DNA of 64,000 nucleotides, taken from Chloroflexota bacterium (GTDB lineage Bacteria; Chloroflexota; Anaerolineae; DTLA01). The stretch covers positions 3,327 through 67,326 of the forward strand of contig JACIWU010000001.1 of NCBI GenBank assembly GCA_014360805.1, given 5' to 3'. The notes beneath the pieces are model-generated. The model was not told the origin of the DNA and ran no database searches. It saw only the letters and a list, made by a program, of their open reading frames with translations. Shown one piece after another: positions 1 to 64,000 of this stretch. The stretch's first letter is position 1. Each line of letters starts with the position of its first letter. Position numbers and translations under genes: made by a program.

Positions 1-2
1 CC

Positions 3-722
3 TGGAACATCATCACGTGGATTCTCGGCATCCCGTCCAGTTCCTCCCATGCGCTCATCGGCGGGCTTGTCGGCGCGGTCGCCGTCGCCCATGGCTTCTC
101 GGCCATCCAGGTCGCGGGCATCCGCAAGACCGTCATCGCCCTTTTCACGTCGCCCATCCTGGGCCTAATCGTCGGCTACCTCTTCATGAAACTCCTCATG
201 TGGCTTTCGCGGGCCGCCACGCCCCGCGCCAATGACTTCTTCAAGGGCGCGCAGGTGCTCACCTCCATCGGCCTGGCCCTGAGCCACGGCACGAACGACG
301 CGCAGAAGTCCATGGGGATCATCACCATGGCCCTGGTGAGCGGTGGGCTGATAGAGTCCTTCCACGTGCCCGTATGGGTCATCGCGCTTTGCGCCAGCGC
401 CATCGCCCTCGGCACGTTCACCGGCGCCTGGCGCATCATCCGCACGCTGGGCGCCAAGTTCTACCGCATCCGCCCCATCCACGGCTTCAGCGCGCAGGCC
501 GCATCCGCCGCCGTCATCCTAGGCGCGGCCGTACTGGGCGGGCCGGTCAGCACTACGCAGGTCGTGAGTTCCACCATCATCGGGGTCGGCTCGGCCGAGC
601 GCGTGTCCAAAGTACGCTGGGGGGTGGCAGGCGACATCGCCGTTGCCTGGCTACTCACCATCCCGGCGTCCATGCTGATGTCCGCGCTCATCTACATCCC
701 GCTTCATGCGTGGCTCGGCTAA
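3..722 (+). CDS. Inorganic phosphate transporter, PiT family (5' partial; N-terminus lies outside the window)
   Basis: The frame is open from nt 3. The C-terminal sequence GTNDAQKSMGIIT, multi-TM, is the PiT signature repeat. Stop at 720-722. Confidence 0.85.
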   Translation, partial: WNIITWILGIPSSSSHALIGGLVGAVAVAHGFSAIQVAGIRKTVIALFTSPILGLIVGYLFMKLLMWLSRAATPRANDFFKGAQVLTSIGLALSHGTNDAQKSMGIITMALVSGGLIESFHVPVWVIALCASAIALGTFTGAWRIIRTLGAKFYRIRPIHGFSAQAASAAVILGAAVLGGPVSTTQVVSSTIIGVGSAERVSKVRWGVAGDIAVAWLLTIPASMLMSALIYIPLHAWLG

Positions 723-750
723 GTCCTATCCAGCATTCGGAGGCAAACAA

Positions 751-1377
751 ATGGGCTTGAAAGATCTCTTTCGCAGGAAACCCGACCGGTTCCGGCAACT
801 CCTCGCCGAACAGGCCGCCAAAACCCTGGAGGGTGTCCAACTCCTGGAGCAGTACGTGCGCGCCCCAAGCCCCGAAATTGTGGACGCCCTGAGGCGTGCC
901 GAGAAAGAAGCCGACGAACTGCGCCGCATCCTGATAGACGAACTCAACCGCACCTTCGCCACGCCGTTTGACCGCGAGGACATCTTCGGCCTGTCGCGCG
1001 CCATTGACGACATCATTGACTACGCCCATACCTCCGTGGACGAGATGGCCTTGTTCAAGGTGGAGCCGAACGCAGACATCGTGGCCATCGTGAAACTCCT
1101 CGCCGATGCCGCCACAGAGATTCACCTGGCCGTCCTGCGCCTCAGCGACCATCCTGGCGTCGCCATTGAGCACGCCAAACGCGCCAAGTCCCTGGAAAAC
1201 CGCGTGGAAGATCTCTACCGGCAGGCGCTTGTGCACCTGTTTGAGGGCGTGAAAACCATAGAGGACGTGAACCGCGTGCTCAAACTGCGGGAAATCCTGC
1301 GCCACCTGAGCAACAGCGCCGACCGTGGAGACGAGGCCGCCAACCTCATCAGCGACATCGTCGTAAAGGGGACATAG
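751..1377 (+). CDS. DUF47 / PhoU-like phosphate-transport regulator (Pit accessory protein)
   Basis: ATG 751 with GGAGG 7 nt upstream. All-helical protein of about 208 aa directly after PiT, the usual pit-accessory arrangement (here PiT comes first). Confidence 0.8.
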   Translation: MGLKDLFRRKPDRFRQLLAEQAAKTLEGVQLLEQYVRAPSPEIVDALRRAEKEADELRRILIDELNRTFATPFDREDIFGLSRAIDDIIDYAHTSVDEMALFKVEPNADIVAIVKLLADAATEIHLAVLRLSDHPGVAIEHAKRAKSLENRVEDLYRQALVHLFEGVKTIEDVNRVLKLREILRHLSNSADRGDEAANLISDIVVKGT

Positions 1378-1392
1378 CCGGCTCCGAACCCC

Positions 1393-4281
1393 CTACGGCA
1401 CGGGCGGCTCTACGATCGCCGCGCTCGGGTACGTGGCTGCATAGTCGTCAAAGCGGCAATCCGCCGCCGGCCCTGACTCCGAGAACAGAATGGCCGCGAG
1501 GCCCATGCTCCGCACCAGGAACGCATCCTTGTCCTGCCATGCGGGCGTGAATTCCACGGGCGTGTCGTTCACGAAGAAACGCACCAGACCGCCTTCCTTG
1601 TCCACTGTGAGGATATTTGCCGCATCGCCTCCGCGAACCGCGTCGCACCGCGTCCAGCCGCGAACCTCCAACCACTGCCGCGCCTGCGCGTCGTACCGCC
1701 ACAGCGCCACCCACCCCCGCGGCGAGACCATGAAGGCGTGCGTTGCCGATCCGCCAAACACGACTCCGTAGGCCGGTTCGCCCCCGCCCGCGCGCCGGGC
1801 TTGCACGCGGATGCGAACCCAGTCAGACTGCATCTGCACCGGCGCCAGGCTTACGAAGACCAGGCCGCTTCGCCGCGCCAGAATCTGATACTCCCCGCCC
1901 ACATACCCCATCGCGAATGCCGGATTGTCCGCAGACCTCGGCCAGCCGCTCATGGGATCGCTGAAGTCGTCAAAGAACGGCGTTGGCGTGCCGCCGACCG
2001 GGTAGCGATAGTTCCGCGCCACCCGCGGCAGGTAGCACTGCGGCGGCGCGACAGCCGTCCGCGTGGGCGTTGGGGGCGCGGTAGCCGTCGCCGTCCGCGT
2101 GGGCGTGGGGGTTGTCGTAGCCGTCGGTGTCAGTTCCCGCGGCGTCGGAGATGGCGTAGCCGTAGCCGAAGGCGTGGCCGTCGGCCCCTGTGGCGTCGGG
2201 GATGGCGTAATCGGTGTGGGCGTCGCGGTCAGGGTCGGCGTTGCGCTGGGTGTCCCCGTCGGCGTCCATGTGGGCGTCGCGGTCGCCGACGGTGCAGGGG
2301 TAGGCGCGGGAGGCGTGGGCGTGTGGGACGGCTCCGCGGCCGGCGTGGCCGTCGCCGTGCGCGTGGTCGTTGCCGTCGGCATCGGTGTATCCGTGGGGGT
2401 GGCCGTGGACGAGGGATTCGGCGTCGGCTCGGCGAACGGCCGCAGCTGCGAATAGGCGTTTTTCACGTTCAAGTATCCTGCCCCCTCCCACTGGGGCAGG
2501 CGATGGGTAACAGCGCCGTGCATCAGCGCATCCCTGACGATGTCCGGCATGTCGGGGCGACCCCTCAGCACCGGATAAGCCTCCAGGAGCAGCGCCGCCG
2601 CCCCCGCGACAACGGGGCTGGCCATGCTTGTCCCGCCCATGACGAAATAGTCCGCCGGGCCCGCGCCGTCCAAGACGCCATCGTTGTCCACAATTTGCGG
2701 GTCGTAACCACTGCCCAGGGGGTACACGCGGTCGCGCGCGGAAATCACGGCCGTGCCGGGCGCCGCAATGTCGGGCTTCCTGCGGCCATCCAACGTCGGC
2801 CCCCGCCCGCTGTACGAAGCCATGCCTTGCTCGGCGCCCGGCGAGGGGCTGAAAGCGTACGATTGCCCTTGATAGTTCGTCCAGGACGCCCGGCTGACAT
2901 ACCCGCCGACGGCCACGCACCCCGCCGCGTCCGCCGGCGTCTCCACGGTATAGTTGGGATCGGGCTGGGTGAACACAGCGGCGGCATTCTCGCTGTACAC
3001 ATGCAGGCGGCGGCCCACCACCACAGGCCCCATGCTGCGGATTCGCAGCAGATAGTCGCCTGCCGGAAGCGTCGGAGCGGAGATCAAAACCGACTCGGTG
3101 CCCGCCTCGCTCTCTCGGGGTTCCCGAATGACGTCCACCGCCACATCCATGTTGCCCGCGGCGAATAGCGTAACCGTGTATGCCTCGCTCCGCCCAACGC
3201 CATCGTTCCACACCAGTCGCAACAAAAGCGGGGCGTCGGCCCGAACCTGGAGACCCACTTCTTTTGTAGACGCCCCGCCTGCCCCCAGTTCCACTGACGC
3301 ATGGCGGCCCTCGTCGCCTGCGTTCCCCGCCGCGCAAAACACCAGTCGCCCCTGACTTGCAGCCCAATCCACCGCCTGCGCCAGCGGAGAGGAACCGTCG
3401 TGATAGGCATCCCACCCGCCATAACTGACGTTGACGACTTCCGCGCCGGACTCCACGGCCTGGCGAATCGCCGCGACAAAGGCATCGTCCGTCGCGGGCG
3501 CGCCCTCTTCGTCCAGGCCGATCTTCAGGAAGATGAGGTCGGCGCCCGGCGCCATGCCCTGATAACGCTCTCCCGAGAGCACGCCGCGGCCCACCGCCGT
3601 GGCCGCCACATGGGTGCCATGCCCCGAATAGGGATTCCTCACGTCGTCGTCCATCGCGGGGAAGCGGGACACGTCCCTGGCCACAATCGGTGCGGGGATA
3701 TCCGGATGGCCAACGTCCAGCCCCGCGTCCAGAATCGCCACCCGCACCCCGGCGCCCGTGTACCCCAGAGCCTGCGCCCAAGACGCCTGCGAGAAGTCCC
3801 TCGCCAAATCGTTGTTGGGGCGCAGAACCTGCTCGGCCGTCTCCAGGCGCACCACGTCGTCCAGCGAAGCCAGCGCCGTCACCTGCTGGACGGGTGCGTC
3901 GGCAACCACGAAGCCATACGGATGCGTTCCCACGGGGGGAATCCACGTCTGCCCGTACAGGACGACGCCCAGGGCCTGCGCCCGCTGCGCCCACTGCGAG
4001 GTTGGAGCGCCTTGCAGGTACACGAACAGGTGCTGCCTTTGGGGATTCCAGCGGCTGCCCGCGGTGGCCGTCAGCGCCTCGGCGATGCCCACGTCGGGGT
4101 TGGCGAGAAATTCCCGCTTCAGCGCCAGTTGGTACTGGAGAAGCGCGCTCATCTTGGCGGCAGGGGTTGGCTCCGTTGCGTGGCCGCCGGCAGGCAGCAG
4201 CGCAAACACAATGGCCAGGGTCACGATGCCGCGCCCTGCCGTCCACAGTATCATGCGAACGAAGGATCTGCCCCTACCCAC
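1393..4281 (-). CDS. Secreted S8 subtilisin-family serine peptidase with a Pro/Thr-rich linker and a C-terminal domain of unknown function
   Basis: Catalytic triad motifs ILDAGLD, HGTHVA and GTSMASP. N-terminal signal peptide MILWTAGRGIVTLAIVFALLPAGG. A PT linker of about 110 aa. GTG start with AAGGGAG 11 nt upstream (ATG alternative at 4254). Confidence 0.88.
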   Translation of the reverse strand: MGRGRSFVRMILWTAGRGIVTLAIVFALLPAGGHATEPTPAAKMSALLQYQLALKREFLANPDVGIAEALTATAGSRWNPQRQHLFVYLQGAPTSQWAQRAQALGVVLYGQTWIPPVGTHPYGFVVADAPVQQVTALASLDDVVRLETAEQVLRPNNDLARDFSQASWAQALGYTGAGVRVAILDAGLDVGHPDIPAPIVARDVSRFPAMDDDVRNPYSGHGTHVAATAVGRGVLSGERYQGMAPGADLIFLKIGLDEEGAPATDDAFVAAIRQAVESGAEVVNVSYGGWDAYHDGSSPLAQAVDWAASQGRLVFCAAGNAGDEGRHASVELGAGGASTKEVGLQVRADAPLLLRLVWNDGVGRSEAYTVTLFAAGNMDVAVDVIREPRESEAGTESVLISAPTLPAGDYLLRIRSMGPVVVGRRLHVYSENAAAVFTQPDPNYTVETPADAAGCVAVGGYVSRASWTNYQGQSYAFSPSPGAEQGMASYSGRGPTLDGRRKPDIAAPGTAVISARDRVYPLGSGYDPQIVDNDGVLDGAGPADYFVMGGTSMASPVVAGAAALLLEAYPVLRGRPDMPDIVRDALMHGAVTHRLPQWEGAGYLNVKNAYSQLRPFAEPTPNPSSTATPTDTPMPTATTTRTATATPAAEPSHTPTPPAPTPAPSATATPTWTPTGTPSATPTLTATPTPITPSPTPQGPTATPSATATPSPTPRELTPTATTTPTPTRTATATAPPTPTRTAVAPPQCYLPRVARNYRYPVGGTPTPFFDDFSDPMSGWPRSADNPAFAMGYVGGEYQILARRSGLVFVSLAPVQMQSDWVRIRVQARRAGGGEPAYGVVFGGSATHAFMVSPRGWVALWRYDAQARQWLEVRGWTRCDAVRGGDAANILTVDKEGGLVRFFVNDTPVEFTPAWQDKDAFLVRSMGLAAILFSESGPAADCRFDDYAATYPSAAIVEPPVP

Positions 4282-4423
4282 AGAACAACGCGCTCCCTTC
4301 TACCAACTCTATCAACGAAGAAGTTGGCGAAACGTTGCGGGTGGCCGCAACGAGGTGAACGTGGGTGACATCGCGACGGCGCGCTAGGCACGGGCACAGC
4401 ATGCTGTGCAGGCCGATCCGTAG

Positions 4424-4690
4424 CCCTCGGCGCCCCCCCAGCGTAGAATCCAGCGCCCGCCTGCCGTGCATCCGGACAGGCCCCCAGCCCGCAGGGCTTC
4501 GCCCCTTTAGCCCGATGCCTCGGCGTCGAGCGGACATGCAGACGTGCCGCGGGCAAATCCAGAATCCTCCACGCCCTCGGCGTCCCCAGCGTAGAATCCA
4601 GCGCCCGCCTGCCGTGCATCCGGACAGGCCCCAGCCCGCAGGGCTTCGCCCCTTTAGCCCGATGCTTCAGCGTCGGGCCGACATGCAGGT
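4424..4690. repeat. Tandem direct repeat, two copies of a 149-bp unit at about 93% identity, in the divergent intergenic region between the subtilase gene and the BNR lipoprotein gene
   Basis: Copy 1 is 4424-4572 and copy 2 is 4573-about 4690. Both contain gcccgcctgccgtgcatccggacaggc and agcccgcagggcttcgcccctttagcccgatgc(t/c)tc(a/g)gcgtcg. Hairpin-capable segments gcctg...caggc and gcccga...tcgggc. Confidence 0.85.
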
Positions 4691-4696
4691 GCGCAC

Positions 4697-4725
4697 TTGA
4701 CCGACCGAGCGGAACCTCCTACAAT
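4697..4725 (+). promoter_or_regulatory. Sigma70-type promoter candidate for the BNR lipoprotein gene
   Basis: TTGACC (4697-4702), 17-nt spacer, TACAAT (4720-4725), about 55 nt upstream of ATG 4783. The -35 lies at the end of tandem repeat copy 2. Confidence 0.45.
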
Positions 4726-4782
4726 AGTCGCGCGTCTGCAATTCGCATCACCAATCGCGCAGACACACCGGGGAGCACACCA

Positions 4783-6036
4783 ATGACACGAAACCGACAA
4801 TGCCTACATTCTCTGTGCGGCGCCTCGTTTCGCCTTCTCGCTCTCGCAGCACTTGCGGGCATCGTCGCGCTTGCCCAGGCCTGCGGGCCAACGCCCACGC
4901 CGCCGGCCCCAACCGCAACGTCGGCTCCTGCAACGCCTGCCGCGCCCACCCTGGCGCCTTCGCCCACGCCGACCGCGCTGCCCCCATCCGCTACGCCGTC
5001 GCCGATACCATCCGCGACCCTCGCGCCCACGGCAACGCCGGCGCCCACGCGCACGCCGACGAAATCCACACCCGCCACGCCAACGCCCACCGCGACCGTC
5101 GTCCCGGTTCCGTCTGTCCGGTCCCTGGTCGTCTCCTCGGGAGAAGACCGTACCCTGTACGCCATCATCGGCGACAGCGCGTATCGGAGCGCCGATGGGG
5201 GCGCGACGTGGACGCCGCTGGACCTCACGGGTGTCGCGCCCGCGTCGCGCCTGTTCGCCCTGGCGCTGGACTACCGCAACCCGTCCGTGATGTACCTGAC
5301 CACCAGCAGCGGCATCTATCGGCGCGTTAGCACGTCTGCATGGGAGTTCGTGCATCCTCTCAAAGCGCAGACGCTGGCAGTGGATTTCGTGGATTCCAAC
5401 GTCCTGTGGGCGGGCGTATCCTGGACGACGGAGTACAAAGCCGTCATTCTCAAAAGCACCGATGCTGGGCGAACCTGGGGCAAGGCCGATTTCGGCATCC
5501 AGGCATACCTGGGCTATGGCGTTACCCGCATCCTCATTGACCCTGCGAACCCCGATATCCTCTACGCCAATCTTCGCTACGGCGGGCGGTTCGGGTGGCC
5601 GGAGGGCTGGCTCTACCGAGGCGGCCGGGTCGGGAACTGGGAGCCGCTGCCTGTGGGTGACCAGCCGACAGGCGGAGGTTTCTCCGAGGGCGCATGCATG
5701 CCCCACGGCCTGGCGTTTGACCCCAACCTGCGCCGCCTGTACGTGGGATGCGATGCCTACTACTACAACAACTCCCGCTTGTTCATGCTCGTCTCTGACA
5801 ACGCCCACGAGCCGGATTCGCGCAACATCGCCTGGGCCGAGGCGCTGACGCTGGGCACGTTGACGCCGCCGTTCGCCCTGGGCTACGTGGAGCCTCTTGC
5901 GGTGGACGCCCGCGCACCCAAAGCCCTCTACGTAGCCGTATCGGGAAACAGCACCGTCTCCGAACAACCCTATCGTCTCCTCGTCGGCCGCGATGATGGC
6001 CAGACATGGCTTGACCTGCCCATACCCGCATATTGA
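4783..6036 (+). CDS. Lipoprotein with a PT-rich linker and a BNR/Asp-box beta-propeller (Ycf48/sortilin-like)
   Basis: Signal peptide plus lipobox LAQAC. PT-rich segment of about 90 aa. Asp-box-like motifs SADGGATW, STDAGRTW and GRDDGQTW. RBS GGGGAG. Confidence 0.8.
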   Translation: MTRNRQCLHSLCGASFRLLALAALAGIVALAQACGPTPTPPAPTATSAPATPAAPTLAPSPTPTALPPSATPSPIPSATLAPTATPAPTRTPTKSTPATPTPTATVVPVPSVRSLVVSSGEDRTLYAIIGDSAYRSADGGATWTPLDLTGVAPASRLFALALDYRNPSVMYLTTSSGIYRRVSTSAWEFVHPLKAQTLAVDFVDSNVLWAGVSWTTEYKAVILKSTDAGRTWGKADFGIQAYLGYGVTRILIDPANPDILYANLRYGGRFGWPEGWLYRGGRVGNWEPLPVGDQPTGGGFSEGACMPHGLAFDPNLRRLYVGCDAYYYNNSRLFMLVSDNAHEPDSRNIAWAEALTLGTLTPPFALGYVEPLAVDARAPKALYVAVSGNSTVSEQPYRLLVGRDDGQTWLDLPIPAY

Positions 6037-6365
6037 TACCAAGGAGGTGCACCATCCGAACCCCAAACGGACAAGAGTGCCGTTTCTTCTACGGAGACTA
6101 TGCGCGCGGCAGGCACACCGAAATCTGCCGCCTGTTGGAAGCCGCCGAGCAGCCCTGGAAACCCGTGCTGTGCCGAACGTGCCCCGTTCCGGGCATCCTC
6201 CGCGCCAACGCCTGCCCGCACATGATCCTCTACGCGCGCGTCCAGCGCCGATTGGGGCTATGGCAACGCGTGGGCGTTACAGCCGTGTGCCAGAAGACTC
6301 GCCAGGTCGTCTCCGAACCGCATATCGGTTGCGGACAGTGTGGGCGCGACGATGCGCAAGGCTAG
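6033..6365 (+). CDS. Small Cys-rich hypothetical protein (9 Cys, two CxxC pairs), possibly metal-binding
   Basis: Strong GC3 codon bias in this frame. CRTC and CGQC motifs. TTG start at 6033 overlapping the upstream stop; the true start is uncertain. Sits directly upstream of the ArsR/SmtB gene. Confidence 0.45.
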   Translation: MIPRRCTIRTPNGQECRFFYGDYARGRHTEICRLLEAAEQPWKPVLCRTCPVPGILRANACPHMILYARVQRRLGLWQRVGVTAVCQKTRQVVSEPHIGCGQCGRDDAQG

Positions 6366-6403
6366 TGGGCGACCTTTTCTTGCCTGAACAGAAAATTCCC
6401 TAC

Positions 6404-6432
6404 TTGACGAAAGTACGAAGGTATGGTACAAT
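6404..6432 (+). promoter_or_regulatory. Near-consensus sigma70 promoter for the ArsR/SmtB gene, in an AT-rich patch
   Basis: TTGACG (6404-6409), 17-nt spacer, TACAAT (6427-6432). AGGAGG RBS at 6461-6466. ATG 6472. Confidence 0.55.
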
Positions 6433-6471
6433 GTAAGACGTGCGAACCCAAATTTATATTAGGAGGCTGAA

Positions 6472-6831
6472 ATGCGTAGAGAGGATCGCTGCGAGGTTCG
6501 TATCATTGACGCCGAGAAAGTCAAGAAGATCTCGGAAACCCTCATCAGTGGCCTGGATGCCACGCATCTAGCGGACGTATTTGACGCAATGTCAGATCCC
6601 ACCCGCCTGCGCATCATCTCGGCCGTCGCCAGCGTCGGAGAAGTCTGCGTGTGCGACATCGCCGGCTCCCTCGGCATGACACAGTCGGCCATCTCCCACC
6701 AACTCCGACTGCTACGCACCGTCAACATCCTCAAGAACCGAAAGCAAGGGCGGATGGTGTACTACTCCCTCGCGAGCGAACACATCGGCAAGGTCTTCGC
6801 CGAGGCCCTGGCCCACATTCGCCAAGAGTAG
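6472..6831 (+). CDS. ArsR/SmtB-family metal-sensing transcriptional repressor
   Basis: Winged-HTH protein of 119 aa with a CVCD metal-site motif (alpha3 site) and a typical ArsR helix, SQSAISHQLRLLR. The gene is noticeably AT-richer than its surroundings. Confidence 0.85.
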   Translation: MRREDRCEVRIIDAEKVKKISETLISGLDATHLADVFDAMSDPTRLRIISAVASVGEVCVCDIAGSLGMTQSAISHQLRLLRTVNILKNRKQGRMVYYSLASEHIGKVFAEALAHIRQE

Positions 6832-7021
6832 CCCCCAACGCGGTGTTCCCTGGCACCGCTTGCTACCCCCAATTAGCGGCTGTTCCCTGGCAGCCGCTAA
6901 TTGTTTGCCTTTTGCGGCCTCAAGCCCTCTGTGTTATCATGGGGCAGACGAATTCGCCCAAAGCACAATCCAAGGCGCCAGAGATGTTGGCCCGGCGCCG
7001 GATCTGAGGAGGAAACGCTTC

Positions 7022-9580
7022 ATGCGACCCTATATGATCCTGAACGTGATCCCATCGCTTCCGCCGAGCCTCGTTCGGCTGGCAGAACTCGCGTACAACC
7101 TGCGCTGGACATGGGACCACGACACGCGAGACCTGTTCCGCCGCCTGGACAGCGACCTCTGGGAGCAGAGCGGCCACAACCCCGTCGCCATGCTCGGAGC
7201 CATCGCCCAATCGCGCCTGGAAGCCGCCGCGCGGGACGATGGCTTCCTCGCCCACTTCCAGCGCGTCTGCGAGCAGTTTGACCGCTACATGGCCAATCAG
7301 CGCGCCTGGTATTCCCAGCATTGCGCCGAAGTGCCCGAGTGCCGGGTGGCCTACTTCTCGCCCGAGTTCGGCCTCACCGAGTGCATCCCCATCTATTCGG
7401 GCGGCCTGGGCGTCCTGTCCGGCGACCATCTCAAGTCGGCCAGCGACTTGGGGATCCACATGGTGGGCGTGGGCCTGCTGTATCAGTTCGGCTACTTCAG
7501 CCAGTACCTCAGCCCCGACGGCTGGCAACAGGAGTACTATCCGGTCAACGACTTCTACAACATGCCCCTGCAACTCATGCGCAAGCCCGACGGCGCGCCT
7601 GTCATCGTCCAGGTCAACTACCCCGACGCACCCGTAAGCGCCCAAATCTGGCGCATCCAGGTCGGGCGGGTGCCGCTCTACATGCTGGACAGCAACCTGC
7701 AGCAGAACCGCCCCCGCGACCGCGAGATCACGGGCAAACTTTACGGCGGCGACCGCGAGATGCGCATCCGCCAGGAAATCCTGCTCGGCATCGGCGGCTA
7801 TCGCGCCCTCATGGCGCTGGGCATTGAACCCACCGTCTGCCACTTGAACGAAGGACATGCGGCCTTTCTCTGCGTGGAACGCGTGCGGGTACTCATGGAC
7901 CGATTCGGCCTAAACTTTTACGAGGCAGCCGAACTAGCCCGCGCCGGAAACATGTTCACCACCCATACGTCGGTGCCGGCGGGGATTGACGTGTTCGCGC
8001 CGGACCTGGTGGACCGCTACTTCGGCGGCTGGTATCCGATCCTGGGCATCACGCGCGAGCAGTTCATGGCCCTGGGTCGCCAGCACCCCGCCGACGCCAG
8101 CGAGCCATTCAACATGGCCGTCTTTGCCGTGAGCATGTCCAGCCACACCAACGCCGTGAGCACCCTCCATGCCACCGTGGCCCGGCGACTCTGGAGCAAC
8201 CTTTGGCCGGGCGTGCCCGAAAACGAGATTCCGGTGGGCCACATCACCAACGGCGTGCATCTGCGATCCTGGGTTTCGGGAGACCTGGCGTCGCTGCTGG
8301 ACCGTTACCTGGGCCCCCGATGGCGGGAAGAGCCGAGCGACATGTCGGTCTGGCAGAAGGTGGCCGATATCCCCGACGAAGAACTCTGGCGCACCCATGA
8401 GCGGCGCCGAGAGCGTCTTGTGCACTTCGCCCGACAGCGCCTGCGCGCGCAGTTGGAGGCCCGAGGCGCGCCCCCGTCCGAAGTGGAAGTTGCCAACGAG
8501 GTCCTGGACCCCGAGGCGCTGACCATCGGGTTCGCGCGGCGCTTCGCCACGTACAAGCGCGCCACGCTCCTCCTGCGCGATCCCGCCCGCCTGGCACGCA
8601 TCCTGAACGACCGTGACCGGCCGGTGCAGATCATCATCGCAGGCAAGGCCCACCCCCAGGACCAGGCTGGCAAGGAACTCATCCAGGCCATCGTCAAGGC
8701 GGCCCGACAAGAGGACTTCCGCCACCGACTCGTCTTCCTGGAAAACTACGACATGAACATCGCGCGCTATCTGGTGCAGGGCGTAGACGTCTGGCTCAAC
8801 ACCCCGCGCCGAATGCAGGAGGCCAGCGGCACCAGCGGGATGAAGGCCGCCGCCAACGGCGCACTCAACTTGAGCATCCTGGACGGGTGGTGGGATGAGG
8901 GATACGCCCCCGAAGTCGGCTGGGCCATCGGGCGCGGCGAAATCTACGACGACCCGGAGTATCAGGACGCTGTGGAGTCGCAGGTCATCTACGAACTCCT
9001 GGAGAAGGAAATCGTCCCCCTGTTCTACTCGCGCGGCCGGGATGGCCTCCCTCGGGCCTGGATCGCCAAGATGAAGGCCGCCCTTGGCAACCTGGCGCCT
9101 GTCTTCAACACCGACCGCATGCTCATGGAGTACACGCAAAAGTACTACCTGCCCGTCAGCGCCCATTACCTGGCCATGCAGGAGAATCAGGCCCAGCGCG
9201 CCAAGGACCTGGCCGCCTGGAAAGCGAACCTCCGCCAGAACTGGAGCCAACTTCGGGTGGAAAGCGTAGAGGCGAATACGCTCGCCGAGATCCACGTCAA
9301 CGCCGAAGTCGTCGTTACGGCCCGCGTGAACCTGGGCAGCCTGTCGCCCGATGACGTCCGCGTCCAACTGTACTACGGCCACGTGAACCCTGCCGGCGAG
9401 ATCCGTCAGGGCGAAATCGCGCCGATGCAACTGAAGCAGAAATTGGACTCGGCCTACATCTACGAGGGCAAGGTGAACTTCGCCACCAGCGGCCTGCACG
9501 GCTATACCGTGCGCATTCTGCCGCACCATCCCGACATGGCCACGCCCTTTGACTCGGGCCTGGTGTACTGGTTCAGTTAG
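7022..9580 (+). CDS. glgP: Alpha-glucan phosphorylase (GT35, GlgP / maltodextrin phosphorylase family)
   Basis: 852 aa. Conserved blocks LNEGHAAF, TNGVHLRSW, TIGFARRFATYKR and EASGTSGMKAAANG (PLP-Lys region). GAGGAGG RBS 9 nt before ATG 7022. The longer ORF from 6860 lacks an RBS. Confidence 0.9.
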   Translation: MRPYMILNVIPSLPPSLVRLAELAYNLRWTWDHDTRDLFRRLDSDLWEQSGHNPVAMLGAIAQSRLEAAARDDGFLAHFQRVCEQFDRYMANQRAWYSQHCAEVPECRVAYFSPEFGLTECIPIYSGGLGVLSGDHLKSASDLGIHMVGVGLLYQFGYFSQYLSPDGWQQEYYPVNDFYNMPLQLMRKPDGAPVIVQVNYPDAPVSAQIWRIQVGRVPLYMLDSNLQQNRPRDREITGKLYGGDREMRIRQEILLGIGGYRALMALGIEPTVCHLNEGHAAFLCVERVRVLMDRFGLNFYEAAELARAGNMFTTHTSVPAGIDVFAPDLVDRYFGGWYPILGITREQFMALGRQHPADASEPFNMAVFAVSMSSHTNAVSTLHATVARRLWSNLWPGVPENEIPVGHITNGVHLRSWVSGDLASLLDRYLGPRWREEPSDMSVWQKVADIPDEELWRTHERRRERLVHFARQRLRAQLEARGAPPSEVEVANEVLDPEALTIGFARRFATYKRATLLLRDPARLARILNDRDRPVQIIIAGKAHPQDQAGKELIQAIVKAARQEDFRHRLVFLENYDMNIARYLVQGVDVWLNTPRRMQEASGTSGMKAAANGALNLSILDGWWDEGYAPEVGWAIGRGEIYDDPEYQDAVESQVIYELLEKEIVPLFYSRGRDGLPRAWIAKMKAALGNLAPVFNTDRMLMEYTQKYYLPVSAHYLAMQENQAQRAKDLAAWKANLRQNWSQLRVESVEANTLAEIHVNAEVVVTARVNLGSLSPDDVRVQLYYGHVNPAGEIRQGEIAPMQLKQKLDSAYIYEGKVNFATSGLHGYTVRILPHHPDMATPFDSGLVYWFS

Positions 9581-9611
9581 CGCGGGACGGCTCGGCGAAG
9601 GCGCCCGCGCG

Positions 9612-9720
9612 CTGTCCCCTCTCCCGCTGGGAGAGGGCTAGAGTGAGGGATGCCCGCCTGCACGGGGGTTCGTCCCGCGCTAAAGGGGCGAGGCCCCCTT
9701 CGGGGCTAGCGCCAGTCCAT
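9612..9720. repeat. REP-like structured intergenic element, CCCCTC-hairpin family (copy 1)
   Basis: Contains cccctctcccgctgggagagggctagagtgaggg, then cgggggttcgtcccg, then ggcgaggcccccttcggggct (UUCG-loop hairpin). Homologous over about 100 bp to 40760-40860. Located 30 nt after the glgP stop. Confidence 0.5.
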
Positions 9721-9841
9721 AGCGGCACACCATGCTATACTAGGCAATCTATGGCCCACGGTGCCCTCGGCGGCGAAATCCATCGCGCCCAGCCAGACGC
9801 TCCAGCGCCGGGCGCAACGCAACCGATGCTAGGAGGCAAAC

Positions 9842-10600
9842 ATGCGCTGGATTGCACTCACACGCACACCTGGACAGAGTTATGTCAAGGCTATATCCTC
9901 CACGGCGGCCCGCATTGACCCTGACAAGGCCCGCCGACAACATGCCGGCTACTGCCAGGCGCTCCGCAACATCGGACTGGAGGTCATCATCCTCCCGCCC
10001 GACGAGCGCTTCCCGGATGGCTGCTTCGTGGAGGATGCCGTCGTTGTGCGGAACGGCAAGGCGCTACTCACCCGTTCAGGCGCGCCATCCCGCCAGGGCG
10101 AAGGCGAGACCCTGCGCCCGACGCTCCAGGCGCACAATCTGCAAATCGTGGAGATTGAGCCGCCCGGCACCCTGGACGGCGGCGATGTCCTCTGGGTAGA
10201 AGATGTCGCCTACGTTGGGCTGGGCGACCGCACCAACCGAGAGGGCATCGCCCAACTGGCCGCCAAACTGGGCGTGGAGGCTCACCCCGTCCCCCTGCCT
10301 AAGGGTATGCTGCACCTGAAATCCGGCGCTGCCTACCTGGGTAACGGCATGTTGTACGCCGTCGCCGCGTTCGCCCCCCTCGCCGCGCAGATCGGTCTGG
10401 AATGGATCCCTGTGCCGCAAGGCGAGGAGATCACCGCCGACGTGCTCCTGTTCGGCGCGAAGGTTGTCATCCCGGCGGGATACCCGAGGGCCGCGAACCT
10501 GCTCAAGGAACTGGGGTTTCAGGTGCAGCCGGTAAACCTGGCCGAATTCGCCAAGGCCGACGGCGGCCCCACCTGCCTGAGCGTCATCTGGCCCGAGTGA
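9842..10600 (+). CDS. Dimethylarginine dimethylaminohydrolase (DDAH) / amidinotransferase-superfamily hydrolase
   Basis: 252 aa. C-terminal catalytic Cys in GGPTCLS. DDAH-like fold motifs. AGGAGG RBS. Confidence 0.75.
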   Translation: MRWIALTRTPGQSYVKAISSTAARIDPDKARRQHAGYCQALRNIGLEVIILPPDERFPDGCFVEDAVVVRNGKALLTRSGAPSRQGEGETLRPTLQAHNLQIVEIEPPGTLDGGDVLWVEDVAYVGLGDRTNREGIAQLAAKLGVEAHPVPLPKGMLHLKSGAAYLGNGMLYAVAAFAPLAAQIGLEWIPVPQGEEITADVLLFGAKVVIPAGYPRAANLLKELGFQVQPVNLAEFAKADGGPTCLSVIWPE

Positions 10601-10689
10601 GTATCGCACGGACACGTGAACCGACGCGAACGTGCCTGACGGTTCGGACGAGCGACATCGCGAGGGCACACACCGCGCAGGGGCCCAGC

Positions 10690-10923
10690 GTGCTGTGCGG
10701 GCCAAATGAGAGGCTCTGCGGCCCTTGTCCGCCACCGAATCGGCTCCAAACTCTAATAGGGTTCTACGTCAAGCGCCAAGAGTGTAGCCACATGATTCTG
10801 CGCCGCGACGAGCCGTTTGCGCAGATTGTCGCTCCTGATCATCGGGAACTGGATAGAGGAACGCTACGCGCGATCATCCGGCAGGCTGGCCTCAGCGTAG
10901 ATGAGTTCGTGAAACTGCTCTGA
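10690..10923 (+). CDS. HicA-family type II toxin-like protein (orphan; no HicB partner seen)
   Basis: C-terminal 50 aa, KRQECSHMIL...IVAPDHRELDRGTLRAIIRQAGLSVDEF, matches the HicA/YcfA signature (GSH...vtvP.H...GTLrsIlkQAGLs.eeF). An upstream in-frame GTG at 10690 has a weak RBS, and ATG 10792 would give a truncated 43-aa product. Confidence 0.45.
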   Translation: MLCGPNERLCGPCPPPNRLQTLIGFYVKRQECSHMILRRDEPFAQIVAPDHRELDRGTLRAIIRQAGLSVDEFVKLL

Positions 10924-10959
10924 CGGGCTGGCCTCTCCCGCTTTTCATTTCCCAATCGT

Positions 10960-11060
10960 CCCTTCGCGCGCCTCGCAGTCGCTGCCCTTTCGCGTCTTTC
11001 GCGCCCTTTCGCGCCCTGTCGCGAGGTTTGCGTTCCAAATCCCCTTCGCGCAATTCGCGT
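10960..11060. repeat. Phased tandem array of a 10-bp unit (consensus about CCCTTTCGCG) in the convergent intergenic region
   Basis: TTTCGCG-like cores at 10988, 10997, 11007, 11017, 11044 and 11054, spaced 9-10 bp apart (one helical turn). Confidence 0.5.
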
Positions 11061-11071
11061 CCCCAAACCCT

Positions 11072-13235
11072 CTAGCGCACCTCAATCGGATAGAACCCAA
11101 TGCCCAAGGTTCGCTCGTCCAGGCTGCCGGGCACCGAGTCCTTGGGCACAAAACTGCCGCCCAGATACCGGAACGTAACGAGGTTGAAATCGCGCCCCAG
11201 CGGGAGCGCTACATCCGTCAGCACATCCTTGCGCATGTCAAACGTGCCGATCTCCCGCCCGTTCACCAAAATGCGCAACCGACCGAAGTCCCCGAACGTG
11301 CCGCGAACGTGCATCTTCACCGGCGTGAGCAAGATATGCGCGGTTCTTGCCTTCTCAGTGTAGATGAGCATCCGCGCTGTGGCCTGCATCCAGCGGACGC
11401 CCGTCCCGGGGTCCGGACCGTACCATCCCGACTGGTACAGCACGCTCAGGCCCGATTCATTCGGCATGGCGATGGCCCCGTTGATGTCCAGATAGCGAAT
11501 GGAATCATCCAGCATAAACCCGTAGCGTCCGGCCACTACGACGGCCCCCAAATTCGGGCGGAACATGTGGGCACAGGGCAGCGGCGCAGTGCCGCAGCGG
11601 TCGCCCTCCTTCGGCAGGTACACTACAAACCCTGCGTTGGTTACGCGGCTCTGATACGCCGTTTTCGGCAAGGCACTGAAACCGGCATCCGACCCAGGCG
11701 CTACCAAATACGGCGTGCGGATGGGCGACAGAAACAGGAAAAAGGCCAGCACGATGGCGAGCACGAAGCCCGATTGCGGCAACTCTCCCGCATCCGTCTC
11801 GCCCACCAGCCTCGTCGCGGCCACGGTCAAAGCCCCAACCGCCAACCCCCAGAACGCCCCCATCCCCAGGCGGGGACTGGGAACCGTCAAGAACCACGCG
11901 ACCAACGCCACGATGGGCGGTAGCAGGACGAGCCAAAGGCGCTTGCGGCTCGCCTGTCCGCCGCACTTGGGGGCGAACAGCCCGGCCAATCCCGCCACGA
12001 GCGCGACGCCAATGGCCCGAGGCACGTCCGCCGGCAGGCTGTCGGCCCACTTGCGTACCCACGCCATATCCGCCAGCACGTCGGCCCAGAAGACCTGCGG
12101 CGTGCGCACCCACGACTGTAGCCACTTCGCCTCGCTGGCGACCAGCGCGCGGGGCACGCGCCATGGCACGTTGACCGCACCGAAGGTGCTCGGGTACACC
12201 GGGTAGCCGCTCAGGATAATGCCCCGTGCCATCCACGGCACGACGACCAGCAAGACCGCCGCGCAACTCCGCCCGAGGATTGCGACAATCTCGCGAGGCG
12301 CACGCCCGGGGCGACGCGCCACTTCCACACCGAGCGCCACGGCGAAAATGCCTATGCCCAACACGGCAAAACTCCGCTCCACCACGACCCCGGCGCACGC
12401 CATCAGCGCGAACCAGACAAGCCAGAACTGCGCCTCGGCCGGCTCCATCTCCCCGGACCGCGCGAGAAACCCCAGCAACTGCCCCAGCATCAGCACCGCA
12501 AGGACAAAGACCGGCAAGGAGGGAGACAGTGTGGCGATGTTGCCGCCGGAGACCTCTACCATCACGGGCGCCAGCAACAGCGCGTAGTACAGGCGATAGG
12601 CGCGCTCGCTGTCGCGCCCCACAAACAGAGCCGCCAGGCTCCGCACCGCATACGCCATCAGTACGGTGGCCAACAAACCGCTGGCCAGATGCAGCGCCCG
12701 ACCCGTCCATTCGCCAGCGTCCAGCATGGCCGCGTACAGGTAGTACGTGCTGTTGAACGCCAGTCTCCCATGCACGTTGCCCAGCCCGGGCACGATCGGA
12801 TACGATTTCGCCCAGAGCATGGATTGGATTCGGTACAGAGCATCGTCGTAGTTGGCCGTGCCCGCCGTGGCTAGATTGGCGAACCACAGGCCGATGATCG
12901 CCGTGGCCAGCCAGACCCGCTTCCGCCCTCGCCATTCCGCCTGGATCAGCGCCCACACGTCGCGCCAGTGCAGCCCCAGCCCCGCCAGGCCCAAAAGCCA
13001 CACCACCGTCAGCGCCAGCCAGTTGACGGCGAAGAAGATGTGCCAAATCTGGAGAAGCGCAAGCGTCAGCGCCCAGCCGATCCAGAACGCGAGGAACACC
13101 CTGCGCGGGAAGGGCACCACCCGCCCGAGTCGCGGCGCGCATCGTAACCCCAACAGGCCCACGCCGCTGAACACCGCGAACAGGCCCACCCACGAGAGGA
13201 GCATAAACGACGCTGGCTTCAGCAATTCAAGCATG
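11072..13235 (-). CDS. Large polytopic membrane protein (about 12 or more TM segments plus a C-terminal soluble domain of about 200 aa), possible GT-C-fold glycosyltransferase
   Basis: 721 aa from ATG 13235 (MLELLKPASF). Many hydrophobic helices. Acidic loop motif YDDALY early in the protein. The C-terminal beta-rich domain is unassigned. Confidence 0.6.
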
Positions 13236-13478
13236 TCGCACCACCCGGTCGCAACAGTCTTTCGCCACGGACAACAGCGGGATTTGCAATTGCACCAACC
13301 GCGCCTGCCGTCGGAACGCGAGGCCATAGGCGCATTCCCCGGCGCGCGGCGCTATCATACCCGTTTTCGCATCCCTGTCAACGTCGTGCGCCCCGCTGTG
13401 GGTCGCAGCGTCCTCGACGGTGAAATCCAGGCCCTTCACCCCGCACCCCCAGCCGTGAATCCCGCACACGTCGTCTTT

Positions 13479-13507
13479 TTGACATCCGCAGCGCCTCGCC
13501 CCATAAT
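13479..13507 (+). promoter_or_regulatory. Sigma70-type promoter candidate for the gene at 13561
   Basis: TTGACA (13479-13484), 17-nt spacer, CATAAT (13502-13507). Confidence 0.5.
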
Positions 13508-13560
13508 GGCGTGCAGAAGGCCCAAGGCCACATCCCACACCATCACTGCGGGAGCACGCA

Positions 13561-14204
13561 TGTCGTTACATTCGCTCTGGACCGACGAAGAACAGGCCAT
13601 CCTGGCCTCGCTCAGCACCCCTGCGCGGGTGCAGGATTTCCTGGACAGCATCCCCTACACCACCGACCATCAGACCCGCTCGCCGAGGCGGGTGCTCCGC
13701 GATCGCTGCGCTCACTGCACCGAGGGCGCGATCTTCGCGGCGGCGGCCCTGCGCTTCCACGGCCACCCCCCGCTTGTCGTGGACCTCCGCGCCGAGAACG
13801 ACGACGACCACGTCATCGCCGTCTATCGGTGGCGAGGGCACTGGGGAGCCGTCGCCAAGTCCAACTTCGTCGGCCTGCGCTACCACGAACCCATCTTTCG
13901 CAACCTGCGCGAATTGGCGCTCTCGTACTTTGAGGAATACTTCAACACGCTGGGGGAAAAGACCCTTCGCGCCTACTCGCGCCCCCTGGACCTGAGCGTA
14001 TTTGACAGCATCCACTGGATGACTACCGAGCAGGATTTGGAGATCATCGGCGCGCGGCTGGATCGGGTGCGCCACTACCCGCTGCTGGACGCCGAAGCCG
14101 CCCACAACCTGCGCCCCGTGGACAAGCGCATGTACGACGCCGGTTTCTTGGGCACGGACATGGCGGGCGTCTACGTGGCCAAGCCCAACGCCGCACGCGG
14201 GTAG
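13561..14204 (+). CDS. Transglutaminase-like / papain-fold cysteine peptidase superfamily protein (hypothetical)
   Basis: Cys-His-Asp arrangement: RCAHCTEGAIFAAAALRFHG ... DDDHVIAVYRWRGHWGAV resembles the transglutaminase-like core. Confidence 0.45.
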
Positions 14205-14290
14205 GGAGCCGAACGCACGGCGCGCCACCTGGCGCTTGACAGCCCGCCCGCGCCATGCTACAGTGGCGCTACTTCACGCGAGGCGCAAAT

Positions 14291-14887
14291 ATGCCGGACG
14301 ACGAAAATTCGGGTGGGGAGCGCCAGACCCTCACCTGGGACTACGCTCTGCCGCTGGCGACCAATCCGTTCATCTGGTGGGACTTCCTGCGCGTGGTCGC
14401 GGCAAGCCTGCTCATCATGGAACTCTTCGTCTTCGCCATGAGCCTCGTTGCGGGCGATCCCGCATGGCTGCCCCCATCCGTGTTGGCGCTCGTCGCGGGC
14501 ATCCTGGCGGCACTCTTCCTCATCGCTACGCTGCTGATCTACGGCAACCGCTACCGCGCCCGTTTCGTCGTGGACGCGAGGGGCGCGCAGATGGAAGATG
14601 CGGGCCAGGGCCGCCGTTTCCGGTGGCTGATGGCGGTGCTGGGCGTGCTGGCGCGGCGGCCAGGTGTAGCCTTCTCATCCACGGCAGGCCCGTCGGGCTA
14701 TGGCGAGCGCGTCAGTTGGCGCGAGGTGCGGCGCGTTACGGTGCACCGCCGCCTTCGGGTCGTTACGCTCAGCAACTCGTGGCGGTCGCTGCTGCGGCTC
14801 TACTGCCCGCCACAACTGCTGGACCAGGTCGCGGCGCTGGCGCAGGCCCATGTCGCCACAGCCGCGAAACGCAGAACGACGCGGTAA
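14291..14887 (+). CDS. Hypothetical membrane protein (two TM helices)
   Basis: ORF with GC3 bias. Hydrophobic helices FIWWDFLRVVAASLLIMELFVFAM and LALVAGILAALFLIATLLIY. Start assigned at ATG 14291. Confidence 0.45.
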   Translation: MPDDENSGGERQTLTWDYALPLATNPFIWWDFLRVVAASLLIMELFVFAMSLVAGDPAWLPPSVLALVAGILAALFLIATLLIYGNRYRARFVVDARGAQMEDAGQGRRFRWLMAVLGVLARRPGVAFSSTAGPSGYGERVSWREVRRVTVHRRLRVVTLSNSWRSLLRLYCPPQLLDQVAALAQAHVATAAKRRTTR

Positions 14888-14953
14888 GTCCGCACGCGGC
14901 GAAAGAATCCGGCCTAATGACATGAGGTGCGACATCCGTAAGGAGGGGAGCCG

Positions 14954-16423
14954 ATGAATACCAAGAGGTTCACAATCCTGCATTCCAACGACATGCACGG
15001 CGATTTTCTGGCCGAAATGCGCGGAGCGGAGGGCCGCCTCATCGGAGGGCTGGCGCTGCTCTCCGGCTATGTCAACAAGGTGCGCCGCGAAGAGGAAAAC
15101 GTTCTGTACGTCATCGCTGGCGACATGGTACAAGGCTCCATCATTGACACCGAATACAGGGGTATCTCCACCATTGAGATCATGAACTACCTCTCGCCCG
15201 ACGTCGTATCCCTGGGCAACCACGAGTTTGACTACGGCCTGCCGCACCTCCTGTTCCTGGAGCGCATGGCGAACTTCCCCATTGTCAACGCCAACCTGTA
15301 CATCAAGCCCTACAACAAACGCCTGATGCGCCCGTACCACATCATCAACAAAGCGGGGTTTGACATCCTGTTCATCGGCATCATCACCGACAAGGTCATT
15401 GACGCCCTCAAAACCGACCCCGTCATCGGCACGTTCATCTCTCTGCAAGAGGCCAGCGACGAGGTAGGCCGCATCTGCAACGCCTACAAGAACGACGACA
15501 TAGACCTAACCGTGCTCCTCACCCACATCGGGTTTGACTCCGACGTGGAACTGGCCAAATTGCTGAAGCCCGAATGGGGCGTGGACATGATCATCGGTGG
15601 GCATTCGCACACGATCCTCAGCACGCCGGTGGAGGTGAACGGCGTGCTCATCGCCCAGGCCGGCGTCGGCACCGACCAGATCGGGCGATTTGACATCGTC
15701 GTGGACGACGACACGAACTCCATCGTGGACTATACCTGGAGACTCATCCCCATCACGGACGAGATCACCGAGCCTGACGAGGGCTTGCACAACTTCATCG
15801 CCTCGTTCAAAGATGAGGTGGACCGCAAGTACAACGCGATCCTGTGCAGGTTCGCGACGGTGCTCACCCACCCCAAACGCGAGGAGGAAACGGCGCTGGG
15901 CAACCTGGTGGCCGACGCCCTGGCCGAATACACCGAGAGCGATGTGGTCATGGTCGGGAGCGGCTCCATTCGCCTGAAGGAACTGGGGCCGATCCTCACG
16001 CTGGGCAATTTCATCTCCTGCTTCCCCTTTGACGACGCGCTGACCCGTTTCACCGTCACCGGCGGGCAATTGAAACGCATCTTCGCCCACGTCATGCGCC
16101 CCGAAAACCGAGACGGCGAAGGCGAATGCTACCAGGTGAATCGCGGCGTCCGCGCCGCGTACACCGAGGCGAAGCGCGAACTGGAATCCCTGGAGGTGCG
16201 CGGCAAGCCCGTGGACGGTGAGGCGCTGTACACGCTGGTGCTCCAAGGCTACCATGTCAACAACGCGGCGGTCTACCTCAACATCACCTACGATGAACTG
16301 ACCGCCCACGGCAAGCCCAAAGTCGTCAGCACATCCATCCAGGACGTGCTGGAGGAGTACTTCCGCAACAACCAGAACCTAAACGCCAAGGTGGAAGGAC
16401 GCCTGGTGTACAAGAGCGCATAG
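14954..16423 (+). CDS. Bifunctional metallophosphatase / 5'-nucleotidase (UshA-like)
   Basis: Calcineurin-like metallophosphoesterase motifs (HSNDMHG, GDMVQG, GNHEFD, GGHSHT) plus a C-terminal 5'-nucleotidase domain. AGGAGG RBS. Codon usage is visibly AT-richer than in neighbouring genes. Confidence 0.85.
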   Translation: MNTKRFTILHSNDMHGDFLAEMRGAEGRLIGGLALLSGYVNKVRREEENVLYVIAGDMVQGSIIDTEYRGISTIEIMNYLSPDVVSLGNHEFDYGLPHLLFLERMANFPIVNANLYIKPYNKRLMRPYHIINKAGFDILFIGIITDKVIDALKTDPVIGTFISLQEASDEVGRICNAYKNDDIDLTVLLTHIGFDSDVELAKLLKPEWGVDMIIGGHSHTILSTPVEVNGVLIAQAGVGTDQIGRFDIVVDDDTNSIVDYTWRLIPITDEITEPDEGLHNFIASFKDEVDRKYNAILCRFATVLTHPKREEETALGNLVADALAEYTESDVVMVGSGSIRLKELGPILTLGNFISCFPFDDALTRFTVTGGQLKRIFAHVMRPENRDGEGECYQVNRGVRAAYTEAKRELESLEVRGKPVDGEALYTLVLQGYHVNNAAVYLNITYDELTAHGKPKVVSTSIQDVLEEYFRNNQNLNAKVEGRLVYKSA

Positions 16424-16485
16424 CCCCCAGACCAATCCAGGCCAAAGCCCATAGGCTGCTCACATACCCACGCAAAGAGGAGTCC

Positions 16486-17067
16486 ATGAACGCAGGTGAA
16501 CAACGCTACTGTGAACAGTGCGGCGCGGCGCTGGGCCCCGACGCGCGGTTCTGCGGTAAGTGCGGCCGGCCGGTCGCGCCGGCGGCCCCGCCACCACCGC
16601 CGCAGGCAAGCGCCCCGACCGACTCGCGCGCCCAGGCCCAGGCGTGCGCCGTCGCCGAAGCCATGCCGAAGAAAACGCGGACTCCCGTCCTGGGCCGTGT
16701 GTTGGCCGTGCTGGCGGGCCTGGCGCTCATCTTCCTGGGGCTGCGCGGGCCGATTCTGAGCATCTTCGGTGAATCGGCGACGGCGGTCATCACGGACGTC
16801 TCCGTGTCGGACAGCGAGGAGCACGAGTATCAAATCACGTATCAGTTCACCGCAAATGGCCAGCCCTATGCAGGCTCATGGAATCAGGAAGCGCTCAACA
16901 TCACGACCCTCCCCGCCGAAGGCGCTCGGATTTCCGTCCGCTATCTGCCTGCGTGGCCTGGCCTGAACGCCCCGGCACGCGAGGCTGCCCCTGGCCTCAC
17001 CAGTCTCGTCCTGGTCGGCCTCGGTGTGCTGCTCATCCTGTTCAACGGCAAGGTGCGCATCGGCTAG
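16486..17067 (+). CDS. Zinc-ribbon protein with a Pro-rich linker and a DUF3592-like membrane domain
   Basis: N-terminal YCEQCGAALGPDARFCGKCG. Pro-rich stretch, TM helix, beta domain, then a C-terminal TM helix. Confidence 0.6.
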   Translation: MNAGEQRYCEQCGAALGPDARFCGKCGRPVAPAAPPPPPQASAPTDSRAQAQACAVAEAMPKKTRTPVLGRVLAVLAGLALIFLGLRGPILSIFGESATAVITDVSVSDSEEHEYQITYQFTANGQPYAGSWNQEALNITTLPAEGARISVRYLPAWPGLNAPAREAAPGLTSLVLVGLGVLLILFNGKVRIG

Positions 17068-17128
17068 GGCGCAGAACCCGCGTGGCCAGCCACGTCTGCT
17101 CCGCCCAGAAGGCGGAAGGGAGAACGAA

Positions 17129-17554
17129 ATGAACTATCGGGCGACCGTGGTAACGATGCCCGCCTTGCTCCTGGCCGTTTGCAGAGCGCACACGTTCCCG
17201 GAAGGCATCAAGGATGCGTGGAATCGCCTGGAAGCCGCCAAGCCATCCTTGAAGGGGCGACGATTCTACGGACTCACAGTGTGCGAAGGCGACAAACTTG
17301 CCTACTATGCTGCGGTGGAGGTGACCCACGACGAGGAAGCCGCGGCGCTGGGATTCCCGGTGTTGCGCGTCAAAGGGGGCCCCTGCGCCCGAGTGAAATT
17401 ACGGGATTGGCCCAAGCACGTGGATGAAATCGGCGACATCTTTGCCGATCTCATGCGCCGCTTCACCATGGCCCCCGATGCCCCCACCGTAGAGTACTAC
17501 CGAAGCCAATCCGAACTGCACCTGTTGCTCCCTTTGGCCCACAAGGACGAGTAA
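17129..17554 (+). CDS. GyrI-like small-molecule-binding domain protein (AraC effector-domain-like)
   Basis: 141 aa. Sequence pattern of the GyrI-like / bacterial transcription-activator effector domain. GGAAGGGAG RBS. Confidence 0.55.
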   Translation: MNYRATVVTMPALLLAVCRAHTFPEGIKDAWNRLEAAKPSLKGRRFYGLTVCEGDKLAYYAAVEVTHDEEAAALGFPVLRVKGGPCARVKLRDWPKHVDEIGDIFADLMRRFTMAPDAPTVEYYRSQSELHLLLPLAHKDE

Positions 17555-17637
17555 GCAACGGCTGCCCACAGCGGTGGGTTCTAGGCCGCGGCGACGCAAC
17601 CCGCCCGGCGCCTACGGCGGCTAGGGAGGTACAGATT

Positions 17638-18756
17638 ATGGCAAACAAACAATGGGTATCCTTCGCTGTCTCGCTGGGAGGTCTTGTCCTGTTGGTAGCG
17701 TGCGCTGGCCCCGCAACTTCAAGCCCTACGGCCAGGCGTACCGTGCCTATCGGCACAGTCGCAGTGGCCACAAAGGCCCATCCCACAGAACCCCCTTGGA
17801 CTAGCACGCCCGCCCGCAAACCCACAGCCACCCCCATGTCCACCGCTACGCCGCAAGCCGTCATCCCCATTGACGGAGCGCGCAGTGTGGCCTTTCACCC
17901 GAGTGGGCGATGGGTGGCCTTCGGCACTCTGGACGGCGAGGTGATCCTATGGGACATCCGCGAGAACCGCGAAGTGCGCCGCATGAAAGAGCACAGCGGC
18001 ATGGTCGGTACTGTGGACTTCAGCGCCGATGGCTCACTCCTCGCGTCGGGCAGCGCCGACAAGACCGCCATCGTATGGGACGCGAATACGGGGGAACGGA
18101 AGCATCGCCTAATCGAGCATTCCGCCGAGGTTGCCGGCGTGGCCTTTGCCGACTACGGCGCGTGGCTGTTCACCGGCAGCAGGGATGGCTATGTGTGGAT
18201 GTGGGATGCAGACGACGGCACCAAGGTGGCCTATACCCAGGGGCCGTCGCAGGTCGTGGGCATCGCCTACAGCCACACGCGCCTGCTAGCAATGGCCCGC
18301 CAGGATGGCCTGGTCATAGTCGCCGACTGGCAGGCCCAGAAGGACAAATTCGTGATCCGCGCCTTCCCCGATCTACAGCAGGGGCAGACGACCTACGCAC
18401 TGGGCTATCCCCGCATGGCCTTCAGCCCAGATGGCTCCTTGCTGGCCTGCCCGTCGCTCTTCCTTCAGGCTGGCGCGTCGCCTGGAAAGGCGTATCTCTT
18501 TGACATGCGCGCAGGTCAGAACGTGGCGGAGTTCCCCGGCAACCCTCGCGCGACGGCCTTCAGCCCCGATGGTACACAACTGGCACTCGGCCACTTGTCC
18601 GGCGCTGTAGAGGTATGGGACGTGAAAAAGAAAACCAAGTCTCTGACGTTCCCCGGAGCCGGCGTCGTTTGGGATCTGGCCTTCAGCCCCGATGGGCGCT
18701 CCCTGGTCGCCGTAGGCACTCTGGGCGTGCAAATCTGGACCATACCGGCCGATTAG
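17638..18756 (+). CDS. WD40-repeat lipoprotein with a PT-rich linker
   Basis: Signal peptide plus lipobox LVAC. PT-rich segment. Multiple WD repeats (GSADKTAIVWD, GSRDGYVWMWD, VEVWD). Confidence 0.85.
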   Translation: MANKQWVSFAVSLGGLVLLVACAGPATSSPTARRTVPIGTVAVATKAHPTEPPWTSTPARKPTATPMSTATPQAVIPIDGARSVAFHPSGRWVAFGTLDGEVILWDIRENREVRRMKEHSGMVGTVDFSADGSLLASGSADKTAIVWDANTGERKHRLIEHSAEVAGVAFADYGAWLFTGSRDGYVWMWDADDGTKVAYTQGPSQVVGIAYSHTRLLAMARQDGLVIVADWQAQKDKFVIRAFPDLQQGQTTYALGYPRMAFSPDGSLLACPSLFLQAGASPGKAYLFDMRAGQNVAEFPGNPRATAFSPDGTQLALGHLSGAVEVWDVKKKTKSLTFPGAGVVWDLAFSPDGRSLVAVGTLGVQIWTIPAD

Positions 18757-18778
18757 CCGAAGCACGGCGAGGAATACA

Positions 18779-19108
18779 ATGGCAGCACAGCGGCCGTTCC
18801 GGGGTAGCGAAGCCTTGGCGGGCCTTTCGCTGTTGGGGCTTGCTTATGTGGGGGCTCTCTACTACCTCCGCACGCTCACCGGCTTGGACGTGGCCGATGG
18901 GGTCATCGGCGTCCTGCTGGGGCTCTACATCGCCTCGCATCCCGCCGCCAACGCCATAGACATGTTGTTCTTCCGCCGCCACGTTGCGCGCGAACTTTTG
19001 GCAGGCACAGCAGGCGCGATCTGGCTGGCCCTGAACGCACTCGCGCTGGCCGTGGGATGGGTGAACATCTGGGTGGGAGCGGTGCGATTCGTCCCGCCCG
19101 CACCGTAA
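18779..19108 (+). CDS. Small hypothetical membrane protein
   Basis: 109 aa with three hydrophobic helices. GC3-biased frame. Confidence 0.45.
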   Translation: MAAQRPFRGSEALAGLSLLGLAYVGALYYLRTLTGLDVADGVIGVLLGLYIASHPAANAIDMLFFRRHVARELLAGTAGAIWLALNALALAVGWVNIWVGAVRFVPPAP

Positions 19109-19126
19109 AGATGCGCGTTGCCTGGC

Positions 19127-20446
19127 CTACGCGACTTTCTCGGTTGTGGACGCGCCCTCGGCCGGCTCCAGGTAGATGCGCTCATCGCTGTCGTCGTAGG
19201 CCAGCAGTTCCGCATAGCGGCCCCAGTTGATGACCGTCTCCAACTGCCGCGCTGCTTCGTCGGGCGGGAACTCCAGTTCCAGCGCAGTCTTCACCACCTC
19301 GCTCTGAAGTTTCTGGCCCGACGCTCGCAGCATAGCAAACAGCCACTTGAACAACGGCAGACGCCGTATGCGGGTGCGGAAGATTTCCTTGCGCGCCAGA
19401 ATGCTGGCATCGGCGAAGGTCTCGCCCAGCGGCGTCAACATGATATCGCCTTTGTCAACCGTCGCGAACCCCAGCAGTTCGCACGCCTCGGTGAGCATCA
19501 GCAGGTGATCCGAGTCCACCTTGAGGTCTTCGGTCAGGCGGTACAGGTCGGCGCGATTGCCGGGCGCCTCGGCCAGTTGCTCCAAAAGGCCCGCGAGTTG
19601 GTTCACGGTAACATGGGGCAGCGCCCGGGTACGGCCTGGTTCGCCGGGGGCGCTCCCCAACTCTACATGCTCTGGCTGAGTCTGGCCAGCCAGAATGCCG
19701 TACACCTCATCCACCACTTTCAGGAAGTCCGGGTGCTTGCGTTGGCGCGGGTGCGGAAGCGGGACCGCCAACTCGGCGACCACGCGGCCCGGGTCCTTCT
19801 CCATGACCACGATGCGGTCGGCCATGAACACGGCTTCCTCAATGTTGTGCGTTACCATCAGTATGGCGCGAGTGGGGATGCTCCCGCTTGTCCACAACTC
19901 CAGCAATTCGCCCCGCAGCGCCTCGGCGCTCAGGACATCCAGCGCGGAAAATGGCTCGTCCAGGCACAACAGTTCCGGCTCCACGGCCATCGCGCGGGCA
20001 AATCCCACCTTCTGGCGCATCCCGCCCGACAGTTCGCGTGGGTATGCCGTCTCAAACCCGTCCAGGCCCACCCTATCCAGCAGGTCCACGGCGCGCGTGG
20101 TCCGAATTGGTTCGGGCACGCCCCGCGCCTTCAGCGCCACCGCCACGTTATCCAGAACCGTGAGCCATGGGAAAAGGGCAAACGTCTGGAAAACAATCGC
20201 CGCGTGAGGGTTCACCCCTTGCAAAGCCGCGCCGCGATACAGCACCACGCCCCCGCTGGGACGTTGCAGGCCCGCGATGATGCGCAACAGCGTACTCTTG
20301 CCGCAGCCCGACGGACCTAGCAGGGCCACAAACTCGCCCTCTCGCAACGTCAGATTGACGTCTTCCACAGCGATGAACTGGCGCGAGCCACTGCCGTAAT
20401 ACTGACTGATGTGCTGAAGTTCAAGCAGGTATCCGTTTGTGGCCAT
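19127..20446 (-). CDS. ABC transporter ATP-binding protein, NitT/TauT family, with a C-terminal AAA-associated domain
   Basis: Walker A (GPSGCGKST), signature (LSGGMRQ) and Walker B (LLCLDEPFSALD) motifs, plus a C-terminal extension of about 190 aa. Confidence 0.88.
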   Translation of the reverse strand: MATNGYLLELQHISQYYGSGSRQFIAVEDVNLTLREGEFVALLGPSGCGKSTLLRIIAGLQRPSGGVVLYRGAALQGVNPHAAIVFQTFALFPWLTVLDNVAVALKARGVPEPIRTTRAVDLLDRVGLDGFETAYPRELSGGMRQKVGFARAMAVEPELLCLDEPFSALDVLSAEALRGELLELWTSGSIPTRAILMVTHNIEEAVFMADRIVVMEKDPGRVVAELAVPLPHPRQRKHPDFLKVVDEVYGILAGQTQPEHVELGSAPGEPGRTRALPHVTVNQLAGLLEQLAEAPGNRADLYRLTEDLKVDSDHLLMLTEACELLGFATVDKGDIMLTPLGETFADASILARKEIFRTRIRRLPLFKWLFAMLRASGQKLQSEVVKTALELEFPPDEAARQLETVINWGRYAELLAYDDSDERIYLEPAEGASTTEKVA

Positions 20447-20449
20447 GGT

Positions 20450-22180
20450 TTACTCCATCCGATATCGTTCTTCGGCCAGGCGATAGAACCGGCGCCAGAC
20501 AAGCCGATTGATGAGAACCACCGCGAACACCATGGACAGCGTGGCGGCCAGGAGCAGCGGATAGTCGCCCGTGCCGGTGGATTCGGCGATCAGCGCGCCG
20601 ATGCCAATGGTCTTCAAGGTGCGGCCGGCAAACTCCACGTGCTCGGCCACAATGCTGGCGTTCCAGGCCCCGCCACTGGCCGTAATCGCACCGGTGATGA
20701 TGTACGGGAACAGCGCGGGCAAGATCAACGTGCGCCAGCGTTCCCATCGCCCAAGCCCCAGCAGTGTTGTGGTGTATCTCAAGTCCTGCGGAATGGCCGA
20801 GGCCCCCGCGATGATGTTGAACAGCAGATACCACTGCGTGCCCATCAGCATCAAGAGGACAGCCGCCACCTCCAGCCCACCTGACACGCCAATGAGCGCC
20901 AGCAGCAGCACAGGAAACAACGCCGTTGCTGGCACCGACGCCGCAATCTGCACAATCGGCTGGAGCCAGGCGGCAATGCGCCGATTGGTGCCGATGGCCA
21001 CGCCCACGGGGATCGTCCACGCCAGCGCCACCGTCAGCGCTACTCCCACCCGCAGCAGGGTCGCCCCGACTCCTTCCAGGATATGAAGCCACTGTGCTGG
21101 CGGAACAGCAAACAGCAGAAGCGCCGCGCGGTAGGCCCCGTACAGCAGCGCAGCGCCCGCCAGTACGACAAGCACACGCCCCGGCCACGATGCCTTCCGC
21201 CCGTCCTGCGCCAGTGCATCCCGCGCCGGGAAACGGCGGACAAGATACCCGTCCAGCCGCTCGCTGATGGGGTGCAAGACGGCCCTAGCAAACCAGTCGG
21301 CAAGGCGCGATTGGCGCACCGCGTCGTGGAACCACGATGCGGGCGGCTCCTCGCCTTCCACCATTTCCAGTTTGAACCGGTCAGACCACGCAAGCAGTGG
21401 CCGCCAAACGAGTTGATCCAGCGCCACAACCACCAACACTAGCGTCCCCACGCCCCACAGGATAGAGCCTACATTGCCTTGATTGGCTGCCTCTTGGAGA
21501 TACGCGCCCAGGCCGGGCAGACGAAAGTCGCGCTGGCCCACGGTGAAGATCTCCGCGGCCATCAGGAAGAACCACCCGCCCGCCCAACTCATCATGCTGT
21601 TCCATATCAGGCTGATCGCCGCGAAAGGCAGTTCCAGCGCCTTGAATCGCAGCCAGCCGTTGAAACGGAAGATGGTGCCGGCCTCGCGCAGTTCCTGCGG
21701 GATCGTCTTCAGCGACTGGTACCACGCGAAGGTCAAGTTCCACACCTGGCTGGTGAAGATGAGGACAACGGAAGCCAGTTCCGCCGCCATCTTCTCGGGC
21801 AAGATGGCGCTCAAACTCAAGAGCACTACCGGCAGGAACGACAGAATGGGCACGCTCTGCAGCACATCCAGCAAGGGGATGAGCACCGACTCGGCACGGC
21901 GGCTGTACGCGGCCCAGCGCCCGTAGGTCAGCGTAAACAGCATGGACAGCGCGTAGGCGGCCAACATGCGGCCCACCGACAGCACAGCATACCAGGGCAG
22001 CGCCGTCGGCTTCAGCGAGATGGTCGGCCCTTCCACCACAACCGGAGCGCCGAACGCCAGTCGCACGCCCACATATAGCAGAACGGCGACCAACAGAAGA
22101 GCCAGAACATCACCCCACGTCAGGGGCCGATGCAGTGGCTGTTCGGTTCGGAGAAGGCGCGGGGGTCGGGCCATGGGCAC
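20450..22180 (-). CDS. ABC transporter permease, fused double-permease (NitT/TauT type)
   Basis: 576 aa with two repeated 6-TM permease modules. Ends 3 nt before the ATPase start. No substrate-binding-protein gene is adjacent. Confidence 0.8.
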   Translation of the reverse strand: MPMARPPRLLRTEQPLHRPLTWGDVLALLLVAVLLYVGVRLAFGAPVVVEGPTISLKPTALPWYAVLSVGRMLAAYALSMLFTLTYGRWAAYSRRAESVLIPLLDVLQSVPILSFLPVVLLSLSAILPEKMAAELASVVLIFTSQVWNLTFAWYQSLKTIPQELREAGTIFRFNGWLRFKALELPFAAISLIWNSMMSWAGGWFFLMAAEIFTVGQRDFRLPGLGAYLQEAANQGNVGSILWGVGTLVLVVVALDQLVWRPLLAWSDRFKLEMVEGEEPPASWFHDAVRQSRLADWFARAVLHPISERLDGYLVRRFPARDALAQDGRKASWPGRVLVVLAGAALLYGAYRAALLLFAVPPAQWLHILEGVGATLLRVGVALTVALAWTIPVGVAIGTNRRIAAWLQPIVQIAASVPATALFPVLLLALIGVSGGLEVAAVLLMLMGTQWYLLFNIIAGASAIPQDLRYTTTLLGLGRWERWRTLILPALFPYIITGAITASGGAWNASIVAEHVEFAGRTLKTIGIGALIAESTGTGDYPLLLAATLSMVFAVVLINRLVWRRFYRLAEERYRME

Positions 22181-22276
22181 TCACTCGCAACACGAGATTC
22201 CGCGTCCTCGGCGGGTGAGCGTATTCTAGCGCCGAGTCACCCTGCTGTCAATTACTGCCAACCGGTGGCAACGTCC

Positions 22277-24049
22277 TCACCCCGCACGCAGGCCGTGTAG
22301 CCACGCCGAGAGGAACGTAACCGTCCACACAAACGGCCTCACGCCGACATGCATCGGCTGGCCCGCCTCCACTCGGCGGAAGATGGCCTCTACATTCCGA
22401 GCGTTGCAGAACGAGAGAATGGGGTTGTCCCTGGCGAAGACCACATCCCGAACGTAATCGCGGGCAGCCGAATGTCGGAAGGTCTCGTAGTACGGGAGCA
22501 GAAACCGCCCCTTGGGCCAATAGGCCCACTCGCGCGGGACTTGCCGCGCCAGGAGTTCCTTGAGCAGCCCCTTCGGCTCACCGCCGAGGCATTTTTCGTC
22601 CCACGAGAGCGAGAAGGCGGCGCGCACCGTCTCCGGCTCCAGGAAAGGCATCACCGTACCTACGCCGCGCCTACGGAGCGGGTCAAACACTCGCGCGCCG
22701 CACTGGCACATACTATTGCGAAGCCCACCGGAAATAGAGATGCGGTCGGACAGGTCGGCGTCCCCGGCCAGCGCGTCCAGTTCCGCGAGTGCGGCTCGTT
22801 CCATTTCGGCGCGCACGTGCGGCGGAATGCGAAACGCAAACCCGTCCATGCTGGAATGGCCGCCTGCCGCCGCATATTCCGCGGGTAGGTGCGCCGTCTT
22901 GTTGACTGCGCCGACGAACCAACTCAGCCTGGACGTGCCACGCCACAGGCCCGCCGGATATGCTGCGGCGACCAATCGGCGCAAGGCGCGCGGCACAGCA
23001 TAGAGCCGCCGGAACAGTCGCGCTTTGCGCCCCGATGCGAACAGCGACTGCGCTCCCGTGCCGGTCAGCACCGCCGTAGGCAGGCTTGCCCATTGCGCCA
23101 TGGCTTGTATCAGCATCAACGTGGGCAGAGATGCAGGGTCGGCCAGGGGCGCGGCATATTCTTGCGCCAGACTCTGCAGAATAGGGACAATCTCCGCCGG
23201 ATTCCAGTACACCTCTTCAAACTCCAGGCCCAGGTGCCGGGCCATGGCGGGAGCCATTTCATGGAATGGGTCAGATGGCCCCAGGGTGAAGCGCTGCAAG
23301 CGCGCGTCCGTGCGACGCAGAGCCGCGAGCCGCGCCGCCACGAGCGCCGAGTCCACGCCGCCGCTGAAATGCACCACCACGGGCGGTTGCGTGCGGGCGA
23401 TCGCCGTATCCATGGCGACAAGGACGTACTCCTCCGGATCGCGCTCCCGCCTCTCCTCCACCAAGTCGCCGATGCTGAAGAAACGCTGGAGTCGCGCCTC
23501 GCCCGAGTCGGCGGGAAGAATCAACGTGTGCCCTGGAACGACCCGCAGCACGTTGCGCGATAGGGTCAACGGCGAAGGGACAGAGCCATACTGGAAGAGC
23601 GTGTAGACCGCACGCACGTCTATGTCAAGCCCGACGATGCGAACAATCAGGCGCAGGTCGTTGCTCAGTACCCAACCGTCGCCCGTTCGCGCGTAGTAGA
23701 ATTTCTCCAGAGATAGCACGGGAACTGTTACCCACACCTCCCCCGAAGTCAGCGAAACGTCCATGCGAGTTGCATGGGTACCGAAGCCCTTGGGGGGTTC
23801 CTCGGTCAGGGCGTGCTCGCGGGTCGGCACGTCCAATGGGACAATGGTGCAGCGTTGCGCCCCGTCCCTCACGAGTGCTGCTGTGTCGGGCGCGCGGATG
23901 CTGGCCCAGCCAAAGGCAAACGTCCTGCCGTCCGCCAACAGGCGCGAGTACAGATGCGCCGACAGACCCAACCAGGCGGCGTGCCGCTGCATAGCATCGG
24001 CCCACGCAGACGAGCCCGTCGGCTCCCCAACAAACGCAGCGAAAAACAT
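22277..24049 (-). CDS. Asparagine synthase (AsnB)-like ATP-dependent amidotransferase/ligase lacking the N-terminal Cys nucleophile
   Basis: PP-loop motif VVVHFSGGVDSALVAA in the synthetase domain. The N-terminus is MFFAAFVGE, with no Cys2. GGGAGAGG RBS. Confidence 0.78.
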   Translation of the reverse strand: MFFAAFVGEPTGSSAWADAMQRHAAWLGLSAHLYSRLLADGRTFAFGWASIRAPDTAALVRDGAQRCTIVPLDVPTREHALTEEPPKGFGTHATRMDVSLTSGEVWVTVPVLSLEKFYYARTGDGWVLSNDLRLIVRIVGLDIDVRAVYTLFQYGSVPSPLTLSRNVLRVVPGHTLILPADSGEARLQRFFSIGDLVEERRERDPEEYVLVAMDTAIARTQPPVVVHFSGGVDSALVAARLAALRRTDARLQRFTLGPSDPFHEMAPAMARHLGLEFEEVYWNPAEIVPILQSLAQEYAAPLADPASLPTLMLIQAMAQWASLPTAVLTGTGAQSLFASGRKARLFRRLYAVPRALRRLVAAAYPAGLWRGTSRLSWFVGAVNKTAHLPAEYAAAGGHSSMDGFAFRIPPHVRAEMERAALAELDALAGDADLSDRISISGGLRNSMCQCGARVFDPLRRRGVGTVMPFLEPETVRAAFSLSWDEKCLGGEPKGLLKELLARQVPREWAYWPKGRFLLPYYETFRHSAARDYVRDVVFARDNPILSFCNARNVEAIFRRVEAGQPMHVGVRPFVWTVTFLSAWLHGLRAG

Positions 24050-24130
24050 CGTGCTCGCGCCTCTCCCATTGCGCCTGGCAACAGCGCCAGGCCCCTCGCG
24101 TTCTGCGCAGAGCCGCGCACGGCGAAGGCA

Positions 24131-24709
24131 TCAGCCGCGAATCGTGTACCGCATGATGAACCGCGACGCTGACCCGCGTGCCACCTCCACGAAACCGGCC
24201 TTGCGAAAAGCCGACACCGTCCCCATGTACAGGAACACGACAGGCGCATCGGCCTTCTTCGGCTCCGTCGGGTAGGCCTCCACAATGCGAGCGCCGTGCG
24301 CCGCAGCGTAGTCCACGGCGGCCCGTAGCAGGGCAACGGTCAGGCCGCGACGTCGGTACGGCTTCGCGATGAAGAAGCAGACCACCGACCACACCGGCTG
24401 GTCGTCAATCGGCCGCAGCACCCGCGACCGCGCCAGCGCACAGAACTCCTCGCGCGGGGCCACCGAGCACCAGCCCACGGGCGCGCCCCCAGCATAGGCC
24501 AGGATACCCGGCACCCACCCCGCCTCCACGATGGCCTTCATCGCCAGGCGGTTGCCCTCGCCCTTCTGCCGGTCAAACTCTGCCCGCGTCTGCCGCCACC
24601 ACATGCACCAGCAACCCCCGCACGCGCCCCGCGGGCCAAACAGCGCCTCCAGGTCGCCCCAACGTTCAGGGGTTACCGGATGAAACTCCCACTCACTCCC
24701 GACTTCCAT
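24131..24709 (-). CDS. GNAT-family N-acetyltransferase
   Basis: 192 aa from ATG 24709 (GGGAGGG RBS). GNAT fold motifs including GCWCMWWR, RRRGLTVALLRAAVDYA and ...FRKAGF. Confidence 0.7.
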   Translation of the reverse strand: MEVGSEWEFHPVTPERWGDLEALFGPRGACGGCWCMWWRQTRAEFDRQKGEGNRLAMKAIVEAGWVPGILAYAGGAPVGWCSVAPREEFCALARSRVLRPIDDQPVWSVVCFFIAKPYRRRGLTVALLRAAVDYAAAHGARIVEAYPTEPKKADAPVVFLYMGTVSAFRKAGFVEVARGSASRFIMRYTIRG

Positions 24710-24837
24710 CCCGCCCTCCCCGTGGCACAGCGCCGCTTTTGCACGCAGCATAGCAGAACCGTAGCCGGTGTCAAAGCGAAGAATCCGCAAGCACGCCACA
24801 GGCGGCTCGCGTAGATGGCACCGGCCTCAAGCTGCGC

Positions 24838-24866
24838 TTGCATGCGGGATACAATCCTGCTATACT
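24838..24866 (+). promoter_or_regulatory. Sigma70-type promoter candidate for the methyltransferase gene
   Basis: TTGCAT (24838-24843), 17-nt spacer, TATACT (24861-24866). The predicted TSS lies at or near the in-frame ATG 24873. Confidence 0.4.
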
Positions 24867-24899
24867 ATAATTATGTACAGAAGCGCGGAGGGTCGGCAG

Positions 24900-25730
24900 A
24901 TGCCCCAACAGCGAGTGAAGACGCAACGAGAGTACGAAATAGAACAGAAGTGGCGCGAGCGCCTGCTGCACAATCCGACGACCGAGGACTTCCAGCGGGC
25001 CTACGATGAACTGCACGCCTGGTTTCTGGAAGAACAGGGCGGCGAAGGAGACATCTACGCGCAGGTCAACCCCCGCGGCATGGACCGCTCGCGAGTCGCC
25101 GTGCTGCGCGAAATCGGCACCGGAAAGCGCGTGCTGGAAGTGGGCTGTGGCGATGGGGCCACCTCCTACCTGTTGGCGCAACGCGGGAATTCCGTCGTAT
25201 CCATTGATGTCTCAACCATCGCCCTGGAGCGGGCGCGCGCCAGGCCGGGCCAGGAGGGGCTCAGTCTTCGCTACGAATACGGCGATGCGCGTGATCTTCG
25301 GTACGAGGCTTCGTCGTTTGACTACGTGGTAAGCGAGCACCTGGTGGAGCATCTCGCCCCCGCCGACCTGAGCCGACACCTCGCCGAGGTTCATCGGGTC
25401 CTGAAACCCGATGGGTGCTACCTGTTCTTCACTCCCTCGCGCCTATGGCATGGCCGACGGTCGGTGGGGTTTCACCTCCACGTGTATTTGCTGGCGGAAA
25501 TCTGTCCGCTGGTCAGGCGCCACGGCTTCGCGGTAACGTGGCTGGAGCCGCGATTCTTGCCGCGCTGGGGCTTCGTGCTGCAACTCCCGCTGGCACTGAT
25601 GGGGCCCATCTTCTTGTACGAGTACCTCCTCCAAACAGTCAACGTGCACCGGTGGCCCGAATTCATCCGCGCGAGGATCATCCCGTCCATCATGATCCGC
25701 GCGCGGAAGACGGAGCGGGCTACGGGGTGA
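24900..25730 (+). CDS. Class I SAM-dependent methyltransferase
   Basis: Motif I VLEVGCGDG, acidic motif II and motif post-I. GGAGGG RBS 7 nt before ATG 24900. A longer form from ATG 24873 is possible. Confidence 0.75.
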   Translation: MPQQRVKTQREYEIEQKWRERLLHNPTTEDFQRAYDELHAWFLEEQGGEGDIYAQVNPRGMDRSRVAVLREIGTGKRVLEVGCGDGATSYLLAQRGNSVVSIDVSTIALERARARPGQEGLSLRYEYGDARDLRYEASSFDYVVSEHLVEHLAPADLSRHLAEVHRVLKPDGCYLFFTPSRLWHGRRSVGFHLHVYLLAEICPLVRRHGFAVTWLEPRFLPRWGFVLQLPLALMGPIFLYEYLLQTVNVHRWPEFIRARIIPSIMIRARKTERATG

Positions 25731-26538
25731 GCGGTGCGCCAGACTGCTCATTGCCGGCGTGTCGGAGCACCTCCAGCAACTCGCCGTGGAAGCGGCCGTT
25801 CGTCGCCACCAGCCGCGCCGTCCCCACAGTCCACCGGCGGCCCTCATAGTCCGTAACGCGCCCCCCTGCCTCCTCCACCAGCAGCGCCCCCGCCGCCCAG
25901 TCCCAGGGCTGCAAGTTGGGCTCCCAGTAGCCATCCAACACGCCCGCCGCCACCCAAGCCAAATCCAGCGACGCCACACCCAGCCTGCGGATGGCCTGCG
26001 CCCGCAACGCAACCTGGACGAACTCGGGCAGATTGTTCTCGGGATTGCCTACCATACGGTAGGGGAATCCCGTGCTCAGCATGGCCTGCGCCAGCGACGC
26101 CGCCTTGGACACGTGCAGCCGCTTCCCGTCCCGCCACGCGCCTTTCCCACGCTCGGCCACGAACAGCAAGTCCTGGCACGGGCTGTACACCACCCCGCAC
26201 ACGACACGCCCCTCGTGAACCAGGGCGATGCTCACACTGAAACTCGGCAAGCCATGGGCGTAGTTCACCGTGCCGTCCAGCGGATCCAGCAGCCACAGCC
26301 ATTCGCTGGCGAGGCTGCTCGTGGACGTCCCCTCCTCGGTCAGGATGCCGTAGTCGGGGAACCGCCGACGGATGCGCTCCACGAGGAGTTTCTCCGACAC
26401 CTCGTCCGCCTCGGTTACCAGATCGTTGGGCGTGGATTTGCTTCGCACGTTATGATGGTCATGGAAGCGGCGCTTCAGTTCCGCGCCTGCTTCCTGGGCA
26501 ATCTGCACGGCAAACCGAGTATACTCGTTGAAATCCAT
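25720..26538 (-). CDS. Inositol monophosphatase family protein (SuhB-like)
   Basis: IMPase motifs DPLDGT and WDWAAG. AAGGAG RBS before ATG 26538. Confidence 0.85.
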   Translation of the reverse strand: MDFNEYTRFAVQIAQEAGAELKRRFHDHHNVRSKSTPNDLVTEADEVSEKLLVERIRRRFPDYGILTEEGTSTSSLASEWLWLLDPLDGTVNYAHGLPSFSVSIALVHEGRVVCGVVYSPCQDLLFVAERGKGAWRDGKRLHVSKAASLAQAMLSTGFPYRMVGNPENNLPEFVQVALRAQAIRRLGVASLDLAWVAAGVLDGYWEPNLQPWDWAAGALLVEEAGGRVTDYEGRRWTVGTARLVATNGRFHGELLEVLRHAGNEQSGAPLTP

Positions 26539-26601
26539 ATCGCTCCTTGCCAAGGTAAAGTCCCGCGAGGGGGATTGCGGCTGCCGATGCCCGCTCCGCC
26601 G

Positions 26602-27444
26602 CTACTCGCGCGCAACCGCTTCGTTTTGAGAGCCTGGCGCCATAGCGCGCGCGACGACCTTCAGCAGATTCGCCTTGGCAGATGGGCATTCCCGCTCCAG
26701 TTCCCGCAGGATGGCCGCCATGCGCACCCGCTCGGATGTCGCCGCGTTGGGGCATCGCGAGACTTGCGGCGGGATTCCCCGCGCCTGGGTGAACTCCACT
26801 AGCCGCCTCTCGTCAACCCCCAGCAGCGGACGGACGAGGGTCAGCACGCCGCCGAACATGACCCGCACCGGTTCCAGGCCCAGCAGAATGCCATGCCGAA
26901 ACAGGTTCAGCATGGCCGTAGTGGCCGCGTCGTCGCGGTGGTGCGCGAAGGCGATGCGGTTGCACCCCTCGCGGTGCGCGGCGATGAACAGCGCCTTTCG
27001 CCGCTGGAACGCGCAGCCGAAACACGTGATCTCCCCCCGCTCGCGGTCGCGCAACTCGGCTTCGGCGACACGCTCCACGAACAGCGGCACGCCATAGGCG
27101 CGACACAGGGCGGCCAAATCATCTGGCGCAAGACACCCGCCGCAAGGCGGTTCCGTCGCCACGTGGATGGCGATGACTTCGTACTTGTCCTTGGCGATGG
27201 CCCGATGGCGCAACAGCAAATCCAGGAGCGACAGGCTGTCCTTGCCGCCCGACACGGCCACCGCCACGCGGTCGCCGCCGCGAATCATGTCGTAGTCGCG
27301 AATAGTCTTGCTCAGCCTGCGCAGGAGATAGTGAGCGCGCTTCTCCACCAGGGGGTTGTCCGAGGGATGGCGCGCAAGAACCTCAATCTGCTCTGCGGAT
27401 AGGGGCGAGGGCGTCATCGCGGGCGGGTCAATGTCCATGCGCAT
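26602..27444 (-). CDS. TtcA-like PP-loop ATPase (tRNA 2-thiocytidine biosynthesis family)
   Basis: SGGKDS PP-loop, CGGC and CFGC Cys pairs, and a C-terminal Cys, as in TtcA. Confidence 0.75.
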   Translation of the reverse strand: MRMDIDPPAMTPSPLSAEQIEVLARHPSDNPLVEKRAHYLLRRLSKTIRDYDMIRGGDRVAVAVSGGKDSLSLLDLLLRHRAIAKDKYEVIAIHVATEPPCGGCLAPDDLAALCRAYGVPLFVERVAEAELRDRERGEITCFGCAFQRRKALFIAAHREGCNRIAFAHHRDDAATTAMLNLFRHGILLGLEPVRVMFGGVLTLVRPLLGVDERRLVEFTQARGIPPQVSRCPNAATSERVRMAAILRELERECPSAKANLLKVVARAMAPGSQNEAVARE

Positions 27445-27454
27445 CGCAACTCCG

Positions 27455-28132
27455 TCAATTCGGGGGCCGCTGGGTGAACGGGAACGTGTTCCAGCGCTCC
27501 TGGTCGTCCTCGGTGCGCGCCATGAACTGTAACAACTTCTGCTCCACGTTCAGCAGCCGCAACTCGCGCCCAAGGAGCGCGGGCAAATCGGCGCACTCCA
27601 GCAGTTCCTGCCGCTCCAGCGAAGAGATTTGAAGCGCAACGCCGATCACCCATGCCAAGATTTCAGGCTCATCGGGCAACTGCTCCACCTGGATCACGGT
27701 GCCCGACACCCGCCCCAGCAACCCCATGTACGCCCGCAGGTCATCCTTGACCCGATGCGCCAGGCGGCCGACCCTGGGATCGTCCACGCCTTCCAGGGGG
27801 AACGGCTCCACCGCTCCCACCAGGTACGGGCGCTTCTGGAGGATTTCGCGAATCACAAACCGCTCGCGGCCCACCACGACGATAGTCAGGCCCCCGTCGT
27901 TGGCATTCCGCTCCGCGCGGATGACGTGAGCCGAGGTGCCGACGCGATGCGGCACCGCGGGCTCGCCTACCTCCTGCCCCTCCTTGATGAGGACAACGCC
28001 GAACACGCGGCCCTCCGCCTGGCAGGTCGCGATCATCTCCAGGTATCGCCGCTCAAAGACGTTGATCGGCATGAGCATTCCCGGGAAAAGCACCGTGCGC
28101 AATGGGAACAGAGGGATTTCGTCCATAAGCAT
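27455..28132 (-). CDS. Lon N-terminal (LON substrate-binding) domain protein
   Basis: 225 aa. N-terminal PLFPLRTVLFPGMLMPINVFERRY is typical of the Lon N domain. No ATPase or protease domains. Confidence 0.75.
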   Translation of the reverse strand: MLMDEIPLFPLRTVLFPGMLMPINVFERRYLEMIATCQAEGRVFGVVLIKEGQEVGEPAVPHRVGTSAHVIRAERNANDGGLTIVVVGRERFVIREILQKRPYLVGAVEPFPLEGVDDPRVGRLAHRVKDDLRAYMGLLGRVSGTVIQVEQLPDEPEILAWVIGVALQISSLERQELLECADLPALLGRELRLLNVEQKLLQFMARTEDDQERWNTFPFTQRPPN

Positions 28133-28183
28133 CCCATCCTTGTGCCCATTCTATCCACGCACCCACAAAGCGCCAAACGGGCA

Positions 28184-28212
28184 TTGACGCTTTCGCCCAG
28201 TGGGTGTATCAT
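28184..28212 (+). promoter_or_regulatory. Sigma70-type promoter candidate for the ybaK-like gene (about 110-nt leader)
   Basis: TTGACG (28184-28189), 17-nt spacer, TATCAT (28207-28212). Confidence 0.45.
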
Positions 28213-28323
28213 AGAGGCAGAGGAGAATCGCGCGAGGCCCGCCAATCCAACGCACCCATCGCCACGCAGCGCCCATCGTGCTCGCGGCGCCTCCACAGTC
28301 CAACCAGACAGGAGGGAGTGGAG

Positions 28324-28788
28324 ATGAGATGCAAGGACAGACTCGCCCAGTACCTGACAGAAAAGGGCGTGCCCTTCAAGGCCATGACCCACCCGACCGC
28401 CTACACCGCGCAGGAAGTGGCGGCGGCCCAGGGCGTGTCGGGCAAGCAACTGGCGAAGGTGGTCATCGTCAAGGCGGACGAGCGACCGGTGATGCTGGTG
28501 CTCCAGGCCAGCGCCATGGTTGACCTGCACAAGGCCGCGCAGATGCTAGGCGCCAAGTCCATGACGTTGGCCAGAGAAAGCGACTTCGCCGAGTTGTTCG
28601 CTGACTGCGAGGTCGGCTCCATGCCCCCCTTCGGCAACCTGTACAACATTCCCACCTACGTGGACGAGGGGCTGGCCGCCAACGAAGAGATCGTCTTCGC
28701 CGTCGGCACGCACACCGACACGTTCAGGATGAAATACGCCGACTACGCCCGCCTGGCATCGCCGACTGTGGGGGCATTCGCAAAGTAG
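28324..28788 (+). CDS. YbaK/ProX-family aminoacyl-tRNA deacylase
   Basis: 154 aa. YbaK/EbsC domain. GGAGGGAG RBS. Confidence 0.78.
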   Translation: MRCKDRLAQYLTEKGVPFKAMTHPTAYTAQEVAAAQGVSGKQLAKVVIVKADERPVMLVLQASAMVDLHKAAQMLGAKSMTLARESDFAELFADCEVGSMPPFGNLYNIPTYVDEGLAANEEIVFAVGTHTDTFRMKYADYARLASPTVGAFAK

Positions 28789-28971
28789 GCAACCAAGGGC
28801 AGGGCAAAGACGCCCCCAGAACGGTCGCTTCCGGCGAAGAAGTTGCGAAAATCATCGGGCTTGGCGAGGCGAACCGCTTGACAACCGCGCCAACCTCATA
28901 TACCATTCGCATCGCGGGCACGCGGCACAGATAGCCACGCGCCGCAAGAACAGCAACATCCGGAGACGCAA

Positions 28972-29637
28972 ATGAACATCGCATCGTTGATTGACCACAC
29001 GCTGCTCAAGCCCGAGGCAACACCGGAGCAGATCGTGCAACTCTGCACCGAGGCAAGGGAGTACGGCTTTGCGTCGGTATGCGTGAATCCCGTTTATGTC
29101 AAACTCGCATGGGATCTGCTCAAGGGAAGCCAAGTCAAGGTGTGCTCGGTTGTCGGGTTTCCACTGGGCGCCACTACGCCCGAAGTCAAGGCGTTTGAGG
29201 CCAGGCAAGCGATACGGGACGGGGCGTCCGAGATTGACATGGTAATCCACATCGGCGCGCTCAAGGCGGGAGACGACGACCTGGTGGAAGCCGACATCGC
29301 CGCCGTGGTGGATGTGTGCCACGCCGCCGGCGCGCTCTGCAAGGTGATTCTGGAAACCTGCTACCTCACCGACGACGAAAAGATACGGGGCTGCACCCTG
29401 GCCAAGCGGGCAGGCGCCGATTTCGTGAAGACTTCCACCGGCTTCGGCCCGCGAGGCGCCACCGTGGAGGACGTGGCCCTCATGCGGCACGCCGTCGGCC
29501 CCGACATGGGTGTCAAGGCCGCTGGCGGCATCCGCACGCTGGAGGCGCTTCGGCAGATGGTCGCCGCAGGAGCCAACCGCATCGGCGCCAGCGCCAGCGT
29601 AAAAATCATGCAGGAGGCGCAGAGTGTCCAAGGATAA
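28972..29637 (+). CDS. deoC: Deoxyribose-phosphate aldolase
   Basis: 221 aa. DeoC motifs including the catalytic Lys region (DFVKTSTGF) and LIDHTLLKP. Confidence 0.9.
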
Positions 29638-29887
29638 TGCCGCTTCAGAACCCAAGCGCATCTGCCCTATCTGCCACATCGGACAGATTCGCACCCGCCG
29701 AACGTCCCATGCCGAATGGCACGAGGACCAGTTGATCGTGGTGCCCAACGTTACCGCCGACATTTGCGACTTCTGCGGCGAAACCGTGTTCCAGGACGAC
29801 CAGGTCTGGCGACTGGACCAGTTGCTGCGCTACGGCACCGACGTCCGCCACATCCCCTACGGCCGCCGCAGTCATCGCATTATGTGA
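29624..29887 (+). CDS. YgiT-type zinc-finger small protein (MqsA N-terminal-domain-like)
   Basis: CPICHIG ... [12 protein letters not shown] four-Cys zinc ribbon. 87 aa. Its start overlaps the deoC 3' end by 14 nt. Confidence 0.55.
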
Positions 29888-29906
29888 ACTCACTGGAGCC
29901 GTTCTC

Positions 29907-30590
29907 GTGGAGATCGCGCCGAACGTCCATCAGATAGAAGGCATCCCGCCCGTCAGCAACGCCTACTTGGTTATAGCAAACGACGGGCTGATCCTGATAG
30001 ACACGGGCATCGCATGGGCGGCCAAGGGCGTGCTCGCCTACATCCGACGCCTGGGATTTGAGCCGTCGGCGGTGAAAGCCATTTTTATCACCCACGGTGA
30101 CGGCGATCACATCGGAGGGCTGCACGCGCTTGTGCGGCAGACCGGCGCGGCGGTCGTAGCGCACCAGGCCGAGGTCGCGCTGGTGGAAGGCCGCGAGGTG
30201 CGCCGCCCCACCAATCCGAGTTGGGCCGATCGGCTCACGGCCCCGATTGTTCGGGTGTTCATGCCCTCCCGGCCCACACCGGTATCGCACCCGGTCGCGG
30301 ATGGCGACTCGGTCTTCGGGCTGGAGGTCATCCACACGCCCGGCCACTCGCCCGGCAGCGCGTGCTATCGCCTTCCCGCGCAGGGGGTGTTGTTCGTCGG
30401 CGACGCCATGACTCACTTCGGCGGGCGGCTGGCCCTCCCGCTGAAGTCCTACACCACCGACATGGCCCAAGCCATCCAGTCCATCCAGCGAATTGCCCAG
30501 TGCGAGTTTGATGTGTGCGGGTTCGGGCACGGCCCGGCACTCTTGCACGACGCCCGCGCTGTGGTCGCCGATTTCGCAGCCCGCCTGTAG
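29907..30590 (+). CDS. MBL-fold metallo-hydrolase
   Basis: ITHGDGDHIGG (HxHxDH) motif. Downstream His and Asp ligands. GTG start. Confidence 0.8.
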   Translation: MEIAPNVHQIEGIPPVSNAYLVIANDGLILIDTGIAWAAKGVLAYIRRLGFEPSAVKAIFITHGDGDHIGGLHALVRQTGAAVVAHQAEVALVEGREVRRPTNPSWADRLTAPIVRVFMPSRPTPVSHPVADGDSVFGLEVIHTPGHSPGSACYRLPAQGVLFVGDAMTHFGGRLALPLKSYTTDMAQAIQSIQRIAQCEFDVCGFGHGPALLHDARAVVADFAARL

Positions 30591-30617
30591 CACTGCCCAA
30601 CTCCAAGGAGGTATGAG

Positions 30618-31022
30618 ATGACAGAAGAAGCGCCCCAACCCGTCCGACGCTGCGCCAACTGCGGCGCCGAACTGCGCCCTACCGACCGGTACTGTGGCGA
30701 GTGCGGCCTGCCCACCTTCGTGCCGCCCCCCGCCCAGGCCACGCCTTCCGCAGAAACGCCGGCCGAAAAAATCCCACGCCCCGCCCCTGGCCCGTCGGAC
30801 AATCGGACGTGGGCCATCGTTACGGGGATCATCCTCATCCTCATAGGGGCCGTCTCTTGCGGCGTGGGCGCCCTGGTGATGCTGGGAGCGTCCATGATGG
30901 CGACCGACACCGACTCGGGCTGGATCACGGCGACTGCCGGCCTCTGCTGTGTGCTGCCAGCCCTGGTGCTCATGATTGGGGGCGGGGTTGTCTGGTACGT
31001 GTGGGGGCGCAAGAAGTCCTGA
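30618..31022 (+). CDS. Zinc-ribbon domain membrane protein
   Basis: RCANCGAELRPTDRYCGECG, Pro-rich linker and two TM helices. Same architecture as the 16486 gene. AAGGAGG RBS. Confidence 0.6.
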   Translation: MTEEAPQPVRRCANCGAELRPTDRYCGECGLPTFVPPPAQATPSAETPAEKIPRPAPGPSDNRTWAIVTGIILILIGAVSCGVGALVMLGASMMATDTDSGWITATAGLCCVLPALVLMIGGGVVWYVWGRKKS

Positions 31023-31047
31023 CCGCACTCGGCTAGCGACCTAGCGT

Positions 31048-31076
31048 TTGACAAGGATATCACAATGACCTAGAAT
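31048..31076 (+). promoter_or_regulatory. Consensus sigma70 promoter for the kimA-trkA operon
   Basis: TTGACA (31048-31053), 17-nt spacer, TAGAAT (31071-31076). Short leader to the GTG at 31094. Confidence 0.5.
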
Positions 31077-31093
31077 GAGATACCCCGTAGGCC

Positions 31094-32992
31094 GTGAACC
31101 GAATTGTTCCTGCGGGGTATTTCTATCAGTCGGAAGCGGGTGAAAACCACGTGGCTCGTTCATTCAGCCTGCGGCGCATCCTGATTGGGCGACCGCTGGC
31201 CACTGCACAACTAAAACATGAGCGTCTGACGAAAGTGAAGGCACTGGCCGTCTTCTCGTCCGACGCGCTGTCTTCGGTGGCCTACGCGACCGAAGAGATC
31301 ATGCTCATGCTCATCGTCGCCGGCAGCGCAGCCGTGGGACTTGCCTGGCCCATCGCCCTGGGCATTGCCACGCTTCTGGTCATCGTGGCGTTCTCGTACT
31401 ATCAGACAGTGCATGCCTACCCGAAAGGCGGCGGCGCGTACATCGTCGCCCACGAGAACCTGGGCCAATTGCCGGGGCTGACAGCAGCCGCGGCCATTCT
31501 CACGGATTACGTGCTCACCGTGTCCGTGAGCATCACCGCCGGCGTGGCCGCCATCACCTCGGCGTTTCCGGCCTTGTATCCGCACCGAATTCTGCTGGCG
31601 CTTTTCTTCGTCGCGCTCATCATGACCCTGAACCTGCGCGGCGTGCGCGAATCGGGCACCATCTTCGCGATTCCCACGTACCTCTTCCTGGCCATCATGC
31701 TATCCATGCTGGCGGTGGGGTTTGCGCGGTGGATTGCCGCGGGAATGCCGCCCGCCCAGCCCCCGCGCATAGACTACCCCGCCGTGCAAGGACTGACCCT
31801 GTTCCTCATCCTGCGGGCTTTCTCCAGCGGGTGCGCGGCCCTCACCGGCATTGAGGCCATCAGCGACGGCGTGCCCGTCTTCAAGCCGCCTGAGTCCGAC
31901 AACGCCGGCAAGACGTTGATCGCCATGGCGGCGCTCCTGGCGACGATGTTCCTGGGCATCACGTTCCTCACCCACCAGTTTGGCATCGTGCCCAATGAGA
32001 TGACACACGAGACGCTTGTCTCCCAACTGGGCCGGTATGTGCTCGGCGAAGGCTCGCCGCTGTACTTCGCGCTCCAGGTAGCCACCATGCTCATCCTGGT
32101 GCTGGCGGCAAACACCAGTTTCGCCGACTTCCCGCGCCTGTCGTCCATCCTGGCCCGCGACCGCTACATGCCGCACCAGTTCGCGAACCTGGGCGACCGG
32201 CTCGTGTTCTCCAACGGGATCATCACGTTGGCGCTGGCGTCGTCGGCCCTCATTGTGCTGTTCGGCGGCCAGACCACCCGCCTCATCCCGCTGTATGCCA
32301 TCGGCGTATTCCTGTCGTTCACGCTCTCACAGGCGGGAATGGTCGTGCGATGGTGGCGTCTGAGAACCCACCATTGGCAACTCAAGGCGGCCATCAACGG
32401 GCTTGGCGCGCTGGCGACCGGCGTGGTGCTCATCGTGATCGCCGCGACAAAGTTCGCCCTGGGCGCCTGGATCGTCCTGCTCTGGATACCGATCTTCATC
32501 TCCTTCTTCCTGGCGGTGCACCGCCATTACCAGCGGGTCGCAAAGCAACTGTCCCTGGAGAACCGTGGCAGCCTCCCGCCGATCCGTCGGCACCGCGTGA
32601 TCGTCCCCATCGCCGACGTGCATCGGGGGGTAATCGCCGCCCTGAACTATGCCCGCTCCATCTCGGACGACGTTACGGCCGTGTATGTGGAAGTAGACCC
32701 CGCCGACACGCCAAAGGTACAGCGAAAGTGGGCAGACTGGGGCGAAGGCGTGCGGCTCGTAACGCTGAAATCCGAGTATCGCTCCATCATCGGCCCGCTG
32801 ATTGAGTATGTGGACAAGGTGGATGACCCCAATCGCCGCGACCAGGTGGTAACCATCGTGCTGCCACAATTCGTCCCCGCCAGGCCGTGGCACAATCTGC
32901 TGCACAACCAGACGGCGATCCTCATCCACCTGGCATTTGTATTCCGGCGCGACGTCATGGTAACCGACGTCCCGTTCCATCTTGAGGAATAG
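31094..32992 (+). CDS. kimA: KimA (YdaO)-family K+ transporter, APC superfamily, with a C-terminal cytoplasmic domain
   Basis: Blocks KVKALAVFSSDALSSVAYATEEI and YPKGGGAYIVAHENLGQLPGL...LTDYVLTVSVSITAGVAAITSAFPAL closely resemble KimA from B. subtilis as recalled from memory. 12 TM plus a tail of about 170 aa. The exact start is uncertain. Confidence 0.8.
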   Translation: MNRIVPAGYFYQSEAGENHVARSFSLRRILIGRPLATAQLKHERLTKVKALAVFSSDALSSVAYATEEIMLMLIVAGSAAVGLAWPIALGIATLLVIVAFSYYQTVHAYPKGGGAYIVAHENLGQLPGLTAAAAILTDYVLTVSVSITAGVAAITSAFPALYPHRILLALFFVALIMTLNLRGVRESGTIFAIPTYLFLAIMLSMLAVGFARWIAAGMPPAQPPRIDYPAVQGLTLFLILRAFSSGCAALTGIEAISDGVPVFKPPESDNAGKTLIAMAALLATMFLGITFLTHQFGIVPNEMTHETLVSQLGRYVLGEGSPLYFALQVATMLILVLAANTSFADFPRLSSILARDRYMPHQFANLGDRLVFSNGIITLALASSALIVLFGGQTTRLIPLYAIGVFLSFTLSQAGMVVRWWRLRTHHWQLKAAINGLGALATGVVLIVIAATKFALGAWIVLLWIPIFISFFLAVHRHYQRVAKQLSLENRGSLPPIRRHRVIVPIADVHRGVIAALNYARSISDDVTAVYVEVDPADTPKVQRKWADWGEGVRLVTLKSEYRSIIGPLIEYVDKVDDPNRRDQVVTIVLPQFVPARPWHNLLHNQTAILIHLAFVFRRDVMVTDVPFHLEE

Positions 32993-33003
32993 AGGCAATT
33001 CCG

Positions 33004-33672
33004 ATGAAATTCATTGTCGTGGGGTGTGGGCGCACCGGCGCAACGCTGGCGCAATCGTTATGCCGCAAGGGGCATCAGGTGGCCGTCATTGACAAGGACG
33101 AGCGCGCGTTTTCCAGGCTTGGCGCGGGATTCCGCGGGCGCACTTACGAAGGGCTTGCCTTTGACCGCGATGTGCTCCTGCGAGCGGGCATCCAGGATGC
33201 TGAAGGGCTGGCCGCGCTCACCAATGACGAGGCAGCCAACATGATCGTGTGCCGCATTGCGAAACTCGCCTTCAAGGTGCCAAACGTGGTCGCGCGACTC
33301 TACGAACCCGAACGAGCCTCGCTCTACAAGAGCATGGGCGTGGCGACCGTGTCATCGGTAACGTGGCGGGTGCTGCGCCTGGAACAGTTGCTGTGCCAGC
33401 CCACCCTGAGCGTCGTGGGCAGCCTGGGCAACGGCGAGGTTCAGGTTGTAGAGGTTCAGGCCACCGAGGGGTTGGTGGGCCGCCTCGTCAAGGAGTTTGT
33501 CCACCCAGGCCAGACGACGGATGTAGCGGTGCTCCACGGCGGTGCGGCATCCTTGCCTACGATGGACACGTCGCTGGCAGAAGGCGACCGACTGCGCTTG
33601 GCCGTCGCGTCGGACTACCTGGACAAATTCAAAGCCTGGCTGGAAAATCTCAAGAAAGAGGAACGATCATGA
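33004..33672 (+). CDS. TrkA/KtrA-type RCK protein (TrkA-N NAD-binding plus TrkA-C)
   Basis: GCGRTG Rossmann motif followed by a TrkA-C domain. 222 aa. Confidence 0.85.
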   Translation: MKFIVVGCGRTGATLAQSLCRKGHQVAVIDKDERAFSRLGAGFRGRTYEGLAFDRDVLLRAGIQDAEGLAALTNDEAANMIVCRIAKLAFKVPNVVARLYEPERASLYKSMGVATVSSVTWRVLRLEQLLCQPTLSVVGSLGNGEVQVVEVQATEGLVGRLVKEFVHPGQTTDVAVLHGGAASLPTMDTSLAEGDRLRLAVASDYLDKFKAWLENLKKEERS

Positions 33673-34364
33673 GAGTCGTCATCGTAGGTGGCGGCAAGGT
33701 CGGTTCGTACCTGGCAGCGCTGCTCCTGGAAGGCCAGCATGAAGTATACGTTGTGGAAAACCGCCCCCAAGTGCTGGCGCGCCTTCACCGCGAACTCCCA
33801 ACCGAGGCTATCGTGGACGGAGACGGCCTGCGCCGTGAGACTCTGGATTTGGCCCACGCCGACCGCGCCGACGTCCTCGTAACCGTTACAGGCGACGACG
33901 AGGTGAATCTGGCCATCGCCCTCATGGCGAAAACCGTCTACAAGATTCCGCGCGTTATCGGCCGCATCAACAACCCGCGCAACGCCTGGCTGTTCACACC
34001 CGAGATGGGCGTGGACGTGGCGGTCAACCAGACGGATTTGCTGGCCAAACTCATTGTGGAAGAGATGTCGCTGGGCGACATGATGATTCTCCTCCGGCTC
34101 CGCAAAGGGGAGATTTCGCTCGTTACCGAGAAACTGGAACCTGGCGCGCCGGCCGAGGGCAAGCGCGTGGCCGACCTATCGCTCCCCAAAGACTGCCTCC
34201 TCGTCGGCGCAATCCGCGAAGGCGACATCCTGGTGCCCCGAGGGGATACGGTTCTCCAGGCTCACGATGAGATCCTCGCGCTGGTGCGAACCGGCTCGCA
34301 CATGGCTTTCCGCAACCTGCTGGCCAATCCGGCGCGGGCAGAAGCCGTAGAGACTCAAGACTGA
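33669..34364 (+). CDS. TrkA/KtrA-type RCK protein, second copy
   Basis: GGGKVG Rossmann motif plus a TrkA-C domain. ATGA start/stop overlap with the upstream gene. Confidence 0.85.
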   Translation: MRVVIVGGGKVGSYLAALLLEGQHEVYVVENRPQVLARLHRELPTEAIVDGDGLRRETLDLAHADRADVLVTVTGDDEVNLAIALMAKTVYKIPRVIGRINNPRNAWLFTPEMGVDVAVNQTDLLAKLIVEEMSLGDMMILLRLRKGEISLVTEKLEPGAPAEGKRVADLSLPKDCLLVGAIREGDILVPRGDTVLQAHDEILALVRTGSHMAFRNLLANPARAEAVETQD

Positions 34365-34476
34365 CCCCGCCGCAATGGCCCGCATCGGCGCAGCGCGGGC
34401 GAGGTCATCGGCGATAACCGCACACTCCGGCGCAGTGTCACTGCACGGAGGACATTGACGAAAGGATGGGTAACGC

Positions 34477-35349
34477 ATGTGGCAAGAATACCTGTTTGCG
34501 ACCTCGGTAGAGCACGCGCTGGAATTGCTAGGCCAGTATGAGGGGCGTGCCCAACTCATCGCGGGAGGCACAGACCTGGTGCTCCAAAGCCAGCGCGGCG
34601 AATGTCCCGCCACCGTCATTGTGGACATCACCCGCATCCCTGGCCTGAATTACATCCAAGAGCAAGACGGCCATATCGTCGTCGGTGCGCAAGTTACCCA
34701 CGCCCAGATCGCAGCGTCATCTCTGATACGCGAGAAGGCCCCCATCCTCGCCATGGCCTGCGCGCAGGTCGGCGGCCCGCAAATCCGAAACGCCGGCACC
34801 CTCGTGGGCAATGTGATCAACGCGCAGCCCGCCGCCGACGGCGCTGTGGCCCTGTTCGCGCTGGACGCCGAACTGGAAGTCGCAACCCCCGAAGGCCGGC
34901 GATGGGAGCCGATCGCCCACGTGTACCGCGGCGTCGGTGTCTGCACCATCAACCCCTGCCAGGAGATGGTAACGGCCGTCCGCTTCAGATCCCTCACAGG
35001 CGCTTGCGGATGCAACTACCAGCGCTTGGCCCGCCGCAAAGCGTTGACGCTCCCCACGCTCGTGGTGGCGGTGGTGCTGGAGATGGCCGGCGACGCCATC
35101 AAGTGGGCGCGCATCGCCATCGGGCCGGTCGCGCCCACGCCCTACCGCGCCGCCGACGCCGAGGCTTACCTCATCGGCAAGAAGGCAGAAGAGTCGGTCT
35201 TCGCCGAGGCCGGGCGACTCGCCGCCGCCAAGGCCCGACCGCGCGACAGCCTGATACGCGGTTCTGGCGAATACCGGACGGCCATGGTCGGGGTGTTGGT
35301 GCGGCGCGCGCTGGCTGCGGCTGCCCAGGAATGCCACGGGAGGCGATAA
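34477..35349 (+). CDS. Xanthine dehydrogenase / CO dehydrogenase family FAD-binding subunit (CoxM-like)
   Basis: FAD-binding PCMH domain with AGGTDL. 290 aa. Confidence 0.85.
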   Translation: MWQEYLFATSVEHALELLGQYEGRAQLIAGGTDLVLQSQRGECPATVIVDITRIPGLNYIQEQDGHIVVGAQVTHAQIAASSLIREKAPILAMACAQVGGPQIRNAGTLVGNVINAQPAADGAVALFALDAELEVATPEGRRWEPIAHVYRGVGVCTINPCQEMVTAVRFRSLTGACGCNYQRLARRKALTLPTLVVAVVLEMAGDAIKWARIAIGPVAPTPYRAADAEAYLIGKKAEESVFAEAGRLAAAKARPRDSLIRGSGEYRTAMVGVLVRRALAAAAQECHGRR

Positions 35350-35350
35350 G

Positions 35351-35830
35351 ATGCACACGCTGATGATGAACGTCAACGGATCCGACGTCCACGTTGAAAT
35401 CTACCCGGACGAAACGCTGGCCGAGGTTCTGCGCGACCGGCTCGGCCTCATCGGCACAAAGGTAGCCTGCGGCGAAGGCGAGTGCGGCGCCTGCACCGTG
35501 CTCATTGACGGCGTCGCAGTTACATCCTGTATTACCCCCGCCATGAAGGCCCATGGGCGCCGTGTGGTTACCATAGAGGGACTTACCGAAGACACAGAAC
35601 TGCACGTCATTCAGCAGGCTTTCGTGGACGCCACCGCCTCGCAGTGCGGATACTGCACCCCTGGTTTCATCATGGCTACCAAGGCGCTGCTGGATGCGAA
35701 CCCCAACCCCACACGAGACGAGATCATGCACGGCATATCGGGCAACCTGTGCCGCTGCACAGGTTACTACCAGATCGTGGACGCAGTGGCCCTGGCCGCG
35801 AAACGCCTCGCAGAGGAGGAGCGATCATGA
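35351..35830 (+). CDS. (2Fe-2S)-binding small subunit of a molybdo-hydroxylase (CoxS-like)
   Basis: CGEGECGACTV and QCGYCTPG two-cluster motifs. Confidence 0.9.
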   Translation: MHTLMMNVNGSDVHVEIYPDETLAEVLRDRLGLIGTKVACGEGECGACTVLIDGVAVTSCITPAMKAHGRRVVTIEGLTEDTELHVIQQAFVDATASQCGYCTPGFIMATKALLDANPNPTRDEIMHGISGNLCRCTGYYQIVDAVALAAKRLAEEERS

Positions 35831-38043
35831 GCAAAGCGATTGGCTCGCCGCATACTCGCCTGGACATCGTCGCGAAAGTCAAGGGAACCCGCAAGTACCC
35901 GCAGGACTTCAACATGGAGGGGCAACTCTGGGCCGCCGTCGTCTGGGCCGCTCACCCTCATGCCATCGTCCGACGCATTGACACGTCGGCCGCCGAGGCG
36001 CTGCCGGGCGTCGTGCGCATCCTCACGTCCAACGACGTGCCCGTCAACAGTTACGGCATCAACATCCCCGACCAGCCCGTTCTGGTGGGCGAAGGCGAAA
36101 AGGTGCGCTGGGTGGGCGACCGCATCGCCATCGTCGTGGCCCAAGACCGCCGCACCGCCTACAAGGCGCGGGATCTGGTGCAGGTGGACTACGAACCGCT
36201 GCCGGTGGTGTCCGACGTGTTCGCCGCCATGCAGGAGAACGCCCCTCGCATTCACGAAGACCGCCCCAGCAACATTCTACACCACATTCCTATACGCAAG
36301 GGCAACATAGAAGAGGGTTTCGCGCAGGCCGATGTCATCGTGGAAAGCGAAATCTCCACGCCTTTCGTGGAGCACGCCTACATGCAGCCGGAAGCAGGCA
36401 TCGGCTACATAGACGAGGAGGGGCGCGTTACCGTTATTGCTTCCGCCCAGTGGCCCCATGACGACCTGCACCAGATCGCGCGCATGCTGGACCTGCCGGA
36501 GGACAAGGTGCGGGAAATTGTGCCCGCAGTCGGGGGCGCATTCGGAGGGCGCGAGGACATGTACATCCAGCATCTCCTGGCCCTCTGCGCCTTCGTCATG
36601 CGCCGGCCGGTGAAGATGGTGTGGGACCGCGAGGAGTCCATCACCCGTACAGGTAAGCGCCACCCGTTCTACTTCCAGTACAAGGTCGGAGCCACGCGCG
36701 AGGGCATCCTGACGGCTGTCCAGATTCGCCTTGTCTCCGACGCCGGAGCCTACGCATCCACGTCCGTCCCCGTGCTCAACAATGCGGCCAGTTTCGCCGC
36801 GGGGCCCTACAAGTACCCACACGCGCACGTGGACGCCTACACCGTCTTCACGAACAACGCGGTTACGATGGCGATGCGCGGGTTCGGCGCTACGCAGCCG
36901 CCGGTCATGTACGAGAGAATGCTGGACCAGTTGGCCGAAGCCCTGCACATGGACCCGGTGGAACTGCGCATGAAGAATCTGCTGGGCGACGGCGACATCA
37001 GCATCACCGGCAATGCCATGTGGGGCGGCGTAGGCATCAAGGAAACGCTGCGGCAGGCAGCCCTGGCTGCCGGCTGGCGGCAGGAAGGCGAGCACTGGGT
37101 CAAACCCGACCTGGGCCAGCCGTCCGCCCCGCACAAGAAGCGCGGCATCGGCATCGCCTGCGCGTACAAGAACGTCGGCTACTCCTTCGGCTTTGACGAC
37201 AAGTCGGAGGCCGAAGTCATCCTCCGCCTCAAGATGGACGGCAGCATCGCCAGCGCAACGGTCAAGACCGCCGCCGTGGAGGTAGGCCAGGGTGTAACCA
37301 CCGCCCTCGCCCAGATCGCCGCCGAGACGCTGGGCATTCCGGTGTCCAGGGTGCGCATCGCCCTCATTGACACCAGCGACGTCCCTAACGCAGGCAGTTC
37401 CTCCGCCTCGCGCCATGTGTACATCACGGGTAACGCGGTGTACGGTGCCTGCAAGGCGGCACTTGAAAAGCGCGAGCGCATCCTGCTGGAGGAAAGCGGC
37501 GAACCGACCGTGTCGGCCCGATACCTGTACCACGGCCGCTCCCATCGCCCCACGACGCCCTATGACCCCGAGACAGGGCAATGCAATCCGCACATCGCCT
37601 ACTCCTACGGCACCGAGATCGCCCTCGTGGAGGTGGACACCGAGACGGGAGAGACAGAGGTCTTGAAAATGTGGGCCGCTCACGACGCGGGCAGGGTGGT
37701 CAATCCGGCCCAATACTTCGGCCAGGTGGCCGGCGGCGTCCACATGGGCGTGGGCTACGGCCTGACCGAGGAGTACATGCAGCAGGACGCACGGCCGCGC
37801 ACCCGCCACTTCAGCGAGTACTTCATCCCGACCGTGCTGGACATGCCGCGCGAACTGGTCTCCCTGGCCGTAGAAGTGGAAGACCCCACCGGCCCCTTCG
37901 GCGCGAAGGGCCTGGGCGAGACGCCGACTCTGCCCACAGCCGCCGCAATCGCCAATGCGATCCACGACGCCACAGGTGTCTGGCTCAATCGCATACCGGC
38001 CACCAGCGAAATGGTCTGGCGCGCGATTCATAGCAGGGGCTAG
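35827..38043 (+). CDS. Molybdopterin-binding large subunit of a xanthine dehydrogenase family enzyme
   Basis: 738 aa. Aldehyde-oxidase/xanthine-dehydrogenase a/b hammerhead and MoCo-binding domains (GGAFGGRED). ATGA overlap with the upstream gene. Confidence 0.9.
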   Translation: MSKAIGSPHTRLDIVAKVKGTRKYPQDFNMEGQLWAAVVWAAHPHAIVRRIDTSAAEALPGVVRILTSNDVPVNSYGINIPDQPVLVGEGEKVRWVGDRIAIVVAQDRRTAYKARDLVQVDYEPLPVVSDVFAAMQENAPRIHEDRPSNILHHIPIRKGNIEEGFAQADVIVESEISTPFVEHAYMQPEAGIGYIDEEGRVTVIASAQWPHDDLHQIARMLDLPEDKVREIVPAVGGAFGGREDMYIQHLLALCAFVMRRPVKMVWDREESITRTGKRHPFYFQYKVGATREGILTAVQIRLVSDAGAYASTSVPVLNNAASFAAGPYKYPHAHVDAYTVFTNNAVTMAMRGFGATQPPVMYERMLDQLAEALHMDPVELRMKNLLGDGDISITGNAMWGGVGIKETLRQAALAAGWRQEGEHWVKPDLGQPSAPHKKRGIGIACAYKNVGYSFGFDDKSEAEVILRLKMDGSIASATVKTAAVEVGQGVTTALAQIAAETLGIPVSRVRIALIDTSDVPNAGSSSASRHVYITGNAVYGACKAALEKRERILLEESGEPTVSARYLYHGRSHRPTTPYDPETGQCNPHIAYSYGTEIALVEVDTETGETEVLKMWAAHDAGRVVNPAQYFGQVAGGVHMGVGYGLTEEYMQQDARPRTRHFSEYFIPTVLDMPRELVSLAVEVEDPTGPFGAKGLGETPTLPTAAAIANAIHDATGVWLNRIPATSEMVWRAIHSRG

Positions 38044-38065
38044 CCGAACACCCGCGATCTGCGGC

Positions 38066-38206
38066 CTGGGCCAGCTCCCTCGCCCCGCTTGCGGGCAGAG
38101 GGCTGGGGTGAGGGGTACCCCGCATGGAGAGAACACGTAGGGCGGCTTTCCCTAGCCGCCCGTCCCCTCGCCCCGCGCAAGCGAGGAGAAGGCCAGGGCG
38201 AGGGGT
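38066..38206. repeat. Two REP-like CCCCTCGCC...GGCGAGGGG hairpin elements after the xdh operon
   Basis: Element A at 38069-38110 (ccctcgccccgcttgcgggcagagggctggggtgagggg). Element B at 38163-38205, with a perfect 9-bp stem cccctcgcc / ggcgagggg. Same family as 9612 and 40760. Confidence 0.5.
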
Positions 38207-38336
38207 ATTTTGCGGCTTCCCGCGATTGCATCCCTAAACGCAAGTTGTGCTATAATAGAAAATGTAAGAAACGGAAAGCCCCGATGCGCAGGGGCGCACG
38301 GGGCATTTCGCGTCCGTGCTTCAGGTGGGGGGAAAA

Positions 38337-38912
38337 TTGGCAAAGAAGGGCACTCTTCTCAGCACTGGCGAAGTAGCCACTCGGGCCGGCGTAACCCGTA
38401 CCACGGTGCTTCACTGGATCAAGTCCGGGAAACTACAGCCTGCCCTCACGACCGCTGGCGGCCACTACCGCATCGCAGAGTCTGACCTGGCGCGCTTCCT
38501 GGCCGAGCACTACGGTACGGACGCGCCCGGCCCCAGAAACGTCATCCTCGTCGTGGACGACGAGCCTTCCATCCTGGAAGTCGTGCTCCTGGCCCTCCGG
38601 CCTGCCTTCCCCGGATGGCGCATGGAAACGGCATCCGATGGCGTGGAGGCCGGCATGAAACTGCTCCGCTTCACGCCGGCGCTTCTGGTCCTGGATCTCA
38701 TGCTGCCGGGGATTGACGGCTTTGAAGTCTGTCGCCTCGTGCGAAGCGACCCCGAACTGCGCAAAATTGCCATCCTGTGCATCACCGGCTACAAGCACCC
38801 CGGCATATACGAGCAGGCCCTGGAGGCCGGCGCCGACGAATGCCTCTTCAAGCCGCTTGACATGAAGACCCTGAGCGAAAAAGCGCAGGAACTTGTGGCC
38901 CGCCACCGCTAG
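38337..38912 (+). CDS. Hybrid regulator with an N-terminal MerR/excisionase-type HTH and a C-terminal response-regulator receiver domain
   Basis: LSTGEVATRAGVTRTTVLHWIKSGKL HTH, then a REC domain (VVDDEPS...D in LVLDLMLPGIDG...K). TTG start at 38337. Confidence 0.65.
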   Translation: MAKKGTLLSTGEVATRAGVTRTTVLHWIKSGKLQPALTTAGGHYRIAESDLARFLAEHYGTDAPGPRNVILVVDDEPSILEVVLLALRPAFPGWRMETASDGVEAGMKLLRFTPALLVLDLMLPGIDGFEVCRLVRSDPELRKIAILCITGYKHPGIYEQALEAGADECLFKPLDMKTLSEKAQELVARHR

Positions 38913-38962
38913 CCCGGGCAGCGGCCCAGTGTCACATTATCGCCCCCTGCGGTGTTATTCTA

Positions 38963-39550
38963 TTGAGTTCGCCGCGCGTAGACCCGAAAGGACAAGGGTA
39001 CGTGGACATTTCCGACGCGCTTCTCCTACAACGGTGGCAGGACGGCGACGAGACGGCCTTCGCCGACATCTTCCTGCGCCACTACGGCCCACTGGTCCGC
39101 GCGCTACGAAACCTGCTCGGCTCCACCGACGAGGCGGAGGACATCGCGCAGGAGACGTTCTGGCGGCTCTACCGGCATCCGCTGGCCGCAGAACGAGAGC
39201 ACAACCTGGCCGCCTGGCTCATGCGCGTGGCGACACGCCTGGGCTACAATGCACTGCGAGAACGGGCGCGGCGGGAGCGCAGGCAGGGCGTGTGGCAGCA
39301 GCAGGTGGAAACCACACCCAATCCGGAGACGGAAGCCCTTCGGCAGGAGACGCGGCGAGAGGTGCAGCAGGCCTTGGCCCGAATGCCATTCCGCCAGGCG
39401 CAGATACTGTTCCTGCGGCACCAGGGATACGCCTACGCGGAACTCGCAGAAATCGTCGGGGTCAAAGTCTCATCAGTGGGAACGTTGCTTGCCCGCGCCG
39501 AACGCACCTTCGCCAGACACTACCGCGGCGACGCGCCGGGCAGCATGTGA
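38963..39550 (+). CDS. ECF-subfamily RNA polymerase sigma factor
   Basis: Region 2 (DIAQETFWRLY) and region 4 (AELAEIVGVKVSSVGTLLARAE). The start is uncertain (TTG 38963 or GTG 39002). Confidence 0.82.
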   Translation: MSSPRVDPKGQGYVDISDALLLQRWQDGDETAFADIFLRHYGPLVRALRNLLGSTDEAEDIAQETFWRLYRHPLAAEREHNLAAWLMRVATRLGYNALRERARRERRQGVWQQQVETTPNPETEALRQETRREVQQALARMPFRQAQILFLRHQGYAYAELAEIVGVKVSSVGTLLARAERTFARHYRGDAPGSM

Positions 39551-39571
39551 AGTTTGCGAGAGGAGGCAGAG

Positions 39572-40711
39572 ATGCACATCCCTGAAGGCACTCTCCGCGC
39601 ATACCTGGACGAGCAAACATCGTCCGAAGAAACGCGCACCATCGCCGAACATCTCCGCGCATGCGTCGCGTGCCGCGAGCGGCTGGCGAGGCTGGAAGCC
39701 CGCCGCAGCCACGCCGCAGCCGCCATGTCCACCCTGCAGCCCCCGGAGGACCGCGTGCCCACCCATCCGTCCCAGGCCCTCGCGCGGTTCCGCCAGCAAC
39801 ACAACGTCCACGAACACAACGAAAGGAGACACGCTCCCATGAGAAAGCACAACAACCTGGGCCGCTGGAAGCCCGTCTGGATCGGCCTCGCGGTCCTTGT
39901 CATCGCATCGCTGTTCATCTTCTACCCGCCATTGCGGACGGCGGCCTCGGACTTCCTGGGCATTTTCCGTGTCCGCAAGTTCGTCGCCGTGCCCATCAAC
40001 GTGTCGGCGCTGGAGAACCCGACGTTTGAGAACCTGCTGCAATCCGCGTTCTCGGATCAACTCACCGTCACCAAGGAACCAGGGCCAGCGATCCCCGTCG
40101 CCTCCCCCGAGGAAGCATCCGCGGCCCTGGGGTTCGCGGTGCGGCTCCCGTCGGCACTGCCCCAAGGATACACGGCCCAGCCCAGCATGAGCATCCAGGG
40201 CGAGTTCGCATTCCGCGCGCGTGTGGACATGGATTACGTGCTGGCCGTTCGGGAGGCCCTGGGCAAGACGGACGTCCCCATCCCGCCGGGGTTGGACGGG
40301 GCGGTGCTGGACGTAACCGTGCCCAAGATACTCGCCGCCAACTACACATCGGAGTGGGGTTGGCTCACCGTAGTCCAGGCCATGTCGCCCGAGGTTCAGT
40401 TGCCGCCGAACCTGGACTTGCAGCAAATCGGCGAGTTTGGCCTGCGACTGGCCGGCATTCCGGCGGATCAGGCCCGCCAGATGGCTGCGGTCATTGACTG
40501 GGCCAACACGCTCATCATCCCTGTGCCGCTGGGCTACGCCTCTTACGAAGAGGTAACCGTGGCAGGCACGCGCGGCGTGCTCATCAGTGACAGCGCAGAG
40601 GAGGCTTCCGGGCACTACCTGCTCGTCTTCGCCAAGGATGGCATCGTGTACGGGCTGGAGGGGGCGGCCTCGGCGCAGGAACTGCTGGCCGCCGCCGAGT
40701 CCATGTTCTAG
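39572..40711 (+). CDS. Anti-sigma factor: zf-HC2, single TM, periplasmic DUF4367-like domain
   Basis: HLRACVACRERL zinc-finger motif. TM helix WIGLAVLVIASLFIF. GAGGAGG RBS. Located immediately downstream of the ECF sigma gene. Confidence 0.72.
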   Translation: MHIPEGTLRAYLDEQTSSEETRTIAEHLRACVACRERLARLEARRSHAAAAMSTLQPPEDRVPTHPSQALARFRQQHNVHEHNERRHAPMRKHNNLGRWKPVWIGLAVLVIASLFIFYPPLRTAASDFLGIFRVRKFVAVPINVSALENPTFENLLQSAFSDQLTVTKEPGPAIPVASPEEASAALGFAVRLPSALPQGYTAQPSMSIQGEFAFRARVDMDYVLAVREALGKTDVPIPPGLDGAVLDVTVPKILAANYTSEWGWLTVVQAMSPEVQLPPNLDLQQIGEFGLRLAGIPADQARQMAAVIDWANTLIIPVPLGYASYEEVTVAGTRGVLISDSAEEASGHYLLVFAKDGIVYGLEGAASAQELLAAAESMF

Positions 40712-40739
40712 GGTGAGGGGCACTCGCGGGCCACACACC

Positions 40740-40935
40740 TCACCCCCGACCTTCGGCCACCCCCTCTCCGCTCGCGGAGAGGGGGATTGAGGGGTGTGAG
40801 GCCGGCATGGGCACGGGGCTAAACCCCCGCGCTCAAGGAGCAAAGCCCCTTCGGGGCTGCGAATAGCCCGCAGGGCTTCGCCCATTCAGCCCGATGCTTC
40901 AGCGTCGGGCGGGCTTGGGAGAGGGTTAGGGTGAG
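40740..40935. repeat. Composite REP-like element: three successive hairpins homologous to 9612-9720, followed by the 52-nt core of the 4424-4690 tandem repeat and a GAGGG-rich tail
   Basis: Perfect 12-bp palindrome ccccctctccgc/gcggagaggggg (40760-40785). ggggctaaacccc hairpin. agccccttcggggct hairpin. Then agcccgcagggcttcgcccattcagcccgatgcttcagcgtcgggc (40868-40913). Confidence 0.55.
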
Positions 40936-40957
40936 GGTTCCGCCGCGCCCCTGGCCT

Positions 40958-40986
40958 TTGGCATTCTAGGCGCCCTATGGTAAACT
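40958..40986 (+). promoter_or_regulatory. Sigma70-type promoter giving a leaderless or near-leaderless transcript for the ABC-2 exporter operon
   Basis: TTGGCA (40958-40963), 17-nt spacer, TAAACT (40981-40986). ATG at 40993 is only 6 nt after the -10 element and has no RBS. Confidence 0.45.
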
Positions 40987-40992
40987 GACGTT

Positions 40993-41916
40993 ATGACCAC
41001 ATCGCTCGCCATTGAGACCAGTAGCCTCCGCAAGGAGTACGGCCCCAAAGTGGCCGTTGCCGACCTGTCGCTCAGCGTCCAGCGCGGCGAGATATTCGGC
41101 TTCCTCGGCCCCAACGGCGCAGGCAAGACCACCGCCGTGAAGATGCTCCTGGGGCTCATCGCGCCGACCGCGGGCGCGGGGCGAATCCTGGGCCGCCCCC
41201 TCGCCGACATGGAAGTCCGCCGCAAAGTCGGATTCCTCCCTGAGCACTTCCGCTTCTACGACTGGCTTACCGCACGGGAGTTGCTCCACTACCACGGCAG
41301 GCTCCTCGGCATGACGGATGCGGCCTGCCGCGCCCAGATTCCCGAACTCCTGAACATGGTGGGCCTCCTTCGCCACGCTGACCAGCGCATCAAAACCTTC
41401 TCCAAAGGCATGCTCCAGCGCGTGGGACTGGCCCAGGCGTTGCTCAACGACCCCGAACTGGTCTTCCTGGACGAACCCACGTCGGGCCTTGACCCTATCG
41501 GGCGACGCATGGTGCGCGACGTCATCCACCATCTGCGCGAGCGTGCCTGCACCGTGTTCTTGAACTCGCACCTCCTCAGCGAAGTGGAGATCACCTGCGA
41601 CCGCGTGGCGTTCATCCGCGAGGGGGTCGTCGTCCGCACGGCCAGCCTGCGCCAACTAGCACAGGGCGAGACTGCCGTGCGCATCCGCGCTGCGGGCATT
41701 ACGCCCGAGACCCTGGACGGCCTGAACCGTTGGGGCCGCGAGATTCGCGCCGACGGCGAGCACATCCACATGGTCGTGGACGAAGAGGACAGCCTGCCTG
41801 CCATCGCCAACTGGATCGTCGCCAGCGGCGCGCGCCTGTACGCCCTGACGCCCGAACGCATCTCCCTGGAAGACCTGTTCATGCAGATTGTGGGCACTTC
41901 GGGAGAGACCGAATGA
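40993..41916 (+). CDS. ABC transporter ATP-binding protein (ABC-2 type)
   Basis: Walker A (GPNGAGKTT), signature (FSKGMLQRV) and Walker B (LVFLDEPTSGLDP) motifs. Confidence 0.88.
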   Translation: MTTSLAIETSSLRKEYGPKVAVADLSLSVQRGEIFGFLGPNGAGKTTAVKMLLGLIAPTAGAGRILGRPLADMEVRRKVGFLPEHFRFYDWLTARELLHYHGRLLGMTDAACRAQIPELLNMVGLLRHADQRIKTFSKGMLQRVGLAQALLNDPELVFLDEPTSGLDPIGRRMVRDVIHHLRERACTVFLNSHLLSEVEITCDRVAFIREGVVVRTASLRQLAQGETAVRIRAAGITPETLDGLNRWGREIRADGEHIHMVVDEEDSLPAIANWIVASGARLYALTPERISLEDLFMQIVGTSGETE

Positions 41917-42749
41917 ACCGCATCGCGCTCATCGCCCGACTCACGTTCCACGAGGCGCGCCGCCGCAAGATCATGTGGGCGGCCGTCCTACTCGGCCTCG
42001 CCTTCCTCGCCATCTACGCGCTGGGACTCTACTTCCTGCGCGGCGAAATCCTTGAGGGGATGGAGCGGTACCCGCAAGGCACGCTCACCGGCCTCAACAT
42101 GCTCGTCATGATGGCGCTGTATGCGGTGAACTTCCTCATCATCGTGATGACCGTCCTCACATCGGTGGACACCGTCGCAGGCGAAGTGGCCTCTGGCGCC
42201 ATCCACGCCATCGCCGCCAAGCCCATCCGCCGCGCCGAAATCCTCCTGGGCAAGTGGCTGGGATTCGCCGTCATGCTTGTCCTGTACGCGGCCCTCATGA
42301 TCGGCGGGGTCGTGCTGGCCACCCGACTCCTCACCAACTACACGCCCCCGAACGTCCTGCGCGGCAGCCTGCTGATGATCCTGGAAGGATTCATCGTGCT
42401 GCACCTGTCGCTGCTCGGCGGCACGTTCCTGTCCACGCTCGCCAACGGCGTCTTCGTGCTCGGACTGTTCGGCGTCGCCTTCATCGGCGGGTGGATGGAG
42501 CAGTTCGGCGCGATGATGCACAACGAGACCGTCGTGAACATCGGCATCCTCAGCAGCCTCATCATGCCTTCCGAGGCCATCTGGCGCTGGGCGGCGTACC
42601 TGATGCAGCCGCCCATCCTGCGGACGTTCAACGTCAGCCCGTTCGGCAGCAACGCACAACCCAGCCTGGCCATGGTGGTGTACACGCTGGCGTACCTGGC
42701 TGCCGCCCTGGCGTTCGCCATTCGCAACTTCAGCCGCAAGGACCTGTAG
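41913..42749 (+). CDS. ABC-2 family transporter permease
   Basis: 278 aa, 6 TM. ATGA overlap with the ATPase gene. Confidence 0.75.
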   Translation: MNRIALIARLTFHEARRRKIMWAAVLLGLAFLAIYALGLYFLRGEILEGMERYPQGTLTGLNMLVMMALYAVNFLIIVMTVLTSVDTVAGEVASGAIHAIAAKPIRRAEILLGKWLGFAVMLVLYAALMIGGVVLATRLLTNYTPPNVLRGSLLMILEGFIVLHLSLLGGTFLSTLANGVFVLGLFGVAFIGGWMEQFGAMMHNETVVNIGILSSLIMPSEAIWRWAAYLMQPPILRTFNVSPFGSNAQPSLAMVVYTLAYLAAALAFAIRNFSRKDL

Positions 42750-42871
42750 GCTCACGAGGAACCGCGAACCCACGCGAATCTCGCCTTCGCGCCACCCGCG
42801 GTTTGCCTTGCCGCGCCTTTGTGCTACACTTCGCTCGCAAGTCTCGATTCGCGACGCGGAGGCATAACCCC

Positions 42872-43345
42872 ATGTCGGGCATCGTCAGAAACACACGCGC
42901 GGCCTGGCCCATCTGGGCGGCGCGGGTTGCCGTCGCCGTCGTGTGCGCCTGGAACCTGTCGGCGGCGTTCCCGTTCACCCTGGCCCCGGCCCGCTACGCC
43001 CCCGCCTTTGAGGTGATCGGCGCTGGCGGCGAGGCTCTCGTGCGCGGGATGGGCATCCTGTTCCTCATGTGGCAAGTGCCGTTCCTGCCCGTCATCCGGC
43101 ACCCCCGACGCCATCGCGCTTGCTTCCGGGTCATCCTCGCCATGCAAGCCATCGGCCTGGCCGGCGAGACGTGGATGCTGGCGACGCTGGTGCCCGGACA
43201 CGAGGCCCTCCGCGCCACGGGCATGCGGTTCGTCGCCTTTGATGCAGCGGGGTTGGCGCTGCTCGCCGCCGCCTACGCCCTCGCGCGAAGGGCGCCCGCA
43301 GGCCGGGCTTCCGGCCCGCCTACGGGCTCTCGCAGTATGGCCTGA
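42872..43345 (+). CDS. Hypothetical membrane protein (4 TM)
   Basis: 157 aa from ATG 42872 (GGAGG RBS). Hydrophobic helices. Confidence 0.5.
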   Translation: MSGIVRNTRAAWPIWAARVAVAVVCAWNLSAAFPFTLAPARYAPAFEVIGAGGEALVRGMGILFLMWQVPFLPVIRHPRRHRACFRVILAMQAIGLAGETWMLATLVPGHEALRATGMRFVAFDAAGLALLAAAYALARRAPAGRASGPPTGSRSMA

Positions 43346-43371
43346 CGCCGCCTGCCCGTGCAGCCACCCGC

Positions 43372-43400
43372 TTGACGCTTGAACCGATGGAGGCTAAACT
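43372..43400 (+). promoter_or_regulatory. Sigma70-type promoter candidate for the first GT39 gene
   Basis: TTGACG (43372-43377), 17-nt spacer, TAAACT (43395-43400). Confidence 0.45.
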
Positions 43401-43443
43401 CCACACACCGACCCATGCGAATACTGCATATCGGAGGATTCCC

Positions 43444-44958
43444 ATGACAACCGAAACCCGCGATACCCGGCTTGCATGGCTGCGACGGCACCACGAGGTC
43501 ATCCTCCTGGGCATCATCCTCCTCGCCGCCCTCGCCCTGCGCCTGTACGGCCTGGAGCGCAGCAGCCTTTGGCTGGATGAACTGATGCAAGTTCAGGCCG
43601 CGCGCCGCCCGTGGTGGGCCGTGCCAAAGGCCGCCCTGGGACATGATGGCTCAGCGCCTCTAGACTACCTTATCACGCACTTCGTGTACTACCACATCGG
43701 CCGCTCCGAGGGCATCCTGCGCCTGCCGGCCGTGCTGTGGGGCGTCCTCTCCGTCGCAACGGTTTACTTCCTCGGCAAGCGCATGTTTGACAAGACGACG
43801 GGATTCCTGGCCGCCGCGCTCCTCACCATCCTCCCGTCCCACATCTACTACTCGCAAGAGGTGCGCCCGTACAGCCTACCCGCGCTCATGGTGCTGCTGG
43901 CGACCTTCGCGTTCTACCATGCCGTGAGTAGGAACACCCGTGGGGCATGGGCGCTGTACGGGATTACCCTGGTCATTGGGATGTACTCCCACTACTACGT
44001 GGCCATTGTGGGCATTCTCCACGGCGCGTACCTGGTGCTGATGGCGCTGGCGAAGCGCCTGCCGTGGAATCGCCTGCTCCCGTACGTGGTCGCGGCGTGC
44101 GCGGCGGGACTGCTGTTCCTGCCCTGGCCCCTGTCGGACACGATCACGACATCCCAAACTTTTCGCATGCCGGGCGTAGGTACCTTGTTCTCCGCACCGT
44201 TTGTGTCCACAGGGGTGAACTACAAGTTCACCCTGTTACATCCGCTCACGTGGTTTGCAGGGTTCGTGTGGCTTTCCGCACTTGCGGGAGTCGTTCTAGT
44301 TATCACGGGAGGCTCGGCCGCACGGAATAACATAGGGCTCCTTGCTGTGGTCGTTCTATTCGGACTAACAGCGGTTGTCACACTGGACTACACAGCACCC
44401 TACTTCTTCTCCACCCGCCAATTCCTTCCCTTTGCGCCGCTGCTGATACTCCTGGGGTCGGCGGGGGCGCTCGCCATCGTTCGCGCCGTGTCGCGACGCC
44501 TGGCGCCGCACCTGCCCGGCGATGCCGTCGCGGCCGCGGCCGCTGTCGTACTCGTCCTCTTCGCTGCCGGAACTCTTTCCGGCGCGCTGTCGGACATCTA
44601 CCGTTACAAGAAGGAAGACTGGGGAACCGCAAGCCGGTATCTAATCCAGTATGCCCACCAAAACGATGTCATCATCGCTCGCCATCCGTATTTCAAATAC
44701 TACTACGCACCCGAACTAGCCAACCAGATTATCGCGCTCACAGACGTGGGTACAATCCAGACCCAGGCCAACAAACATGCCCGCGTGTGGATCCTGGCGG
44801 AAACCGTGTGGCGCAGATATGGCTACGTGCCCGACGTGGTCGCGTGGATCGAAGCCACAAAACCGCTGGAAGTCAAGAGGTTCAGCGGCCTGCGGCTCTA
44901 CCTCTATTCCGCCACACTCACGCCCCAGCAATTGGAAGCGACTCTGAAGCAGTGGTAA
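43444..44958 (+). CDS. Glycosyltransferase family 39 (PMT/ArnT-like GT-C) membrane protein, paralog 1
   Basis: 504 aa. Multi-TM N-terminal core with a DE motif in the first loop (LWLDELMQV). The N-terminal 240 aa and the final 20 aa are nearly identical to the downstream paralog. Confidence 0.8.
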   Translation: MTTETRDTRLAWLRRHHEVILLGIILLAALALRLYGLERSSLWLDELMQVQAARRPWWAVPKAALGHDGSAPLDYLITHFVYYHIGRSEGILRLPAVLWGVLSVATVYFLGKRMFDKTTGFLAAALLTILPSHIYYSQEVRPYSLPALMVLLATFAFYHAVSRNTRGAWALYGITLVIGMYSHYYVAIVGILHGAYLVLMALAKRLPWNRLLPYVVAACAAGLLFLPWPLSDTITTSQTFRMPGVGTLFSAPFVSTGVNYKFTLLHPLTWFAGFVWLSALAGVVLVITGGSAARNNIGLLAVVVLFGLTAVVTLDYTAPYFFSTRQFLPFAPLLILLGSAGALAIVRAVSRRLAPHLPGDAVAAAAAVVLVLFAAGTLSGALSDIYRYKKEDWGTASRYLIQYAHQNDVIIARHPYFKYYYAPELANQIIALTDVGTIQTQANKHARVWILAETVWRRYGYVPDVVAWIEATKPLEVKRFSGLRLYLYSATLTPQQLEATLKQW

Positions 44959-44992
44959 GATGTATTATGAACCCTTGCAAGGGAGGATTCTC

Positions 44993-46501
44993 ATGACAAC
45001 CGAAACCCGCCATACGCCACTCGCATGGCTGCGACGGCACCACGAGGTCATCCTCCTGGGCGCCATCCTCCTCGCCGCCCTCGCCCTGCGCCTGTACCAA
45101 CTGGAGCAGGACAGTTTCTGGATTGACGAACTGACCCAAATCAACCATTCCCGCGTGCCGCTCCTTCGGGTATTCAAGGCCGCCCTGCTTGATGATGGGA
45201 GCACACCCCTAGACTACCTTGTTACCCACTTCGTGTACTACTACATCGGCCGCTCCGAGGGCATCCTACGCCTGCCGGCCGTGCTCTGGGGCGTCCTCTC
45301 CGTCGCGACGGTTTACTTCCTCGGCAAGCGCATGTTTGACAAGACGACGGGATTCCTGGCCGCTGCGCTCCTCGCCATCCTTCCGTCCCACATCTACTAC
45401 TCGCAAGAGGTGCGCCCGTACAGCCTACCCGCGCTCATGGTGTTGCTGGCGACCTTCGCGTTCTACCATGCCGTGAGTAGGAATACCCGCGGGGCGTGGG
45501 CGCTGTACGGGATCACCCTGGTCATCGGGATGTATTCCCACTACTACGTGGCCATTGTGGGCATTCTTCATGGCGCGTATCTGGCGCTGATGGCGCTGGT
45601 GAAGCGCCTGCCGTGGAACCGCCTGCTCCCGTATGTCATCGCGGCGGGCGCGGCGGGACTGTTGTTCCTGCCCTGGGTACTGGCAGACCAGTTCAGATCG
45701 GGCTATGCGTTCCAGATGCCCAGCAAGAGCGTCTTGCTTTCGGCAGCCTTCGTACCCCGCGGCGGCGATGCCCTCATCGCAAACTTCCGCCCGCTGACCG
45801 TATTCGTGGGTTTCGTCTGGGCCTGTGTGCTGGTGAGCGTGGGCTTGAGCATCAGGGGTGGCTCGGCCGCACGAAATAACATGGGGCTGCTCGCACTGGT
45901 AGTCCTCGGCGGAATGGCCGTGGCAGTCGTACTGGACTACCTGGGTTCCCACTTCTTCCCCACTCGCCATTTCCTTCCCTTTGCGCCGCTGCTGATACTC
46001 CTGGGGGCGGCGGGGGCGGTAGAAGGCATGCGCGGAGCAGCCCGTTCCGTCCGCAGAGAGCCGACGGAGGCCATGAACACCCTCATAGTAGTATTGCTCG
46101 TGGCACTCGCAGCATGGACGCTGGCAACACCGATTTCGGAGGTGTATCGGCACAAGAAGCAGGATTGGCGCGGTGTAGGGCGATATCTTCTTCGTAACGT
46201 CGCACAGGGGGACGTAGTACTCCTCCGCATGACATTTGATGTGGAATTCTACGCACCTGAGTTGAAAAACCATATCCAGCCCCTTCGCAGTCTGAAAACC
46301 ATCCAAGATGCAGCAAAAGCCCATCAGCGTGTGTGGATAGTGGATTGGTCAAGCGCGCTCCGGCGCTACGTGCCCGATGTGGCCCATTGGCTGGAAGCGG
46401 AAAAGCCTCTGCGAATCCGAGGGTTCACCAGCATGGAACTCTACCTCTACTCCGCCACACTCACGCCCCAGCAATTGGAAGCCACCCTGAAGCAGTGGTA
46501 A
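44993..46501 (+). CDS. Glycosyltransferase family 39 (PMT/ArnT-like GT-C) membrane protein, paralog 2
   Basis: 502 aa. FWIDELTQI DE motif. The 5' 750 bp and 3' 80 bp are near-identical to paralog 1, and the middle periplasmic part is divergent. Confidence 0.8.
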   Translation: MTTETRHTPLAWLRRHHEVILLGAILLAALALRLYQLEQDSFWIDELTQINHSRVPLLRVFKAALLDDGSTPLDYLVTHFVYYYIGRSEGILRLPAVLWGVLSVATVYFLGKRMFDKTTGFLAAALLAILPSHIYYSQEVRPYSLPALMVLLATFAFYHAVSRNTRGAWALYGITLVIGMYSHYYVAIVGILHGAYLALMALVKRLPWNRLLPYVIAAGAAGLLFLPWVLADQFRSGYAFQMPSKSVLLSAAFVPRGGDALIANFRPLTVFVGFVWACVLVSVGLSIRGGSAARNNMGLLALVVLGGMAVAVVLDYLGSHFFPTRHFLPFAPLLILLGAAGAVEGMRGAARSVRREPTEAMNTLIVVLLVALAAWTLATPISEVYRHKKQDWRGVGRYLLRNVAQGDVVLLRMTFDVEFYAPELKNHIQPLRSLKTIQDAAKAHQRVWIVDWSSALRRYVPDVAHWLEAEKPLRIRGFTSMELYLYSATLTPQQLEATLKQW

Positions 46502-46502
46502 A

Positions 46503-46514
46503 CCCCTTGCGGGG
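46503..46514 (+). terminator. Short GC hairpin (CCCC TTGC GGGG) immediately after the GT39 paralog 2 stop, a weak terminator candidate
   Basis: Perfect 4-bp stem with a 4-nt loop, 2 nt after the TAA. No U-tract. Confidence 0.25.
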
Positions 46515-46570
46515 GATGCGGCGCGACGGCCGGCCACTCGCGCGCCTGCCCGCGCTGAAAGGAGGCACCT

Positions 46571-47884
46571 ATGGCAACGTCGCCGGCCCGGAAGTCCAAT
46601 CGGGTAACCCTGTCGCTCCTGTTGCTGCTTGCGGCCTTCGGTGCATGGCTGGCCGTGATTGCAGTCCTTCCCCATGCGCAGGCATGGACCCACTGGGTGC
46701 CCATCTCGCCATATGGCTGCATCAACCCTGACATCGCGGCCGATCCCTTCGGGGACGTGTACGCCGTCTGGGAACGCGAGGCCAACGGCGATATCTTTCT
46801 CGCGCGGCGGCACGGCGACGCCTGGCTTTCGCCCGTCAACCTCAGCAACTCGGCGGACGCATCCAGAACACCCCGCGTTGCCGCCGACTTGCGCGGATGG
46901 CTCCACGTCGTCTGGGCCGAAGGCAACGAGGGCCAGTCCGACATCTACTACACATCGTGGAACCGCTCGGCCTGGTCCACGCCCCGCAACCTTTCGCAAT
47001 CCGCTGCCACCGAGTCGCTGGCCCCCGCCATCGCCGTGGACGACGCCAACAGGGTGCACGTAACGTGGGTGGAGAAAGCCGGCACAAACCGCGAGGTTCT
47101 CTACACGTCCGGCCAAGGCGACGGGTGGGCTGCGCCGCTGAATCTGTCCAACACGCCCGGACGGTCAGAGGACCCCGACATCACGCTGGATGCCAACGGG
47201 AATGTGCATGTGGCCTGGCAGGAAGGTATGCCGGCCGCGCCCGAAATCCTTCATCGCTACCTTACGCCGGACGGCTGGGCGCCCGTCGCCAACGTGTCGC
47301 GCAACCCCTCGTTCTCGCGCCATCCGGCGGTCGTCGGAGACCGACAGGGCCGCGTGATTGCCGTGTGGGAAGATAACGCCACCGGCACGTCGGAGTTGCA
47401 TGCGGCCATGTGGGATGTCGGCGAGTGGTCCCCCGCACGGAATGTCGTCATCATGCCCAGCGGCGCCAGTAGCCAAATTGACCTCGTCGTGGATGACGCC
47501 AACGTGCTCCACGTGCTTTGGGACGACCTCGTGGTGGATCAGTGGGAAATCTACTACATCCGGTGGAATGGGGCGGCGTGGTCCGGCGTGCGAGAACTGT
47601 CCCATAACTGGGGGTACTCGTTCTGGCCGGCGCTTGCGTTGGACAGCCGGGGCATCCTTCACGCCGTGTGGACCGACTCGGAGCCGTTTTTCCCGTCCGA
47701 GGGCATTGTGTATTGCTGGCAGGCCGCCGATTCCCCGCTGCCCCTGTATCCATCTGCCACGCCTGCCCCGACAGCCACACCCACGGCGACCGCCACCGCC
47801 GCGCCCACCGCACCGAGCACGCCAACGCCAACTCCCACGCCAACGCCATTCCTCCGCTACTTGCCCATTGTCATGCGCCCGTGA
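46571..47884 (+). CDS. Secreted repeat protein (BNR/sialidase-like beta-propeller repeats) with a C-terminal PT-rich tail
   Basis: Signal/TM helix. At least five repeats of about 45 aa with a conserved P.NLS(N/Q)(S/T)...VHV.W.E motif. C-terminus ...PTATPTATATAAPTAPSTPTPTPTPTPFLRYLPIVMRP. Confidence 0.7.
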   Translation: MATSPARKSNRVTLSLLLLLAAFGAWLAVIAVLPHAQAWTHWVPISPYGCINPDIAADPFGDVYAVWEREANGDIFLARRHGDAWLSPVNLSNSADASRTPRVAADLRGWLHVVWAEGNEGQSDIYYTSWNRSAWSTPRNLSQSAATESLAPAIAVDDANRVHVTWVEKAGTNREVLYTSGQGDGWAAPLNLSNTPGRSEDPDITLDANGNVHVAWQEGMPAAPEILHRYLTPDGWAPVANVSRNPSFSRHPAVVGDRQGRVIAVWEDNATGTSELHAAMWDVGEWSPARNVVIMPSGASSQIDLVVDDANVLHVLWDDLVVDQWEIYYIRWNGAAWSGVRELSHNWGYSFWPALALDSRGILHAVWTDSEPFFPSEGIVYCWQAADSPLPLYPSATPAPTATPTATATAAPTAPSTPTPTPTPTPFLRYLPIVMRP

Positions 47885-47905
47885 GCACGCGGAGTCGAGG
47901 AAACC

Positions 47906-49753
47906 TTACGGCAGCAGAAGCATAGCCTTCGCAAACGTGTCCGGAAACTCGGGCAGAATCGTCAACTCCAGGTAGTCCGCGCGGGCTGCGATGGCACGCG
48001 CGCGCTCCCGCTCGTCCAGCGACACCAGCGCCAGCCGCGCGCCCACCGCCGCCGCATTCCCCACCTGCTGCACCTTAGAGGCCGGCACCGGCGGGAGAAG
48101 CCCGATTTCCAGAATGCTGTCCACACTCAAGTACGTGCCGAACGCGCCTGCCAGGATCACCGCATCCACATCGGAAACGGCGACGCCCGCCTCGGCCATC
48201 AGCAGTTCAATGCCCGCGCGAATGGCCCCCTTCGCCAGTTGAATCGCGCTCACGTCTTTGCGAGAGAGCGCGACCGCTCGCCCGTGCCCCGACTCGTCCG
48301 GCGTCGCCAGCACGAATTCAGGCCCGTCGGCCCCTTTGTGGACGCGGGGGTGATCCAGCATCTTGCCCGCAGCCGTGAGCACGCCAGCCCGCCGCAGCGC
48401 CGCCACCGCGTCCAGCACGCCAGACCCGCATATCCCGACGGGCGGCGCGTTGTCCACCGTCTGCCAGTGCACCTGGCCGTCGTCCAGGCTCACCCACTCT
48501 ATGGCGCCCGAGGCCGCGCGCATCCCGTCGCGAATATGCGCACCCTCAAAGGCCGGCCCCGACGCCGTGGAGCAACTGATGAGTCGCGACGGCGTCTTCA
48601 GCACCAGTTCCGTATTGGTGCCGATGTCAAGGCCCAGCACGATGCCTTCCATGTCCGGTATGCGCGTGCCCAGGAGCATCGCCACATGATCGGCGCCCAC
48701 AAACCCCGCCACGTTGGGTAGGAGATGCACATAGGCCCCCTCCGCGATGTCCAGGCCCACGTCGCGCGCCTTCACATCCAGCGCGGCGCTCTCGGTGGGG
48801 ACGTAGGGAGCCGCGCCCAGTTGGCTCACGGGCAGGCCCAGGAACAGGTGGTGCATCGCCGTATTGCCCACGACGACGGCTTCCACGACTTCACGGGGCG
48901 TTCGCCCCACCCGCCGACACAGCGCGCCCGCCAAATCCCCGATGGCACGCACCACAACCTGCTGCAACTCCCGCGCCTGCTGCTCCCCCTGCATGGCGTA
49001 GCCGATGCGCGCCATCACGTCCTCGCCAAAGGCAATCTGCGGGTTCATGACGCCGTCGGCGGCCAGCGAACGCCCGCTCTCCAAATCCACCAGGTGCGCG
49101 GCGATCTTGGTCGTGCCCAGGTCAACCGCAAGTCCCAGCGGCCGCTCATCAGGCGGGCCGAAGCGCACCACTTCCGCCTTGCCCCCCACGCGGCGAACAT
49201 GCGCCACGCCTCGCCACCCCTGCGCCCGCAGGCGATCCGCCAATGGCCGCAACGCCGCGAAGTCCACCGCAACATCGGCGAAGCCGCACGTCCCGCGCAA
49301 GGCGTCGCGCAGACGAACGGCATCGGCGCGGAGGTCGGTCAGGGCGGCGGGCGGCAGTTCCACAGCGCAGGCCACAACCGGCGGGTTCGGCGTAACCTGG
49401 ACGGCCTGGCCCTCCACCTGTAGGCGCTGCGTGGTGCTGAGGGAATCGGCGGGGACGTACACCTTCACGCCCCCGCGAACGCGCGTCTGGCACGCCAGTC
49501 GCATTCCCTGCGCAACGGCGTCAGCGCCCAGTCTGCGAATCTCGGTTTCGGATGGCGACGAGACATCGCCGGCCATCACGCGCACGCGACAGCGCCCGCA
49601 CGACCCGGTTCCGCCGCAGATCGCGGCAAGCGCGACACCCGCGCGCCTGGCCGCGTCCAGCAGTGTCTCGCCCGAAGCGCACTCCGATCGCAGTCCAAGC
49701 GGCTCAAAGTCAATCCAGCATGTGCCCACCACGAGCCTCCTACGAACGACCAC
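47906..49753 (-). CDS. RACo-like ASKHA-fold ATPase with an N-terminal plant-type [2Fe-2S] ferredoxin domain (DUF4445 family)
   Basis: N-terminal Cys motif CGGTGSCGRCRV...C. ASKHA motifs (LAVDLGTT, LDIGTNTE, GICGSG). 615 aa. GTG start overlapping the upstream gene by 14 nt. Confidence 0.78.
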   Translation of the reverse strand: MVVRRRLVVGTCWIDFEPLGLRSECASGETLLDAARRAGVALAAICGGTGSCGRCRVRVMAGDVSSPSETEIRRLGADAVAQGMRLACQTRVRGGVKVYVPADSLSTTQRLQVEGQAVQVTPNPPVVACAVELPPAALTDLRADAVRLRDALRGTCGFADVAVDFAALRPLADRLRAQGWRGVAHVRRVGGKAEVVRFGPPDERPLGLAVDLGTTKIAAHLVDLESGRSLAADGVMNPQIAFGEDVMARIGYAMQGEQQARELQQVVVRAIGDLAGALCRRVGRTPREVVEAVVVGNTAMHHLFLGLPVSQLGAAPYVPTESAALDVKARDVGLDIAEGAYVHLLPNVAGFVGADHVAMLLGTRIPDMEGIVLGLDIGTNTELVLKTPSRLISCSTASGPAFEGAHIRDGMRAASGAIEWVSLDDGQVHWQTVDNAPPVGICGSGVLDAVAALRRAGVLTAAGKMLDHPRVHKGADGPEFVLATPDESGHGRAVALSRKDVSAIQLAKGAIRAGIELLMAEAGVAVSDVDAVILAGAFGTYLSVDSILEIGLLPPVPASKVQQVGNAAAVGARLALVSLDERERARAIAARADYLELTILPEFPDTFAKAMLLLP

Positions 49754-50303
49754 GGCGGCGCTGGCTCAGCCCCACGAGCGCCTGCACGCCAAACGCGATC
49801 ACCCCACCGGCCAGAGCCGTGCCCAATTGCGGCCAGCGCATCATGTTGGCAAGGGCTTGCGGAATGGCGACGGTAGCCACCTCGCCGCCGACGGCCACCC
49901 GCAGCGGCCATGCGACGAGAACCCCGACCGCCGCGTACAGCCAGGCGAACTTCACCACCGCCGCCGCCACCAGCGCCGCGATGCGGCTGCGCCCCCGCAA
50001 CAGGCGGAACACGCTCACAAAGGCCGCGTTGCCCACGGCGATGAACGGAATCATGACCCACAGCGGCAGGGGCAGAATGCCCCGCAGCGCTGCGCCCATC
50101 GGCGTAACCATGCCCACCACAATCGCCTGACTCAACCCACACCACTCCAGCGTCAACAGCAACAGCGCGTTGACCAGCGGGCCGGTAAGGTACTGCGGCA
50201 ACCCCATGTTGGTGATGGCGAGGGCCGCCGCCAGGGCAAGCGCCAACTTCGCCGCGGCCATCCAGGCCGCACTCCGATTCCAAACGAGCGACTTGGTCTC
50301 CAT
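49740..50303 (-). CDS. Small polytopic membrane protein, possibly an ECF-type S-component / Gx-transporter-like protein
   Basis: 187 aa with about 6 TM helices. GGGGAG RBS before ATG 50303. Confidence 0.45.
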   Translation of the reverse strand: METKSLVWNRSAAWMAAAKLALALAAALAITNMGLPQYLTGPLVNALLLLTLEWCGLSQAIVVGMVTPMGAALRGILPLPLWVMIPFIAVGNAAFVSVFRLLRGRSRIAALVAAAVVKFAWLYAAVGVLVAWPLRVAVGGEVATVAIPQALANMMRWPQLGTALAGGVIAFGVQALVGLSQRRRGRS

Positions 50304-50351
50304 CTTACGTCTCCCCAAAGATATGCATGCAACTGCGGCATGCCGCCGGTG

Positions 50352-51527
50352 CTAGATCGTCTCCAGTGTAACCGATTTGTTCCTTTGCTCCAACTGGCGG
50401 ATCAACTCCTTGACGTAGAGCATCCGCATGGACTCGCCCCGAATCACATCCGCCACCTGATTGGGGTTGATGGCTGTGCCCACCAGAAAATGAATCTCGT
50501 CCGCGGAGAGGAGAATTCGCGCGAGGCGGCTGGCCGCATCCTCGCCTGGAGGCACGTCGTTCGCCGTCTGCGCGTGCTCCAGCAGGCTCACCGTCTGCCC
50601 CAGCGTGAGAATGCCCTCGGTAACCAAATCCACCCCGTCCAGCCGCGCTGTGGGGGGCGTGCCGCGCGCCCGAGGCGCGCCGCCCTTGCGTTTGCTCGGC
50701 GGCACCCAGTCCACCCGGAGTTCTTGCCCCAACACGCGCGCCGCGATCTGGGCGGTCGTCCCCCCGCAGATGACCTTCGCCCCGCGCGCCTTCATCAGTT
50801 TCGCGACGGCGGCCTCATCCTGCGAGCGGTCGGCGGGTGGCCCGGTCCACACATTCGCGACGACGGTCCGCCGAACGCGCATGACCACCGCCGTACTGTC
50901 GTCGCCGGGCTTCCCTTCGTACAGCCGCAGGGCCGTGTTGGACAGGGCGCGCGCCAGGCTATGCGCGTCCCCGGCCGTCTGCGCCCAACGTCGAACCGAC
51001 ACGGCGATATTCTGCCAGCCCCAGCCCAGGCGGTACAACCCGCCTACCCCCGCATGCACGTAGCCATCGCTGACCATCACCATGTAGTCGCCTTCTTGCA
51101 GAAGGAAATGCGCTTCGTGAATCTTGCGCCCCTCCACCTCACGCTCCACGCGGGGCACGTCCCATATCTTCCCCTCCCGAATCAGAATCAGGGGCGGGGT
51201 ATCGTACTCCACGAGATAGGCGTCGCGCCCTCGTTGCACCAGCAGCACCGCGAAGGTCGCGTAGGCCAGTTTCCTCACGCTGCACTCGGGCAGCGTGGCG
51301 ACCAGCGTGCTGATGACCTCCTCCACCGACGCGCCGCGCTGGAACATGGAGGCAGCGATCTCCGCCGTGAGCGTGGCCATGATGTTCGCCTTCACCCCGC
51401 TGCCAAGGCCGTCCGAAAGCACAACAATGAAGGACTGCGGCGTCGTGGCCACGCGCACGCAGTCGCCACAGAGTTCCTCCCCGTGCTTGGCCAGGCTGTT
51501 CCACGCGATCTCAACAAACAGCCTCAT
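50352..51527 (-). CDS. SpoIIE/PP2C-family serine phosphatase
   Basis: PPM-type metal-binding Asp motifs (CGDCV, VLSDGLGSG, MVMVSDG). 391 aa. ATGA overlap with the upstream hydS-like gene. Confidence 0.8.
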   Translation of the reverse strand: MRLFVEIAWNSLAKHGEELCGDCVRVATTPQSFIVVLSDGLGSGVKANIMATLTAEIAASMFQRGASVEEVISTLVATLPECSVRKLAYATFAVLLVQRGRDAYLVEYDTPPLILIREGKIWDVPRVEREVEGRKIHEAHFLLQEGDYMVMVSDGYVHAGVGGLYRLGWGWQNIAVSVRRWAQTAGDAHSLARALSNTALRLYEGKPGDDSTAVVMRVRRTVVANVWTGPPADRSQDEAAVAKLMKARGAKVICGGTTAQIAARVLGQELRVDWVPPSKRKGGAPRARGTPPTARLDGVDLVTEGILTLGQTVSLLEHAQTANDVPPGEDAASRLARILLSADEIHFLVGTAINPNQVADVIRGESMRMLYVKELIRQLEQRNKSVTLETI

Positions 51528-53242
51528 GGCTCGGACTCTTCCTCCAACAACTTGGCGAGCCGCGACAGCATGATCTTCGCGTCCGCCGTCGTCTCGCCCA
51601 GCAATTGCGCGATCTCGTGGGCCACGCGCATCTGCTTGATGACCACCTCTTGGGTTCGCTGGAGCGTTTCCTCGCGAATGCGTTCCAACTGGGCTCGCTG
51701 CTGCTCGTGCTCGGTAACATCCCGCAGGATGCCCACGATAAGGTTCTGGTCTTTCACGGCGACGATAGTCTGCTCCACGATGAGGCCGTTGAGGGCAAGG
51801 CGCTGGCGGATGATGGGCTGGCCGGTTCGGCGCACCGACTCAAACCCCTGCAATACGACGGGCGGGGCGACCTCGTCCAGCGGGTGCCCCATGACCTGCG
51901 GGAGCGAACACCGTAGCATCGCCTCTGCCGAGGGCGACATGTCTTGGATGTGGAGCCGCGTGTCCACCGTAATCACCGGGTCCTGCGTTACAGCCATGAT
52001 CACCTGGCGGAGCGACTCGGCCCGCTTGCGCGTGTACGGGATGCACATCGTAGCCTCTGCAAGCCCGCGCAAGGTAGCAATGGCTTTGTCTCGGCAGGTG
52101 GGATAGCCGCACGCGCCACAGTTCAGTTCGTCTTCGGGCGTGTACTTGTCCACCCGATGCAGGACTTCGCGGATTTGCTCCTCGGTAAAATCCGGCAGCG
52201 GAACGCTTTTGTCCCGATAGGTCCGAGTTAGCGGCGGCCACTCCGACCGAGACGGCAGCGGTTGGGGCTGGCGCCGCGCCGCATACTCCAGCACCCGCTG
52301 TCGCGCCTGGTACACGCCGATGTCCTTGCCCATCCCCGGGCCGTTGATGCACCCGCCCTCGCAGGCCATGAGTTCCACGAGCGACGCCCGCAGGGTTCCG
52401 GCGCGAATGCTCTGGAGCACGTCTTCACAGGCAGATAGCCCCGATGTCGTTACGATTTCGCTCGCAAGAATATCGGTGTCCAGATTCGCCGTGCCCACCA
52501 GGCCCCCCTCCACAGGGAACACGCGGGCATTGGCGCGGGGCACGTGCTCGTGCAAATCGGGGGGCGCAGGCATGGCAACCGCATCCGATTGCAGCCATTC
52601 CGACAGTTCCTCGTAGGTCAGCGCCGCGTCAATCACGCCCTCAACCGCCTCTTCGCGGATTTCGCCCTTCTTGGCGAAACACGGCCCGATGAAGACGAGA
52701 AAGGCCTCCTCGCCATACCGCTGGCGCAGCCAACGCCCGTGCGCGATCATGGGCGAAACCACAGGGGCCAGATGCGGGATCAGATCGGGGTAGTAAATCT
52801 CAATCAGATTCACCACCACAGGGCAGGACGAGGTAATCACCGGCCACCGACTGGGTTCGGCTTCCATCACTTCGCGGTGCGCATGGCCCACCATCTCCGC
52901 GCCGAAGGCCGTCTCGTGCGCCGCCGAGAACCCCAACGCGCGCAGAGCCTGCTCCATCTGCGCGAAGGACTGGATGCCGAAATAGGCCGGCGCCGAGGGC
53001 GCAACGCTGGCGACGAGCGTTCGGCCTGCGGCCAGCGCCTCGCGCACCGCCGGACGGTCGTCGCGCACGCTTTTGGCGCCCTGCGGGCACGCGCGCACGC
53101 ACGAGCCGCACACAATGCACAACTCCGCCACGACCTGCGCCTGCCCGCTCTGCACTCGGACAGCCTTCACGGGGCAAGTCCGTACGCATCGGTAACAGTC
53201 GCGGCAACGCGCGACATTTGTGCTCACTACGGAATGCGTCAT
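51524..53242 (-). CDS. Sensory [FeFe]-hydrogenase-like protein (HydS-like, group C): N-terminal ferredoxin domain, H-cluster domain, extra 4-Cys motif and a C-terminal PAS domain
   Basis: CRDCYRCVRTCP and CIVCGSCVRACP 4Fe-4S motifs. H-cluster motifs TSSCPVV (L1), GPCFAKKGE (L2) and ELMACEGGCINGPG (L3). CGACGYPTCRDKA...C motif. PAS-like C-terminus. Confidence 0.8.
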   Translation of the reverse strand: MTHSVVSTNVARCRDCYRCVRTCPVKAVRVQSGQAQVVAELCIVCGSCVRACPQGAKSVRDDRPAVREALAAGRTLVASVAPSAPAYFGIQSFAQMEQALRALGFSAAHETAFGAEMVGHAHREVMEAEPSRWPVITSSCPVVVNLIEIYYPDLIPHLAPVVSPMIAHGRWLRQRYGEEAFLVFIGPCFAKKGEIREEAVEGVIDAALTYEELSEWLQSDAVAMPAPPDLHEHVPRANARVFPVEGGLVGTANLDTDILASEIVTTSGLSACEDVLQSIRAGTLRASLVELMACEGGCINGPGMGKDIGVYQARQRVLEYAARRQPQPLPSRSEWPPLTRTYRDKSVPLPDFTEEQIREVLHRVDKYTPEDELNCGACGYPTCRDKAIATLRGLAEATMCIPYTRKRAESLRQVIMAVTQDPVITVDTRLHIQDMSPSAEAMLRCSLPQVMGHPLDEVAPPVVLQGFESVRRTGQPIIRQRLALNGLIVEQTIVAVKDQNLIVGILRDVTEHEQQRAQLERIREETLQRTQEVVIKQMRVAHEIAQLLGETTADAKIMLSRLAKLLEEESEP

Positions 53243-53502
53243 GGTTTCTTCTCACGCTCCAGACGAGGCAGAATCTCCTTCTCAAAGAACGACTCCGCCT
53301 CCAGAAAATGAATCTCCCGATATTGCTGGTCTCCCACCTTCACCGAGATGCCCTTGGAACACTGCTCCATGCAAAACGCGCCCACCAGCCGCACGCGGTC
53401 TTCCAACCCCGCCTTCTGAATCAGCCGCTCCAGCGCGTCCGCAAACTCGTCCGAACCCCGCACGCTGCAAGAACTTCCAACGCAGATCGTAACCGTAATC
53501 AT
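53239..53502 (-). CDS. Thioredoxin-like [2Fe-2S] ferredoxin (NuoE/HoxE-like)
   Basis: 87 aa. Cys pattern C7-x5-C13 ... C44-x3-C48. GGGAGG RBS. ATGA overlap with the hydS-like start. Confidence 0.6.
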   Translation of the reverse strand: MITVTICVGSSCSVRGSDEFADALERLIQKAGLEDRVRLVGAFCMEQCSKGISVKVGDQQYREIHFLEAESFFEKEILPRLEREKKP

Positions 53503-53851
53503 CGCAACCTCCCTGGTGCCTGATGGGCAGAGCATCACTGCGACGGATGGACAATTATGTCAACACCACTTTCGCACCCCACACGGACCAGCGCCCACCT
53601 ACTGTAGCACAAACCGGCGCAGTTGCCAAATCCATTCGTGAAATCTGGAACGAGCCAAGGCGCAGATCAGGTTCCCGCACCCGACATTGCCGAACCCCGG
53701 TGGCTAACGATAGAGCCGCCCACCCACCCGTAGGTCGGATTTCCATACCCGACTGGCCTACCCCCCGCGATTGCGCCCCCGTGGCGTATCCGCTATACTG
53801 TATGTGTCCGATACTCCCTGTCAAATCTTGCGACCACAAGGAGGTTTGCTC

Positions 53852-54625
53852 ATGACGCTCAAGGGAAAACGCGTGGCTGTATTGGCCGAAGAGATGTACC
53901 AAGAACTGGAACTCTGGTATCCGACGCTCCGAATGCGCGAGGCCGGAGCCGAGGTAAAAATCGTCGGCACAGGCAGTAGCCCCACGTATGCGTCCAAACA
54001 CGGGTACCCAGTTACCGTGGATGTGCCGGCAGACCAGGTGTCCGCCGCCGACTTTGACGCGGTCATTATCCCTGGGGGCTACGCGCCCGACCGCATGCGC
54101 CGCTACCCTGCTGTCCTGAAACTCGTGCGTGAGGCGTTTGAGCAGGGCAAGGTCATCGCCGCCATCTGCCACGCGGGTTGGGTGCCGATCTCCGCGGGCA
54201 TTCTCAAAGGGCGGCGGGTAACCAGTTTCTTCGCGATCAAGGACGACATGATCAACGCAGGCGCCACCTGGGTTGACGAGCCGGTCGTCCGCGACGGGAA
54301 CCTCATCACGTCGCGCATGCCCGACGACCTTCCCTACTTCTGTAGCGCCATCATTCAGGCGCTGGGCGGCGGGGAGGTGAGCGCCGACATCGTGGAGACG
54401 ACGACAGCGAAAGAGGCCCTGGCCATCGCCGTCCGTGCCGAGGAACAGGCCGCCGCGTTCTACAAGGCCGCCGTCAAACGTACCCAGGACCCCGAGGCCA
54501 AGGCCATGTTTGAGGAACTGGCCAGGGAAGAACTCGGACACAAGGCGCGGCTGGAGAAAGAATACGTCCACCTCAGCGGCGATCCAAACTGGGCGCGCTA
54601 CGTGCTGTGGAGCAATCTCCCCTAG
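53852..54625 (+). CDS. DJ-1/PfpI-family protein fused to a C-terminal half-ferritin/rubrerythrin-like helical segment
   Basis: PfpI nucleophile elbow AICHAG. C-terminal AFYKAAV...EELAREELGHKARLEKEY (ExxH). AAGGAGG RBS. Confidence 0.72.
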   Translation: MTLKGKRVAVLAEEMYQELELWYPTLRMREAGAEVKIVGTGSSPTYASKHGYPVTVDVPADQVSAADFDAVIIPGGYAPDRMRRYPAVLKLVREAFEQGKVIAAICHAGWVPISAGILKGRRVTSFFAIKDDMINAGATWVDEPVVRDGNLITSRMPDDLPYFCSAIIQALGGGEVSADIVETTTAKEALAIAVRAEEQAAAFYKAAVKRTQDPEAKAMFEELAREELGHKARLEKEYVHLSGDPNWARYVLWSNLP

Positions 54626-54785
54626 CGCAGGCTTTCGGTGGGCGGGGCGTCAAGTCCCGCCGCACCACGCAGCGCCGCCAACGGACGTCCGCGGGTTTCC
54701 GCCCATCGGAGTAGAGCATGCTTGTTGTCTTCCCATATGGGCCTGCCGCGAGTGTTGGGCAACACAGATGTGTGGAGGTACACAG

Positions 54786-55703
54786 GTGAACGATATCGCT
54801 ATCCAAGTTAACAGTTTTCGGAAACGCTATGGCTCAGTGGTAGCAGTGGACGACATCAGTTTTGAGGTACGCCACGGCGAGATTTTCGGGTTGCTAGGGC
54901 CCAACGGGGCAGGGAAGACGAGCACATTGGAGTCTCTAGAAGGACTCCGCTCTGCCGACGGTGGAATGCTACGTGTAATGGGAGTAGATCCCTCCCGGGA
55001 AGCCCGTAAACTGCGCGGTCTGATTGGCGTACAACTACAGACCTCTGGGCTCCCAGGCAGCATGACCGTCTGTGAAGCGATGCAATTCTTCTGCGCCTAC
55101 CACCGAGTTCCCGTGCGCGTGGATCTGCTACGGCGACTGGGCCTCGGCCAGAAGATGTCAGCCCAGTATGCGACCCTATCTACAGGCCAGCAGCGACGCC
55201 TCACCCTGGCGCTCGCAACTGCCCACAACCCACCCGTGCTTTTCCTGGATGAGCCAACAGCCGGGTTGGACGTAGCGACCCGCATAGACCTGCACGAGAT
55301 GATGAGCGAACTGCGACAGGCGGGGACGACGATTCTCCTGGCTACGCACGATATGGCCGAAGCCGAGAAGATGTGCGACCGCGTGGCCATCCTCCTTCGC
55401 GGGAAAATCGCCGCCATCGGGACCCCGCGGGAGTTGACAGCGACAGGCTCAAGACTGACGAAGGTTTCCGCACGCACGGAACATGGAAGCCTCATGCATC
55501 ATACGACACCATTCCCTGGCGTGGCAGTGCAGACTAGTCGGGACGACTATATTGTATACTTCACGACAACAATAGGGCCAACGCTCTCGGCGATTCTCGC
55601 CCACATTGAGGCTCACGGCGATGCGCTCATAGACTTGCGAGTGGAACGACCCTCGCTCGAAGAACGGTTTCTGGAAATCACCAACGCGGGAGGTGTCCAA
55701 TGA
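54786..55703 (+). CDS. ABC transporter ATP-binding protein (ABC-2 type)
   Basis: GPNGAGKTS, LSTGQQRRL and LFLDEPTAGLD motifs. GTG start with a GGAGGTA RBS. Confidence 0.85.
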   Translation: MNDIAIQVNSFRKRYGSVVAVDDISFEVRHGEIFGLLGPNGAGKTSTLESLEGLRSADGGMLRVMGVDPSREARKLRGLIGVQLQTSGLPGSMTVCEAMQFFCAYHRVPVRVDLLRRLGLGQKMSAQYATLSTGQQRRLTLALATAHNPPVLFLDEPTAGLDVATRIDLHEMMSELRQAGTTILLATHDMAEAEKMCDRVAILLRGKIAAIGTPRELTATGSRLTKVSARTEHGSLMHHTTPFPGVAVQTSRDDYIVYFTTTIGPTLSAILAHIEAHGDALIDLRVERPSLEERFLEITNAGGVQ

Positions 55704-56509
55704 GAGCGTTCGTCAATCACTTCGCCTTTGAGTTCCGCACCGGCCTACGCAACAAGGACCTGCTTCTGCTCAACTACCTGTTCCCCCTGGGGTTCTACCT
55801 CATGATGGGCGTGATGATGGGCCAAATCAACCCGCTGTTTGTGGAAACCATGATACCCGCCATGGCCCTCTTTGCGGTCCTATCGGCCACCATACTGGGC
55901 CTGCCGAACCCCCTGGTAGAAGCGCGCGAAGGAGGCATCTTCCGCTCGTTCAAGGTCAACGGCGTGCCGGCCGTCTCCATCCTGAGCATCCCGACCCTGA
56001 CGACTGCCTTTCATGCGGTTATCGTGGCATTCATCGTTGCTCTCACGGGCACCCCGCTGTTCAAAGCGCCTGCCCCGGTCAACTGGGTTGCTTTCGCACT
56101 GCTGTGCCTGCTGACAGCATTCACGTGCGCCGGAGTGGGCGCGCTCATCGGCGTGATCTCTGCGAACACGCGGGTTACCATCCTGTGGTCACAACTCGTC
56201 TACCTGCCCTCCATGATGCTGAGCGGGATGATGGTGCCCACAACCATCCTGCCCGCCGCACTCCGCAAAGTGGGCCTCTTGCTCCCGCCAACGTATAGCC
56301 TCTATGCATTTCAAGGCCTGTCGCAGGGGCAGGCCACAGAGGTCAACCCATGGGTCGCCGTGGCGATCTTGAGCGTAGGGGGCCTTCTCGCCTTCGGCAT
56401 GGCGTTGTATCTGTTCAGTTGGGACCGGCAGAATGCGACGCGGCGGGGGCACCCGGCGATGGCTCTCGTTGCGCTTGTGCCGTACATCGTGGGAGCCCTG
56501 GCGCTCTAG
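55700..56509 (+). CDS. ABC-2 family transporter permease
   Basis: 269 aa, 6 TM. Overlaps the ATPase stop. Confidence 0.72.
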   Translation: MRAFVNHFAFEFRTGLRNKDLLLLNYLFPLGFYLMMGVMMGQINPLFVETMIPAMALFAVLSATILGLPNPLVEAREGGIFRSFKVNGVPAVSILSIPTLTTAFHAVIVAFIVALTGTPLFKAPAPVNWVAFALLCLLTAFTCAGVGALIGVISANTRVTILWSQLVYLPSMMLSGMMVPTTILPAALRKVGLLLPPTYSLYAFQGLSQGQATEVNPWVAVAILSVGGLLAFGMALYLFSWDRQNATRRGHPAMALVALVPYIVGALAL

Positions 56510-56628
56510 CCCAGCGCGCCTCGCTCATCCCGCCATGCTTCGCATCCGACGGCAAGCCACAAATGATCCCGGACATCCCGACGCCGCCAGCCGGCCCCGT
56601 GGGGGCAGGGATTCCGAAGGAGGCCGCA

Positions 56629-57444
56629 ATGCCCGAGTACCCCGACATCTACATCCTGGCCCGCAGCATGAACGAAGCCCTGCCCGGCCTGACAATCACA
56701 GGGGCGGATGTCAATCAGCCCAAGTGTGTGAACCTGCCGCCCGACCGGTTCCGCGAGGCCATCCTTGGGCGGGTGTTCGGCGCAGTGGGCCAGAAGGGCA
56801 AGTGGGCGCTGGCCTCCCTGGACGGCGGTCCTGTCCTGGCGCTGAATCTGGGCATGGGCGGCGAGGTGCGGCTACACAGCCCCGACGAAGTCCCAGACCC
56901 CGCACGCGAGCGGGTTGTGTTGCGCCTGTCGGGCGGCGCGCAACTGTGGATTCATTTCTGGTGGTTCGGAAGTGTGCATGTGATCCCGCCTGGTGGGCTG
57001 GACGCACACCCGCAGATCGGAAAACTGGGCCCGGATCCGATGGCCGGGGATTTCACGCCGGAGCGCCTCGCCGAGATGCTCCGGGGCCGGCGCGGCGCAA
57101 TCAAGAAGTACTTGCTGGATCAGTCCTTCATCGCGGGCATCGGCAACGTGTACATCCAGGACATCCTGTGGCACGCGCGCCTGCACCCCCTGCGCCCCGC
57201 CAATACGCTGGACTTCGCCGATGTGCAGCGGCTGCACGCGGCCATTCGCTACGTCTTGGAGGAGGGCATCCGCTGGGGCGGCGGTCCGGGCGAGCAGGAC
57301 ATCTGGGGTAACAAGGGCACGTACCATGAGCACTTGCAGGTGGGCTACCGGACGGGGCAACCCTGCCCGGCCTGCGGCACACCGATTGAGGAACTGCGTG
57401 TAGGGTCCACTACAAGTTACATCTGCCCGCGCTGCCAAACCTGA
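56629..57444 (+). CDS. Fpg/Nei-family DNA glycosylase/AP lyase
   Basis: N-terminal MPEYPD (Pro2 nucleophile). H2TH region. C-terminal zinc finger CPACG...CPRCQ. AAGGAGG RBS. Confidence 0.85.
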   Translation: MPEYPDIYILARSMNEALPGLTITGADVNQPKCVNLPPDRFREAILGRVFGAVGQKGKWALASLDGGPVLALNLGMGGEVRLHSPDEVPDPARERVVLRLSGGAQLWIHFWWFGSVHVIPPGGLDAHPQIGKLGPDPMAGDFTPERLAEMLRGRRGAIKKYLLDQSFIAGIGNVYIQDILWHARLHPLRPANTLDFADVQRLHAAIRYVLEEGIRWGGGPGEQDIWGNKGTYHEHLQVGYRTGQPCPACGTPIEELRVGSTTSYICPRCQT

Positions 57445-57477
57445 GCGCCGCAGGCGAAGGTTCTAGGGAGCCATGGA

Positions 57478-58374
57478 ATGCTGACCGGAATTCACTTCTT
57501 GCTAACGTATGCATGTACCAGCGAATGCGATCACTGCTTCGTCTTCAGCAGCCCCCGCGCCACGGGCACCTTCACGCTGGACCAAATCGCGCAGGTGTTG
57601 GCGCAGGCGGCCGACCTGGGCACAGTGGACGCGGTCTATTTTGAGGGCGGAGAGCCATTTCTGTACTACCCGCTTATGTTGGAGGGGATTCGCCTGGCGC
57701 GCGACCTGGGATTCAAGACCGGCGTGGTTACCAACGCTTACTTCGCCACCACGGTCCAGGATGCGATGCTTTGGTTACGGCCTCTGCGGGACTTGGGCAT
57801 TTCGGATTTGAGCCTCAGCGACGACGCCTTCCACTTTGACACACCAGACAACGCCGCCAAGCGCGCTCTGGAAGCCGCCAAGTTGTTGGACCTGCCTGTG
57901 GGCACCATTTGCATAGAGATGCCGCGCGTGGCAACCGAACCTGGCGCGAGGGAGAAAGGCGCGCCGATTGTGGGCGGCAACGTCATGTTCCGAGGCCGAG
58001 CCGCCGAGAAACTGACCGAGGGGCTTCCGCGCCAAGATTGGCGAAGGTTCACCGAATGCCCCCACGAGGACCTGCGCAACCCCGAGCGCGTCCACGTGGA
58101 CGCTTTCGGCTGGGTCCATCTCTGCCAAGGGTTGTGCATGGGGAATCTGTGGGAAAAGCCGCTCGCGGCGCTGGTACGAGAGTATAGTCCCGACGCGCAT
58201 CCGGTCGTAGGCCCATTGGTACGGGGCGGCCCAACCCGCCTGGCCGAGGAGTACCGGTTGCCGCACGCGGAGGGCTATGCGGATGCCTGCCACCTGTGCT
58301 ACTCCATGCGCCTCGCCTTGACGGACCGCTTCCCCGACCTCTTGGCGCCGAGGCAAGTCTATGTACGGGAATAG
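57478..58374 (+). CDS. Radical SAM domain protein, function unknown
   Basis: CTSECDHC (CxxxCxxC) 14 aa from the N-terminus. Glycine-rich SAM-binding motif FEGGEP. 298 aa. Confidence 0.7.
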   Translation: MLTGIHFLLTYACTSECDHCFVFSSPRATGTFTLDQIAQVLAQAADLGTVDAVYFEGGEPFLYYPLMLEGIRLARDLGFKTGVVTNAYFATTVQDAMLWLRPLRDLGISDLSLSDDAFHFDTPDNAAKRALEAAKLLDLPVGTICIEMPRVATEPGAREKGAPIVGGNVMFRGRAAEKLTEGLPRQDWRRFTECPHEDLRNPERVHVDAFGWVHLCQGLCMGNLWEKPLAALVREYSPDAHPVVGPLVRGGPTRLAEEYRLPHAEGYADACHLCYSMRLALTDRFPDLLAPRQVYVRE

Positions 58375-58428
58375 CATGAGGCGCACAGGCTTGCCGGTGC
58401 ACCCGCAACGGCTGCGCCAGGGAGCACG

Positions 58429-59604
58429 ATGAGCCTCCTGCTTTGCAATGCCACGCTGCTGACGCCCGCGGCGCAGGTGGACCGCGGCGCGCTCCTCGTC
58501 TCCGACGAGGGCCGCATCGCCTACGCCGGGCCGGCGGAGCGCGCGCCCGACGTAGGCGGCGGCTCGCTGAACCTGGAAGGCTACACCCTTGCGCCGGGGT
58601 TCATAGACATCCACACCCATGGCGGGAATGGGATCGCGTTCGGGGGAACCGGCGACGCTACCGGCGAACTCCGCGCCTACTCCGAGTGGGCGGCGGGCCA
58701 TGGCGTTACCGCCTTCCTCTGCTCCCTCGCCGCTCCCAACGCGGATGCTCTACTCCGCCTCGTGCGCGCCTACGCCGACGCGCTGGACACGGACTTGCCG
58801 GGCGCGCAGGCCCTGGGCATCCACCTGGAAGGCCCGTTCCTCAACCCCGATAGGTGCGGTGCCTTCCCGCGCTCCTGGCTGCGCCTCCCGACGCCGCACG
58901 ACGTGGACACGCTCATTCGCGCAGGTCGCGGCTGGATTCGCATGGTAACTCTGGCCCCCGAACTCCCCGGCGCGACCGATGCCACAGCGAGATTTCGGGA
59001 AGCGGGCGCTGTCGTCGCCATGGGCCACACCGATGCCGACTGCGACGCGGCAGCGGCCGCCTTGCGCGGGCCGTTCACGCATGTAACCCACGCCTTCAAT
59101 GCCATGCGCGGGTTCCACCATCGCGACCCAGGCGCTCTCGGCGCCGTCCTCGCATCCGACCATGCCACTGCCGAACTCATCGCCGACGGGGTCCATGTCC
59201 ACCCCGCCGCGATGAGGGTACTCCTGCGCTGCCTGGGGCCAGAGCGGGTCGTGCTCATCACCGACGCATCGCCTTGGGCCGGACAACCTGACGGGACTCA
59301 CGAGTGGCTGGGGCAAACGGTGGACGTGCGAGGCGGCCGCGCCACGCTTCCCGACGGCGGATTAGCCGGCAGCACGGCCACGCTGGATCGCTGCGTGCGC
59401 AACGCCGTGGCGCTCGCAGGTGCTAGCATGGCCGACGCCGTCCGCATGGCGACGCTCAATCCGGCCCGCGCGCTCGGCGTGGACGGACGCATGGGACAAC
59501 TGTCCGTCGGCTCCGATGGGAACCTGGTGGTGCTGGGCGCCGATGGAGAGGTGGCGATAACGTTCGTGCGAGGCAACAAGGTTTACGACCGAGCGCCGAC
59601 GTAG
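58429..59604 (+). CDS. nagA: N-acetylglucosamine-6-phosphate deacetylase
   Basis: Amidohydrolase motifs (IDIHTHGG, HLEGPF, HAFNAM). 391 aa. Confidence 0.85.
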   Translation: MSLLLCNATLLTPAAQVDRGALLVSDEGRIAYAGPAERAPDVGGGSLNLEGYTLAPGFIDIHTHGGNGIAFGGTGDATGELRAYSEWAAGHGVTAFLCSLAAPNADALLRLVRAYADALDTDLPGAQALGIHLEGPFLNPDRCGAFPRSWLRLPTPHDVDTLIRAGRGWIRMVTLAPELPGATDATARFREAGAVVAMGHTDADCDAAAAALRGPFTHVTHAFNAMRGFHHRDPGALGAVLASDHATAELIADGVHVHPAAMRVLLRCLGPERVVLITDASPWAGQPDGTHEWLGQTVDVRGGRATLPDGGLAGSTATLDRCVRNAVALAGASMADAVRMATLNPARALGVDGRMGQLSVGSDGNLVVLGADGEVAITFVRGNKVYDRAPT

Positions 59605-60854
59605 GGAATCGTCATCGGGCCTTCGGGCAGGACGCAGATGGTGGCGTCGGGGCCGTAGCGTTCCACAAGGCTCGCCACGGTGGCCTCTATGGACTCGCAC
59701 GGGTTCAACATCACGCTGCGCAGCGTATCGCCGTCCAGGTAGTCGCTCCTCACATACACGTCGGCTTTCATCTGGATTTGCGCCTGAATCTGCGCCTCCC
59801 ACTGATCCTGCACAGGATGTTCCAACGAAGCGAGGATTTCCAGCAGGGCGCGCGGAGTGGGTGCCAGTTGTAGCAGCCGCTTGAACTCGCCGTGGTCGGG
59901 AATCCCGTCCCAGCATTCGGCCGCAACAATGATGCTACCGCCGGGCTTCACCACCTGGGCGGCGGCCGACATCCCCTTGACCGCCTGGTACAGGTTCAAG
60001 TCCAGGGGGTAACCGGAGTTGCTCGTGATCACGATATCAAAGGGGTGGGGAACCGGCACCAACGCAGCATCGGCGGCAAACTTCGCGCCGGCCGCGTGAG
60101 CCTGGAGCATGTCCCCCGCGAAGACGCCCGTAATCTGCTTGTCGCGGTTCAGGGTTACATTGAGCAGAAAGGTCGGCGCGGTCATCAGCGCCACTTCCCG
60201 CATCTCCTCCCACACCGGATTGCCCTCGGTTACGCCCCACGTAGCGCGGGGGTCGCCGATCATCCGCGCGTCGTGGTTGCCCAGCACCGCGTCCGCGCTG
60301 GCAACCCCGGGTAGCACCGCCTTGGGCCCGCCGGAAAAACCCGCGAAGAAATGCGGCTCAATGAATCCGGTCAGGATTCGCACGTCCGCGCGCATGTAGT
60401 CGGCATTGACGCGAACCTCGTGCCCGTACGACGTGCGCCCCAGATACACCAGGTCGTCCGACCACGCGTCATGCTGCACAATCCGGTACGACTCCGCAAC
60501 CTCGCGCCCAAGCATGGCGCGGAGTTCGTCCGGCGTATTGGGTCGGTGGGTGCCCAGCGCGTTGATGAGCGCGATCTGCGAGCGCGGCACGTGGGCGATT
60601 TCGGCCAGCAGGACGGGCAGCATCCGGTCCCGCGGTTGAGGCCGCGTGAGATCGCTGAAGACGATGGCCACGGTATCCGAAGACTTGACCAACTCCTTCA
60701 GCGGCGGGCTGCCGATGGGCGCTCGCAGTGCGGCGCGGATGGCCTCGGCCTCATCGGGCAGTCCAGGCACGTACCGCGGCTCCACCACCGTAACGTTGCG
60801 GTCGGGCAAATCCACCCACAGCCCTTGCTTCCCATACGCAAGGCGCACCCTCAT
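59583..60854 (-). CDS. LarA-family (nickel-pincer-nucleotide-dependent) 2-hydroxyacid racemase/epimerase homolog
   Basis: DUF2088-type N domain. Conserved GFSGGPKAV (NPN-binding Lys) plus His residues. 423 aa. Confidence 0.78.
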   Translation of the reverse strand: MRVRLAYGKQGLWVDLPDRNVTVVEPRYVPGLPDEAEAIRAALRAPIGSPPLKELVKSSDTVAIVFSDLTRPQPRDRMLPVLLAEIAHVPRSQIALINALGTHRPNTPDELRAMLGREVAESYRIVQHDAWSDDLVYLGRTSYGHEVRVNADYMRADVRILTGFIEPHFFAGFSGGPKAVLPGVASADAVLGNHDARMIGDPRATWGVTEGNPVWEEMREVALMTAPTFLLNVTLNRDKQITGVFAGDMLQAHAAGAKFAADAALVPVPHPFDIVITSNSGYPLDLNLYQAVKGMSAAAQVVKPGGSIIVAAECWDGIPDHGEFKRLLQLAPTPRALLEILASLEHPVQDQWEAQIQAQIQMKADVYVRSDYLDGDTLRSVMLNPCESIEATVASLVERYGPDATICVLPEGPMTIPYVGARS

Positions 60855-60874
60855 ACCGCCTCCCCACTCGCCCG

Positions 60875-62143
60875 TCAGCGAACCGACTTGATGCGCGTCA
60901 GGTCGCCGTCGCGCGCCGCCTCCAGCAACGGCCTCATGTACTCCTCCACCGTTTCGGGCGTCAGCGGCACCGGCATGTTCTCCAGTTTCATCCGCAGTTG
61001 CGGATCTTTGGCGGCCTCCAACGCCCGCTCAATGTGCGCCTCCGAGAAGCCGGGGACTTGACCGAGCGCGGTCGGCAATCCAATGCGCCGATGGAACGCC
61101 ATCATGGCCTCGGCCACCGCGATGCCCAGGTCGCGCCCGTGCAGGCGTGCCAATGGCGCGTCGGTGATGCCGGCCTCGCGGAAGACCTCGCCCACAATGC
61201 GAAGCGGGCCTTCCACGGCCGGGGCGAAGAACACTGCGTAGTACGGGTTCATGATGCCACACGCGCGCCCGTGGCTCAGGATGTCCACCAGCGAGAAACT
61301 CGTGAGATGCGCGCCGCCGGTTCCCCCCAGCATGATGGCGTAGGCCCCCAGGTCGGTCGCCAGTCCCAGGGCCACGCGTGCCTCCAAGTCGGCTGGATTT
61401 CTGACCGCGCGCTCGGCGAAGTTCACGGCCAGTCCGAACACCAAGCGCGCGACCTCGGCCATGGTGTCGTAGTACGGCTTGCCCACCGAATCGTACAGCA
61501 CCTCTAGGGCATGGGCCATCCCGTCCACCACGCCGTCGGCGGTCAGGTCAGGCGGCATGGAGCGGGTAACGCCGTAGTCAAACGCAGCGCGCGCGGGCAC
61601 AATGGCCGGGTCCACGATGAGTTTCTTCTGCCCCGTGCGCGCGTCGGTGATGTTGGAGTACTTCGTCAGGTGGGCGCCGGAACTGGCGGCTGTCTGCACG
61701 GCCAGCATCGGCGCCAACGCTGCGCCGGTCTCCGCCAGCCGCGCCGAGACCCGCCCCACGCCGAAGTACTCGTCCATCGTCCCGCCGAGCGCCCACAGCA
61801 CGCAAGCGGCCTTGACCGCGTCCAGCGTGCTCCCGCTGCCGATGGCGACGACGGCATCGGGCGCAAGCGTGGCCAATTCCGCAGCAATGCGCGCCACATC
61901 CTCGCGGGGCGCGTTCGGGGCTGCGCCCACAACCTGGCCGACCGCGTGGACGCCCGCGTCCGCCAGCGACTGGGAGACTTGCTCCACCACATCGGCCCCG
62001 TGCGAGCGCGGGCGCACAAGGGCCACGCGGCGCCCCAGTTCCGCCGCCAGCGCCCCCGTCTCCCGAAGCGCGCCGACGCCAAAGACGTACCGCTCGCCCT
62101 TGAACTCGCGGAGAATCTGCGTTGCGCGTGTAAACAAGTCCAT
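60875..62143 (-). CDS. Iron-containing alcohol dehydrogenase family oxidoreductase
   Basis: Fe-ADH fold motifs (GGGSTLD-like GSGSTLDAVKA, and the metal-binding His cluster HALEVL...H). A TTG alternative start at 62158. Confidence 0.8.
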   Translation of the reverse strand: MDLFTRATQILREFKGERYVFGVGALRETGALAAELGRRVALVRPRSHGADVVEQVSQSLADAGVHAVGQVVGAAPNAPREDVARIAAELATLAPDAVVAIGSGSTLDAVKAACVLWALGGTMDEYFGVGRVSARLAETGAALAPMLAVQTAASSGAHLTKYSNITDARTGQKKLIVDPAIVPARAAFDYGVTRSMPPDLTADGVVDGMAHALEVLYDSVGKPYYDTMAEVARLVFGLAVNFAERAVRNPADLEARVALGLATDLGAYAIMLGGTGGAHLTSFSLVDILSHGRACGIMNPYYAVFFAPAVEGPLRIVGEVFREAGITDAPLARLHGRDLGIAVAEAMMAFHRRIGLPTALGQVPGFSEAHIERALEAAKDPQLRMKLENMPVPLTPETVEEYMRPLLEAARDGDLTRIKSVR

Positions 62144-62164
62144 CGTCTGCACCCGCAATTGGGC

Positions 62165-62953
62165 CTACTCGGCGACAAGTCGGCGGAATATCGCCTCGGC
62201 CTCGTCGGCGGTGGCCCCCTCGTGTACGATAGCCCGCAGCGCTTGCGCCATCGCCACCGGATGATCGTTCTGCCAGATGTTGCGCCCCAGGTTGATCCCG
62301 ATAGCCCCGCGCTGCATCCCATCGTACACGAAGTCAAAGACCTCGCGCTCCGTGTCGCATCGCGGCCCGCCCGCCATGACCACCGGCACCGGACAGCCCT
62401 CCACCACCTTCTCAAAATCCTTGCACCAGTAGGTCTTCACGACGCGGGCGCCCAGTTCAGCGGCGATGCGGCAGCACAGGGCCAGATACCGCGCATCGCG
62501 CTTTTCTAGTTCCTTGCCCACCGCCGTAACCGCCATCACGGGAATGCCGTAGGTCTCACAGGCGTTCACCAGATTCGCCAGGTTCATGAGCGTTTCATGC
62601 TCGTAATCGCTGCCGACGAAAATGGACACGCCCACCGCCGCGGCGTTCAGCCGGATGATGTCCTCAATAGATGTGGTAACCCCCTCGTGCGCCAGGTCCT
62701 TGCCCACCATGCTCGTGCCGCCCGACACGCGCAGGATGATGGGCTTCGTGTTCGCGGGGTCAATGCACGCCCGCAGGACGCCCCGCGTAACGAACAGCGC
62801 GTCGGCGTAGGGCAGGAGAGGCCGCGCCGTCTCGCCGGGCTTCTCTAGCCGTCGCGTCGGCCCCTGGAAATAGCCGTGGTCAATCGGCAGGAAGAAACAA
62901 TGCCCATCGGGCTGAATCAACTGCGCCAAACGATTCCGCATCCCCCAGTCCAT
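62165..62953 (-). CDS. Class I aldolase of the DhnA/LsrF family
   Basis: DhnA-type aldolase motifs, with the Schiff-base Lys region VVKTYW. AGGAGG RBS before ATG 62953. Confidence 0.78.
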   Translation of the reverse strand: MDWGMRNRLAQLIQPDGHCFFLPIDHGYFQGPTRRLEKPGETARPLLPYADALFVTRGVLRACIDPANTKPIILRVSGGTSMVGKDLAHEGVTTSIEDIIRLNAAAVGVSIFVGSDYEHETLMNLANLVNACETYGIPVMAVTAVGKELEKRDARYLALCCRIAAELGARVVKTYWCKDFEKVVEGCPVPVVMAGGPRCDTEREVFDFVYDGMQRGAIGINLGRNIWQNDHPVAMAQALRAIVHEGATADEAEAIFRRLVAE

Positions 62954-63103
62954 GCCAGCGTCCTCCTGTCGTGCGTGAGTTTTACGCGGCAAGTATAGGC
63001 GACCTCGCCGCATCGCGCAAGTGCTTTACAGTCTGACACTTGTGCTGTACAATGCGAGTCGGGGCTTTCTGGCAGCACCCTACGGGGCGCGGGAGGAATC
63101 AAG

Positions 63104-63793
63104 ATGACAGCAAAGGGAAGTCTGGGGATTTTCATCGGGTGGCCCATCGCCACCCCGCTTCGGTTGCGCGAAAATGTGGAGGGCGGCCCACCACCGCCCC
63201 CCGACCCCGACTGGGTGGCCGACTTCCAATCCGCCCAGGGGCGCGCCCCCAACCAGCAGGACTGGCAGGACCATCTCCTGTCCCTCCGCTATCCGGGCAC
63301 CGGCCCGAATGGCGAGTGGCTGGACCGCGACTGGCAGGTGTACTATCGGCTCGTGGACCTTCTCGGCGGCGACTTGCTCAGCCAAATCGGCAAACCCGGA
63401 GGGCACGGCGCTGCCTTCTACTCCGGTGTCGGCGTGCTCCTCGCCCTGTGGAAACTGGAGCCAGGCCCCGACGGCACGCGCATCGCCTACGTGCGCAACT
63501 TCCCCGCAGGCGGCATCCCGCCCAACACCACGGGTTGGACATGGGGCAACACCATCCTTATCCTGGAGAGCGAGCGCAACAACCGTCCACTCCTCATGCA
63601 CGAATACACGCATGTCCTCCAGTATCGCCACAAAGGCATCCGGTATGTGCCCAACTACCTCAAGGGCGGCCTGTACAATTGGGACAACAACCCATACGAA
63701 ATGCAAGGGGTGGAAGTCCAGCAGATTTACGAGTGGAACCCGTGGCTTCCGCCCATTTGGGAAATCGTGTGGGCGGGCGGGAGGTCTGGGTAG
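63104..63793 (+). CDS. DUF4157-like (eCIS core / zincin-like HExxH) domain protein
   Basis: GAAFYSGVGV...LLMHEYTHVLQYRHKG matches the DUF4157 HExxH core. 229 aa. GGGAGG RBS. Confidence 0.6.
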   Translation: MTAKGSLGIFIGWPIATPLRLRENVEGGPPPPPDPDWVADFQSAQGRAPNQQDWQDHLLSLRYPGTGPNGEWLDRDWQVYYRLVDLLGGDLLSQIGKPGGHGAAFYSGVGVLLALWKLEPGPDGTRIAYVRNFPAGGIPPNTTGWTWGNTILILESERNNRPLLMHEYTHVLQYRHKGIRYVPNYLKGGLYNWDNNPYEMQGVEVQQIYEWNPWLPPIWEIVWAGGRSG

Positions 63794-63794
63794 G

Positions 63795-64000
63795 ATGAGC
63801 GCAAGGCACATGGGAAGGCGACTCGGCCTGTTGGTGCTCCTCGTCGGTGCGGCGTGCCTTCTCGCCGGCTGCGACGCTACCTACGACTTGGTCATAGAGA
63901 ACCAGACGACCCAGCCCGTCTCCGTTGCCCTGTACGACCGCATCGTGTACGAACTGCAGCCCTGCTCGGTCCAGATCAGCACCATCGCGGGGCCTGCGAC
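63795..64000 (+). CDS. Lipoprotein, 3' partial (continues beyond the window)
   Basis: MSARHMGRRLGLLVLLVGAACLLAGC lipobox signal peptide. Starts 1 nt after the upstream stop. Confidence 0.5.
   Translation, partial: MSARHMGRRLGLLVLLVGAACLLAGCDATYDLVIENQTTQPVSVALYDRIVYELQPCSVQISTIAGPA

Follow-up and report, generated by a model that had tools for sequence, protein, structure and literature searches.

An hfsABC-type gene module around a putative group C sensory [FeFe]-hydrogenase in a Chloroflexota MAG

We analyzed a three-gene set on a high-GC contig of a Chloroflexota MAG, within a stretch of 64,000 nucleotides (64 kb; hereafter, the window). It touches on the question of how group C [FeFe]-hydrogenases translate H2 signals into responses of the cell. 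All three genes lie on the minus strand and are translationally coupled: an hfsA-like gene (53239..53502) encoding a stand-alone, thioredoxin-like [2Fe-2S] ferredoxin of 87 aa (NCBI MBC7257662.1); a hydS/hfsB-like gene (51524..53242) encoding a [FeFe]-hydrogenase homologue of 572 aa, putatively sensory and of group C (M2f architecture; NCBI MBC7257661.1); and an hfsC-like gene (50352..51527) encoding a PP2C (SpoIIE/RsbU-type) Ser/Thr phosphatase of 391 aa. The open reading frames were found exactly where an earlier note on this DNA had placed them, and the ATGA overlaps that it described, between the hfsA-like stop and the HydS start and between the HydS stop and the PP2C start, were read directly in the sequence.

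Layout and surroundings of the locus

The hfsA-like start is an ATG preceded by a GGGAGG Shine-Dalgarno; the mechanical ORF list opens earlier, at 53538. On its upstream side, the operon faces a divergent intergenic region (53503..53851) with a weak sigma-70-like match, by consensus only (TTGGCA-17-TACAGT, 53629..53601, minus strand), and three such consensus matches were found in the 6.5-kb region vs. 0.8 expected. Neither a Rex operator-like site nor an Rfam family was found in 53503..53851.

The hfsABCD operon of Thermoanaerobacterium saccharolyticum / T. thermosaccharolyticum was reportedly described by Shaw in 2009. Its small HfsA, HfsB ([FeFe]-hydrogenase plus PAS) and HfsC (PP2C) stand in the same order as the three genes of the window (PMC5707799, PMC11837493). 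The view that the arrangement is unusual was rejected, since it is the published hfsA-hfsB-hfsC order and was seen again in almost all of the related loci that we inspected. In contrast to hfsABCD, the HfsD-type catalytic hydrogenase after the phosphatase is missing here, its place being taken by ECF S-component-like and RACo-like genes, and the host is a high-GC Chloroflexota bacterium rather than a member of the Bacillota. Because no catalytic [FeFe]-hydrogenase (HfsD/HydA2 type) lies anywhere in the window, the locus is an hfsABC-type module and not a full hfsABCD operon.

The operon's neighbors encode a RACo/DUF4445 protein, a radical SAM protein, LarA, an iron alcohol dehydrogenase and a DJ-1-rubrerythrin fusion; they are typical of anaerobes, and no oxidase was found among the genes examined around the operon. 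The genome had been described as aerobic-looking, with a xanthine dehydrogenase family enzyme counted as O2-requiring, and neither point was supported. Molybdoenzymes of this family take their oxygen atom from water and are also present in strict anaerobes, and the genome looks anaerobe-like rather than aerobic. When the 64 kb were searched by tblastn and Pfam, no catalytic hydrogenase or second H-domain was detected. Within the same 64 kb, we found no Rex and no hydE, hydF or hydG maturases, and the sole radical SAM protein in the window (57478-58374, 298 aa) gave a generic Radical_SAM match only (Pfam).

Clusters, active site and class of the 572-aa protein

The F-domain (residues 9-57; 53072..53218, minus strand) matched Fer4, Fer4_10 and Fer4_7 (Pfam) and contains two ferredoxin-type [4Fe-4S] motifs of the form CxxCxxCxxxCP at residues 13-24 and 42-53, the cysteines being C13xxC16xxC19xxxC23 and C42xxC45xxC48xxxC52. 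When 81 orthologues were aligned, C42, C48 and C52 were invariant and C13/C16/C19/C23 were kept in 79, the other two having gaps there, while position C45 was Cys in 52 and Asp in 29. The H-domain (residues 75-302; 52337..53020, minus strand) matched Fe_hyd_lg_C at 4.4e-54 and 184 bits over profile positions 2-245 of 245 (Pfam). It holds the H-cluster motifs TSSCPVV (T137; 52814-52834, minus strand) and GPCFAKKGE (G186; 52661-52687, minus strand), and the third H-cluster motif is ELMACEGGCINGPG (E290LMACEGGCINGPG; 52334-52375, minus strand). C-terminal to these is an accessory cluster motif, C375x2C378x4C383x16C400 (52043..52120, minus strand), which matched PF04060 'FeS' with 36.5 bits (4.1e-09, residues 373-402; Pfam) and whose four cysteines were invariant in the 81 orthologues. 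All of the motifs quoted beforehand, i.e., two 4Fe-4S, three H-cluster and one extra four-Cys motif, were thus found in the protein. A C-terminal four-Cys cluster is a unifying feature of group C/D sensors (PMC13104023). The public annotation of MBC7257661.1, '4Fe-4S binding protein' only, under-describes the protein.

We then aligned the H-domain with PDB sequences of group A enzymes, using T. maritima HydA and T. kivui HydA1 as references. The window's TSSCP, GPCxxKxxE and ELMACxxGC aligned to the group A motifs TSCCP, MPCxxKxxE and EvMACxxGC; C140, C188, C294, C298, K191 and E194 lined up with the group A ligands, so that all four H-cluster cysteines are present. The corresponding positions (C300, C355, C499, C503, K358 and E361 equivalents) were invariant in the 81 orthologues. 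The proton-transfer Cys was found to be replaced, as in HydS: the equivalent of C299, the proton-relay Cys, is Ser, and that of M353 is Gly. Among the 81 orthologues, the C299 equivalent was Ser in 33, Ala in 29 and Cys in 13, and the M353 equivalent was Gly in all 81. In sensor-type enzymes, C299 is mostly replaced by Ala, with Ser in about 10%, and M353 by Gly in about 51% (PMC10055695). Judged from the alignment, the second-sphere substitutions (C299 to Ser, M353 to Gly) are typical of sensors, in agreement with that survey. The M497 position is variable among sensors.

C-terminal to the accessory cluster, profile searches supported the PAS domain that had been proposed (about residues 413-520; 51683..52006, minus strand). 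PAS_4 scored 23.2 bits in the full protein against a gathering score of 23.1, and 26.7 bits in the isolated C-terminus; a family profile of the region matched the solved PAS domains of ThkA (1.7e-07), DosP, FixL and WalK, and PAS families were matched by 14 of 14 orthologues. The protein ends in a helical segment (about residues 521-572; 51527..51682, minus strand) with a near-invariant KQMRVAHEIAQLLGETTAxxK motif, formed by invariant columns in two orthologue alignments. No Pfam family covered this segment in searches with the full protein and the isolated C-terminus, and we infer that it is an output or interaction element. The E-values of the domain and family matches lie so far past chance that chance occurrence is no concern for homology.

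To place the protein, its H-domain was scored against a profile built from distant (<50% identity) HfsB-type H-domains and another built from co-located catalytic H-domains, giving 295.9 bits and 150.8 bits, respectively. Over its full length, the protein was 36% identical to that of the T. saccharolyticum hfsB locus (L065). Group C is defined by an H-domain fused to PAS (PMC11216029, PMC13104023). The NCBIfam hydrogenase models matched below their full-length cut-offs, as expected, since these are the cut-offs of group A and B subfamily models. By its two profile scores and full-length match, the protein is classed as a group C (M2f) putative sensory [FeFe]-hydrogenase, with HydS/HfsB and not with the catalytic enzymes, so that the sensory group C architecture first proposed was right at its core. 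In HydDB (Greening 2016 / Sondergaard 2016), subgroup C1 is said to comprise enzymes fused or linked to a histidine kinase, C2 those associated with MCP, and C3 ('phosphatase-linked') group C enzymes linked to a Ser/Thr phosphatase. The 572-aa protein has no HK or MCP domain (Pfam) and its gene is linked to PP2C, and by this linkage a C3 label may apply.

Several described sensors resemble the window protein. TmHydS is reportedly the sensory [FeFe]-hydrogenase of Thermotoga maritima of Chongdar 2018. Compared by description, this group C enzyme shares with the window protein two F-clusters, an H-domain, a C-terminal [4Fe-4S] site and PAS, as well as a replaced proton-relay Cys and Gly at M353 (PMC10055695). 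The C299 equivalent is Ser in the window protein but Ala131 in TmHydS, and the M497 equivalent is Met but Ser267, again by description. Since the S267M exchange lowers TmHydS activity by about 95% (PMC10055695), turnover in the window protein may be very low. RaHydS of Ruminococcus albus, as Zheng 2014 is relayed in PMC5707799 and PMC10838669, is likewise a PAS-containing HydS, with a proposed role in H2 sensing and in signaling by way of Ser/Thr phosphorylation. As relayed there, however, hydS shares a transcription unit with the catalytic hydA2, and a part is assigned to an adjacent Ser/Thr kinase; the window has neither hydA2 nor such a kinase; HydA2 transcripts dropped 90-fold on H2 removal in co-culture (PMC10838669). 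TamHydS of Thermoanaerobacter mathranii, a group D (M2e) putative sensor, has N-terminal F-clusters, a sensor-type active site and a C-terminal four-Cys cluster as in the window protein but no PAS domain (PMC13104023).

Partner proteins and their conservation

The four cysteines of the 87-aa protein (C7x4C12...C44x3C48) were invariant in 63 of 63 orthologues. Alone, it scored 22.8 bits with 2Fe-2S_thioredx, under the gathering score of 24.8 (Pfam), and PF01257 was matched by 9 of 9 family members. The family profile matched T. maritima HydA best, in its C-terminal [2Fe-2S] domain (residues 571-637, 2.3e-20), followed by HydC and NuoE, which bears out the earlier description of a NuoE-like ferredoxin upstream. 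Its T. saccharolyticum counterpart, encoded just before hfsB (L065), is 36% identical.

The SpoIIE/PP2C assignment of the third gene was likewise upheld, with a match of 4.4e-15 (Pfam). The protein consists of a catalytically intact phosphatase domain (residues 1-225) and a family-specific C-terminal alpha/beta domain (residues 226-391); the latter is conserved too, identity to L065 being 40% in the N-domain and 39% in the C-domain. Unlike the partner-switching PP2Cs (SpoIIE, RsbU, RsbX, Rv1364c), it has no N-terminal regulatory domain and bears the C-terminal domain instead. STAS, histidine kinase and small HATPase kinase genes, noted before as absent next to the operon, were found neither there nor anywhere in the 64 kb; with the STAS substrate and RsbW-type HATPase_c Ser kinase absent from the window, this is no partner-switching module of the RsbU/RsbV/RsbW type. 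Within the flank sequence covered around the module, a small HATPase_c gene was present at 14 of 84 loci, mostly of Syntrophales type plus one Spirochaete locus. To our knowledge, no substrate of a HydS-linked PP2C is known in any organism; here, the phosphatase substrate and the regulated genes lie outside the 64-kb window.

A scan of species-representative genomes yielded 597 places with confirmed relatives, and the locus census comprised 84 loci, 80 of them from that scan. Where the flank sufficed (80 loci), PP2C directly followed HydS in 76 and an HfsA-like gene directly preceded it in 65; the HydS/PP2C start/stop overlap recurred in L001-L004 and L085-L087. The sensor, the one-domain [2Fe-2S] protein and the PP2C with its private C-terminal domain are thus a near-obligate, translationally coupled trio across phyla, which suggests that they form a stable complex.

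Competing readings and a proposed signaling route

The 572-aa protein might instead be a working low-turnover metabolic hydrogenase for H2 uptake or evolution, with the [2Fe-2S] protein as electron partner and the PP2C as a post-translational regulator only. In favor of this, the catalytic ligands are all intact, the gene is translationally coupled to that of a dedicated ferredoxin, there is no other hydrogenase close by for it to regulate, and both H2 oxidation and H2 production by TmHydS can be measured (PMC10055695). However, the protein lacks the canonical proton-relay Cys and, like sensors, has Gly at M353; a PAS domain and an invariant C-terminal helix would serve no purpose in an enzyme of metabolism alone; and of the 52 loci flanked by 5 kb or more on each side, 38 have a separate catalytic-type hydrogenase next to the module. 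The hfs genetics also indicate regulation, hfsA and hfsB deletions having phenotypes opposite to those of hfsC and hfsD deletions (PMC5707799). We consider a metabolic role unlikely.

The downstream genes bear on another reading. The ECF-transporter S-component-like gene (49740..50303, minus strand), with its own Shine-Dalgarno, begins 48 nt downstream of the PP2C gene and is probably the operon's fourth gene. Its product, a 187-aa membrane protein, is named 'ECF transporter S component' by NCBI (MBC7257659.1); a few distant homologues carry PF12822, and its AF2 model (pLDDT 87.5) gave RibU and ThiT as best Foldseek matches (TM about 0.5). Such a gene lies beside HydS-PP2C in 10 of 10 Chloroflexota loci and in 0 of 74 others, and at its position L085 and L086 have unannotated 182-aa genes; it is specific to Anaerolineae-type loci (nine of the ten), the census also including one Chloroflexia locus. 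The RACo/AcsV-like gene (47906..49729, minus strand; 607 aa) begins 10 nt past the preceding stop, after an AGGAGG, and is probably the last of the operon, the next gene being convergent. Its product, a 2Fe-2S ferredoxin domain plus an ASKHA ATPase (DUF4445), matched Fer2, RACo_linker, Raco_middle and RACo_C_ter (255.8 bits; Pfam) and scored 412.9 bits with NF040756 AcsV, under the cut-off of 800. A RACo-like gene occupies the equivalent position in L002 and, with 35% identity, in a Deltaproteobacteria locus (L010). The two proteins are speculative candidates for outputs or accessories of the sensor. That in Anaerolineae the HydS-PP2C sensor has parted from hydrogenase genes and been rewired, being co-transcribed with the ECF S-component-like protein and, in this lineage, the RACo-like reductive activase, strikes us as quite improbable; if true, H2 partial pressure would control cofactor (flavin or corrinoid) uptake or activation, not hydrogenase expression. 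In a variant, the ECF S-component-like membrane protein may be the PP2C substrate or anchor.

We regard as very improbable that, in a genome without HydEFG, the protein lacks an H-cluster and acts as an iron-sulfur redox or O2 sensor whose [4Fe-4S] clusters report the ferredoxin-pool or oxidative state to PP2C. The missing hydE, hydF, hydG and catalytic [FeFe]-hydrogenase in the 64 kb would fit, as would the rubrerythrin-DJ-1 oxidative-stress gene transcribed divergently from the operon and a second hydrogenase near just 6 of the 13 loci most similar to the window (identity of 50% or more). Yet genes for maturases often lie apart from those for hydrogenases, so that little can be concluded from 64 kb without them, and in related Anaerolineae loci (L009, L087) the module adjoins catalytic hydrogenase or formate dehydrogenase-type genes. 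Moreover, the [2Fe]-pocket residues tested (C503, K358 and E361 equivalents) are invariant in the lineage, which argues for selection keeping the H-cluster. As for a degenerate Nar1-like or NuoG-like fragment with a spurious PAS, PAS_4 barely passes its threshold and the NCBIfam scores are low, but these models' group A and B cut-offs are out of expected reach, and the full-profile H-domain, the four cluster cysteines with K358/E361 and the profile-supported PAS refute this reading, which the earlier note had set as its own refutation.

The locus is thus probably an hfsABC-type module of a Chloroflexota (Anaerolineae-like) MAG, with a group C ('HydS/HfsB') [FeFe]-hydrogenase, a putative H2 sensor, at its center. 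As read from its sequence, the protein has every residue needed for the H-cluster, two F-clusters and a fourth, C-terminal [4Fe-4S] site. H2 would be split slowly at the HydS H-cluster, and the HfsA-like [2Fe-2S] protein would receive the electrons by way of the F-clusters. The resulting redox or conformational state would be relayed by the C-terminal cluster, the PAS domain and the invariant helix to bound PP2C, whose activity toward a phospho-Ser/Thr protein would shift and so adjust the expression or activity of redox and fermentation functions. With no hydEFG, catalytic hydrogenase, Rex or HATPase-type kinase in the 64 kb, H-cluster assembly and output are here no more than predicted.

Even for group C as a whole, the sensory role continues to be termed putative and has scant direct evidence from physiology behind it (PMC8924675), and in TamHydS the C-terminal cluster did not respond to H2, which argues against it as the switch (PMC13104023). 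The window module is an unremarkable, well-conserved example of a "hydrogen-sensor" gene set already known from bacteria and, as a typical family member from an uncultured organism, adds little to the signaling question. The locus census is modestly useful, in that the putative complex of the trio is worth modeling or purifying.

Gene layout and the sensor protein

Three close-packed minus-strand ORFs span 53502-50352: an 87-aa HfsA-like ORF, which begins at an ATG at 53502 behind a GGGAGG Shine-Dalgarno; the 572-aa sensor ORF (51524-53242; NCBI MBC7257661.1); and a 391-aa ORF. At 53242-53239, the TGA of the 87-aa ORF shares the bases of an ATGA with the start of the 572-aa ORF, and the same arrangement joins the 572-aa and 391-aa ORFs at 51527-51524. 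All three ORFs described in the earlier note were therefore present, its ATGA overlaps could be read in the sequence, and the motifs that it quoted were all found where it had placed them. GC and GC3 of the operon matched those of its flanks, so that composition was uniform. In the public record, MBC7257661.1 is named "4Fe-4S binding protein", a label that mentions neither the hydrogenase nor the PAS domain, and exact-protein look-ups for two other proteins of the window gave no match. When the whole window was scanned with Rfam (gathering thresholds) and for tRNAs, no match was returned, and a search for the Rex operator-like palindrome TTGTGAANNNNTTCACAA, allowing up to 3 mismatches, gave a single match at 31048, no more than chance would yield, and nothing ahead of the operon.

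Against Pfam, the 572-aa protein matched Fe_hyd_lg_C (4.4e-54) over the whole profile, the four-Cys "FeS" domain PF04060 and, at its N terminus, ferredoxin-type 4Fe-4S families. Using HMMER, we aligned it with the solved group A enzymes Thermotoga maritima HydA (7p5h) and T. kivui HydA1 (8a6t). The three H-cluster motifs read TSSCP, GPCFAKKGE and ELMACEGGC in the window versus TSCCP, MPCtAKKfE and EvMACnyGC in group A, and in the alignment to T. maritima HydA a gap fell where the group A proton-pathway glutamate, taken as E279 in CpI numbering, would lie. We then tallied residues in an alignment of 81 orthologues taken from related loci, using CpI numbering. The equivalents of C300, C355, C499, C503, K358 and E361 were invariant, as was a C-terminal Cx2Cx4Cx16C motif. 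Work on TmHydS singles out C299, M353 and M497 as the positions separating sensors from prototypical enzymes (PMC10055695). The C299 equivalent was Ser in 33 orthologues, Ala in 29 and Cys in 13 (Ser in the window), while that of M353 was Gly in 81/81, the window included. At the M497 equivalent we found Leu (36), Met (22), Asn (15) and Ser (6); the window has Met, at M292 of the protein (52367-52369, minus strand). In TmHydS, the S267M exchange cost the enzyme ~95% of its activity and altered the potential of the cluster, so the M497-equivalent position may adjust individual sensors to different H2 ranges, as has been speculated (PMC10055695).

PAS_4 scored right at the Pfam threshold in the full 572-aa protein and reached 26.7 bits in the isolated C terminus. 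A profile built from the last 169 residues of 14 diverse orthologues matched solved PAS domains, with ThkA first (1.7e-07), followed by DosP, FixL and WalK, and 14/14 orthologues of this set matched Pfam PAS families. A spurious PAS call is thus ruled out by the solved-PAS matches and the orthologue count, and an H-domain derived from a Nar1- or NuoG-type fragment by the group A alignment and the invariant cluster ligands; both scenarios were rejected because of the hydrogenase alignment, the residue census and the PAS profile results. The earlier note had named a misaligned H-domain and an unsupported PAS assignment as outcomes that would count against it, and neither was found. Together, the cluster ligands, the sensor-type second-sphere residues (including the Ser that the alignment places at the proton-transfer Cys, a replacement the note had asked about) and the PAS domain indicate that the core of its sensory-hydrogenase reading is correct at the level of sequence. 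Beyond the PAS domain lies a helical tail (residues ~521-572; 51527-51682, minus strand), whose motif KQMRVAHEIAQLLGETTAxxK is near-invariant from Chloroflexota to Clostridia and Calditrichota. This tail is covered by no known family, we found no discussion of it in the cited literature, and it could serve as a docking site or output element.

Group C enzymes (M2f) combine an H-domain, a C-terminal cluster and PAS, and group D (M2e, TamHydS) has the same plan without PAS (PMC13104023, PMC11216029). Unlike TamHydS, the window protein has a PAS domain, and its predicted architecture is that of group C. We also compared its H-domain with two profiles, one made with the H-domains of orthologues at <50% identity, T. 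saccharolyticum HfsB among them, and one with 49 co-located catalytic-type H-domains, mostly with TSCCP and MPC. The window H-domain scored 295.9 bits against the former and 150.8 bits against the latter.

Partner proteins and conservation of the trio

Alone, the 87-aa protein fell below the Pfam threshold for the thioredoxin-like [2Fe-2S] ferredoxin family. Its four cysteines (Cx4C...Cx3C) were invariant in 63/63 orthologues, and its family profile matched best, among solved structures, the C-terminal [2Fe-2S] domain of T. maritima HydA (residues 571-637, 2.3e-20), then HydC, NuoE and NDUFV2; 9/9 sampled members matched PF01257. HfsA has been said to align poorly with any known protein (PMC11837493). 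By Pfam, the 391-aa protein belongs to the SpoIIE-type PP2C phosphatases, and it has a C-terminal alpha/beta domain (residues 226-391; 50355-50852, minus strand) that is in no Pfam family. This domain carries the near-invariant motifs ICGGTTAQ, LVTEGILT and GxAxNxxQ, comprises 745 representatives at 50% clustering and is Rossmann-like in a generic way only. Among the best 150 matches, it occurred in full-length proteins only behind PP2C of this type.

A protein search returned more than 4,000 homologues of the sensor at E≤1e-10, many of them full-length and 60-70% identical, from Chloroflexota/Anaerolineae, Dehalococcoidia, Syntrophales, Spirochaetota and Bacillota MAGs. When one genome per species was scanned, at least 600 places matched, 597 of the 600 matches listed were confirmed as relatives and 80 loci were kept, including that of T. 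saccharolyticum, in which the matched gene is hfsB. We then mapped the window proteins onto 84 loci. PP2C lay immediately 3' of the sensor in 76/80 loci with enough downstream sequence, its C-terminal domain was present in 78/84, and an HfsA-like gene stood immediately 5' of the sensor in 65/80. A second, catalytic-type H-domain was found within 8 kb in 38 of the 52 loci with at least 5 kb on each side, and the available flanking sequence contained Rex in 23/84 loci and a small HATPase_c (RsbW-like) gene in 14/84, mostly Syntrophales-type loci and the Spirochaete locus L004. These HATPase_c genes encode RsbW/SpoIIAB-like Ser kinases of ~170 aa (L004, 12921-13436; L011, L012, L013, L014, L017 and L049) and lie convergent to, or close behind, PP2C in the Spirochaete and Syntrophales-type loci. 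The small HATPase_c protein is the best candidate for a kinase opposing PP2C.

The T. saccharolyticum locus has the order HfsA-like, HfsB, PP2C and HfsD hydrogenase, identical to that of the published hfsABCD operon (PMC5707799, PMC11837493), and the window trio therefore corresponds to hfsA-hfsB-hfsC. The trio is common to both, whereas the window lacks the catalytic HfsD-type hydrogenase; its 64 kb contain no second hydrogenase, Rex or small kinase. Since the start/stop overlap of sensor and PP2C recurs across loci (L001-L004 and L085-L087), we infer from it that the two would be produced in fixed proportion and work as a complex.

Genomic neighborhood

The earlier note had placed this operon in an aerobic-looking genome with O2-requiring enzymes. 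Neither description was borne out. Among the window genes we saw neither a terminal oxidase nor an oxygenase, and anaerobe-type neighbors were present. Divergent from the operon, at 53852-54625 (plus strand), lies a fusion of DJ-1/PfpI with a C-terminal rubrerythrin-type domain, a kind of oxidative-stress protein that anaerobes typically have; further neighbors are a radical SAM protein, an amidohydrolase, LarA, an iron alcohol dehydrogenase, a DeoC aldolase and the RACo-like protein. Genes farther away include those for transporters, an ECF sigma factor and a glycogen phosphorylase-like protein. The enzyme at issue was the xanthine dehydrogenase/CO dehydrogenase family member at 34477-38043 (plus strand; FAD-binding and molybdopterin subunits), and, contrary to the note, enzymes of the xanthine dehydrogenase family are not known to require O2. 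We saw no ORF for a separate small [2Fe-2S] subunit between these genes or just upstream, and aerobic CO dehydrogenase identity was rejected for the large subunit, which has no AYRCSFR or AYRGAGR motif. The neighborhood thus looks anaerobic or facultative, the setting in which group C sensors are expected. None of hydE, hydF and hydG occurs in the 64-kb window, and in Pfam its sole radical SAM protein (298 aa) hit nothing beyond the generic Radical_SAM family.

Three large ORFs with coding-type GC3 matched no Pfam family (11072-13327, minus strand, 751 aa; 4783-6036, plus strand, 417 aa; 39554-40711, plus strand, 385 aa). Because an ECF sigma factor gene (38963-39550) directly precedes the last of these and a gene for a MerR-HTH/receiver protein (38316-38912) is nearby, its product may be an anti-sigma factor. 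The window also encodes a bacterial WD40 beta-propeller protein of 372 aa (17638-18756, plus strand).

Predicted signaling and the genes after PP2C

The sensor has all its cluster ligands together with second-sphere residues of the sensor type, and is coupled to a one-cluster ferredoxin and an intact PP2C, in a trio kept across phyla. Following model systems (PMC5707799, PMC10055695, PMC10838669), slow H2 turnover at the predicted H-cluster would set a redox or conformational state that the PAS domain and, after it, the invariant C-terminal helix would pass on to PP2C, and PP2C in turn would dephosphorylate some Ser/Thr phosphoprotein. The sensory role of group C enzymes is still called putative by the field (PMC8924675).

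In this Chloroflexota MAG the trio is followed by two further genes; the proteins of the whole set are MBC7257658-62. The first encodes a 187-aa membrane protein (49740-50303, minus strand), with a 48-nt spacer after PP2C and its own Shine-Dalgarno, and the second, 10 nt farther on, a 607-aa RACo/AcsV-like (DUF4445) protein (47906-49729, minus strand) that combines a 2Fe-2S ferredoxin domain with an ASKHA ATPase and scores under the AcsV equivalog cut-off. The predicted unit ends at a convergent gene, and the Rfam scan found no riboswitch ahead of either gene. In the NCBI record, the 187-aa protein is called an ECF transporter S component. Its family gave no match when searched as a sequence profile against the PDB, and only weak matches (2/21) in NCBIfam, so a fold search was needed, in which the structural model (pLDDT 87.5) matched RibU and ThiT best (TM ~0.5). 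Sequence support for S-component identity is thus weak, and the modeled fold is RibU/ThiT-like. No ECF A/T genes lie next to the gene. The family is narrow (~70 clusters), with proteins of 182-187 aa in the window and in loci L002, L003, L005-L009, L021, L064, L085 and L086, those of L085 and L086 being unannotated 182-aa genes at the same position. In the 84-locus census, the gene was present in 10/10 Chloroflexota loci (9 Anaerolineae-type and 1 Chloroflexia) and in 0/74 others.

Elsewhere in the census, the RACo-like gene was found only in the close relative L002 (7652-9475) and in L010 (3360-5192), a Deltaproteobacteria MAG in which a 35% identical homologue directly follows PP2C. Since this MAG is unrelated, the gene order suggests that the association of RACo-like protein and PP2C arose twice. 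Together, these results make the window system a routine case of a widespread kind that has been described before. What is mildly new is confined to the lineage, in which genes for an ECF S-component-like and a RACo-like protein stand in for the catalytic hydrogenase in the predicted operon.
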